Position numbers and translations under genes: made by a program. A stretch of DNA of 32,000 nucleotides, from positions 1 through 32,000 of the forward strand of contig JBBIMK010000011.1 of the NCBI GenBank assembly GCA_037444445.1, in the 5' to 3' direction. Source of the DNA: a bacterium (GTDB lineage: Bacteria; UBP7; UBA6624; JBBIMK01). The notes beneath the pieces were generated by a model. The model made no database searches. It was not told where the DNA came from and saw nothing but the letters and a program-made list of their open reading frames with translations. Positions 1-32,000 of the stretch are shown piece after piece (position 1 is the first letter of the stretch; each line of letters opens with the position of its first letter).

Positions 1-562
1 TATTTATCTTCTGGAGAGCGGTTTCGAAAAGATGGAGGGGGTCGTGTTCTTCCACCACCGCCCGGAACTCGGATAGCCAGGAGCGAATCCATTGAAGGTC
101 CAGGTGCTCTTGATGACGGATGAGCACCCCCTCCACATCCTCAATGTCTCTGGCTCTGCCCGCCACGCACTTGTGTATAATGAGGTCCTCTGCGGATATT
201 AAACGCAAAGGTCCAATACCTAAAAATTCCACGACGACTGCGCGGCGCAATGCCTCTTCTTCGTAGCCTGGTATCGCTAAGGAAATGTCTACAGGAACCC
301 CCTGGAGGGTTTCTACCAGCAAGACCCGATGCTGAAGGGCGAAGGTTCTGGCATCAGGTATGCGGGGACGAAAGCGTTCTACAATCGCATCCACGAAGGT
401 TTCCAGTGCCTCCTCGGGAGGGATGAGAACGGTAACATCCACATCCCGGGTGAGGCGCGGCTCGCCCCAGTGCTGAAGGGCGAGTCCACCGATTATGGCA
501 TAGGGAATCCGGTGCGCTTCCATAAACGATGCCACCTCTCCGGCTGCCTGGAGGATGCTCAT
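1..562 (-). CDS. nucleotidyltransferase-fold protein (partial; 3' end runs off the left edge)
   Basis: My own translation of the minus strand from the ATG at 562 gives MSILQAAGEVASFMEAHRIPYAIIGGLALQHWGEPRLTRDVDVTVLIPPEEALE...LFETALQKIN. The frame is open all the way to nt 1. It is absent from the ORF track because it has no in-window stop. The GG..(n)..R.T.D.D motif is typical of minimal nucleotidyltransferases of the AbiEii/MNT-like kind. It starts 15 nt after the stop of ORF 577..804. Confidence 0.55.
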   Translation of the reverse strand, partial: MSILQAAGEVASFMEAHRIPYAIIGGLALQHWGEPRLTRDVDVTVLIPPEEALETFVDAIVERFRPRIPDARTFALQHRVLLVETLQGVPVDISLAIPGYEEEALRRAVVVEFLGIGPLRLISAEDLIIHKCVAGRARDIEDVEGVLIRHQEHLDLQWIRSWLSEFRAVVEEHDPLHLFETALQKIN

Positions 563-576
563 CGTCGGATTCGCAC

Positions 577-804
577 CTAAAGTTTTCCCACTGCTTTCCG
601 CATAAACCAGAGCAGAGGAGAGGGGAGTGTCTCTCCCTGGGGTGGCCGGGATGCCACAAGGTCCAGATACACCTTTAGCGCCTCCTCCTGCCTGAGGGTT
701 CTCAGCCACCGGATGCGTTCCTGCTCCATCCGCTTGCCCGCTTCCTTTTGCCCCTGGAGCCACCGCCTCACTTCCTCACGCCGGAGCGCCATCGTGATCA
801 TCAC
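577..804 (-). CDS. small hypothetical protein (75 aa, Arg/Glu-rich helical), possible partner of the downstream nucleotidyltransferase
   Basis: ORF track entry MMITMALRREEVRRWLQGQKEAGKRMEQERIRWLRTLRQEEALKVYLDL... It is same-strand and 15 nt upstream of the 1..562 gene. Its start overlaps the stop of the 801..1046 ORF (TGATG). I recognise no family. Confidence 0.4.
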   Translation of the reverse strand: MMITMALRREEVRRWLQGQKEAGKRMEQERIRWLRTLRQEEALKVYLDLVASRPPQGETLPSPLLWFMRKAVGKL

Positions 805-962
805 CGACCGTCTAACATAGGCATCAGGCGTGGGGGATTATGCTCGTAATTATTTGCGAGATGGTTACGAAGTTCCGCCCATAGATTGGCTGCGCTCCCG
901 ATGGTTTCCGTAATTGCATGCTCAGTCGGCTTCGTCCGATCGTCGATTATACGCTCGTGAAT
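801..962 (-). pseudogene. possible N-terminal relic of a DUF3788-like gene
   Basis: The internal Met of ORF 801..1046 gives MIHERIIDDRTKPTEHAITETIGSAANLWAELRNHLANNYEHNP. This resembles, from memory, the first ~45 aa of DUF3788 proteins (~140 aa). The similarity then ends (..PRLMPMLDGR*), exactly where the next gene starts. Confidence 0.25.
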
Positions 963-1208
963 CATTGTATGCCTCTTGCCGGGCGTTGGCCCGTATCCGT
1001 CACCACTTACAAGATTATCACCTCTGCAGCATTCTGTCAATGCCATTGCGGTTGGTCAGGTGCAGTTGTCCGTTTACGGGAGAGGCAGCAGGAGGGGGAG
1101 CGGTCTACGGTCTCATCGGGGGTGATTTGCCACAACTGATAGCCCTCCCGGGTCATTCTATAAAGGTGGTAGTTATCGTTCGGCTCTGGTGGGTTTGGAG
1201 TGGCTGGG

Positions 1209-2567
1209 TTATGGGTGGAGGAGTTCCTGGATTTTTTCCTCGGGAAGCAGGTTTTTCTCCCGTAACAGGGTGAGCATGCTCTTGCCGGTGGCGAGGGCTT
1301 CTCTGGTAATCTCCGCTGACTTCGCATAGCCGATGTAAGGGTTCAAGACAGTGGAGAGGGCGAGGGTGCTTTCCGCATACTGCCGGCACTGCTGTTCATC
1401 GGCGGTAATGCCTGTCACGCACTTCTCGGAGAAAATGCTTATGGCATTTGTAAGAATGTGGATGGAAAAAAGGAGGTTGTAAGCCATAACGGGCATCATC
1501 ACATTGAGTTCCAGTTGCCCCGCCTGAACTGCCATAGAGATGGTCAGGTCGCATCCCATCACCTGAAAGCAGACCATATTCAGCATTTCGGGGATGGAAG
1601 GGTTGACCTTGCCAGGCATGATGGAGGAGCCGGGGATAGCGGCGGGGAGGTGAACCTCTGCGAACCCTGTCCGGGGTCCGGAGGAAAGAAGCCGTAAATC
1701 GTTGGCGATGCGGATGAGTTCCAGCGTCAGATTCCGCAGGGAGGAAGAGACTTCCATAATGGGACGCTGGCTCTGCATGGCTTCAAATAAATTCTCCGCC
1801 GGGCGGAACGGGAGGCCCGTCCATGCTTTCAACTTTTCCACAATCCCGAAGCGGAGTTGCGGGTGAGCGTTCAAGCCCGTTCCCACTGCGGTTCCACCTA
1901 TCCCCAGTTCCTCCAGCGCAGTGGCGGACTGATGGAGGGCTGTTCGGCACTTTTGCATCGTGGAGGCATAAGCGGTAAACTCCTGTCCCAGGCGAATGGG
2001 AACCGCATCCTGTAGATGAGTTCGTCCCGCCTTCACGATGTCCCAGAATTCTTTGCCCTTTGCTTCAAAGGCTTCAGTCAATTTTTTCAGGGCTGTAAGA
2101 AGGCCTTCCACCTTACGACGGCAAGCCACTCGCATGGCCGTGGGGAAGACATCGTTGGTGGATTGCCCCATATTCACATGGTCGTTGGGGTGAATCAGGG
2201 TGTAATCCCCCTTTTTCCCGCCCAGAATTTCAACCGCTCGGTTTGCCAGCACCTCGTTGACATTCATATTCAACGAAGTGCCGGCGCCCATGTGGAAAAT
2301 GTCCACCGGAAACTGGTCACGGAGACTACCTGCCAGAATTTCATCGCAGGCTTTTGCGATGGCATCTCCGATTTCAGGCTTCAAAAGCCCCAGTTCTTTG
2401 TGGGTGAGTGCTGCCGCCTTCTTCACCATCGTCATCGCCTCTATCATCCCGGAGGGTTCCGTGATTCCGCTCACCTGGAAATTCTGCACGGAGCGGGAAG
2501 TGTGAATCCCCCAGTAAGCGGAATCAGGGATTTCCTGCGTTCCCAGCGCATCCTTCTCTATCCTCAT
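1209..2567 (-). CDS. aspA: aspartate ammonia-lyase (fumarate-lyase superfamily)
   Basis: The 452-aa ORF carries the lyase signature GSSIMPGKVNP. QFPVDIFHMGAGTSLNMNVNEVLAN, TNDVFPTA and KVNPSIPEMLNMVCFQVMG resemble E. coli AspA (QFPVDV..GGAGTS; KVNPVVPEVVNQVCFKVIG) more than FumC (HFPL..QTGSGTQ; KVNPTQCEA). Confidence 0.8.
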   Translation of the reverse strand: MRIEKDALGTQEIPDSAYWGIHTSRSVQNFQVSGITEPSGMIEAMTMVKKAAALTHKELGLLKPEIGDAIAKACDEILAGSLRDQFPVDIFHMGAGTSLNMNVNEVLANRAVEILGGKKGDYTLIHPNDHVNMGQSTNDVFPTAMRVACRRKVEGLLTALKKLTEAFEAKGKEFWDIVKAGRTHLQDAVPIRLGQEFTAYASTMQKCRTALHQSATALEELGIGGTAVGTGLNAHPQLRFGIVEKLKAWTGLPFRPAENLFEAMQSQRPIMEVSSSLRNLTLELIRIANDLRLLSSGPRTGFAEVHLPAAIPGSSIMPGKVNPSIPEMLNMVCFQVMGCDLTISMAVQAGQLELNVMMPVMAYNLLFSIHILTNAISIFSEKCVTGITADEQQCRQYAESTLALSTVLNPYIGYAKSAEITREALATGKSMLTLLREKNLLPEEKIQELLHP

Positions 2568-2817
2568 CTTACCTCACTCCTTTTTCACTCTGAAGTTTCA
2601 CCGTTGCCCTTCTGCCTCCCCCTTCCCCCAACCTCATTATACCCTATGCCGGTCATCCCGGTCCTGCTTTACTCTAAAGTTGCAGTTTATCGGGCGCACC
2701 GGTGATGGGGAATTCTTCACCGCCGATAATGGAGCAATGATGAATTGGCGTCCGGGCAAAGGAGTCTACCCTTCCAGCATTGTAACATCCATTACAGACA
2801 CACAGGTCTATGCGGAG

Positions 2818-2826
2818 TGGTATAAT
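2818..2826 (+). promoter_or_regulatory. extended -10 promoter element TGGTATAAT upstream of the DoxX gene
   Basis: An exact TGnTATAAT lies about 90 nt upstream of the ATG at 2915. The same 9-mer recurs upstream of two other genes (4982, 5927). Confidence 0.4.
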
Positions 2827-2914
2827 AGAAAATGAAGATGAGGGAAGGGGGGATAAAAAATGCTTGACCATCGCCCTTCTCCCCACTGAAAATTTATGAA
2901 AGGGGGTTGAGAAG

Positions 2915-3304
2915 ATGAAGGTATTAGACAGGATAGCGATTCACGGGCACTGGTTACTCCGCATTGCCCTTGCCAGTGTATTTCTTTATCACGGGATAGG
3001 GAAATTTCCCGTCCTGCAACAGTTGGCGGGAATGATGAAAATGCCCGTGAGTATGATTTTCATGCTGGCGATGGTGGAAACCACCGGGTCAATTCTGATA
3101 CTTTTAGGTGGATTCTATAAGGACTGGATGACCCGCCTCGGAGCGCTGATGCTGATTCCTGTTATGGTGGGCGCCATCGTCCTGGTCCACTGGGGTCAGT
3201 GGAATTTCATGCCTACACCCGCAAAGCCCATGGGTGGTATGGAGTTCCAGGTAACCCTGCTTCTCATACAGGTTTATCTCCTGATAAAGGGCAATCAGGC
3301 GTGA
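2915..3304 (+). CDS. DoxX family membrane protein
   Basis: 129 aa with 4 hydrophobic spans. The N-terminus is DoxX-like (LLRIALASVFLYHGIGKF). The SD GGGGGTTGAG precedes the ATG. Confidence 0.7.
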   Translation: MKVLDRIAIHGHWLLRIALASVFLYHGIGKFPVLQQLAGMMKMPVSMIFMLAMVETTGSILILLGGFYKDWMTRLGALMLIPVMVGAIVLVHWGQWNFMPTPAKPMGGMEFQVTLLLIQVYLLIKGNQA

Positions 3305-3411
3305 TGTGGTTTTTCGGCAGGAGTAAAACCTCCACCCTGCGTTTCTGCACGAGTCCTCTATACTTTTTCCCATAAAGAGGGGGTAAAACCCCTGATCAGG
3401 GTGGTGAAGGG

Positions 3412-3972
3412 ATGGCGTGGATTCGTATTCTGAATGAGCGGGAAGCCACGGGTGAGTTGCAGGAAGCCTACGAGGATGTTCTGCGTAAGCGGGGCAAGAT
3501 TGCCGAGATTATGAGAATCCACAGCCTCCGTCCGAGAGCGATGAAAGCCCATCTGAATTTGTATCATCAACTCCTGTTTGAACCTTCCCATCTCACCCGT
3601 GAGGAGTTAGAAATCCTTGCCACCGTGGTCTCTTCCCTGAATGGTTGCCAGTATTGCATTCGTCATCACGCAGAGGCTCTCCTCCACTACTGGAAAGATG
3701 AAAAGCGGGTTCAACGACTGGTGAAGGACTTCCGCTCCGCTGACCTGCCTGAAAAAACCTTGAAGATGCTGGAGTATGCCCGAAAATTGACCCGGGAACC
3801 CTCTGTTATGAAACAGGGGGATGTGGAGGTCCTTCGGCAATCCGGCTTTTCCGATGAGGATATTTTGCATATCGCCCTCACGGTCAGTTACTTCAACTTT
3901 GTGAACCGAATTGCCAGTGGATTAGGAGTAGAGTTCACAGAGGAAGAGATAAAGGGCTACCGGTATGGGTGA
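3412..3972 (+). CDS. carboxymuconolactone decarboxylase / AhpD-like peroxidase-related protein
   Basis: 186 aa with a CxxC-H core (LNGCQYCIRHH) and a downstream ...VSYFNFVNRIA motif, typical of the AhpD/CMD 'peroxidase-related enzyme' group. Confidence 0.7.
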   Translation: MAWIRILNEREATGELQEAYEDVLRKRGKIAEIMRIHSLRPRAMKAHLNLYHQLLFEPSHLTREELEILATVVSSLNGCQYCIRHHAEALLHYWKDEKRVQRLVKDFRSADLPEKTLKMLEYARKLTREPSVMKQGDVEVLRQSGFSDEDILHIALTVSYFNFVNRIASGLGVEFTEEEIKGYRYG

Positions 3973-4075
3973 TGCCGGTCTTTTTCACAGGCATCCTCAT
4001 TCTGTGAAGATACACCGCAACTTTCCCATTTAATGCCTTCTACTGAATCAGGGTATTCCAGCCCGATGAGGGGGC

Positions 4076-4107
4076 TTGACATTGACGCTTACGGAAAGGT
4101 TTATAAT
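4076..4107 (+). promoter_or_regulatory. sigma70-type promoter with a 20-bp spacer (MerR-style) upstream of the MerR gene
   Basis: TTGACA at 4076-4081 and TATAAT at 4102-4107, with a 20-nt spacer by my count. The spacer contains only a weak imperfect dyad (cttacggaaag). Confidence 0.4.
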
Positions 4108-4126
4108 TTTTATCGGTGGTGCTGAT

Positions 4127-4651
4127 ATGGAAAAGGGAAGAGGGAAGGTTAACGGAACGGTAAGGTTTTCCTCCCCGCCGCTGTCGGATGGGGATTTGCG
4201 AATAGACCGGGTTCGCCGGAATATGAAGGTCACTTCCCGGGCAATACGCTACTATGAAGAACTGGGTCTTCTCCCGCCCCTGCCCCGTAACGAGGTAGCC
4301 TATCGGGTGATTCCAGCCAGCGTTCTGCCGAGGCTGAAGATGATACGGCAAGCCCGTTCCCTCGGCTTCTCCCTGAACGAAATTCGGGAAATCCTGGAGG
4401 TGTTGGATGCGGATGGTGCCGTCTGCCCCACCACAAAAGAGGTCATTCGTCGGAAGCGTCAGATATTGAAAAGGAAGATTCGGGAAATGAAGGAATTAGA
4501 CCGAAGACTGGGGGAAATCCAGGCTCAGTGTGAGAGTTCATTCCGTGAAGCTCGTGACATTTGCCCTGCCATTATGGCAACTCCCCGGACCTCAAATCCC
4601 AAACCCACAGAGAATGGAGTCATCCTGAAAAAAGGAGGTGAAGAGAAATGA
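4127..4651 (+). CDS. MerR family transcriptional regulator
   Basis: The HTH segment LRIDRVRRNMKVTSRAIRYYEELGLLPP matches the MerR N-terminal signature (..RxxRYYExxGLL). It is followed by a coiled-coil region and C-terminal Cys residues. I chose the ATG at 4127 (SD GGTGGTG upstream) rather than the track start at 4076, which lies inside the promoter. Confidence 0.7.
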   Translation: MEKGRGKVNGTVRFSSPPLSDGDLRIDRVRRNMKVTSRAIRYYEELGLLPPLPRNEVAYRVIPASVLPRLKMIRQARSLGFSLNEIREILEVLDADGAVCPTTKEVIRRKRQILKRKIREMKELDRRLGEIQAQCESSFREARDICPAIMATPRTSNPKPTENGVILKKGGEEK

Positions 4652-4905
4652 AAAGACTCGTGGAAGTGTTCACGGCAGGATGCCCGCTGTGCGACCCGGT
4701 GGTGAAAACCGTTCACCAGCTCGCCTGCCCTTCCTGCGAGGTGAAGGTGTATGACCTGAGGAAGGAGGGAGCAGAGAAGGCAAAATCTTATGGCATTGCC
4801 CGTGTTCCCGCGGTGGTCGTCAACGGGAAAATGGCGGATTGCTGTCGCACCACAGGCGTGGATACAGAGGTGCTGAAAGCCGCCGGCGTCGGCGTTCCGC
4901 TGTAA
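4648..4905 (+). CDS. small thioredoxin-fold protein (CxxC)
   Basis: 85 aa: MKRLVEVFTAGCPLCDPVVK...CPSCEVKVYDL...GIARVPAVVVNGK. This is the thioredoxin_3-like layout. Its start overlaps the MerR stop (ATGA), which implies co-translation. Confidence 0.65.
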   Translation: MKRLVEVFTAGCPLCDPVVKTVHQLACPSCEVKVYDLRKEGAEKAKSYGIARVPAVVVNGKMADCCRTTGVDTEVLKAAGVGVPL

Positions 4906-4981
4906 GACCCTGCCCCTCTATTCCCCTCCGTTAGCCTCCCCTCTTTCCTTCTCCATATCGACACCCCGGTTGCAGGAGGAG

Positions 4982-4990
4982 TGGTATAAT
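4982..4990 (+). promoter_or_regulatory. extended -10 promoter element TGGTATAAT
   Basis: An exact TGGTATAAT lies about 40 nt upstream of the ATG at 5031. Confidence 0.4.
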
Positions 4991-5030
4991 AAGGGTGGAA
5001 GCCCTGAAAGCAGGGGTAACGGGTAAGGTG

Positions 5031-5405
5031 ATGAGGATGAGAAACCATCGTGTAAAAATGGCGATTTTTGGGATGGTGCTCCTTTTCTCTTTCCTCACAG
5101 CCTGTGAGGGCTTTCCTGCTGACCTCTGGTTGTGGATGAGGGTGAGCGGTATTACACCCGCTTATGCGGTGTCTGGTTCCACCGTCACCCTCACGGTGGC
5201 GGGTTCCAACTTGACCGGGGTTTCCAGCGTGGCATTTTCCAGTGCAGGTATTACGGTGGTTTCTTACCGGATTTTAGACCCTCAGCGTATGCTGGTGACG
5301 ATTCGGGTGAGCCCTCTGGCTCCGCCGGGATTTTGCAATCTCATCCTTTTTTCCGGGTTTCGCTCCTATACCTATGTAAACATTTTTGAAATTCGCACCC
5401 TGTAG
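5031..5405 (+). CDS. small secreted lipoprotein with an Ig-like (IPT/TIG-like) beta domain
   Basis: MRMRNHRVKMAIFGMVLLFSFLTAC contains a lipobox (LTAC). The mature part, VSGSTVTLTVAGSNLTGVSSVAFSSAGITVVSYRIL, looks like an IPT/TIG-type repeat. I moved the start downstream of the -10 element; 5037 or 5058 are also possible. Confidence 0.55.
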   Translation: MRMRNHRVKMAIFGMVLLFSFLTACEGFPADLWLWMRVSGITPAYAVSGSTVTLTVAGSNLTGVSSVAFSSAGITVVSYRILDPQRMLVTIRVSPLAPPGFCNLILFSGFRSYTYVNIFEIRTL

Positions 5406-5519
5406 AGTGCGATAATCCCTCCTCCCTTCCCCATCAGAGAAAGGGAAAATGAACCATTCCCTCCTCTATGAGTAGTAGAGGAAAATGGCTTTTATGAAAA
5501 GATTGGAAGTGATGAACTC

Positions 5520-5741
5520 TTAAGCCCGAGTCTTTTTATAGACCTTGACCGCTTGCAGTCCTTTCGGAGTGCTTTCGAATTCAAACTCTACGGCTTCTCC
5601 CTGCTCCAGAGAGCGAAAGCCATCACTCTGAATGGCGGAAAAATGGACAAAATAGTCCTTACCGTCCGTGTCCGTGATGAACCCGTAGCCCTTCCTTAAA
5701 TCAAACCACTTCACGGTGCCCTGTAAAAGATTCTCTGACAA
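5520..5741 (-). CDS. cold-shock protein (CspA family)
   Basis: 73 aa: [47 protein letters not shown] contains the RNP1/RNP2 motifs of CspA-family proteins. Confidence 0.9.
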
Positions 5742-5799
5742 CTGCCTGACCTCCTGTATCTAAATTTTGTGATGTCTCCTGTGCATTCCGCACAAGCAT

Positions 5800-5828
5800 A
5801 CCTTACCACATTCTTTAGAAAATTGCAA
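5800..5828 (-). promoter_or_regulatory. putative promoter of the cold-shock gene
   Basis: The minus strand reads TTGCAA - 17 nt (ending in TGG) - TAAGGT. This predicts a 5' UTR of about 50 nt. Confidence 0.4.
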
Positions 5829-5926
5829 GTGGCAAACCCGGTGGGCGTCAAATCTCCGTAAATCACCCTTGTTAAGTGGGAGAAGGGGAATCATTCCTTC
5901 GCACCAGGACACAACCCGGATTCCTA

Positions 5927-5935
5927 TGGTATAAT
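5927..5935 (+). promoter_or_regulatory. extended -10 promoter element TGGTATAAT
   Basis: An exact TGGTATAAT lies 31 nt upstream of the ATG at 5967. Confidence 0.45.
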
Positions 5936-5966
5936 TTCCCTGGTCGCTAAATCCGAAGGTGATTTC

Positions 5967-7403
5967 ATGACAGGTGGGGAAATGGCTCTGCTGAATGAGT
6001 TAGTTTCACGCCCTTCTGTGGTGGGCACGGAAGGCGAAGCGAATTTCGCTGAGTTTTTATATGAACGCATCCACCCGGACCCTTACCCGGTAGAATCTTT
6101 CATTATCCCCGTGGATGCGGATGGAAAAAGGAAGAGCCTTCTTTACTATAAGCCGGGGAAGAAGAGTCGGCGTGCCCTCCTGTTTCTGGGGCATTACGAC
6201 ACGGTGGATGTGAAGGATTATGGAAGATATGAGGAACTGGCATTTTCGCCGTCAGCCCTTCGGAGAGCCCTGAAGAAAGAGCGTCGCATCCTGCCGGAAG
6301 ATGGGAAGGATCTGGAGGATAAGCGGTATCTTTTTGGGAGAGGCTCGCTGGATATGAAAGCGGGCATCGCCCTGCTGATTTCCATCCTCCACTGGAGTGC
6401 TCCCCTTTCAGCCCCCTTTCTTTTCTTCGCTTTCGTCCCGGATGAAGAAGGCAATTCCGCTGGTATCCGTGCCCTCCTGCCCGTTTTGAAAGAAGTGCTG
6501 GATGCCCATCGTTTGCAACTTGTGGCGGTGGTGAAGGCGGATTTTACCACCACCCCGGGCGCCATTTACACGGGCTCCACAGGGAAACTTTTGGTGAACC
6601 TGTTGATACGGGGCATTCCCACCCATGCCTCTTCGCCCAGAGGAGGCATTTCTGCTGTCTCCCTTTTAAGCGAATGCGTTTCTTTGCTGGAGAGAATGAA
6701 AATAGATGGTAAGCCTGTGGTTTGTTTGAGAATGCGCGACCTTCAGGAGGGGTATTCGGTTCAAACTCCGGAGTTAGCGTGGGCATATTTCAATGTTTTT
6801 TTCCACCGCCGACATCCGGAAGCAATTTTATGGGGGATAGAGCAAGCCATTTCCCCTGTTTTTACCCGGGCGGGCATTCCTTTGAAGACCCTTTCGCCGT
6901 TGCGGTTCCGGGGGAGAGAAAGAACCTCTGAAGCAGGAGCCTCTGCTTCTCCAGGCGTCGGGGATGCTCGCCAGCAGAGCCTGAATCAGGCGCTGAATCA
7001 AATGGAACAGCCCGGTGGCATTCTCTTCTTCTCTCCCCCCTTTTATCCCCCTGTTCATCAGACTCTGGCAACAGCTCCCTCTTTCCGTTTCAGCCTTCTG
7101 AACGCCGTGGAAGAAACACAATCCCGGACCGGGCAGACCTTCCACTTTCATCCGTATTATCCTCACATTTCCGACCTGAGTTTCATCCAGCCTTCTATGG
7201 AGGTGTGGTCATCCTTTCAGAGCCACTGCCCGGTTTTCTTTCCACCCCCTCCCATATTATCCCGACAGCCTGTTCTGGTTGTGGACATTGGGCCCTGCGG
7301 CAAAGCCCCACACCAATGGTTAGAAAGAGTGGACACCCATTATTCTCTGAATATTTTGCCCATCCTGTATAAAAAAATCATTGAGAATTTTGCGAAGGAG
7401 TGA
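5967..7403 (+). CDS. M20-family metallopeptidase, RocB-like
   Basis: 478 aa with metal-ligand blocks typical of M20/M25/M40 enzymes: LLFLGHYDTVDV, GRGSLDMKAGIA, FVPDEEGNSAGI. The overall layout recalls arginine-utilisation protein RocB. Confidence 0.65.
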   Translation: MTGGEMALLNELVSRPSVVGTEGEANFAEFLYERIHPDPYPVESFIIPVDADGKRKSLLYYKPGKKSRRALLFLGHYDTVDVKDYGRYEELAFSPSALRRALKKERRILPEDGKDLEDKRYLFGRGSLDMKAGIALLISILHWSAPLSAPFLFFAFVPDEEGNSAGIRALLPVLKEVLDAHRLQLVAVVKADFTTTPGAIYTGSTGKLLVNLLIRGIPTHASSPRGGISAVSLLSECVSLLERMKIDGKPVVCLRMRDLQEGYSVQTPELAWAYFNVFFHRRHPEAILWGIEQAISPVFTRAGIPLKTLSPLRFRGRERTSEAGASASPGVGDARQQSLNQALNQMEQPGGILFFSPPFYPPVHQTLATAPSFRFSLLNAVEETQSRTGQTFHFHPYYPHISDLSFIQPSMEVWSSFQSHCPVFFPPPPILSRQPVLVVDIGPCGKAPHQWLERVDTHYSLNILPILYKKIIENFAKE

Positions 7404-7408
7404 TTTTT

Positions 7409-8737
7409 GTGAGGAAGAAGGTAGTGATTATGGGTGCGGCGGGAAGAGATTTTCATAACTTCAATATGGTCTTTCGTCAGGATGAAGGGTATGAAGTTGT
7501 GGGTTTCACTGCGGCGCAAATCCCCAACATCGCAGGCAGAACCTACCCACCAGAACTTGCAGGCCCGTTGTATCCGGATGGCATTCCCGTTTACTCCGAA
7601 GTTGAACTCACCGACCTGATACGCCAGCGGGGCGTGGACCTGGTGGTTTTCGCTTACAGCGATGTTTCCTACGATTACCTGATGCACCGGGGCTCTATGG
7701 CGTTATCCTGCGGTGCGGATTTCCTCCTCCTGGGACCGAAGCAAACCCAGTTGAAGGCGAAAAAGCCCGTCATCGCCGTGGGTGCGGTTCGCACCGGGTG
7801 CGGGAAAAGCCCGACCACACGAAAGGTTGCCTCCCTGTTGAAAGAAATGGGCCTCTCCCCGGTTATCATCCGGCACCCTATGCCCTACGGCGACCTGCGA
7901 GCCCAGATTTGCCAGCGATTCGCCTCCTTAGAGGATTTATCCCGTCACCAGGTCACCATTGAAGAACGGGAAGAGTTTGAAAGCCACATTGAAGCGGGCT
8001 TCGTCGTTTTTGCCGGCGTGGATTACTCTCTCATCCTGAAGGAGGCGGAAAAGGAAGCCAGCATCCTCCTCTGGGATGGGGGGAACAACGATTTCCCCTT
8101 CTATCAGCCGGATTTATTTATCGTGATAGCCGACCCCCATCGGGCGGGGGATGAACTCCGCTCCCACCCCGGTGAAACCAACCTCCGAATGGCGAATGTG
8201 GTCATCCTGAACAAAATGGACTCCGCTCCGGAAGAGGGAATCAAAACCGTTCGGGAAAATATCCAGCGGGTGAACCCCAACGCCCTCGTCATAGAAGCGG
8301 ATATGCCCATTTCAGTCGACCAGCCGGAGTGGATCCAGGGGAAGCGGGTGCTGGTGATTGAAGACGGTCCCACCCTCACTCACGGGCTTATGCCCTTCGG
8401 GGCGGGATATTTAGCCGCCGTGAAATTCGGAGCGAAGGAAATCATAGACCCCAGAAAGTTCGCCATCGGCTCTATCCAGAAAACCTTCATCCAGTATCCC
8501 CACATCGGTCCCATACTTCCTGCTATGGGATATTCCGAAACGCAGAGAGAGGAGATGAGTGAGGTGATACAAAATGCGGAGTGCGAGAGCGTGGTGGTGG
8601 CAACGCCCGCCAATCTATCCCGGCTGATGCCATTCTCCTGCCCCTCCGTCCGCGTCACCTACACCCTTCAAGAGCGTGGCCCCCTCACCCTCCGCTCCAT
8701 CCTGAAAGATTTCATCCGCACCCACCAACTGGAATAG
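7409..8737 (+). CDS. COG2403-type P-loop protein (cyclic 2,3-diphosphoglycerate synthetase family)
   Basis: The blocks VVIMGAAGRDFHNFN, FTAAQIP, Walker A GAVRTGCGKS, RHPMPYGDL, TIEEREEFE, WDGGNNDFP, EDGPTLTHG and LPAMGYS match my memory of this family. The GTG at 7409 sits 8 nt after the SD AAGGAG (7395-7400). The track start GTG at 7400 overlaps the upstream stop. Confidence 0.7.
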   Translation: MRKKVVIMGAAGRDFHNFNMVFRQDEGYEVVGFTAAQIPNIAGRTYPPELAGPLYPDGIPVYSEVELTDLIRQRGVDLVVFAYSDVSYDYLMHRGSMALSCGADFLLLGPKQTQLKAKKPVIAVGAVRTGCGKSPTTRKVASLLKEMGLSPVIIRHPMPYGDLRAQICQRFASLEDLSRHQVTIEEREEFESHIEAGFVVFAGVDYSLILKEAEKEASILLWDGGNNDFPFYQPDLFIVIADPHRAGDELRSHPGETNLRMANVVILNKMDSAPEEGIKTVRENIQRVNPNALVIEADMPISVDQPEWIQGKRVLVIEDGPTLTHGLMPFGAGYLAAVKFGAKEIIDPRKFAIGSIQKTFIQYPHIGPILPAMGYSETQREEMSEVIQNAECESVVVATPANLSRLMPFSCPSVRVTYTLQERGPLTLRSILKDFIRTHQLE

Positions 8738-8904
8738 CGTGGGTCCGCTACCCCATTGAGTCGTTCTAACGATGTTGACGGTGAACATCCGATGGCCACA
8801 GCGACAGGATAGTGGTTTGCCCCCCATTTTTCTAACCAGACGGGGTCCTTTTAGCCGAACATTCTCGTTATTATCCGTCAAATCAGATAGGGGGTTTCTG
8901 GCGC

Positions 8905-8958
8905 CATCTATTATACTCAGGGTGGTGGAAAGAATGGCAGGGCTATGGAAAAGAATCG
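8905..8958. repeat. left copy of an imperfect direct repeat (duplicated promoter + 5' end of the 785-aa gene)
   Basis: catctattatact...ggtgga...atggcagggctatggaaaagaatcg here matches catctattatact...ggtggaagg atgaagatggggctgtggaaaagaatcg at 9929-9983. The left copy encodes only MAGLWKRIVGW*, against MKMGLWKRIGVLF... in the right copy. Confidence 0.6.
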
Positions 8959-9023
8959 TGGGCTGGTGATGGCACCTGTCACCCTTGTGGCGTGAAGGAA
9001 TGTATTCAGGAAACCTCTCTACA

Positions 9024-9463
9024 TTAGCTCTGTTGCAAACTACCTTTTTCCAGCCATTTCTGGATGTAGCGAATAAGATGGAGAAGGTCATTCAGGAGAG
9101 CATGAGCGGAACGGTAGGTGATGTCTGGCTTCAGGGTGTCATAGTCGTGAACAATCCGGTTCAAAAATCCCACATATGTTTGAAATTTTTTACTCAGGTG
9201 AGAGGGGAGGATTTTCAGGGATTCCAGCTCAGAAAAGCGGCATGTCCCGAGGGAGGAGGGGGATGCCCTACCACTTCCAGAATCAATGTGGCTAAATCCA
9301 TTGCACACTCTATGGTGACCTGGCACAACCGTTCTACCACGCGCTGCTCTTTGCGGAAACGAAGGAATCGCTGAAGAGGTATGCTTAAAGAGTCTGATAA
9401 TTCCTGATGATAATTCGTCAGGCGAACCAATTTCTCCTGAATCACATCAAACAGAGGTTGCAT
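9024..9463 (-). pseudogene. hepT: HepT (DUF86/HEPN) toxin gene, frameshifted
   Basis: The N-terminal half is in ORF 9215..9463 (MQPLFDVIQEKLVRL...ERLCQVTIECAMDLATLILEVVG). The C-terminal half is in another frame, ORF 9024..9326 (...LESLKILPSHLSKKFQTYVGFLNRIVHDYDTLKPD...). The frames switch near the C/G run around 9240-9265. The HEPN Rx4H motif reads FLNRIVH instead of FRNxxxH. Confidence 0.7.
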
Positions 9464-9884
9464 AGGTTTTCGTCAACCAGGATTTGAGATAGGCAAGCCG
9501 CCGTCGCCGAAACTTCTCTGTATCCTGATAGAGCCGGCTGGCGTAACTACGAAAAGAGGCGAATAGCCCTCCTTTTTTCTCATAAAGAGGTATCCCGGTG
9601 CGGGCGATTTCCCACATAAGAACGGGTGAAGCGAAATTCACCTCCACCAGGTCCACATCCCGTTCACCCCCCAGAGCCTCCGTGAGAGCACGCTGTAATG
9701 ACCCCAACCGCTCCGGGTTCCTTCCCAAACCCTTAAAAACGAAGCGCACCGCAATGTCCAGGTCACTCCCCGCTTTATCTCTACCCCTGGCACAGGAGCC
9801 AAAAAGCACTATGAGGTCTATGCGATACTCTCTGACAATCCGTTCCAGCATTTTTTCCCGTCCTTTCAGGTTTTTCCAGTTCAT
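9447..9884 (-). CDS. mntA: MNT-type nucleotidyltransferase (antitoxin of the HepT/MNT pair)
   Basis: 145 aa with LIVLFGSCARGRDKAGSDLDIAV, the GSxxRG...DxD pol-beta nucleotidyltransferase motif. It overlaps the hepT start by 17 nt, the canonical MNT-HepT arrangement. Confidence 0.8.
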   Translation of the reverse strand: MNWKNLKGREKMLERIVREYRIDLIVLFGSCARGRDKAGSDLDIAVRFVFKGLGRNPERLGSLQRALTEALGGERDVDLVEVNFASPVLMWEIARTGIPLYEKKGGLFASFRSYASRLYQDTEKFRRRRLAYLKSWLTKTYATSV

Positions 9885-9928
9885 CCTATCCTTATTGTAG
9901 CAAAAAACTACCCACCTCCTTTTGTCCG

Positions 9929-9983
9929 CATCTATTATACTACAAAGGTGGAAGGATGAAGATGGGGCTGTGGAAAAGAATCG
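9929..9983. repeat. right copy of the imperfect direct repeat; also a bidirectional -10 region
   Basis: See 8905-8958. The core tctattatact reads TATACT/TATTAT on the plus strand (785-aa gene) and AGTATAAT on the minus strand (mnt-hepT operon). Confidence 0.55.
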
Positions 9984-12313
9984 GAGTTCTGTTTCTCACC
10001 CCTTTACTTTTCACCCTCCTCGTGGAGCGATTCCCGCTGTTCAATGTGGTGGGGTATGAATTTTCCCTTGCCACGGGGGCTCTACTCTATCTCGTCTCTG
10101 CCTGGATGGGCTGGTTTATTCTGGCGCTCTCACACCCTTATTCTCCACAGGAGGTGGCAGGAAATCAACCATCAGCGGGGTGCGAGGGAGCCTCTCCTTC
10201 CTCAGCATCATCGTCGGGTGTTAGCGTCCTGCCTCCTCAAAACGCCGGACCGGGTTTTTTATGGGCTCTTTCTCTGGGTTTATGGCTTCTGCTGATTCTG
10301 GATGGATTCGTTTTAGGGCTGGGGCTTTTGAATGGATTTTTTGTGAAGAATTGCGATGTGTCAGGTGGGATTAGAATGTTCGGTTTCATCGCCATTCCCG
10401 CCTCGTTTCTCGGGCTATCCACGGGCTTTCTTTCCGCCTCCATCACGAAAAGTTTCTGGAAAGCCACCGGTATGATTACTGGCTTCGCATTTCTCTCAGC
10501 CCTCTTTAGTTTTCTGGAGCATTACACTGGACCCCGGGTGAGTTTACACAATCTCATCCTGGGTCAGATTTCTTTCTACTTCTACTCTTCCTCTACGAAA
10601 ATCTTTCCCACCTTTTTTTATCATCGCTATTTTACCCTGGGGCTTTCTCTGCTGATGCTGACTGTGGCTTATATCAGGATGGCGGGCAAAAATCACCACC
10701 CTGCACAAAGCCGCATCGGGTATTCTTTCTTCTGGCTGATTCTTCTGTTGACGGTGATTCCCGCGGTTATATTTTCGGATGAAATGGGGTTAACCTCCGG
10801 TGGAAGGTTATTACGCCGCCGTCTGAACACCACGATTCAAAGCGCTCATATCCGTCTTCATTATTCGCCGTCTGATTTTTCCGTCAGAACGGTGAAACGG
10901 ATTTTAGGAGAATTGGAATGGGCGTATGAGCAGAATGCCACCGCGCTGAACTTGAACCTGCCCTGGAAGGTGGAGGCGTATCTGTATCCGTGGAGTGTGA
11001 AAGAAGAGTTGACGGGTGGAGGGGATGTTCTGTTTGCGAAGCCCTGGCGACACGAGATTCATATCACCAGCCAGGTGGACGAAATCCTTCTCCGCCACGA
11101 ACTGGTTCACACCATGTCAGCGGATTTTGGACGCTTTCCCTATGGCGTTCCTTACAACTTCTCTCTGATAGAAGGACTGGCAGAAGCCGTCTCCAGGGAT
11201 ATGGGAACAGATATACAGGCCCACTCGGCTGTGGCAGGGGCTTTACAGGCGAGGACTCTTCCCGACCCCGCCCGCTTTATGACCAACCGGGGCTTCCTCT
11301 CCCACACCCCCTATCAGGTGTATCAAGCCGCTGGCTCCTTCGTTGGCTTCCTTCTCCATACATACGGCACCGAGCCCGTCAAGAATCTTTACCGTGGCTC
11401 CCCTTACTCAAAGGCCTTCTCCAGATCCCTCCCGCAACTCGCACAGGAGTGGAAACTTTTCCTCTCTCAAGTTCCCGTCCCTTTGGAGGAAAGACAGCGA
11501 GCAGAGGTGGCTTTCAGCCCAACCTACGCCCCCGTGTTTTATGCCCGTATATGCCCCAGAGAACGGGAGCAATTAAAAGAGAAAGCAAACACCCTGAGAA
11601 ATCTGGAAAACTATACCTGGGCTCTAAAAATCTTCCAATCCTTCCACCGCCTGGAGCCTCACAACCCGGAATGGCTTCTGGAACTGGCTCAAACCGAGTT
11701 CCAGAAGGGTGATACCCGGAGTGCGCAAGCCCATCTAAAGGAAATCTTTGATGAAAATTACCCTCCGGCCTATCGGTTGCGGGCATACCAGCTCCAGGAA
11801 TTCCAGGCCGCCGAGAAAAATGACCACGCCGGTATTCTCCAGGCTCTCACACTCCAGGAATCCCTCATTACCTCCCCCTATCCACTCTTCCTCATTCAAC
11901 TCAAGAAGAAGGCGTTATCTCAAGACAATGGGTTAGACCTGTATTCTGCAATTCAATCTCCCTGTGGTCCCCAGTCGTTCTTCAAACTATATGAACTCTC
12001 CAGGGACCCGCAGTGGCAAGGGCTCCTCCTTCTCCTCCTTCCATGCGATTCTCCGTTGAAATCTCTAAAAATGGCGGAGAGCCTTCAGAACTGGATTATC
12101 CATCAGAAGCCCGAATGGAAAGAAATCTATGCCGAACGGGTGATGGAGCTCGGCGATAAGTTATACTATCAAAATCAACTGAAAGAGGCGGAGAGAGCCT
12201 ATCAACTGGCGCTTCCCTTTACATCCTCCTCAGCACGGAAGCGTCTGAACCGCCTCCTTCAGAAAGCCTCCTTCATCAAGCACTTCTCCCCGGTGGATGA
12301 GCCCACAGAATAG
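9956..12313 (+). CDS. polytopic membrane protein fused to an HExxH metallopeptidase-like domain and TPR-like C-terminus
   Basis: 785 aa. The N-terminal ~290 aa contain many hydrophobic spans and a Ser-rich linker (SPSSASSSGVS). LLRHELVHTMSADFG supplies the HExxH, with IEGLAEAV downstream. The C-terminal helical repeats (NYTWALKIFQSFHRLEPHNPEWLLELAQTEFQKGD..; LGDKLYYQNQLKEAERAYQLAL) are TPR-like. Confidence 0.6.
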   Translation: MKMGLWKRIGVLFLTPLLFTLLVERFPLFNVVGYEFSLATGALLYLVSAWMGWFILALSHPYSPQEVAGNQPSAGCEGASPSSASSSGVSVLPPQNAGPGFLWALSLGLWLLLILDGFVLGLGLLNGFFVKNCDVSGGIRMFGFIAIPASFLGLSTGFLSASITKSFWKATGMITGFAFLSALFSFLEHYTGPRVSLHNLILGQISFYFYSSSTKIFPTFFYHRYFTLGLSLLMLTVAYIRMAGKNHHPAQSRIGYSFFWLILLLTVIPAVIFSDEMGLTSGGRLLRRRLNTTIQSAHIRLHYSPSDFSVRTVKRILGELEWAYEQNATALNLNLPWKVEAYLYPWSVKEELTGGGDVLFAKPWRHEIHITSQVDEILLRHELVHTMSADFGRFPYGVPYNFSLIEGLAEAVSRDMGTDIQAHSAVAGALQARTLPDPARFMTNRGFLSHTPYQVYQAAGSFVGFLLHTYGTEPVKNLYRGSPYSKAFSRSLPQLAQEWKLFLSQVPVPLEERQRAEVAFSPTYAPVFYARICPREREQLKEKANTLRNLENYTWALKIFQSFHRLEPHNPEWLLELAQTEFQKGDTRSAQAHLKEIFDENYPPAYRLRAYQLQEFQAAEKNDHAGILQALTLQESLITSPYPLFLIQLKKKALSQDNGLDLYSAIQSPCGPQSFFKLYELSRDPQWQGLLLLLLPCDSPLKSLKMAESLQNWIIHQKPEWKEIYAERVMELGDKLYYQNQLKEAERAYQLALPFTSSSARKRLNRLLQKASFIKHFSPVDEPTE

Positions 12314-12348
12314 AGCCCACATACCATCCAGGGGCAGATTGTGTAAAG

Positions 12349-12380
12349 GAGGGCTACCTGCCCTCTCGCGGGATTTTTTT
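12349..12380 (+). terminator. possible intrinsic terminator after the 785-aa gene
   Basis: The stem GAGGGC-tacct-GCCCTC (12349-12365) is followed 8 nt later by a T7 run (12374-12380). The spacing is not canonical. Confidence 0.3.
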
Positions 12381-12386
12381 AGAGCG

Positions 12387-12395
12387 TGGTAAGAT
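12387..12395 (+). promoter_or_regulatory. extended -10 element TGGTAAGAT upstream of larA-like gene
   Basis: TGnTAAGAT lies 34 nt upstream of the ATG at 12429. Confidence 0.35.
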
Positions 12396-12428
12396 ACAGA
12401 TAGAAGGGAGGGGTGAGCGGAGAGAAAA

Positions 12429-13727
12429 ATGAAAATACGGCTAAAGTTTGGGGTGAAGGGGCTAACGGTGGAAGTTCCGGAGGAGCATCTGGAGGCGGTG
12501 TGCCGTGTGAGGATGAAGGCACCGTTGAAAGACCCTGTAAAGCGCCTGCAGGAGTTACTGGAGAATCCCACCGGGGTGGAGCCACTGAAGAAGATGGCGG
12601 AGGGTCGGAAGTCTGCCTGCGTCGTGATATGCGACCACACGCGCCCGGTTCCCAGCGCCCTTCTTCTTCCCCCCGTTCTTCAGTGTCTGAAAGAGGCCGG
12701 CGTGTCAGAAGAAAAGACCTGCATCTTGCTGGCAACCGGTGGACATCGGGCATCTACACCCGAAGAATTAAACTGGATGGTGGGCGAGGACATCTGGAAG
12801 CGGTATGCCGTCGTGTCGCATAATGCCCGTGCAAAGGCGGAGCACACGCTGGTAGGAGAGGTGCTGGATGGCATACCCGCCTGGATTGATTCCCGATATG
12901 TCCAGGCGGAACTCAAGGTCATCATCGGGCTGATAGAGCCGCATTTAATGGCGGGGTATTCGGGTGGGCGAAAGATGGTCTGCCCGGGCATTGCGAGTAT
13001 GGAAACCATTCGGGGTGTGCACAGCCCCGCCCTCCTGGAGCATCCCGCCTCCGCTCCAGGTATCCTGACAGACAACCCGGTCCATCTCGCATGCACCCGG
13101 GCGGCTACACTGGCCGGGTGCGATTTTTCCATCCACATCACGCAGGATGACCGAAGGAAGATTACAGGCATCTTTGCCGGTGACCTTCATCAGAGTTTCG
13201 CTCAAGGGGTGGAATTCGTGGAGCAAACTTCCCGTATCCCCATCGCAAAGCCCGTGGATATTGTGGTCACTACCGGTGCCGGCTATCCCTTAGACACCAC
13301 CCTGTATCAGGCGGTGAAGGGGCTCGTGGCTGTCCTGCCCATCGTGAAACCGGGTGGAAGCCTCCTCCTGGCCGCTTCTCTATCCGAAGGCCTGGGCTCC
13401 CCCTCCTTCTGTCGCATCTATGAAGAAGTCCATAGCCTCAAAGATTTTATGCAGAAAATCACGGTGGAGGGTAAATACTGGGACGACCAGTGGCAGGTGG
13501 AGGAGCAGGCAAAGGCGGCGCGAAAAGCCGAAATCCTCTGCTACTCCCGGGCGCTTCCACCGGAAGTCCTGCGGAAAGGTTTCCTCACGCCGGTTGCCAG
13601 TGTAGAATCCGCTCTGAAATCTCTCATAGCCCGATACGGTTCCACTGCTCGTATCGCCGTGGTTCCCGATGGACCCTTCGTGATGCCCGTGGTGGCAGAT
13701 AGCCCGTCAGAAAACCGGGTGAGATAG
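12429..13727 (+). CDS. larA: LarA-family nickel-pincer-dependent racemase/epimerase homologue (DUF2088)
   Basis: 432 aa. VVICDHTRPVP, EPHLMAGYSGGRK and the overall length match lactate racemase LarA-type proteins. Confidence 0.7.
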   Translation: MKIRLKFGVKGLTVEVPEEHLEAVCRVRMKAPLKDPVKRLQELLENPTGVEPLKKMAEGRKSACVVICDHTRPVPSALLLPPVLQCLKEAGVSEEKTCILLATGGHRASTPEELNWMVGEDIWKRYAVVSHNARAKAEHTLVGEVLDGIPAWIDSRYVQAELKVIIGLIEPHLMAGYSGGRKMVCPGIASMETIRGVHSPALLEHPASAPGILTDNPVHLACTRAATLAGCDFSIHITQDDRRKITGIFAGDLHQSFAQGVEFVEQTSRIPIAKPVDIVVTTGAGYPLDTTLYQAVKGLVAVLPIVKPGGSLLLAASLSEGLGSPSFCRIYEEVHSLKDFMQKITVEGKYWDDQWQVEEQAKAARKAEILCYSRALPPEVLRKGFLTPVASVESALKSLIARYGSTARIAVVPDGPFVMPVVADSPSENRVR

Positions 13728-13782
13728 AAAAGAAGGTATAACAAAATTCGTTTAAAACCCCTCTTTTTTCCCTCATCAATGC

Positions 13783-13811
13783 TTGACATATCATCTATCC
13801 AGTGGTAATTT
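13783..13811 (+). promoter_or_regulatory. promoter of the barrel-hybrid gene + membrane cassette 1
   Basis: TTGACA at 13783-13788, a 17-nt spacer ending in TGg, and TAATTT at 13806-13811. The ATG at 13826 follows. Confidence 0.5.
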
Positions 13812-13825
13812 AGGATGGGAGACGG

Positions 13826-14962
13826 ATGGCGCACGCATTTACGCCCGGGTTAAAGGTGACTCCACGCACGACGGTGGTGAAGGAAAGGAAATTGCCTTTG
13901 CAGGGGGAGGTGCTGGTTTCTAAAGGGCAGAAAGTGCGGGCGGAAGAGATTGTTGCCAGGACTCAGTTGCCGGGGAATGTGGAGGTTGTGAAGGTGGCAC
14001 AGCGGCTGGGGGCGAATCCAGATGAACTGGAGAATCTTATGCTGAAAAAAGTGGGAGACCGGGTGGAAGAAGGAGAAGTCATCGCCCGCTCCGCTGGCTT
14101 TTTCGGCCTTTTCCGCTCGGAAGTCGTTTCGCCCGTAAAAGCGACGATTGAAAGTGTTTCCGACATCACCGGGCAGGTGGTGCTTCGGGGTGAGCCCATT
14201 CCGGTTCAGGTGCACGCTTATGTGGATGGTGTAGTGAAAGAGGTTTTTCCGTCTGAAGGGGTTTCCATACAGACGAGTGCGTCCCTCGTTCAGGGTATCT
14301 TTGGAGTGGGCGGGGAAACGCAGGGCATCCTGAAAGTGGTGGCCCGCTCGCCGGATGAGGTTCTGACAAAGGATGTCATCACCCCTTCGTTAAAGGATTG
14401 CGTCGTCGTGGGGGGGGCTTTCATCACGGCTGAAGCCATTGAAAAAGCGGTCGCCGTGGGGGTTCGGGCCCTCATCGCCGGCGGCATCAGCGATGAAGAC
14501 CTGCGGAAATTCCTCGGCTATGATATCGGTGTTGCGGTGACGGGGAGTGAGGACATAGCGGTGACAATTATCGTGACGGAAGGGTTCGGGCGCCTGCAGA
14601 TGGCGCAACGCACCTTTGAATTATTGAAATCCCGGGAAGGGGAGCGGTGCTCGGTGAACGGCGCCACCCAGATTCGCGCCGGCGTCCTGCGACCGGAGAT
14701 TATCATCCCGTATGACACGGATGTGTTCTCCCTCAGCCCTTCATCGGAAGAGGTTTCTGGCGACCTTTCTATCGGCACCGTGGTCCGCATCATTCGCGAG
14801 CCGTATTTCGGGCAACTGGGCACTGTTACCGCTCTCCCCGTGGAATTGACCCGCATCGCCACCGAGAGTCAGGTGAGAGTTCTGGAAGTGGAACTGGAAT
14901 CCGGAAAAAAGGTGGTTCTCCCGCGTGCCAATGTGGAAATCTTTGAAACTGTCAGGGCGTGA
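13826..14962 (+). CDS. soluble protein with N-terminal barrel-sandwich-hybrid (lipoyl-like) motifs and C-terminal KOW-like beta domain; function unknown
   Basis: 378 aa with no hydrophobic span or signal peptide. It has two hybrid-motif-like half sites (QGEVLVSKGQKVRAEEIVART; KKVGDRVEEGEVIARS...VVSPVKATIESV). A central Gly/Ala/Val-rich alpha/beta segment follows (CVVVGGAFITAEAIEKAVAVGVRALIAGGI). The C-terminus is GTVVRIIREPYFGQLGTVTAL...VRVLEVELESGKKVVLPRANVEI. Confidence 0.6.
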   Translation: MAHAFTPGLKVTPRTTVVKERKLPLQGEVLVSKGQKVRAEEIVARTQLPGNVEVVKVAQRLGANPDELENLMLKKVGDRVEEGEVIARSAGFFGLFRSEVVSPVKATIESVSDITGQVVLRGEPIPVQVHAYVDGVVKEVFPSEGVSIQTSASLVQGIFGVGGETQGILKVVARSPDEVLTKDVITPSLKDCVVVGGAFITAEAIEKAVAVGVRALIAGGISDEDLRKFLGYDIGVAVTGSEDIAVTIIVTEGFGRLQMAQRTFELLKSREGERCSVNGATQIRAGVLRPEIIIPYDTDVFSLSPSSEEVSGDLSIGTVVRIIREPYFGQLGTVTALPVELTRIATESQVRVLEVELESGKKVVLPRANVEIFETVRA

Positions 14963-15040
14963 AGAAATGGATTTCAAGGTGGGGTATCATCGGCGGGACG
15001 ACACCCGGTCGTGCCCCGGGCAAAAGTGGGTGGCCCATCC

Positions 15041-15898
15041 ATGAACCTATTGCATTTTCCTCTTTTTAGCTGGCAATTTGCAATCGTGGAACAGCCCAAC
15101 TATTTTCATTTCGTTGATGCTACCCGGGTGAACATCTTTGTAATAGAAGCAGGATTTTTCGTGCTTCTTTTGTGGCTGATTGCTCATGCCCGGGCAGGCA
15201 AAAGCCTTTATATCCGAAGAATCAGCGGGCTGGATGCCCTGGAGGAAGCCATCGGTAGAGCCACGGAAATGGGCAAGCCCATCCTGTTTGTGAACGGACA
15301 GGCCGACCCTTCCAGCATCTCCACCGTGGCAGCCATCAATATCCTGGGGTTGGTCGCCCGGAAGGTTGCCGAGTATGAGACGCCGTTAAAAGTTCCCAAT
15401 GTGGACCCCGTCACCTTTACCGTGGAGAAGGAAACGGTGAAGGAAGCCTACATCCAGGCGGGGAAAGCGGATGTCTATGACCCGGACAGTGTTTTTTATA
15501 TTGCCGGCACGCAGTTTGCCTACACCGCTTCCGTGAGCGGGTTGATGCTTCGTGACCTCCCTGCCACCATCTTTTATCTCGGATTTTTCTATGCGGAATC
15601 GTTGATACTGGCGGAAACAGGGTCTGCCACGGGCGCCGTTCAAATCGCCGGCACCGATGCGGTGACGCAACTGCCCTTCTTCGTCGCCGCCTGTGATTAC
15701 ACCCTCATCGGCGAAGAACTCTACGCCGCCAGCGCCTACCTGACCAGAGAGCCTCTATTGTTAGGCGCCCTGAAAGCCCAGGATTATGCTAAATTCCTCA
15801 TTGCTGCTACCCTCATCGCGGGTGTCTTTATCACCCTTATATCCCGTTCAGAAGCCTTTATCAACCTCCTTCGCTGTTCCCTGAAGCTATGCCCATAA
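15041..15898 (+). CDS. uncharacterised membrane protein, module subunit A, copy 1
   Basis: Paralogue of 18376..19263. It has a TM helix (NIFVIEAGFFVLLLWLIAHA), then ARAGKSLYIRRISGLDALEEAIGRATEMGKPILF..., the conserved IAGTDAVTQLPFFVAACDYTLIGEELYAASAY, and a C-terminal TM. I chose the ATG at 15041; the track start GTG at 15011 is possible. Confidence 0.75.
   Translation: MNLLHFPLFSWQFAIVEQPNYFHFVDATRVNIFVIEAGFFVLLLWLIAHARAGKSLYIRRISGLDALEEAIGRATEMGKPILFVNGQADPSSISTVAAINILGLVARKVAEYETPLKVPNVDPVTFTVEKETVKEAYIQAGKADVYDPDSVFYIAGTQFAYTASVSGLMLRDLPATIFYLGFFYAESLILAETGSATGAVQIAGTDAVTQLPFFVAACDYTLIGEELYAASAYLTREPLLLGALKAQDYAKFLIAATLIAGVFITLISRSEAFINLLRCSLKLCP
15624..15745. repeat. near-identical DNA tract shared with A2 (18974..19095)
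   Basis: 122 nt with 4 mismatches by my count, including a 61-nt perfect run. The surrounding coding sequence is much more diverged. Confidence 0.8.
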
Positions 15899-15925
15899 GG
15901 ATGGATAGGGAGGAAGCCTGACAGG

Positions 15926-16570
15926 ATGAAAAAGGGACTGCCCATTCTTATTGCAACGGTCATCGGAGTCTACATGGTTCTTCAATATGAAACCACGAAG
16001 CAAACCTGGTTGGGTGGGCAGCTGGCAACGGTCTATCAATGGTTTAACGACTGGTACACCATTACCTGGGCTATGGTGATTCTGGTGGCCATGGGCAATC
16101 TTCTTCGGGTTCATCTGCAAAAAGTTCGTCGCCTCTCTCCGGGGTGGGCTTATTCCATCCTCACCCTCACCGGGCTGGTCTTCTACAGCGCCCTTGCCTT
16201 CTTTCCGAGGATTTCTATCGGTGAGCCGGGCGACTGGATTTTTACCTATATCTATTTTCCGCTGGATTCCACCATGTTTTCCCTGCTGGCATTTTTTATG
16301 GCATCGGCGGCGTATCGGGCATTCCGTGTGAGGAATGTGGAAGCCAGTCTGATGCTCGCCACCGCCATCCTCATTATGCTGGGCAGGGTTCCCATCGGCT
16401 CCTACATCTCCGCCCATCTGCCTGATTTGACCACCTGGATTTTAAGCGTTCCTGCTATGGCAGCCAAGCGAGGCATTATGTTCGGTGTGGCTCTGGGCAT
16501 CATTGCCACTTCTATGAAAATTATTCTCGGGATAGAGAAGCCCTATCTTGGGGGGACAAGCAGGTCATGA
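15926..16570 (+). CDS. uncharacterised polytopic membrane protein, module subunit B, copy 1
   Basis: 214 aa with about 6 hydrophobic spans. Paralogue of 19309..20046, sharing LLAFFMASAAYRAFR.RN.EASLMLATAI and KIILGIE.PYLGG. Confidence 0.75.
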   Translation: MKKGLPILIATVIGVYMVLQYETTKQTWLGGQLATVYQWFNDWYTITWAMVILVAMGNLLRVHLQKVRRLSPGWAYSILTLTGLVFYSALAFFPRISIGEPGDWIFTYIYFPLDSTMFSLLAFFMASAAYRAFRVRNVEASLMLATAILIMLGRVPIGSYISAHLPDLTTWILSVPAMAAKRGIMFGVALGIIATSMKIILGIEKPYLGGTSRS

Positions 16571-17406
16571 GTTTTCTTGACCGACTGCAGAAGATGGACC
16601 GCCGGTGGGTTTTCCTGATTTTAGCCATCGCCGTGACCGCTCCCCTGCTATTTCCACTCGGGCTGAAAATCTCTCCCACCTCCGAGTCCCTGACTTTTTA
16701 CCGTATGGTAGATTCTCTTCCCGAGGGTTCCGTGGTGATGGTTTCCTTTGATTTCGGACCCTCTGCGGCTCCGGAACTTTTACCCGTCAGCGAATCCTTC
16801 ATTCGCCATGCCTTCCGAAAGAACCTGAAGGTGATTACGCTGGCCCTCTGGCCCGACGGCTTGCCTCTGTCTCAAGATACCCCGGATAACATTGCAAAGC
16901 AGATGAACAAAATCTATGGAAAAGATTATGTGACGCTGGGATATAAGTCCGGGATTGCCAGTGTCATATCCCAGTTAGGAGAAGGGTTCCACCAGACCTT
17001 TCCTCTGGATGCCAGAAAGAACCCCTTAGAAAGTCTACCTTTGATGGAAAGGGTGAAGAATTATGACCAGGTGAGCCTCACCTGTGTTCTCGCTGCGGGG
17101 ACGAGCATTGACTGGTGGATAGGCATCGCCAATGGACGATACAAGGAAAATCTGGTAGCGGCTACCACCGCGGTCATGGCTTCGGACTATTATCCTTACC
17201 TGCAGACCCGGCAAATCCAGGGGCTATTGGGTGGATTAAAGCCCGCCGGTGAATACCAACGGATGGTGGACGGGGAAAATACTCCCCGGATGATTCGCAT
17301 GCTGGATTCCCAATCCCTGGTTCATCTCGCCATTATTTTTTTCGTGCTTCTGGGTAATGTGGGCTATCTGGTAACCCGGAACCCTGAGGCGAGAAGGAGA
17401 AAATAA
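16567..17406 (+). CDS. uncharacterised bitopic membrane protein with large hydrophilic core, module subunit C, copy 1
   Basis: 279 aa. An N-terminal TM follows MDRRW, and a C-terminal TM (LVHLAIIFFVLLGNVGYLV) is followed by RNPEARRRK. Paralogue of 20079..20930. Its start overlaps the B1 stop (ATGA). Confidence 0.75.
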   Translation: MSFLDRLQKMDRRWVFLILAIAVTAPLLFPLGLKISPTSESLTFYRMVDSLPEGSVVMVSFDFGPSAAPELLPVSESFIRHAFRKNLKVITLALWPDGLPLSQDTPDNIAKQMNKIYGKDYVTLGYKSGIASVISQLGEGFHQTFPLDARKNPLESLPLMERVKNYDQVSLTCVLAAGTSIDWWIGIANGRYKENLVAATTAVMASDYYPYLQTRQIQGLLGGLKPAGEYQRMVDGENTPRMIRMLDSQSLVHLAIIFFVLLGNVGYLVTRNPEARRRK

Positions 17407-17419
17407 GGAGAATTCGTAT

Positions 17420-18169
17420 ATGGCTATCCTCTCTCCACTGGCGCTTACTTTTGAGCCTGCCAGAGTCATTCACCCCACAGGTGGATTGTCCACTGAGGGA
17501 ATCGGTATATGGGTCGCCGCCCTGCTGACTCTGATGATTTATTCCTTCCTGTATAAGGATAACCCCTTTTATAAAACAGCAGAAAGCCTTTTTGCGGGGA
17601 TTTCCATCGGCTACCTGTTCGGAACCAACTACCAGCCGGTTTTTTTACCCAAAGTGTATCTCCCTTTGAAGATGTTCGTGGAGAAAGTCGTTGCCCGTCA
17701 ACCTCTGACGACCGGTGACTGGGGAAGCCTGAATGTTCTGGTTCCAGCCCTCATCGGTCTGTGCACCCTTTTCCCGTTTATCTATCCCCGCCTGGGGTGG
17801 CTTACCACACTTCCCTTCGCTCTGATCATCGGATATGGTGCTGGATTGAATATCCCAACGAATATCACAGCCATTCTATTAGGGCAGATGGAAGGCACCC
17901 TGAGGCCCTTTTACCAGTATAGTGCGTGGAATCCTGACCCCATGCTTTTCCTGTCCAGCCTTTTAGTTTTAGTGGGGGTTCTGGCTACGCTTTCTTATTT
18001 TTTCTTTTCAGCGGAACACAGGGGGGCGTTAGGTGTTTCTTCCCGTCTGGGCATCTGGTTCGTGATGGTCGGCTTCGGCGCCGCCTTCGGCCTCACCGTG
18101 ATGGCTCGTGTTTCACTCCTCATCGGGCGGGTAGAGTTCTTGCTCCACGACTGGCTCCACATCATCTAA
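17420..18169 (+). CDS. uncharacterised polytopic membrane protein, module subunit D, copy 1
   Basis: 249 aa with multiple TM spans. The SD AAGGAG lies 9 nt upstream. Paralogue of 20933..21730, sharing SFLYKDNP.YK.AES.F.G.SIGYL and LGIWFVMVGFGAAFG.TVMARVSLLIGR.EFLL.DWL. Confidence 0.75.
   Translation: MAILSPLALTFEPARVIHPTGGLSTEGIGIWVAALLTLMIYSFLYKDNPFYKTAESLFAGISIGYLFGTNYQPVFLPKVYLPLKMFVEKVVARQPLTTGDWGSLNVLVPALIGLCTLFPFIYPRLGWLTTLPFALIIGYGAGLNIPTNITAILLGQMEGTLRPFYQYSAWNPDPMLFLSSLLVLVGVLATLSYFFFSAEHRGALGVSSRLGIWFVMVGFGAAFGLTVMARVSLLIGRVEFLLHDWLHII
18044..18126. repeat. near-identical DNA tract shared with D2 (21599..21681)
   Basis: 83 nt with 4 mismatches by my count. Confidence 0.75.
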
Positions 18170-18266
18170 ATCTGCCCTCCCGCTGGGGCAGTTCGCTTCG
18201 CCAATCAGGTCCGGCATTCCGTCCTGACTCCCACCCTTCCTTCTTTATCCCTGAATAGCATAAGGT

Positions 18267-18295
18267 TTGACAATATAGCGGATGTATAGTATAAG
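18267..18295 (+). promoter_or_regulatory. promoter of membrane cassette 2
   Basis: TTGACA at 18267-18272, a 17-nt spacer, and TATAAG at 18290-18295. It lies in the 206-nt gap between D1 and A2. A weak hairpin (CTGCCC..GGGCAG, 18172-18190) precedes it. Confidence 0.5.
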
Positions 18296-18375
18296 GGTAT
18301 CAGATGAGGGAGGAGGAAATTTCTTTCCGTAAGGAATATTTTATTGGGAGAGGGGGAGGTGGAGAATTGAGAAGA

Positions 18376-19263
18376 ATGCTGAATCGGCTGATGGGAGGGT
18401 TGCTTCTGGTGTCTTTTTCCAGTGTTCCTGCCTGGGCGAAGGGTTGGCAACGCTTCCCGCTGGTTGATATAGAACGAATCAATGTTTTTGTTTTGAGCGT
18501 GGGGTTTATTTTCGTTCTGCTCTATTTTTTATCCCGGGCACGGAAGGGGGGCTCCCTTTATTTGCGTCGGATAGCCGGGCTGGATGCGATGGAGGAAGCC
18601 ATCGGAAGGGCGACGGAGATGGGCAAGCCCATCTATTTCATCAACGGGCTTGACCCCCCCCATTCTATTTCCACCATTGCGGCCATCAATATCCTGGGCC
18701 TCGTGGCTCGGAGGGTAGCAGAATATGAAGCCCCTTTGAAAGTCCCCAATGTGGACCCTATGACCTATGCTGTGGAGAAGGAAACGGTGAAGGAAGCCTA
18801 TATTCACGCTGGAAAAGCGGATGCCTACGACCCGGACAGTGTGTATTTCATCGCGGGAACGCAGTTTGCGTATGCGGCTGCGGTTTCCGGCTCTTTGCTT
18901 CGTGAAAAGCCTGCCACTAACATCCTGCTGGGGTATTTCTATGCGGAGTCGTTAATTCTGGCGGAAAGCGGCGCTGCCACGGGCGCCATTCAAATCGCCG
19001 GCACCGATGCGGTGACGCAACTGCCCTTCTTCGTCGCCGCCTGTGATTATACCCTCATCGGCGAAGAACTCTATGCGGCCAGCGCCTACCTGACCCGCGC
19101 CCCCCTCCTCCTGGGTGCCCTGAAAGCCCAGGATGTGGGCAAAATCCTCTCTATCGCCACTCTCCTGATGGCTACCTTCTTCACTTTCCTCGCCTATGCC
19201 TTTCTTCCCACCGTCCAGGAATCTTTCAAAGAATTTTTCCTGAACCTTTTACGAACAGCATGA
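18376..19263 (+). CDS. uncharacterised membrane protein, module subunit A, copy 2 (with signal-peptide-like N-terminus)
   Basis: The ATG at 18376 is preceded by the SD GGAGGTGGAG. MLNRLMGGLLLVSFSSVPAWA|KGW looks like a Sec signal peptide (AxA). A TM follows, then the A-type core. The track start at 18304 lies too close to the promoter. Confidence 0.75.
   Translation: MLNRLMGGLLLVSFSSVPAWAKGWQRFPLVDIERINVFVLSVGFIFVLLYFLSRARKGGSLYLRRIAGLDAMEEAIGRATEMGKPIYFINGLDPPHSISTIAAINILGLVARRVAEYEAPLKVPNVDPMTYAVEKETVKEAYIHAGKADAYDPDSVYFIAGTQFAYAAAVSGSLLREKPATNILLGYFYAESLILAESGAATGAIQIAGTDAVTQLPFFVAACDYTLIGEELYAASAYLTRAPLLLGALKAQDVGKILSIATLLMATFFTFLAYAFLPTVQESFKEFFLNLLRTA
18974..19095. repeat. near-identical DNA tract shared with A1 (15624..15745)
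   Basis: See 15624..15745. Confidence 0.8.
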
Positions 19264-19308
19264 GGAGGTGATGACCCCATTACAGAAGAAATCCTGTTCA
19301 AACACTGG

Positions 19309-20046
19309 ATGGTCACGATTGCCATCCCGTGGTTCATAGTTTTAGGCTTTGCAGGGTTCACGGTGTATGCTCTATTCAAGCCCCCTTTGCGCCGATGGGT
19401 TGCCATTAGCATCGCACTTGCCGTGGGGATGTATATGTTTTTCCAGTTCTTCACCACCACGGAAACCCCCGCGGGAGAGTATTTCAATGAATGGTTTCAA
19501 AGGTTTAACAAATGGGCGATTATCATTTCCGGACTCACCGTTATTCTTGCCGTGGGGAATCTGCTGAAAATCCACATCTTAAAGGTAAAAAAACTTCAGC
19601 CCGGCTGGGGCTACAGTTTCATCACCCTTCTTGCCCTGTTCACGATGAGCCTCTTTGGCATTCTGGGAATCCAATTTCAAAAAGAAGGGATTCCGTGGTA
19701 TCAATGGACTTTTCGGTGGCTGTGGAAAACCTTCAATGTGGCCCTGGATTCTTCCATGTTTGCCCTCCTGGCATTCTTTATGGCATCGGCGGCGTATCGG
19801 GCTTTTCGGGCTCGGAATATGGAAGCCAGCCTGATGCTCGCCACCGCCATCATCGTGATGCTGGGACGGGTTCCAGTGGGCGACTACATCACCTCTGCTT
19901 TCCCCACCCTGACTTCCTGGATTTTGATGTTTCCCAACCTCGCCGCCCAGAGAGGAATTATGATGGGAGTGGCATTGGGTGCCATTGCCACCAGCCTCAA
20001 AATTATTTTAGGGATTGAACGCCCCTACCTCGGAGGGGCTAAATGA
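19309..20046 (+). CDS. uncharacterised polytopic membrane protein, module subunit B, copy 2
   Basis: 245 aa. It carries an extra hydrophobic N-terminal segment (MVTIAIPWFIVLGFAGFTVYALF) relative to B1. The start is uncertain. The strong SD GGAGGTG at 19264-19270 is about 40 nt upstream of this ATG. It is followed at good spacing only by an in-frame ATT (19279) and by an out-of-frame 22-codon ORF (19271). Confidence 0.7.
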   Translation: MVTIAIPWFIVLGFAGFTVYALFKPPLRRWVAISIALAVGMYMFFQFFTTTETPAGEYFNEWFQRFNKWAIIISGLTVILAVGNLLKIHILKVKKLQPGWGYSFITLLALFTMSLFGILGIQFQKEGIPWYQWTFRWLWKTFNVALDSSMFALLAFFMASAAYRAFRARNMEASLMLATAIIVMLGRVPVGDYITSAFPTLTSWILMFPNLAAQRGIMMGVALGAIATSLKIILGIERPYLGGAK

Positions 20047-20078
20047 GGAGATTACATTTCATAGGGGGGGTATAGAGG

Positions 20079-20930
20079 ATGCAATTCTTTGAACGGCTAC
20101 AATTCATTGACCGTCGGATTCTATTCCTCTTCCTTGCAGCGGCTTTAATCCTCCCTTTCTTTTTCCCTTTTCAGCAGAAAATTCTCATCACTCAAGAGGT
20201 AAAGAACTTTCATCGGACCATTGATTCACTTCCAGAGGGCGCTGTCGTGGCCATTTCCTTTGACTACGGTCCTTCTGCCATGCCGGAAATTAACCCGATG
20301 GCTCGTGCGATGATTGAACAGATTTTCCAGAAGAATCTGAAATTAATCACCTACGCCCTGTGGCAGGATGGCGAACCATTTTCCATTCAAATCCCCGAAG
20401 AGCTGGCGAAACAACATCAGAAAATTTATGGCGAACATTATGTGACCCTGGGGTTCAAACCCGGACGGGTGGCTGTTATCCTCCAGATGGGGGAAGACAT
20501 TCACACCGCCTTTCCCATGGACAGTAAAGGAACACGCATCTCTGATATTCCTCTGATGAAAAACATCCGTAATTATAGCGACCTGAATCTGCTCATTGAC
20601 CTGGCGGCTGGCGCAGACCCGGACCTTTATGTGGGATACGCCGTGGAACGCTATCACATCCCCTTCCAGGCAGGTGTTACTGCCGTGATGGCTGCCAACT
20701 TCTACCCGTACCTCCAGACCCGACAGATGAAAGGACTGCTCCCCGGCTTAAAAGGCGCCTCCGAGTATGAGTTTATGGTCACTCAAGCCAATTCTCGCCA
20801 GGTTACCCAGATGATGGCTTCCCAGTCGCTGGTTCACCTCATTATGGTCCTTTTCATTCTCCTGGGGAATATGGGCTACTTTTTAACCAAATCTTATAAA
20901 AAACAGACCCAACAGAAGGGGAGGGGTTAG
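20079..20930 (+). CDS. uncharacterised bitopic membrane protein, module subunit C, copy 2
   Basis: 283 aa. Motifs shared with C1: DSLPEG.VV..SFD.GPSA.PE, KNLK.IT.ALW.DG, YVTLG.K.G, YPYLQTRQ, SQSLVHL....LLGN.GY. Confidence 0.75.
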   Translation: MQFFERLQFIDRRILFLFLAAALILPFFFPFQQKILITQEVKNFHRTIDSLPEGAVVAISFDYGPSAMPEINPMARAMIEQIFQKNLKLITYALWQDGEPFSIQIPEELAKQHQKIYGEHYVTLGFKPGRVAVILQMGEDIHTAFPMDSKGTRISDIPLMKNIRNYSDLNLLIDLAAGADPDLYVGYAVERYHIPFQAGVTAVMAANFYPYLQTRQMKGLLPGLKGASEYEFMVTQANSRQVTQMMASQSLVHLIMVLFILLGNMGYFLTKSYKKQTQQKGRG

Positions 20931-20932
20931 GG

Positions 20933-21730
20933 ATGAATACACTGACCATGCTTGCTATCTCTTTTCAGCCGGCTAAGGTCTGGACCCCAGACACTGGATT
21001 CTCACTGGATGGCCTCGGAATCTGGATTTCCGCTATTCTCTCCCTTTTCATCTTTTCTTTCCTTTATAAGGATAACCCGTTGTATAAATTTGCAGAAAGC
21101 ATCTTTGTGGGGGTTTCTATCGGTTATCTCGTGGGAATAGTGTATCACAACGGCATTGAAGCCAATGTGTATCAGGTGATGGTGAGTAAACTCGACCCGG
21201 CGACGCTAAAAAATCTCCACTATTTTCAGGAAATCAAGTATTTGATTCAACACTATCATTCGCTGGACTACTGGCCACTGGTTGCTCTGGTGATGGGCTT
21301 ATTAACACTTTCTCCATTCCTGACTGCTCGGCATGCCTGGCTGACCTCCATTCCCTTCGCATTTTACATGGGCTGGGGGTCTGGAGTTGCCATCCCCGCT
21401 AACATGCAGGCTGCCATCCTCGCCCAGCTTTATGGCACCACCTACGCCTTCTCGGTGGTAGGCGCCAGCCTCCTCAATGGCACCTTTAACCTGTGGAATC
21501 TCCTCTGGACCTTTGTGATGCTTCTGGGAATTGTGGCGACTCTGTGGTATTTCTACTTTTCCGCCGAGCACAAAGGGTGGCTGGGAGGGGGTGTAGCCCG
21601 TCTGGGCATCTGGTTCGTGATGGTCGGGTTCGGCGCCGCCTTCGGCTTCACCGTCATGGCTCGTGTTTCCCTCCTCATCGGCCGCATTGAGTTCCTTTTG
21701 AAAGACTGGCTCGGCCTCATCACCTATTAA
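20933..21730 (+). CDS. uncharacterised polytopic membrane protein, module subunit D, copy 2
   Basis: 265 aa. It is like D1 but carries an insertion (..KLDPATLKNLHYFQEIKYLIQHYHSLDYW..). It starts 2 nt after the C2 stop. Confidence 0.75.
   Translation: MNTLTMLAISFQPAKVWTPDTGFSLDGLGIWISAILSLFIFSFLYKDNPLYKFAESIFVGVSIGYLVGIVYHNGIEANVYQVMVSKLDPATLKNLHYFQEIKYLIQHYHSLDYWPLVALVMGLLTLSPFLTARHAWLTSIPFAFYMGWGSGVAIPANMQAAILAQLYGTTYAFSVVGASLLNGTFNLWNLLWTFVMLLGIVATLWYFYFSAEHKGWLGGGVARLGIWFVMVGFGAAFGFTVMARVSLLIGRIEFLLKDWLGLITY
21599..21681. repeat. near-identical DNA tract shared with D1 (18044..18126)
   Basis: See 18044..18126. Confidence 0.75.
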
Positions 21731-21813
21731 GCCCTATGTGCCATACGCAAACCTTCTTCCGAAGGAAACCTTGCCTTGTTGCACTCTCGCCTATCGGCTC
21801 GGGGAACATCACA

Positions 21814-21892
21814 GCGGATAAAAGCCTTCGCTACGCCAAAATCCCGACAAGTCGGAACTCCGTTTATCCGCAAAAGGTTAGGCGACACTACC
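21814..21892. repeat. left flank of the R-M remnant: hairpin-type element + 16-nt inverted repeat
   Basis: gcggataaa (21814-21822) ... tttatccgc (21863-21871) form a 9-bp inverted pair. Next comes aaaag, then gttaggcgacactacc (21877-21892). That last segment is the reverse complement (15/16) of ggtagcgtcgcctaac at 22681-22696. Confidence 0.6.
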
Positions 21893-22099
21893 CAGTATAT
21901 AGAGATAGATGAAGCATATTGTCTTTATGCTATCAAAAGATTGCTGATGTCCGAAAGAGACCCTACCATTCAAGGATATTCTGATGGTGTTTTTTGGGAA
22001 AGAAATACTTTGAAAGATATGAAAAACAAGAACAAGAAGAAGATAAAATCCACAGATGCCTCCTCCCTATTTTCAAATATCAAAGGGGATGACAAATGA
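21893..22099 (+). pseudogene. C-terminal fragment of an N4/N6 DNA methyltransferase
   Basis: ..QYIEIDEAYCLYAIKRLLMSE.. is the typical C-terminal end of amino-methyltransferases (G.EID..Y...A..R.). No catalytic (D/S)PPY or AdoMet motifs lie upstream. The homologous part starts exactly at the inverted repeat. The region is AT-rich. Confidence 0.5.
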
Positions 22100-22679
22100 A
22101 GAGGGAGATTTTTTATGCCAATTCTTACAAAGAAATTGAGAATAAAATTAAGAGTTTTCTCAACAATTATCTTGAATTTTTAACTAAAGATACTGTTTCA
22201 AGCACAAGGGCTACAGGCGATGCAATCCAGCATATTCTGACCAGGACGATTTATACTATGTAGTGGATTTGAAAACTCACAGGTTAGAGACAAAGTTTAA
22301 CATGCCAGATCTTACATCTGTTGAAAGGCTGGCACGGTTCTATGAAGACGATACAAATTATTACGCTATGCTAATGGTAGCCTATGATATTCTCTCTGAT
22401 GACCGTATTCATATGTTGAAAGAGTCCATTTCGTCCCGATTGAATTTTTATCCTCGGAATGTTTGACAATTGGTGCATTAGGGTGGGGGGCAAATACAAA
22501 TTGCCAATGCGAACCTTATTGTGGTGAATCATAGATACTCAAGGAAGAAGTGGATGTTAGAGTTATGCGATGCTCTTTTTGAATTTTACCCACGAGAAAT
22601 TGAAAAAGTAAAAGATAGAATAGAAGACTTCAAAGAGATTAAAAAACAATGGGAAGAAAAAAAGGATATTTGGAAGTAA
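22096..22679 (+). pseudogene. decayed type II restriction endonuclease gene (PD-(D/E)xK-like), at least 3 frame disruptions
   Basis: Joining three frames gives MKREIFYANSYKEIENKIKSFLNNYLEFLTKDTVSSTRATGDAIQHIL / DQDDLYYVVDLKTHRLETKFNMPDLTSVERLARFYEDDTNYYAMLMVAYD.. / FVPIEFLSSECLTIGALGWG / QIQIANANLIVVNHRYSRKKWMLELCDALFEFYPREIEKVKDRIEDFKEIKKQWEEKKDIWK*. The D...VDLK motif fits PD-(D/E)xK. One shift sits at the G run in gggtgggggg. I do not recognise the specific enzyme family. Confidence 0.5.
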
Positions 22680-22680
22680 G

Positions 22681-22749
22681 GGTAGCGTCGCCTAACAGTG
22701 GATAAAATGCTTCACTCAAACCCTGCCTTCGGCAACTTCCTTTATCCGC
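22681..22749. repeat. right flank of the R-M remnant: 16-nt inverted repeat + hairpin-type element
   Basis: ggtagcgtcgcctaac (22681-22696) is followed by gtggataaa (22698-22706) ... tttatccgc (22741-22749). The arrangement mirrors the left flank. Confidence 0.6.
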
Positions 22750-22755
22750 ATTTTT

Positions 22756-23376
22756 TTACGATAGAAAACCGGACAGCGTAATGCAGAAGGAGATGACGAT
22801 GGGAAGGTTGTCCCAGCCCTCGGGGCAGGCGCTTTCTACCACGCCAGAAGTGAAGGAAGCAAACAGGAAGGGAAGAAGGAATGTGGAGTGCGGTATGCGG
22901 ATTGCCCCGACCCCGTTAGAAGGCGGGACGGAATGGAACGCAGGTATATAGAAAAGATAGAACCCGGCAGAAGAAACAAAAGCGGAAAGAATAAATCCCA
23001 GAAGGCCCAGCCAGTTCTTCCGGACATTCCACGAGAAACCTTTCCCTTTCCACAGAATTCCTGATAAGGAGGAGGAGGCATCGGCCACGCTGAGAACGAC
23101 CCAGGCGGTAAGGGCCACCGGGAAGGGGAAAAGCAGGAAGGCGAGGAAAAGGGCAACCGGAGTTGAAATGTAGCCGAAATCTATGGGATGGCGACGCACA
23201 TCCCTCGCTATGGGTAAGTGTGGAAAGATGTAGACCATAAAGGGGATGAGAAGGGCGGTAAACCATAAGGCAGTGCTACGGTCAGGCAAGAAGAAAGCGG
23301 GGACGCACCCCGCCAGATGCAAAGTTTTCCGCCCGACTAACTGACGAACGGTTAGAGAAGAGTTCGCTCCTCGCAA
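22756..23376 (-). CDS. integral membrane protein, possibly a CTP-dependent polyprenol/phytol kinase (CDS-family) relative
   Basis: 206 aa and polytopic. GRKTLHLAG and ..SVADASSSLSGILWGKG...RKNWLGLLGF.. loosely recall dolichol/phytol kinase motifs (RK..H...G; D..A...G...G......KS..G). The track start is a TTG, and no ATG or SD is evident, so the 5' end is uncertain. Confidence 0.35.
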   Translation of the reverse strand: MRGANSSLTVRQLVGRKTLHLAGCVPAFFLPDRSTALWFTALLIPFMVYIFPHLPIARDVRRHPIDFGYISTPVALFLAFLLFPFPVALTAWVVLSVADASSSLSGILWKGKGFSWNVRKNWLGLLGFILSAFVSSAGFYLFYIPAFHSVPPSNGVGAIRIPHSTFLLPFLFASFTSGVVESACPEGWDNLPIVISFCITLSGFLS

Positions 23377-23523
23377 TCCACAGGATAGGATACACGGAAA
23401 AATACAAAATGCAAAGATGGATTATCCATCGCAATCCACCGGTTACAATAAATTCCCCCCACCGGTTTTATACAGGGGGTGATGAAAACAATTTTGGGGT
23501 GAAGGGGGGCTCCGAAAGTGAAG

Positions 23524-23976
23524 TTATTTGGTCATCTTATCCTTGATATAGAAGTAATTTCCGACGCCATACATCAAGCCAGAAGCGGTGATACCCATAA
23601 CCAATAGCAGAACCTCATTCCACGCCGGGAACTTCCCTGTGCTGAAAACAGAGAACAGGAATGCCCCTCCGAGAACGATGGTCCAGAAGAAGAATTGGAA
23701 TCGGCTCAGGCTTACATGCCCATCCTCCCCCAGTATCACGCGAACCAGTGGGGGGATACCCACGACGAACCCGAAAAGATATAGAACTAACTGGGTCAGG
23801 AAGAGAATCACTACTCCGCCGTAGAACAGAAGGGTGGTAGCGGTCACCAGGTCGGGCGACATAACCTTCAGAATCTGAACGATAACGGCGATAATAACGA
23901 CGAAAAGGACAAACCACAGGAGCCATTGCCACCAGGGCCGGCTCCGCCAGAAAGTTTCATCCAGAATCTCCTTCAT
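23524..23976 (-). CDS. hypothetical membrane protein (about 4 TM)
   Basis: MKEILDETFWRSRPWWQWLLWFVLFVVIIAVIVQIL... starts from the ATG at 23976, preceded by AGGAGGTG. The longer track ORF (to 24159) would overlap the upstream gene and has no SD. Confidence 0.6.
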   Translation of the reverse strand: MKEILDETFWRSRPWWQWLLWFVLFVVIIAVIVQILKVMSPDLVTATTLLFYGGVVILFLTQLVLYLFGFVVGIPPLVRVILGEDGHVSLSRFQFFFWTIVLGGAFLFSVFSTGKFPAWNEVLLLVMGITASGLMYGVGNYFYIKDKMTK

Positions 23977-24085
23977 CTGTTCACACCTCCTGACCTGTAT
24001 TATATCAAAGAATGATGAAGAGGGGAGGCGCCCACTGGTCCACTGACCCGGGAAAATATGTCGGTAACGAAATTTGAAGCAGGTT

Positions 24086-25072
24086 CTACGAGCGGTGGGA
24101 ACCCACGGCGTCGCGGAGCGCCTGGAGATTAGCCTCCGGTGTGGCGATGGGAATGACACATCCAGCGCCCAGAAGGAATCGTTTCCCTCCCGTCTGGGCT
24201 ATGGCATCTTCCGCTTCCTGTCGGACCTGTTCGGGGGAGCCTTTATACAGGGTGTTCCTCTCATTCAAACCCCCCATAACGGCGCCCGGAAAGGTTTCCA
24301 TCGCTTCAGGTAGAGAAGGGGGGGCGCGACGGTCGTGCCAGTTCACAATCTGCACCGGGTAGTCCTTGATGATGTGGAAATAGGGGTTCAAGCCGTGAAT
24401 GTGCAGGAGTATAAAATCTGCGCGGGTTGTGAGAGGGTTCAGAACCTCCAGCTCATAAGGGACGCCGAAAGTTTTGTATTCATTTTCCGTGAGAATTTCT
24501 GCGGTAGCGGTTTTGGTGGCGAAGAAAATCGCATCTGCGCCAGAATTTAAGCAGGCCTTTGCATAGTTCAGCGTAGTATGAGTGATAATTTCCAGCCCGG
24601 CATGCACCTCTTTCGGCTTCTCCCGTATGTCATTCCGCCAGGCATCTCCCCGGAGTTCTGTAAGTATGGTGAGAGGGCTGAAGAGGGTGGGCAGGAGGGG
24701 AATGTCCCAGCCGATTCCCGCCCGTATCTGTTGAAGGGCTCGCAATTGCATGCCGAGGATGCCCTTATGAACCGATGGAGGGGTGAGTTTCGGCCAATCT
24801 TCAGGAAAATGAACGGGACGGCTGCGGTAGGTTCGGGTCCCGTCCTCGGCATCGGTGGGCACCAGTTGAGCGCCGAAGGCTTCCGCCATATACCCGCTGG
24901 CGAAGGTCACTTTCACCAGGTCCCAGTCATATTTCTTCTGGAAGGCGATGGTTTCTTTTGCCAGACTCTCCGCCGCTGTATCCTCAATGGGAAAATGCCG
25001 CCACACCGCCACAGGAACCCTCTCTACTTCTTCCCCCCGTATCACCTTTTGAATCCATTCCCTCCTCGTCAT
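24086..25072 (-). CDS. uroporphyrinogen decarboxylase (URO-D) family protein, MtaA/CmuA-like
   Basis: 328 aa. The N-terminus MTRREWIQKVIRGEEVERVPVAVWRHFP and the TIM-barrel-like length and pattern are typical of URO-D family methyltransferase/decarboxylase homologues. Confidence 0.6.
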   Translation of the reverse strand: MTRREWIQKVIRGEEVERVPVAVWRHFPIEDTAAESLAKETIAFQKKYDWDLVKVTFASGYMAEAFGAQLVPTDAEDGTRTYRSRPVHFPEDWPKLTPPSVHKGILGMQLRALQQIRAGIGWDIPLLPTLFSPLTILTELRGDAWRNDIREKPKEVHAGLEIITHTTLNYAKACLNSGADAIFFATKTATAEILTENEYKTFGVPYELEVLNPLTTRADFILLHIHGLNPYFHIIKDYPVQIVNWHDRRAPPSLPEAMETFPGAVMGGLNERNTLYKGSPEQVRQEAEDAIAQTGGKRFLLGAGCVIPIATPEANLQALRDAVGSHRS

Positions 25073-25214
25073 ACCCCTTTTTCCTCCTGCGGGCCCATTA
25101 CTATCTTATCACATATCCCCCTGCTTCGCCGGGGGTTAATCAGGCTCACCTTTCCGGATAGAGAAATGGAAAGGGGAACGGAAAATCGGGTGAATGAATT
25201 CAGCGGAATCAGGC

Positions 25215-26723
25215 TCAGCGCTCTTTTTCGCCTTCAGGAGGAGGGGTGGCGCCGACTCTGGGCAATTTTCTTACCAGGTCTTCCAGTTTCATACCGGTGA
25301 GGCTTTCTATCACGGGAGGGAGTTGAGCGAGGATAGTGGCGATGTCGCCGGTAACCCGGGAGGCGCCCGCGGTGGCAGAATCCCCACCGGTGCTCACAAT
25401 GACTATCTTTTCCGTTTTCGCTAACGGCTCGGATACGGCGCTGGCGATTTTGGGCAGGGCTTCCACGATAATCTGGCTCAATGCCGCTTCGTTATACATT
25501 CTCCAGGACTCGGCTTTTTTCCGCATGGCTTCCGCTTCGGAAAGCCCCTGGGCTTTGATAACATCGGCCTGGGCAAGGCCGCGGGCGCGGTTGGCGTCGC
25601 CTTCCGCCACGCCCGTGGCTTTCACCACATCCGCCTGGGCAAAGCCTGTGGCTTTGATGGCGGAGGCTTGCCCTGCCGCCTCTGTTTCCAGTTTGAATTT
25701 CTGGGCGTTGGCGAGAGTCTCAATCCGATACCGCTCCGCTTCCGCTGGCTTGTTCACCGTGGCTTCTAATTCCTTCTGCTTCCGGGTGATTTCCAGTTCC
25801 TGAACTTTGATTCTCTGCTCCTTTTCCACGATGTCCACACCCACTTCTTCCTTCTTCACTTCCTGGGAGGTGCGGAACTTCTGGAGGTCATAAGCCAGGT
25901 CAGCCTGGGCTTTCTTCTCGTTGACGGCGGCAGTGAACTCCGCAACGCGCATCTTATAATCCCGCTCCGATTCCGCAATCTTCGTGTCAGCGGCGAACTT
26001 CGCCGTCTGCCCCTCCTGATTTGCAATGGCGGAGCGGATGGTGGCGTCCCGATTCGCTTCCGCTTCCGCTATGACTGCATCCCGCTTTACCTGAGCAATC
26101 CGGGGCCGTCCAAGGGCGTCTAAATACCCTTCATTGTCCTTGATGTCCTTCATCGTGAAGGAAACGATGGTGATGCCCATATTCGCCAGGTCGGCGGCGG
26201 CTACTTCTTGCACCTTCTGGGCGAAGGCATCCCGATTTTTATAAATTTCTTCCACCGTGAGAGTTCCGAGAATCGCACGGAGATGCCCTTCTAAGGTCTG
26301 ATGAATGATGGAAGTCATTTCCGCCCGGCTCTTATTCAAAAACTGCTCGGCGGCCGTGGCAATGCTCACATCATCGCCCTTCACCTTCACCTGGGCGACG
26401 CCGGAAACGACTACGGGAACGCCCATTACTGTGTAGACTTCCGGCGTTTGAATCTCCAGCGTCATCACTTCCAGGGAAAGGGCATCCACCTTTTCAATGA
26501 TGGGCCAGACGAAGGTGCCACCCCCTTTCACCGTGCGGAAGCCCACGGTGTACACCCGACCACTGGCGTCCCGCATTCGGTGCCTCCGCCCCGAGATAAT
26601 CAGGGCTTCATTGGGGCCTACCTTTACATACCGGCTGGCATAAATGATGATGAAGAGGAAGATAGCCACCACAACCCCACCCACCACCAGGACGACAAGT
26701 GAAGTAGGCACAGGCAATGCCAT
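25215..26723 (-). CDS. floT: flotillin (SPFH-domain, FloT/YuaG-like)
   Basis: 502 aa with an N-terminal TM, an SPFH domain and a long Ala/Glu/Lys-rich coiled coil carrying repeated AQADV(I/V)KA motifs. It is preceded by an NfeD gene, as in B. subtilis yuaF-floT. Confidence 0.85.
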   Translation of the reverse strand: MALPVPTSLVVLVVGGVVVAIFLFIIIYASRYVKVGPNEALIISGRRHRMRDASGRVYTVGFRTVKGGGTFVWPIIEKVDALSLEVMTLEIQTPEVYTVMGVPVVVSGVAQVKVKGDDVSIATAAEQFLNKSRAEMTSIIHQTLEGHLRAILGTLTVEEIYKNRDAFAQKVQEVAAADLANMGITIVSFTMKDIKDNEGYLDALGRPRIAQVKRDAVIAEAEANRDATIRSAIANQEGQTAKFAADTKIAESERDYKMRVAEFTAAVNEKKAQADLAYDLQKFRTSQEVKKEEVGVDIVEKEQRIKVQELEITRKQKELEATVNKPAEAERYRIETLANAQKFKLETEAAGQASAIKATGFAQADVVKATGVAEGDANRARGLAQADVIKAQGLSEAEAMRKKAESWRMYNEAALSQIIVEALPKIASAVSEPLAKTEKIVIVSTGGDSATAGASRVTGDIATILAQLPPVIESLTGMKLEDLVRKLPRVGATPPPEGEKER

Positions 26724-26739
26724 TTTCTTTCACCTCATT

Positions 26740-27333
26740 CTATGATTTTTCTTGCCTACCTGAAACGGGCTTCACGAAGATATACCCCCCCACAACCCGG
26801 GTAATGGTCACGGAAGTATGAACCGGGATTGGCTTCCCATCCTCGCTTTTGGCGGGCGCATTCAACCGACTCCCTTTATGCACATACGCCACTTCGCCCA
26901 TACCATCAGGCGGAATGGGGGCGATGACCTCCGCCGTCTCCCCAATCAGTTCCGCCACTCTGGACTCACTGCTACTCTGGGTGATGCTGAAGACCTTATA
27001 GAACATCCAGAAGACGAGACCTGCCACAATGAATCCGGAAAGGGTGGCTATCAAAAGCCCCGGAACCACAGAACCCGGTCCCTTCCAGAAGAAGGAAGTG
27101 AGGAGCCCGGCAGCGCCGAAAGTCGTGATAAATGTCGCCAGCGTCACCGTGTTGATAGGGCTGAAAGTGGGCATTTCTGCCCCGGAAAGGTCAGCACCAT
27201 GTAGCCCTCCCGTCACATCCCCCAGGTCATGGTCGCCACCCAGGTCCAGCACATGACTGAAAACCGCAGACAGAATGGCGAAAACTAACCCCACTAAAAA
27301 AAGTATCAGATAAATTACCGTTACGGTTGCCAT
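26740..27333 (-). CDS. NfeD family membrane protein
   Basis: 197 aa. It has N-terminal TM helices and a C-terminal OB-like domain (GETAEVIAPIPPDGMGEVAYVHKGSRLNAPAKSEDGKPIP.HTSVTITRVVGGYIFV). It lies 17 nt upstream of flotillin. Confidence 0.75.
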   Translation of the reverse strand: MATVTVIYLILFLVGLVFAILSAVFSHVLDLGGDHDLGDVTGGLHGADLSGAEMPTFSPINTVTLATFITTFGAAGLLTSFFWKGPGSVVPGLLIATLSGFIVAGLVFWMFYKVFSITQSSSESRVAELIGETAEVIAPIPPDGMGEVAYVHKGSRLNAPAKSEDGKPIPVHTSVTITRVVGGYIFVKPVSGRQEKS

Positions 27334-27355
27334 CTCTCTGCTTCCTCCTCTAACT

Positions 27356-27384
27356 ACTTTACCAGAACCCCTTCAAAATGTCAA
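27356..27384 (-). promoter_or_regulatory. promoter of the nfeD-flotillin operon
   Basis: The minus strand reads TTGACA - 17 nt (ending in TGG) - TAAAGT, followed by AGGAGG and the ATG at 27333. Confidence 0.5.
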
Positions 27385-27531
27385 ACTCCACCTGCAGGTA
27401 GTCAGCCTGTAGCGAGGAAACTTCATTGAGAATGCTTCATCGCCAGCACTATTGCATTCCCCTGAAATATCCCCGTGAAAACATTCACAGGGCAGATACG
27501 GGGGTTGTCCCTGACAACTGACGAATAGAAT

Positions 27532-27559
27532 TGGACAATTTTTTCTCTTCTGGTATGAT
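27532..27559 (+). promoter_or_regulatory. promoter of the sdhCDA operon
   Basis: TGGACA at 27532-27537, a 16-nt spacer ending in TGG, and TATGAT at 27554-27559. It is divergent from the nfeD promoter. Confidence 0.45.
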
Positions 27560-27581
27560 ACCCTCGGAAGGAGATGAGGGG

Positions 27582-27980
27582 ATGATGGAAAAAGTTCCTG
27601 CGGGATTTGGTGGCTCCCTGCGATGGGTGCTTACCTATCGGGGTGGCGAAGGTATGTGGTCGTGGTTCTTTCACCGCCTCACCGGAGTCGCCATTTTACT
27701 GTTTCTCCTGATTCATATCCTGGATACCGCCCTGGTGGGCTGGCCCAGAATCTACAACCTGGTGATGGACATCTATCGCCATCCGGTCTTCCATGTGGGT
27801 GAAGTATTCCTGGTGGCCGCTGTTCTATTCCACGCCCTGAACGGCATTCGCATCACCCTGCTGGATTTCTTTCAGGGGCTGATGAAATATCAGCGGCAAC
27901 TTTTTTATGCGGAGTTGTATGTTTTTCTTCTCCTGATTCTTCCCACCGCCATCTGGATGTTAAGGGAGTTATGGCGATGA
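27582..27980 (+). CDS. sdhC: succinate dehydrogenase cytochrome b subunit
   Basis: MMEKVPAGFGG...WSWFFHRLTGVAILLFLLIHILDT has 3 TM spans and a conserved heme-ligand His. Its position directly before sdhD and sdhA supports the call. I chose the ATG at 27582, after the SD GGAAGGAG. Confidence 0.75.
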   Translation: MMEKVPAGFGGSLRWVLTYRGGEGMWSWFFHRLTGVAILLFLLIHILDTALVGWPRIYNLVMDIYRHPVFHVGEVFLVAAVLFHALNGIRITLLDFFQGLMKYQRQLFYAELYVFLLLILPTAIWMLRELWR

Positions 27981-28354
27981 ATGGGGGATATGGGCATCCT
28001 CGCCCTGCTGGCGGTTTTGAACTCTACTCCTGGTTGTTCATGCGTATCTCCGGGCTCCTTCTTATTTTCCTCGCTCTGGGCCATTTATTCATTATGCACA
28101 TCCTCGTGGGGATAGAGAATGTGGACTATTCATTCGTGGCTCAGCGGTATGCCACGCCCTTCTGGCGGATTTATGACCTTCTTATGCTACTGCTGGCATT
28201 ATTTCACGGCTTAAATGGCGCCCGGATTCTGATAGACGATTATGTCCGAACACCCGGCTGGAGGGTCTTCTGGATAACCATCCTGTATCTGGTGGCGCTG
28301 GTGTTCACCGTCATTGGCTCTCTAATTATCCTCACATTCCAGCCGAAATTTTAA
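27971..28354 (+). CDS. sdhD: succinate dehydrogenase membrane anchor subunit
   Basis: 127 aa with 3 TM spans, including ISGLLLIFLALGHLFIMH. It overlaps the sdhC end. The second ATG at 27977 has better SD spacing. Confidence 0.7.
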   Translation: MAMNGGYGHPRPAGGFELYSWLFMRISGLLLIFLALGHLFIMHILVGIENVDYSFVAQRYATPFWRIYDLLMLLLALFHGLNGARILIDDYVRTPGWRVFWITILYLVALVFTVIGSLIILTFQPKF

Positions 28355-28372
28355 TCCGGGAGATGATGCGTG

Positions 28373-30097
28373 ATGGTTCACGAATTTGATGTGGTGATTG
28401 TGGGGGGAGGAGGAGCGGGATTATGGGCTGCTCTGGAAGCCTCCCGGCGGTGCAAAACCGCGGTCCTGTCCAAGTTATATCCCACCCGCTCGCATACGGG
28501 GACGGCCCAGGGTGGCATCGGCGCCGCCCTGGGCAATGTGGAAGAAGACCACCCGGAATGGCATATGTTTGACACCGTAAAGGGAAGTGATTATTTAGCC
28601 GACCAGGACGCCGTTGAAATCCTGTGCAGGGAAGCGGTGGAAACGGTGCTCTCCCTGGAGCATATGGGCTTGCCGTTCAACCGCACATCGGAGGGGAAAA
28701 TTGACCAGCGCCCCTTCGGTGGGCACACCTCTAACTTCGGGAAAAAACCGGTAAGACGAGCATGCTACGCCGCTGACCGAACAGGACACATGATTCTACA
28801 AACCCTCTACCAGCAGTGCATCAAAAATCAGGTGGCTTTTTATGATGAGTTTCAGGTTCTGGATGTGCTGTTAGAGGATGGAATTTGCAAAGGTGTCGTG
28901 GCATGGGAACTCGCCACCGGCTCCCTGCACACCTTTCTTTCTAAGGCGGTGATTCTTTGCGTCGGTGGCGCCGGCAGGATGTTCAAAATCACTTCCAACG
29001 CCCATTCCCTCACCGGCGATGGTATGGCTATTTGTGCCCGCCGGGGCATCCCCCTGGAAGATATGGAGTTCTTCCAGTTCCATCCCACGGGAATTTACAA
29101 GCTGGGCATCCTGATTACGGAAGCCGTTCGGGGTGAGGGTGGGATTCTCCTCAATCAGGATAATGAACGGTTTATGGAACGCTACGCACCCACGCTGAAA
29201 GACCTGGCACCCCGGGACCTGGTTTCCCGCTGTATGTACACCGAAATCCGTGAGGGCAGGGGCATTGATGGAAAGGATTACCTGTATCTGGACGCCACTC
29301 ATCTCGGAAGGGAAGTCATAGAGAAGAAACTTCCTGATGTGGCTGATTTCACACGAACCTATTTAGGAATTGACCCTGCAGAGAAGCCCATCCCCGTCCA
29401 GCCTACTGCTCATTATATGATGGGCGGTATACCCACAGATGTGGACGGTCGGGTGATACAGGATGAAAAGAATACCCCCGTTCCAGGCTTGTATGCGGCG
29501 GGAGAATGCGCCTGCGTCAGCGTTCACGGAGCAAATCGTCTGGGCACCAACTCCCTGGTGGATATTCTGGTTTTCGGGCGTCGCTCAGGCCGTCACGCTG
29601 CCCTCTACGCCCGGGAGGTGGATTTACCCTCACTGCCCGATGACCCGGAACGCTACGCCCGCCAGCAAATAGAAGCACTCCTGAGAAGAGAAAAAGGGGA
29701 ATCGGTGGCTGAAATCCGCTCCACCCTCCAGAGCGAAATGATGGACAAGTGCTCCGTTTTCCGAACCAGCACGGATTTGCTCCTCCTCCAGAAAACGATT
29801 CAGAATCTAAAGGACCAGTATCGGGGCGTGGCTATCCACGACCGTGGAAAAAAGTTCAACACGGAATTGATGGAAGCATGGGAACTGGGATGCTTGCTGG
29901 AATTAGCCGATTGCACCGTCGCATCCGCACTTCAGAGAACGGAAAGCCGGGGTGCCCACTACCGTGAAGATTTCCCCAATCGCGATGATGAACGCTGGCT
30001 GAAACACACCCTCGCTTATCCGAAGGAGGAGGGCTGGAACTTCCGCTACAAGCCCGTCGTCATCACCCGCTTCCCCCCCGCTGAACGAAAGTATTAA
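28373..30097 (+). CDS. sdhA: succinate dehydrogenase / fumarate reductase flavoprotein subunit
   Basis: [15 protein letters not shown] is the FAD dinucleotide fold. [11 protein letters not shown] contains the covalent-FAD His. HPTG, RGEGG and [23 protein letters not shown] are also present. Confidence 0.95.
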
Positions 30098-30111
30098 ACC
30101 GTTAAACTACT

Positions 30112-30140
30112 GAACTTTTGAGGCCTGCCCCCAAAAGTTC
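30112..30140 (+). terminator. stem-loop after sdhA (possible terminator)
   Basis: GAACTTTTG (30112-30120), an 11-nt loop, and CAAAAGTTC (30132-30140) form a perfect 9-bp stem. It is followed only by a weak CTTTAT. Confidence 0.4.
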
Positions 30141-30167
30141 CTTTATCAAACAGGGGTGGGAAATGCG

Positions 30168-30203
30168 AAAAAATGGAGGGGAGGAGCTTGTCTCCTCCCG
30201 CCA
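30168..30203 (-). terminator. canonical intrinsic terminator on the minus strand
   Basis: The minus strand reads TGGCGGGAGGAG-acaag-CTCCTCCCCTCCA followed directly by TTTTTT. It lies about 300 nt downstream of the lipoprotein stop (30509). Confidence 0.55.
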
Positions 30204-30508
30204 GAATAAGCGAGACTCCAGAATTATTCAGATTGATTCTTTTCTATCCTGTCTACAAAAGATTGACTTTTTTTACATTCCCTTTATATTACATAATGCC
30301 AGTGAAGTTAAAGAAAGAAACCGAAATTTTTCCCCTTTACTCTCTCTCGTAGTAGCCGTTGGTGGCTGGCTTTCTGCCCTCTCTTTGCCATTTTATACCC
30401 CTTAAAAATGGGAAGATTCCCTTTCTTCGCACCCTCTTTTATCTGGCTGTCCTGATTTCCTTTATCCTCTGGATTTTCCGCTGTAGGGTCGTCCCCTGCA
30501 CCAATCTA

Positions 30509-31663
30509 TTATATGGGCAGGATGACCCAGGCGAGCCAGAAGGGGGGCAAACCGGTGGAAAGGGGGGCAGATGTTTCCCACTGGTCGTTGTTTGTTCGTA
30601 AGATTCGTAAGCCGGGAGCGGATGGGTTTCTATCCAGCACGAATAGTTTATCTCCCCCGGGCGCCAAAGCAATTCTGGCAAGGTGAAATCCTTCGGAAAC
30701 GAGAAGGGTCTGCTCCACCATTTTCGTAATCGGATTGAAACTCACCAGAAGGGTTTTGAAAGAAGAATCCGAGAGGATGGCATATCCTTTGCCCGGCTGG
30801 AGAGCGAAATCTAACAAGTCTCCGCCCAGTGCTTCTTCCGTAATCAGGAAGCCGCGTGAGGAAAGGTTCACCGGGTTCACGACTTCAATGCCCCCATCTA
30901 ATACCCCGTATTCACCCGTATCCGCTACATACAGCAAGCCGTCCTGAAACAGGAGGTCAGTTCCCGCACAAGGATTTTTCCCCTGCAGGGGTATGGCATC
31001 GGGTTCCGGGGTGGAAGGATTGACATCTACGAGAGTATCCGTAGTGGCATCCACAACCGCTAAAAGGCCGTTCCCAGCAGGAGTGTAGAGATTATTCCGG
31101 TCCAGTCGCTGGATGGCGATGAATAGTCGGTTGTCGTGAAGCAGCATATAGGACATCTCAGGAAGTCCATCCGCATCAGCGAAGGGTGAGAGGTCAATTT
31201 CCTTCATAGTGGCACCATTGGTCAGGTTCATCTTGAGGAGTTCAGGACGGTCGTATCGGGAGATATAGGCGTAGTCGGGACTGATGAATTCCATATCATA
31301 GGGGTTTGAGCCAGCGCCTGTAGACCACTGGGAAGTAGTGGGCTGAAAACCCTGCCCGGGGTTCACCATCAGCACATTGTCTTGCCCCCGGCGGTTGATC
31401 ACCCAGATGCGCCCTCTGTTAGAGTCATATACTGCGGTGGCATCGCTGTGTATGGGATAGTTCAGCACGGTCATCTGGTTTGTATCCATAGAATAGGTGG
31501 CATACTGGCCGGTTTGAAAATCGGTGGTGACGATGAAGGCGAATGAACTGCCCACGATGGGAGTCGGTAACGGAGGATTACCCCCGCACGCTGAGAATCC
31601 GGAAATCACCATAAACAGGCAGAGAGTGAGAACCCTCTGCCTCCTGATACAGAAAAGATACAT
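30509..31663 (-). CDS. lipoprotein with beta-propeller-like repeats (YncE/LVIVD-like)
   Basis: MYLFCIRRQRVLTLCLFMVISGFSAC contains a lipobox (FSAC). Propeller-blade-like motifs recur: RGRIWVINRRG, DNRLFIAIQRLD, GLLAVVDATTD, GLLYVADTGEYG, GIEVVNP, GYAILSDSS, DKLFVLDRNP. Confidence 0.65.
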   Translation of the reverse strand: MYLFCIRRQRVLTLCLFMVISGFSACGGNPPLPTPIVGSSFAFIVTTDFQTGQYATYSMDTNQMTVLNYPIHSDATAVYDSNRGRIWVINRRGQDNVLMVNPGQGFQPTTSQWSTGAGSNPYDMEFISPDYAYISRYDRPELLKMNLTNGATMKEIDLSPFADADGLPEMSYMLLHDNRLFIAIQRLDRNNLYTPAGNGLLAVVDATTDTLVDVNPSTPEPDAIPLQGKNPCAGTDLLFQDGLLYVADTGEYGVLDGGIEVVNPVNLSSRGFLITEEALGGDLLDFALQPGKGYAILSDSSFKTLLVSFNPITKMVEQTLLVSEGFHLARIALAPGGDKLFVLDRNPSAPGLRILRTNNDQWETSAPLSTGLPPFWLAWVILPI

Positions 31664-31671
31664 TTTGTCTC

Positions 31672-31856
31672 GCCTCCTGCGAGATGGATTGAGTCTGGCA
31701 GGTCTCCCGGCTCCCGGTTCAGTCTACTGGCGGCGCCTTCCCACCCCGATTTTTCAGGGCAGTGGCATCTTGCCGCTTTCGTCCCCGGACACGGTGGCAG
31801 GGGCCACCCTCGCTTTCACGAGGTTCCCTTTTCAGGCTATTGCCACCAGACCCTCA
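31672..31856 (-). promoter_or_regulatory. cobalamin (B12) riboswitch in the 5' leader of the lipoprotein gene
   Basis: The minus strand reads GGTGAGGGTCTGGTGGCAATAGCCTGAAAAGGGAACCTCGTGAAAGCGAGG..GCCCCTGCCACCGTG...GATGCCACTGCCC...GGTGGGAAGGCGCC...AGCCGGGAGACCTGCC. It therefore has the AAxAGGGAA-GTGAAA core, GCCACTG, GGGAAGGC and a B12-box (AGCCGGGAGACCTGCC). The SD AGGAGG sits in the loop of the hairpin TCTCGC/GCGAGA just before the ATG. Confidence 0.8.
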
Positions 31857-31862
31857 CCGCAA

Positions 31863-31871
31863 ATTATAGCA
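31863..31871 (-). promoter_or_regulatory. extended -10 promoter TGCTATAAT for the riboswitch-lipoprotein transcript
   Basis: The minus strand reads TGCTATAAT, immediately upstream of the riboswitch P1 region. Confidence 0.5.
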
Positions 31872-32000
31872 TAAAAAACTGAACCCTCCGCGCCAGACAA
31901 TCCAGTGTGCTTTTATTCTTCATGATTATAGGGTTCCATTTCCCTCCAGATGGTTCAGGAGGGATTGATAAGGCGGGGGGAGAGGGATTTGAAATTTCAT

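Follow-up and report, generated by a model that had tools for sequence, protein, structure and literature searches.

The question raised by this locus is what kind of membrane machinery is encoded by eight neighboring open reading frames, which had been predicted to specify a conserved heteromeric membrane machine kept in two specialized copies. In the window, that is, the whole stretch of 32,000 nucleotides that was analyzed, these genes form two paralogous A-B-C-D sets on the forward strand, and a further gene, U, lies upstream of the first set:

13826..14962, + strand: U, soluble cytoplasmic partner, 378 aa, no TM segment
15041..15898, + strand: A1, DUF6754 protein, 285 aa, with N-terminal TM, cytoplasmic alpha/beta core and C-terminal TM
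15926..16570, + strand: B1, polytopic membrane subunit, 214 aa, 6 TM helices, both termini cytoplasmic
16567..17406, + strand: C1, bitopic protein, 279 aa, with TM helix, periplasmic Rossmann-like alpha/beta/alpha domain and TM helix
17420..18169, + strand: D1, polytopic membrane subunit, 249 aa, 5-6 TM helices
18267..18295, + strand: promoter-like site in the D1-A2 spacer, TTGACA, 17-nt spacer and TATAAG, read from the sequence
18376..19263, + strand: A2, DUF6754 paralog, 295 aa, PF20539 E 5.7e-105, 69% identical to A1
19309..20046, + strand: B2, paralog of B1, 245 aa, 54% identical
20079..20930, + strand: C2, paralog of C1, 283 aa, 49% identical
20933..21730, + strand: D2, paralog of D1, 265 aa, 55% identical

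Global amino-acid identity between the two copies thus ranges from 49 to 69%, with z > 57 for each of the four pairs against shuffled sequence, while pairwise comparison of the window proteins revealed no similarity between the different families A, B, C and D. This bears out the original prediction that the genes are pairwise paralogous in the same order and on the same strand, and all the motifs it quoted as common to both copies were found in the translations. The operon-like spacing was also confirmed, with an ATGA overlap of B1 and C1 (16567-16570) and remaining intra-module gaps of 2-45 nt. The 206-nt spacer between D1 and A2, absent from that earlier account, holds the promoter-like site, which may start separate transcription of copy 2, a function that is only inferred. 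An automated promoter scan gave no match at these positions, its rule demanding T as the last position of the -10 hexamer. No riboswitch was found near the module. Moreover, B2, C2 and D2 are nearer than B1, C1 and D1 to the single-copy orthologs at two other loci (L171 and L172).

We then considered whether any subunit belongs to a known family. A1 and A2 are full-length members of DUF6754 (363 and 350 bits, cut-off 27; E 8.5e-109 for A1 against PF20539 in the Pfam scan). The claim that no subunit falls in a recognized family consequently holds only in part: no characterized system was found, but A is a catalogued Pfam family whose function is not known. DUF6754 has no described function, full-text literature searches did not return any paper mentioning it, and it covers subunit A only, leaving B, C, D and U without a family. 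A1 is 52-61% identical to homologs of other phyla, and the family has the invariant motifs GRATEMGKP, AESLILAETG and IQIAGTD..QLPFF..ACDY..GEELYAASAY. The AlphaFold model of A1 (pLDDT 65) contains a confident beta-alpha unit at residues 60-160, and its comparison with the PDB by Foldseek gave no significant fold match. Regarding B, C and D, zero matches were obtained in Pfam, NCBIfam, PADLOC or PDB sequences. C1 was modelled with high confidence (pLDDT 95.5, pTM 0.91), and Foldseek against the PDB returned only generic Rossmann-like matches (TM-score ~0.3) and no specific structural relative; the conserved residues D62, G98, G125, T201 and G223 of C lie at or just past the ends of modelled beta-strands. 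B and D, of ~210-250 aa, are unrelated polytopic proteins without detectable homology to each other, and the D family comprises 2047 clusters (50% identity, E <= 1e-3).

A motif scan of A-D agreed with the predicted absence of HExxH, CxxC and heme motifs, and no redox-cofactor motif is conserved in the module. The predicted lack of Walker A/B motifs requires one qualification, as A1 contains a Walker-A-like AHARAGKS (residues 48-55); it is missing from A2 and from the family consensus, and is for that reason regarded as a chance match. The sole conserved cysteine is C218 of A, and B1 and B2 have no cysteine at all.

Hydropathy averaged over alignments, together with K+R counts, was used to derive the topology. 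In A, the TM helices fall at ~29-48 and ~251-273, and the segment following TM1 is rich in K/R; those of C fall at ~13-34 and ~248-268, with K/R-rich termini and the invariant polar residues Q249, H253 and N264 in the second helix. The helix numbers obtained for B and D fit the approximately six hydrophobic spans anticipated for each. Homologs of A carry one to four extracytoplasmic Fn3 domains N-terminal to TM1, and in some B homologs the TM3-TM4 loop contains FG-GAP repeats or an inserted C core; both are independent support for the assignment. Hydropathy, K+R counts and these insertions all agree with soluble domains on both membrane faces, C outside and A cytoplasmic, as had been proposed.

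Physical association of the subunits is suggested by gene fusions. Two natural, full-length C-D fusions were identified (P0438 and P0507; E ~1e-80 for the C part and ~1e-72 for the D part), and one B protein (L052) harbors a C core within its periplasmic loop between TM3 and TM4 (E 2e-41). On sequence evidence, these back the idea of a heteromer. In addition, B homologs follow A at nearly all loci, and neighboring genes overlap at their start and stop codons or are separated by short gaps.

U immediately precedes A at 13 loci from genomes and at 14 of the 61 from metagenomes. Its homologs, forming at least 8000 clusters, are ~50% identical across phyla and share the invariant N-terminus MAHAYTPGL. 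The protein is predicted to combine an N-terminal barrel-sandwich hybrid (NqrA/RnfC/biotinyl-lipoyl-like), a central alpha/beta region and a KOW-like C-terminus; among 12 family members, sub-threshold Pfam matches were obtained to Biotin_lipoyl in 10, RnfC_N in 8 and NQRA_N in 5. Judged from sequence conservation and gene order, U is a real, highly conserved cytoplasmic partner of the module. In the window, a TM+TPR protein is encoded close upstream of U. Many genomes additionally show the module linked with genes for a small hydrophobic protein and an actin-fold ATPase of the GlmL/MutL type; the full arrangement, s-M-U-(ABCD)n, is seen for example at L115, L129, L136 and L165. In 32 of 59 loci the gene next upstream of U encodes this ATPase (~600 aa; E ~1e-130 to PF13941), which is absent from the window. 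The ATPase resembles GlmL/MutL of glutamate mutase operons (PF13941, ASKHA fold), but is linked to U and the membrane module rather than to B12-dependent mutase genes, and has a C-terminal extension of ~120-150 aa. A sequence search gave no solved structure for it.

Two outcomes had been set beforehand as refuting a conserved machine in two specialized copies: a confident match of A-D to a characterized system, and a lack of A-B-C-D co-occurrence outside the source genome. Neither materialized, and the proposal is supported. No confident match emerged from Pfam, NCBIfam, PADLOC, PDB sequences (single and profile searches), Foldseek (A and C models against the PDB) or hhalign (against E. coli Rsx proteins), and literature searches on the module found nothing. 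Of 76 testable cases among species-representative genomes of many phyla, 63 had A, B, C and D in this order. The genomes come from WOR-3, Latescibacterota, Zixibacteria, Poribacteria, Brocadiaceae, Ignavibacteria and others, and the phyla are mostly uncultured. Tandem doublets and triplets are common, and whole-module duplication recurs across phyla. C diverges fastest: identity to the window proteins is about 57% for A, 42-43% for B and D and 37% for C, and in old positional triplets the C copies of one locus are 27-41% identical.

Taken together, we tentatively read the module as a cargo-specific transport machine, an inference to which we give a little less than an even chance, its function being unproven. 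The path through the membrane would be made up of B and D; cargo would be recognized by the periplasmic domain of C, which evolves fast and is anchored to B/D via the polar TM helix of that subunit; and the very conserved cytoplasmic domain of A would serve as the docking site for U and, in genomes that have it next to the module, for the ATPase, allowing energy coupling or gating. C being the least and A the most conserved fits the pattern of a specificity subunit, and the repeated keeping of whole duplicated modules is typical of substrate-specific transport operons. The TRAP (DctPQM) and TTT (TctABC) transporters likewise combine an extracytoplasmic alpha/beta component with two unequal membrane components, have no ABC ATPase and often occur as several paralogous operons per genome. 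However, where those systems have a soluble binding protein of two lobes, C is single-lobed, Rossmann-like and TM-tethered at both ends; neither B nor D matches DctQ, DctM or TctA/TctB models, and A and U have no counterpart there. Also counting against transport, none of A-D is homologous to a known family of transporters, channels or pumps or contains a nucleotide-binding motif, the C-terminal half of A, though conserved, is modelled poorly, the ATPase is missing from the window and does not adjoin U at about half of the U loci, no riboswitch lies near the module, and flanking genes differ by lineage without a consistent substrate clue.

A and U, at 50-60% identity across phyla, are conserved to a degree unusual for nutrient transporters, which could indicate a housekeeping machine. 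Such conservation would fit an envelope-biogenesis or cell-surface machine that moves or anchors an envelope component (polysaccharide, lipid-linked glycan, lipoprotein or surface protein) or spans the periplasm, rather than importing small solutes. The periplasmic Fn3 domains of A homologs and FG-GAP repeats of a B homolog point the same way, although these decorations are lineage-specific and missing from the window proteins. The same applies to gene context: in WOR-3 and Latescibacteria loci, D is followed by a gene for a Wzi-like outer-membrane protein; one WOR-3 genome has U next to the mraZ/dcw cluster; and U comes after TPR or TMEM260-like (GT-C type) membrane proteins at L086-L088, L107 and L147, with a TM+TPR protein close upstream of U in the window as well. 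Yet each of these contexts (Wzi, dcw, TPR) is confined to few lineages. As up to three diverged modules per genome would be unusual for a single housekeeping machine, and Pfam scans revealed no Lpt, Lol, Mla, Wzx or Wzy-type homology, we consider this explanation unlikely, albeit worth keeping in mind.

A membrane-bound enzyme or sensor, with a catalytic or signalling A domain (C218-D219-Y220 and several Glu/Asp) and B, C and D as scaffolds, would account for the extreme conservation of the A core with its invariant Cys/Asp/Tyr cluster, and the strand-end residues of C are placed as in ligand-binding Rossmann-like domains. Nevertheless, a scaffold role hardly explains four co-evolving membrane subunits that are duplicated together, and neither an enzyme or signalling family match nor an output domain was found, which makes this quite improbable. 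More doubtful still is an ion-translocating redox or energy-converting complex like Na+-NQR or Rnf, built of U and small polytopic and bitopic subunits. The architecture is loosely that of NqrA-E, in that the gene for a soluble barrel-sandwich subunit precedes those for several small membrane subunits, two of them polytopic (~210 aa, or 200-250 aa each) and one a TM-anchored periplasmic-domain protein; the recurrent sub-threshold RnfC_N and NQRA_N matches of the U N-domain, the invariant acidic residues in A and the Arg, His and Asn that are invariant within or close to TM helices of C and D are also compatible with it. Membership in Rnf/Nqr was tested and failed: when the profiles of A, B, C and D were compared by hhalign with E. 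coli RsxA, RsxD, RsxG and RsxE, probabilities were < 1% (98.8% for the RsxA-RsxE control), and Pfam Rnf-Nqr, NQR2_RnfD_RnfE and FMN_bind matches were absent even at E <= 1. Furthermore, B and D are not homologous, unlike NqrD and NqrE, C is Rossmann-like with two TM helices instead of an FMN_bind domain, U has neither the NADH part nor the Fe-S part of RnfC, no conserved Cys pairs, flavin or Fe-S motifs exist, and the flanking genes include no NqrF/RnfB-type partner.

Overall, these results establish that the eight genes encode a conserved inner-membrane complex of four subunits in two paralogous copies. The complex appears to be new, its transport role being inferred only; under the transport reading, whole-module duplication would yield copies that differ in cargo or regulation. 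The module is widely distributed, in many diderm phyla that are for the most part uncultured.

The eight open reading frames (ORFs) of the tandem membrane module, A to D in two copies (suffixes 1 and 2), were read directly from the sequence and found at the coordinates and on the strand of the original prediction, with a gene for a putative cytoplasmic partner, U, upstream of A1:

13826-14962, forward strand, U, soluble protein without transmembrane segment
15041-15898, forward strand, ORF A1
15926-16570, forward strand, ORF B1
16567-17406, forward strand, ORF C1
17420-18169, forward strand, ORF D1
18376-19263, forward strand, ORF A2
19309-20046, forward strand, ORF B2
20079-20930, forward strand, ORF C2
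20933-21730, forward strand, ORF D2

Global alignments bore out the pairwise paralogy, with amino-acid identities of 69% for A, 54% for B, 49% for C and 55% for D, every pair scoring over 57 standard deviations higher than its shuffled counterparts, and all the motifs quoted as common to the paralogs were found in the translations. No cross-family similarity was detected when the A, B, C and D proteins of the window were compared by sequence. As the two copies are only 60-72% identical at the DNA level, the duplication is old and not an assembly repeat. The operon-like spacing also held, with an ATGA overlap of B1 and C1 and remaining intra-module gaps of 2-45 nt. In the 206-nt spacer between D1 and A2, the hexamers TTGACA and TATAAG stand 17 nt apart at 18267-18295; copy 2 may thus be transcribed from a promoter of its own, an inference from these hexamers alone.

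We then focused our attention on the claim that no subunit belongs to a recognised family. This holds for B, C and D, which have no Pfam or NCBIfam match, but not for A: both paralogs belong to Pfam DUF6754 (PF20539) as full-length matches, with 363.1 and 350.5 bits (E-values of about 1e-109 and 1e-105) over profile positions 5-249 of 257, against a gathering cut-off of 27 bits. Scanning family alignments at E <= 1 (58 B, 50 C and 55 D members) revealed no consistent weak Pfam match; DUF373, 7TMR-DISM, Acyl_transf_3 and DUF3704, seen in a minority of B/D members at E > 1e-3, were dismissed as hydrophobic-bias noise. Single-protein and profile searches of PDB sequences with A, B, C, D, U and M (the GlmL/MutL-type actin-fold, or ASKHA, ATPase, PF13941) returned nothing below E 0.02. 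PADLOC models had no matches to A1, B1, C1, D1, U, the ATPase or s, a small hydrophobic ORF, and an anti-phage defence system was rejected on this ground. The profile searches of the subunits in Pfam, NCBIfam, PADLOC and PDB sequences thus yielded no match to a characterised system, and a full-text literature search retrieved no papers for DUF6754, PF20539 or PF13941 and, by keyword, nothing relevant on the module. With no characterised relative of any subunit and no literature found, we rate the module as categorically new, although B or D could yet prove to belong, as very remote members, to a transporter superfamily already known.

The homolog search with A collected at least 8000 clusters at 90% identity, all at E <= 1e-3, with WOR-3, Latescibacteria and Stahlbacteria among the named sources, while the D family comprises 2047 clusters at 50% identity (E <= 1e-3). 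Screening one genome per species turned up at least 563 stretches that encode A. The best 80 of these at least 563 loci all lie in metagenome-assembled genomes, labelled WOR-3, Stahlbacteria, Latescibacterota, Eisenbacteria, Fermentibacteria, Zixibacteria, Poribacteria, Edwardsbacteria, Brocadiaceae/Anammoxibacter, Methylomirabilis, Nitrospirota, Ignavibacteria, Gemmatimonadota, Armatimonadota and CSSED10-310. Within the same best 80, B, C and D follow A in order in 63 of the 76 testable cases (those with 3.5 kb or more of DNA downstream of A); 8 of the remaining 13 retain B along with C or D in the same order, and some of the 13 exceptions are probably ORF-calling losses. The A-B-C-D order is therefore kept outside this genome, and a lineage-specific oddity is ruled out.

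Physical association of the subunits is suggested by gene fusions. In two representative clusters, P0438 and P0507, C and D are fused at full length into a single 598-aa protein (C part E ~1e-80, D part ~1e-72), and at locus L052 B is interrupted between its profile positions 92 and 97 by a C core (positions 35-209 of the C profile, E 2e-41). Combined with the overlapping start and stop codons and the invariance of the gene order, these fusions and the C-in-B insertion support the heteromeric membrane machine that had been proposed. The B gene carrying the C core spans L052:1255-2598, and L067:8743-10521 encodes a B with FG-GAP repeats. The D variants P0476, P0505 and P0418 carry charged inserts of 200-350 aa, probably coiled-coil, between TM4 and TM5.

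Topology was assessed from alignment-averaged hydropathy combined with K+R counts. A has transmembrane helices at ~29-48 and 251-273, with a K/R-rich segment past the first; B has six helices with both termini inside; C has helices at ~13-34 and 248-268 and K/R-rich termini; and D has 5 or 6. In most A homologs, TM1 is preceded by one to four Fn3 domains. Because such domains usually lie outside the cytoplasm, the A core is placed inside it. In turn, the TM3-TM4 loop of B hosts FG-GAP repeats in L067 and the C core in L052, and these insertions place both the loop and the C core outside. The topology originally derived from the positive-inside rule, with the C core outside and the A core cytoplasmic, is hence supported by independent evidence. 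Overall, the observations establish a four-subunit membrane module that is conserved and very widespread and has domains on either side of the membrane.

Structure prediction of C1 from a 50-sequence alignment gave a very confident model (pLDDT 95.5, pTM 0.91), consisting of an N-terminal transmembrane helix, a Rossmann-like alpha/beta/alpha three-layer domain at ~39-235 and a long C-terminal transmembrane helix. Foldseek searches of PDB with this model found no specific relative, only generic Rossmann-fold enzymes (best E 2.7e-4; TM-scores of ~0.3 to GT-B transferase halves, SDR and MDR enzymes). The A1 model was moderate (pLDDT 65), with a confident beta-alpha-beta unit at 60-160, whereas residues 171-234, the most conserved stretch of A1, are ill-defined in it; its Foldseek search against PDB gave no match with E < 0.1, a result of little weight given the weak model. 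Conserved polar residues include Q249, H253 and N264, invariant within the second transmembrane helix of C, and R230 and R237, invariant in D. The statement that the module lacks Walker A motifs stands in so far as none is conserved, but A1 does contain one such string, AHARAGKS, which is missing from A2 and from the family and was therefore ruled out as a P-loop. A second candidate in A, GRATEMGKP, was rejected because the model predicts the order helix-loop-strand, while the P-loops of NTPase structures follow the order strand-loop-helix. The reported absence of HExxH, CxxC and heme motifs was reproduced by a regular-expression check.

Whole-module duplication is seen in many lineages, with doublets or triplets at ~13 of the best 80 of at least 563 genome loci. 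In the triplets L065, L067, L077 and L083, of Ignavibacteria/Zixibacteria type, each copy is most similar to the same-position copy in other genomes, which indicates old duplications; C copies within one triplet locus are only 27-41% identical. In the window and at L021, the copies match each other best, pointing to lineage-specific duplications. L171, the closest relative found (85% identity in U), carries one U-A-B-C-D set, followed by URO-D and flotillin as in the window. Its A is closer to A1 (85%, versus 73% for A2), whereas its B, C and D are closer to copy 2 (68, 62 and 68%, versus 59, 53 and 54%). As B, C and D of the more distant L172 are likewise nearer to copy 2, B1-C1-D1 is the set that diverges faster. 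In every comparison, A was the best-conserved subunit and C the least conserved.

U belongs to a family of at least 8000 clusters at 90% identity, with ~50% identity across phyla. MAHAYTPGL is invariant at the N-terminus, and QGIFGVGGE, TEGFG and NGATQIRAGV.RPE are further motifs; some homologs are named KOW domain proteins in UniRef. The N-terminal region of U shows recurrent, weak and sub-threshold similarity to RnfC_N (in 8 members of 12), NQRA_N (in 5) and Biotin_lipoyl (in 10). A role as biotin/lipoyl carrier was rejected, there being no invariant Lys at the hairpin tip (ARSAG in the window, consensus AETK). U precedes A at 13 genome loci among the best 80 of at least 563. In 80 U-centred metagenome loci, A comes directly after U in 14 of 61 testable cases, and a ~600-aa protein stands directly before U in 32 of 59. 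This protein matches Pfam MutL (PF13941, the GlmL-type actin-fold ATPase; E ~1e-130), and a small hydrophobic ORF often lies upstream of it. U is thus coupled genomically to the module, and often also to an actin-fold ATPase. Neither the ATPase nor the small ORF is present in the window. The trio of small ORF, ATPase and U is tandemly duplicated independently of ABCD at L139, L148, L150, L153, L159 and L166, and in the WOR-3 genome GCA_013177935 U (L085) lies apart from ABCD (L001).

The surroundings of the module were inspected for clues to its substrate. Three further features of the window are:

9956-12313, forward strand, 785-aa protein with an N-terminal polytopic region, the HExxH string RHELVHT and C-terminal TPR repeats
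12429-13727, forward strand, homolog of the LarA-family nickel-pincer 2-hydroxyacid racemase (Lar_N and LarA_C)
31680-31865, reverse strand, cobalamin riboswitch RF00174 (100.8 bits, E 1e-23)

The LarA homolog sits between a terminator-like site (12357-12372) and U, and misses every curated cut-off of the NCBIfam equivalogs (best 385 bits, cut-off 460). LarA as a partner in hydroxy-acid transport was rejected, since L171 has U-ABCD, URO-D and flotillin but no LarA. Flanking genes are lineage-specific, including 2-hydroxyacid dehydrogenase, DHQ-synthase-like, xylose-isomerase-like, Wzi and MazG genes. Given these varying flanks and the missing LarA in L171, no substrate can be inferred. No riboswitch was found near the module in the window or at 7 other loci; the RF00174 site lies directly upstream of a 384-aa ORF without Pfam match (30509-31663, reverse strand), a candidate uncharacterised B12-regulated gene. 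TPR/TMEM260-like membrane proteins are encoded a short way upstream of U at L086-L088, L107 and L147, and the 785-aa TPR protein may be a further loosely linked component. URO-D and flotillin (Band_7 and Flot) lie downstream of the module at 24086-26723 (reverse strand) in the window and at L171:10835-12653, where an EcoRV-type restriction-modification pair intervenes. A class II fumarase (1209-2567, reverse strand) and a succinate dehydrogenase/fumarate reductase flavoprotein (28370-30097, forward strand) are also in the window, away from the module.

Concerning function, we tentatively read the module as a cargo-specific transport machine, an inference that falls short of an even chance, in which B and D would form the conduit, C would serve as periplasmic specificity module and A as cytoplasmic coupling module. 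This reading rests on C evolving fast while A evolves slowly, on the retention of whole duplicated modules and on the lack of redox or catalytic signatures. A catalytic or sensing complex is a rival to which we give little credence. Known transporters offered no counterpart: ABC_tran matched neither A-D nor U, nor was it one of the 25 commonest families immediately flanking the genome loci, where 71 neighbours upstream and 48 downstream were considered. The TRAP, TTT and PTS-mannose models (DctQ/DctM, TctA/TctB and EII-Sor/EIID-AGA) were absent from the matches of the window proteins and from the commonest matches listed for B, C and D alignment members at E <= 1. An envelope or cell-surface machine, an unlikely rival of the transport reading, draws support from the Fn3 and FG-GAP decorations and from the Wzi, dcw and TPR neighbours.

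An Nqr/Rnf-like ion pump retains a loose architectural resemblance, in the putative barrel-sandwich domain of U and in the subunit inventory, but membership was tested and rejected, and we consider it very improbable. NqrD/NqrE and RnfA/RnfE (PF02508) are mutually homologous polytopic subunits; PF02508 was not matched by any of 58 B and 55 D members at E <= 1, and hhalign of B and D against E. coli RsxA and RsxE gave probabilities < 1%, compared with 98.8% for the positive control RsxA-RsxE. Unlike that homologous pair, B and D, tried as distant paralogs of each other, are unrelated (hhalign 2%); A and C were rejected as distant paralogs as well (<= 2%). NqrB/RnfD and FMN_bind (NqrC/RnfG) had no Pfam matches, A and C against RsxD and RsxG stayed below 1% in hhalign, and the C model is Rossmann-like where NqrC/RnfG is FMN_bind. 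U reached 21.7 bits against RnfC_N, below the cut-off of 25.6, and 5.7% probability against RsxC over an aligned length of only 39 residues. Moreover, the regular-expression check found no conserved Cys pairs, CxxC or flavin, Fe-S or other cofactor motifs in A-D, C218 of A being the only conserved Cys in any of the families (B1 and B2 have no Cys). Pfam scans, controlled hhalign comparisons and the absence of cofactor motifs together reject Rnf/Nqr membership.

A more far-reaching reading, which we regard as speculative and distinctly unlikely, is that ABCD, U, the small protein and the GlmL/MutL ATPase constitute an unrecognised class of primary membrane machine, an ASKHA-ATPase-powered transporter or translocon, widespread across many uncultured phyla. 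Such a class would differ from ABC, P-type and rotary ATPase machines in using an actin/Hsp70-fold ATPase instead. The 50-60% identity of A and U across phyla indicates strong selection on both proteins, and the ABCD family occurs in anammox Planctomycetota, Methylomirabilis, WOR-3, Latescibacterota, Zixibacteria, Poribacteria, Ignavibacteria, Gemmatimonadota and others. Should the module prove to work in transport or as an envelope machine, a big gap in the predicted physiology of many candidate phyla would be filled, and the link to the actin-fold ATPase might amount to a new principle of energy coupling.

Follow-up and report, generated by a model that had tools for sequence, protein, structure and literature searches.

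The closest described counterparts of the locus studied here are the btuB-btuG loci of Bacteroides (Wexler et al., 2018; Abellon-Ruiz et al., 2023), in which a cobalamin riboswitch is followed by the gene for a TonB-dependent receptor, BtuB, and this in turn by the gene for a β-propeller surface lipoprotein, BtuG. The three BtuG proteins of Bacteroides thetaiotaomicron, BtuG1, BtuG2 and BtuG3 (BT1490, BT1954 and BT2095), cap BtuB and bind vitamin B12 with femto- to picomolar affinity (PMC6143338; PMC10404256), and BtuG gives gut Bacteroides a decisive edge in the competition for the vitamin. BtuG was described as exclusive to Bacteroidetes (Wexler et al., 2018; PMC6143338), and according to a 2023 preprint the pairing of a lid protein with a TonB-dependent transporter is found almost only in Bacteroidota (10.1101/2023.03.17.533168). 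Two further seven-bladed propellers that are exported or exposed at the surface are XusB, the xenosiderophore-binding lid of a Bacteroides TonB-dependent transporter (PDB 9HQK), and YncE of E. coli.

The window (the whole 32,000-nt stretch of DNA that was analysed) contains the gene of a 384-residue lipoprotein, P0001, behind a cobalamin riboswitch (Table 1). A preliminary description, made from the letters alone, had proposed that this protein is a corrinoid scavenger analogous to BtuG. The riboswitch, the fold and the gene linkage of the homologues all support this proposal, corrinoid binding itself being a prediction, and in our reading P0001 is most probably a B12-repressed outer-membrane lipoprotein, remotely related to BtuG, that captures corrinoids for BtuB. 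The open reading frame, the signal peptide and the lipobox with its lipidation site, from which it had been recognized as a lipoprotein, are all present.

Table 1. Features of the riboswitch-propeller locus (positions in the window; all on the minus strand).
Feature	Position	Strand	Basis or remark
Extended -10 promoter-like element TGCTATAAT	31863..31871	-	Read from the sequence; without a good -35
Cobalamin riboswitch aptamer (RF00174)	31680..31865	-	Rfam match, 100.8 bits (cut-off 31.5), E 2.4e-24, model positions 1-189 of 189
Riboswitch L5 CCCCUGCC	31803-31796	-	C-rich loop within the aptamer, which also holds the B12 box
P13-type hairpin UCUCGC-AGGAG-GCGAGA	31668..31684	-	MFE and centroid folds
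Shine-Dalgarno AGGAG	31674-31678	-	The 5-nt loop of the P13-type hairpin, 10 nt ahead of the start codon (ATG, 31663)
P0001, 384-aa BtuG-like β-propeller lipoprotein gene	30509..31663	-	Open reading frame and translation
P0001 parts: signal peptide (residues 1-25), lipobox FSAC with Cys26, Pro-rich linker, propeller (about residues 38-384)	31588-31586 (Cys26)	-	
Intrinsic terminator GGGAGGAG-ACAAG-CTCCTCCC followed by a T-run	30179..30199	-	Terminator scan and sequence

The leader had been assigned to the cobalamin riboswitches over positions 31672-31856 on the basis of the motifs AAAAGGGAACCTCGTGAAAGCGAGG, GCCACTG, GGGAAGGCG and the B12 box AGCCGGGAGACCTGCC. All four motifs were found in the sequence, and the match to the Rfam model, which is strongly significant, lies within a few bases of that span. 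Throughout this work riboswitches were called by Rfam scans; hand-written regular-expression screens for the B12 box missed Rfam-confirmed positives. The element TGCTATAAT in front of the aptamer, also pointed out before, is present and of the extended -10 type, and we infer that it is the promoter of the riboswitch-propeller transcript. It was not listed by a sigma-70 scan that needs both hexamers, because a good -35 is absent.

Some cobalamin riboswitches reportedly control translation through a kissing loop between L5 and L13. The present leader resembles the E. coli btuB and env8 riboswitches in its C-rich L5 and in a downstream hairpin that holds the Shine-Dalgarno sequence in a G-rich loop. 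This small hairpin, which the preliminary description had placed just before the ATG, forms in both types of fold; an equivalent hairpin follows nine of nine riboswitches of the phylum, with compensatory changes in its stem, and in these nine the first base of its loop covaries with L5. Unlike in E. coli btuB and env8, the loop-loop pairing proposed here has a short span of 3-5 bp that includes one mismatch, and its support from covariation is a single position in three or four lineages. No strong terminator was seen after the aptamer, and the hairpin bearing the Shine-Dalgarno sequence is probably a translational expression platform. A terminator-like hairpin inside the open reading frame (31642-31617) was also considered as a part of the switch, but was judged an unlikely one because of its weak T tail and its position within the signal-peptide codons.

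The propeller gene is monocistronic: downstream, sdhA is convergent (28370-30097, plus strand), and upstream lies a pseudouridine synthase frame on the same strand, whose stop codon, as read from the sequence, is near 31926. The canonical terminator that had been reported some 300 nt past the stop codon of the propeller gene was located about 310 nt after it, and is the probable end of the transcript. It was also correct that no btu gene lies within the window. The statement that the propeller gene stands alone behind a riboswitch holds in a local sense only, because the 2.07-Mb genome has two copies of RF00174, and the other one heads a btuF-btuD-btuC-btuB operon on another contig (C1), with btuB at about 148.1-150.8 kb. 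While the order riboswitch, receptor, propeller is shared by the Bacteroides loci and is the rule in other phyla, this genome splits the module into btuF-btuD-btuC-btuB and the propeller gene, which is not adjacent to btuB, and each part is controlled by a riboswitch. The two riboswitches are mutual closest relatives, with 68% identity and identical P1 arms, which suggests that they arose by duplication.

The genome (93.8% completeness) encodes a single copy of P0001 and one protein with a B12-binding domain; neither CbiC nor CobS was found in it, and B12 synthesis genes were not detected. Its BtuB is orthologous to the receptors encoded beside propeller genes: the identity is 31-34%, and reciprocal searches pair them as best matches (2e-37 and 4e-35; next receptor 2e-7). 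The closest relatives of P0001 itself are P0002 and P0003 (47-48% identity). A cobalamin riboswitch is located in front of the propeller gene in all eight species genomes of the phylum, directly before it in the seven others.

The propeller-blade-like repeats that had been noticed in the translation form a seven-bladed β-propeller in the AF2 model (pLDDT 91.8), each blade holding four of the 28 strands. When this model was compared with known structures, BtuG1, BtuG2 and BtuG3 ranked first: the best nine Foldseek matches were cobalamin-bound forms of these proteins (E about 1e-13, TM 0.66-0.79), and the best 11 VIA-align matches were BtuG or 3DSM (Z 30.9-32.2). Over 300-313 residues the model and BtuG (PDB 3DSM, 8BMY, 8BMZ, 8BN0, 8OKV, 8PTD, 8BLW, 8BMX and 8P97) superimpose with an rmsd of 2.6-3.3 and Z scores of 31-32, at 12-16% identity, and in both a lipoprotein signal and a linker precede the propeller, which spans about 330-350 residues. 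It should be noted that the other propellers reach Z scores of up to 29.5, that the gap between BtuG and unrelated propellers is only 2-4 units, and that seven-bladed propellers all look alike. XusB, with a Z score of 25.1, is clearly below BtuG, and both XusB and YncE differ from BtuG in their lower structural rank, in having no match to the sequence profiles described below, and in their lack of a link to B12.

P0001 matched nothing in Pfam or NCBIfam. In particular, the Pfam model DUF5074 (PF16819), which we take to be the model of the BtuG family, partly on the grounds of cluster names in the protein atlas, did not match P0001 at E 0.01, and with the threshold relaxed to E 1 it still matched none of 37 family members; when run against the whole genome it left the propeller gene untouched. 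P0001 is named BtuG-like rather than BtuG because this model is not matched; it also differs from BtuG in that its gene is separate from btuB and has a riboswitch to itself. Two family profiles of different composition (A1 and A5), on the other hand, matched only BtuG chains among 177,635 PDB sequences (E 2.9e-6 to 1.8e-3, with 6e-6 for a profile of the family, the next match being noise at 0.048 or above), a link that appears weak but specific, and the only named neighbours of the protein in the atlas were DUF5074 clusters of Bacteroidota (0.93). As the profiles reach only BtuG in the PDB and the nearest named atlas clusters are DUF5074, the relation is probably one of remote homology rather than mere analogy. 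The B12-contact residues of BtuG2 that were considered are Glu55, Gln93, Asn107, Ser131, Trp149, Ser195, Tyr196, Gln219 and Tyr239; the alignment spans the propeller in part, and two of these could be mapped, Ser131 to the near-invariant Asn120 and Trp149 to about Asp138. The residues counted as invariant in the family are Asp74, Asn90, Arg91, Asp95, Asn120, Asp123, Asp163, Asp165, Arg186, Asp205, Asp213 and Asp256.

Outside the phylum, 38 loci were informative, and the survey of gene context tied the homologues to B12 riboswitches and transport genes in 37 of them, as it did in the eight genomes inside the phylum. In these 37 loci, as in Bacteroides, the propeller gene directly follows that of a riboswitch-controlled TonB-dependent receptor; they comprise 29 of 30 genomes from other phyla, in which the riboswitch shares the strand of the propeller gene, is found 2.2-4.9 kb upstream of it and is usually the only one of the genome, a second copy in one genome (L050), and seven of seven further loci. 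The mapping of riboswitch to propeller was checked exactly in seven loci, and in the seven loci tested the gene in between encoded a TonB receptor with plug and barrel. The lone exception among the 38 retains a remnant of the receptor. An alignment of 10 sequences was used to search for related loci; an alignment of 37 had no stretch that was conserved enough.

The propeller family was found in metagenome-assembled genomes of Krumholzibacteriota, Eisenbacteria, Latescibacterota, Binatia, Myxococcota-type bacteria, Gemmatimonadota and Verrucomicrobiota, in addition to the small phylum of JBBIMK01. At least 410 stretches in species-representative genomes matched it, and in the protein library it accounts for about 1,900 cluster representatives. 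A lipobox is present in 38 of 45 short members. The long ones carry T9SS/FlgD-Ig tails, and T9SS sorting tails occur in most members from other phyla. Unlike BtuG, many members of this family have a T9SS tail in place of a lipid anchor; the tails support an extracellular location, as predicted for the family. Taken together, the data point to a separate propeller family without a Pfam model, which has the fold, the gene neighbourhood and the regulation of BtuG in many environmental phyla. Because the genes of its members immediately follow an importer gene under B12-riboswitch control in about eight further phyla, the BtuG-like device for B12 capture, which had been described as restricted to Bacteroidetes, seems to be widespread. 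A literature search, whose coverage left out most subscription journals, returned no published description of the family under BtuG in other phyla or with type IX secretion, DUF5074 or DUF6580. If its members bind corrinoids, lid-assisted B12 capture would be a strategy generally used by diderm bacteria of soils, sediments and waters, and the family would be a usable metagenome marker for B12 scavengers.

On this basis, P0001 may work as follows. At low cobalamin the Shine-Dalgarno sequence in the P13 loop would be free and the mRNA translated, while bound cobalamin would let the L5-L13 kissing loop form and hide it, so that control would be translational and not transcriptional. The protein would be exported, lipidated at Cys26 and anchored in the outer membrane, probably facing outwards. 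One face of the seven-bladed propeller would bind corrinoids and then pass them, on contact, to BtuB, which is encoded in the btuF-btuD-btuC-btuB operon behind the only other cobalamin riboswitch of the genome.

The outward orientation is the first point at which a different reading must be considered. Surface exposure is not the default for lipoproteins outside Bacteroidota, and to our knowledge no signal for lipoprotein surface export is known for the phylum of JBBIMK01. Since a periplasmic orientation is usual for lipoproteins of bacteria other than Bacteroidota and spirochaetes, P0001 could sit in the inner leaflet of the outer membrane or in the inner membrane and, within the periplasm, chaperone or store corrinoids on their way from BtuB to BtuF; the sister family discussed below, whose propeller is co-transcribed with a BtuF-like or DUF6580 protein and for which a TonB receptor was not found, fits such a role. 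However, the T9SS tails of most members from other phyla deliver to the cell surface or the medium, the family genes directly follow the gene of an outer-membrane receptor just as btuG follows btuB, and the closest solved relatives are surface lids, so that we consider a periplasmic orientation unlikely. Somewhat less likely still is that P0001 belongs to the B12 uptake regulon without binding the vitamin, as a structural cap or assembly factor of BtuB, or as an extracellular enzyme for the release or remodelling of corrinoids ahead of their uptake. Gene linkage indeed speaks only for an involvement in B12 uptake, a few family members show weak Pfam similarity to glutamine cyclotransferase and NHL repeats, and cobamides are not bound by BtuK2, another Bacteroides propeller encoded in a btu operon (PMC13616437). 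Nevertheless, B12 binding with picomolar or tighter affinity is shared by every characterised protein of the closest known family (PMC6143338; PMC10404256), one of the mapped contact positions retains a hydrogen-bonding side chain, and no catalytic motif was identified.

It is very improbable, finally, that the propeller is unrelated to corrinoids and repressed for some other reason, or that its association with the riboswitch is accidental. Cobalamin riboswitches do control B12-independent isozymes of the metE and nrdAB type as well, and P0001 is without an annotated domain, but the association recurs in 37 of 38 informative loci from several phyla and in eight of eight genomes of the phylum, a gene for a receptor or a binding protein being present every time, and a cytoplasmic isozyme role does not fit an exported protein.

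Capture of corrinoids for BtuB, the reading that we prefer for P0001, need not apply to all its relatives. In a sister lineage with small genomes, the only cobalamin riboswitch of the genome controls a propeller gene co-transcribed with that of a BtuF-like binding protein or of a DUF6580 membrane protein. No TonB-dependent receptor was found in this diderm lineage, and the lid role is therefore not universal for the family, which comes in three variants: lipid-anchored, T9SS-sorted and receptor-less. It is conceivable, although we regard it as doubtful, that all these propellers form an ancient, multi-phylum lineage within a BtuG superfamily and have a function independent of BtuB, and that the propeller of the sister lineage feeds an undescribed, TonB-receptor-free entry of B12 through the outer membrane. 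The T9SS-tailed forms elsewhere might be surface-attached or released B12 catchers. The sister-family propeller did not match any PDB sequence when its sequence alone was searched, and was rejected as a sequence bridge to BtuG. Its structural model is moderately confident (pLDDT 71.7) and has BtuG first in the ranking, with YncE at rank 24 or lower, and a word-indexed search retrieved five close relatives of the protein.

The gene for the lipoprotein (P0001) stands alone behind the riboswitch, as the preliminary description had it: the next gene downstream is convergent, and the canonical terminator claimed about 300 nt past the stop was located. The N-terminus of P0001 carries, in this order, positive charges, a hydrophobic stretch, the expected lipobox F-S-A-C (Cys26) and a proline-rich linker. 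The same-strand gene upstream encodes a pseudouridine synthase, whose frame, read from the sequence, ends near 31926.

Features of the lipoprotein locus and of a second gene pair in the window
Feature	Position	Strand	Remarks
Extended -10 element TGCTATAAT	31871-31863	-	Read from the sequence; without a good -35
Full-length cobalamin riboswitch (RF00174)	31680-31865	-	Rfam scan: 100.8 bits (cut-off 31.5), E 2.4e-24
Hairpin UCUCGC-AGGAG-GCGAGA	31684-31668	-	3' of the aptamer; in MFE and centroid folds
Terminator-like hairpin	31617-31642	-	11 bp, GC-rich, weak T tail; inside the signal-peptide region of the lipoprotein gene (codons 8-16)
Lipoprotein ORF (P0001)	30509-31663	-	384 residues
Spacer	30200-30508		About 310 nt, P0001 stop codon to terminator
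Basic ORF	30391-30308	-	27 codons; in the spacer, preceded by AAGGGG
Promoter-like TTGACT-16-TATATT	30263-30290	+	Firing would be antisense into the lipoprotein gene
Intrinsic terminator, clean	30199-30179	-	About 310 nt 3' of the P0001 stop
sdhA	28370-30097	+	Next gene downstream of P0001, convergent
MtaA/CmuA-type (URO-D family) methyltransferase-like gene	24086-25072	-	A 211-aa ORF comes next; pair spans 23524-25072

Every riboswitch motif quoted earlier is present in the sequence, and the Rfam scan bore out the assignment, RF00174 being the sole Rfam family detected across the entire window. The two-hexamer promoter scan did not list TGCTATAAT because it has no good -35. As previously described, the Shine-Dalgarno sequence lies in a small hairpin, of which it forms the 5-nt loop, 10 nt 5' of the ATG. 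An equivalent hairpin follows 9/9 cobalamin riboswitches collected from the phylum; the stems vary compensatorily (UCUCGC/GCGAGA, AUUAC/GUAAU, GUUUC/GAAAC, UCGC/GCGA), and the loops read AGGAG, GGGAG or GGGCG. Position 1 of the loop is A with an L5 of CCCCU in the window, and G with CCCCC in all the other riboswitches. In E. coli btuB and env8-type switches, translation is known to be controlled by an L5-L13 kissing loop. The riboswitch and hairpin of the window are consistent with such control, a mechanism that we infer, since the covariation depends on one change. No convincing terminator was found 3' of the aptamer, and the terminator-like hairpin inside the lipoprotein gene is probably incidental.

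P0001 has no match in Pfam or NCBIfam, while a word-indexed search gave 1,350 matches; at E <=0.001 the family numbers 1,926 cluster representatives, of which 259 reach <=1e-30, and identity to P0001 peaks at 49% (P0122). A confident AlphaFold2 model built from a 37-sequence alignment (pLDDT 91.8, pTM 0.87) has seven blades and 28 strands. The suggested Foldseek comparison favoured BtuG: the best nine PDB matches are BtuG1, BtuG2 and BtuG3 of Bacteroides thetaiotaomicron (E about 1e-13, TM 0.66-0.79), most with cobalamin bound. VIA-align puts BtuG chains or 3DSM in all of the first eleven places (Z 30.9-32.2, rmsd 2.6-3.3, 300-313 residues), followed by an archaeal S-layer propeller (Z 29.5) and others at <=28, a small margin, as is expected for propellers. 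Searches by sequence agree. A family profile searched against 177,635 distinct PDB sequences retrieved BtuG chains alone (E 5.7e-6 to 4.3e-4, the next match being noise), a second profile of different composition gave the identical list, and in a protein-language-model atlas every named cluster within the nearest 30 is a DUF5074 cluster of Bacteroidota, at 0.93. Against BtuG membership, as judged from sequence models, counts the failure of DUF5074, the BtuG Pfam model, which misses P0001 and 37/37 family members even at E 1 and, run across the whole genome, leaves the P0001 gene untouched.

The gene neighbourhood is the decisive evidence. A pattern scan of species-representative genomes yielded 410 stretches encoding relatives of P0001, and the 80 loci kept come from MAGs labelled Krumholzibacteriota, Eisenbacteria, Latescibacterota, Binatia, delta-proteobacteria/Myxococcales, Gemmatimonadetes and Udaeobacter. 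For 30 of these loci the entire genome was scanned with RF00174; in 29 the homologue has a same-strand riboswitch, in most cases the genome's only one, 2.2-4.9 kb upstream (coordinate mapping was matched exactly by direct scans in 7 loci). A second copy in one of these genomes (L050) has its own upstream riboswitch, as do 7/7 further loci with enough upstream sequence, so that 37 of 38 informative loci outside the phylum show the linkage for which a homologue survey had been proposed. The gene in between is a Plug + barrel TonB-dependent receptor in 7/7 tested loci, in some of them with a BtuF-like protein or two unknown ORFs ahead of it; Bacteroides btuB-btuG has the same order (PMC6143338, PMC10404256). 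The exception, L059 (7210-9344), has no riboswitch within 8 kb; its homologue is preceded by a 195-aa ORF matching just the last, C-terminal third of a receptor barrel, and with this remnant alone the locus looks like a decayed btuB-propeller locus.

Two ORFs without Pfam match (about 460 and 300-335 aa) separate the riboswitch from the receptor at L040:3498-5866, ahead of the propeller, and likewise in L038, L051, L053, L055, L056 and L071 (delta-proteobacterial, Myxococcales, Binatia). They are candidate extra components of a B12 uptake operon.

GTDB lists eight species in the phylum of the window, and the homologue found in the other 7/7 is more remote (E 1e-26 to 1e-32) and stands directly behind a riboswitch. 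In the AT-rich, 1.0-1.4-Mb genomes of the sister family (L006-L012, L098, L099) this is the only cobalamin riboswitch. It controls the propeller with a BtuF-like binding protein in L098 (G003:C10:116800-123644) and with a DUF6580 membrane protein in L099 (G001:C41:15600-22875). Four sister-family genomes (78-86% complete) yielded no Plug-domain TonB receptor, BamA being present, and in them the propeller may be BtuG-like and act without BtuB. Every sister-family genome (L006, L007-L012) has a divergently oriented tRNA gene pair 30-40 nt upstream of the riboswitch, an arrangement that is strictly conserved.

Besides the riboswitch of P0001, the genome of the window (2.07 Mb in size, 93.8% complete) has only one more cobalamin riboswitch, which heads btuF, btuD, btuC and a TonB-dependent receptor. 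This BtuB, one of three TonB receptors, is 31-34% identical to the propeller-linked receptors over 616-680 residues and is their reciprocal best match (2e-37 and 4e-35 vs 2e-7 for the next). The two riboswitches (31675-31870 -; L002:1496-1771 +) are 68% identical, with identical P1 arms, and each is farther from the sister-family switches (51-58%). This suggests an intragenomic duplication; since the two are mutually closest, the propeller gene may have taken a copy along on leaving the btu operon.

The BtuG fold and profile matches and the riboswitch and receptor neighbourhood make the earlier proposal of a corrinoid scavenger the best explanation, and P0001 is likely a BtuG-like corrinoid-capture lipoprotein serving an unlinked BtuB. 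Of the best 120 homologues, most short ones carry a lipobox (38/45) and long ones end in C-terminal FlgD-Ig or T9SS sorting domains, in near mutual exclusion; either kind of signal would take the propeller to the envelope or the surface of the cell, and a periplasm-facing chaperone appears unlikely. Aligned to full-length BtuG2 (contact residues from PMC13616437 and 10.1101/2024.02.16.580637), the B12-contact Ser131 falls opposite Asn120, the near-invariant Asn of the family's GSNPxD motif, and Trp149 opposite about Asp138; these are all the contacts mapped, and the numbering is validated because Trp149 is in the right place. A non-binding role in the uptake system, as accessory protein or enzyme, is somewhat less probable than a periplasm-facing chaperone, and an unrelated function is very improbable.

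BtuG homologues were described as exclusive to Bacteroidetes by Wexler et al. (PMC6143338), and proximity of lid and receptor as conserved virtually only in Bacteroidota by Price and Arkin (10.1101/2023.03.17.533168); a 2026 review left open how far the distribution extends outside Bacteroidota (PMC13616437). Within the incomplete coverage of our search, no literature was found that describes BtuG-like proteins from these phyla or forms sorted by the T9SS. The P0001 family shares fold, regulation and neighbourhood with BtuG, but is a separate sequence family, in other phyla and with alternative anchoring; unlike BtuG, P0001 has its own riboswitch.

The genome encodes a B12-binding-domain protein and, at 93.8% completeness, no detectable CbiC or CobS, which fits the profile of a corrinoid scavenger but falls short of proof. 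Elsewhere in the window, the MtaA/CmuA-type gene and the 211-aa ORF beside it, which has no Pfam match, lack riboswitch control and may be a corrinoid-dependent methyl-transfer pair.
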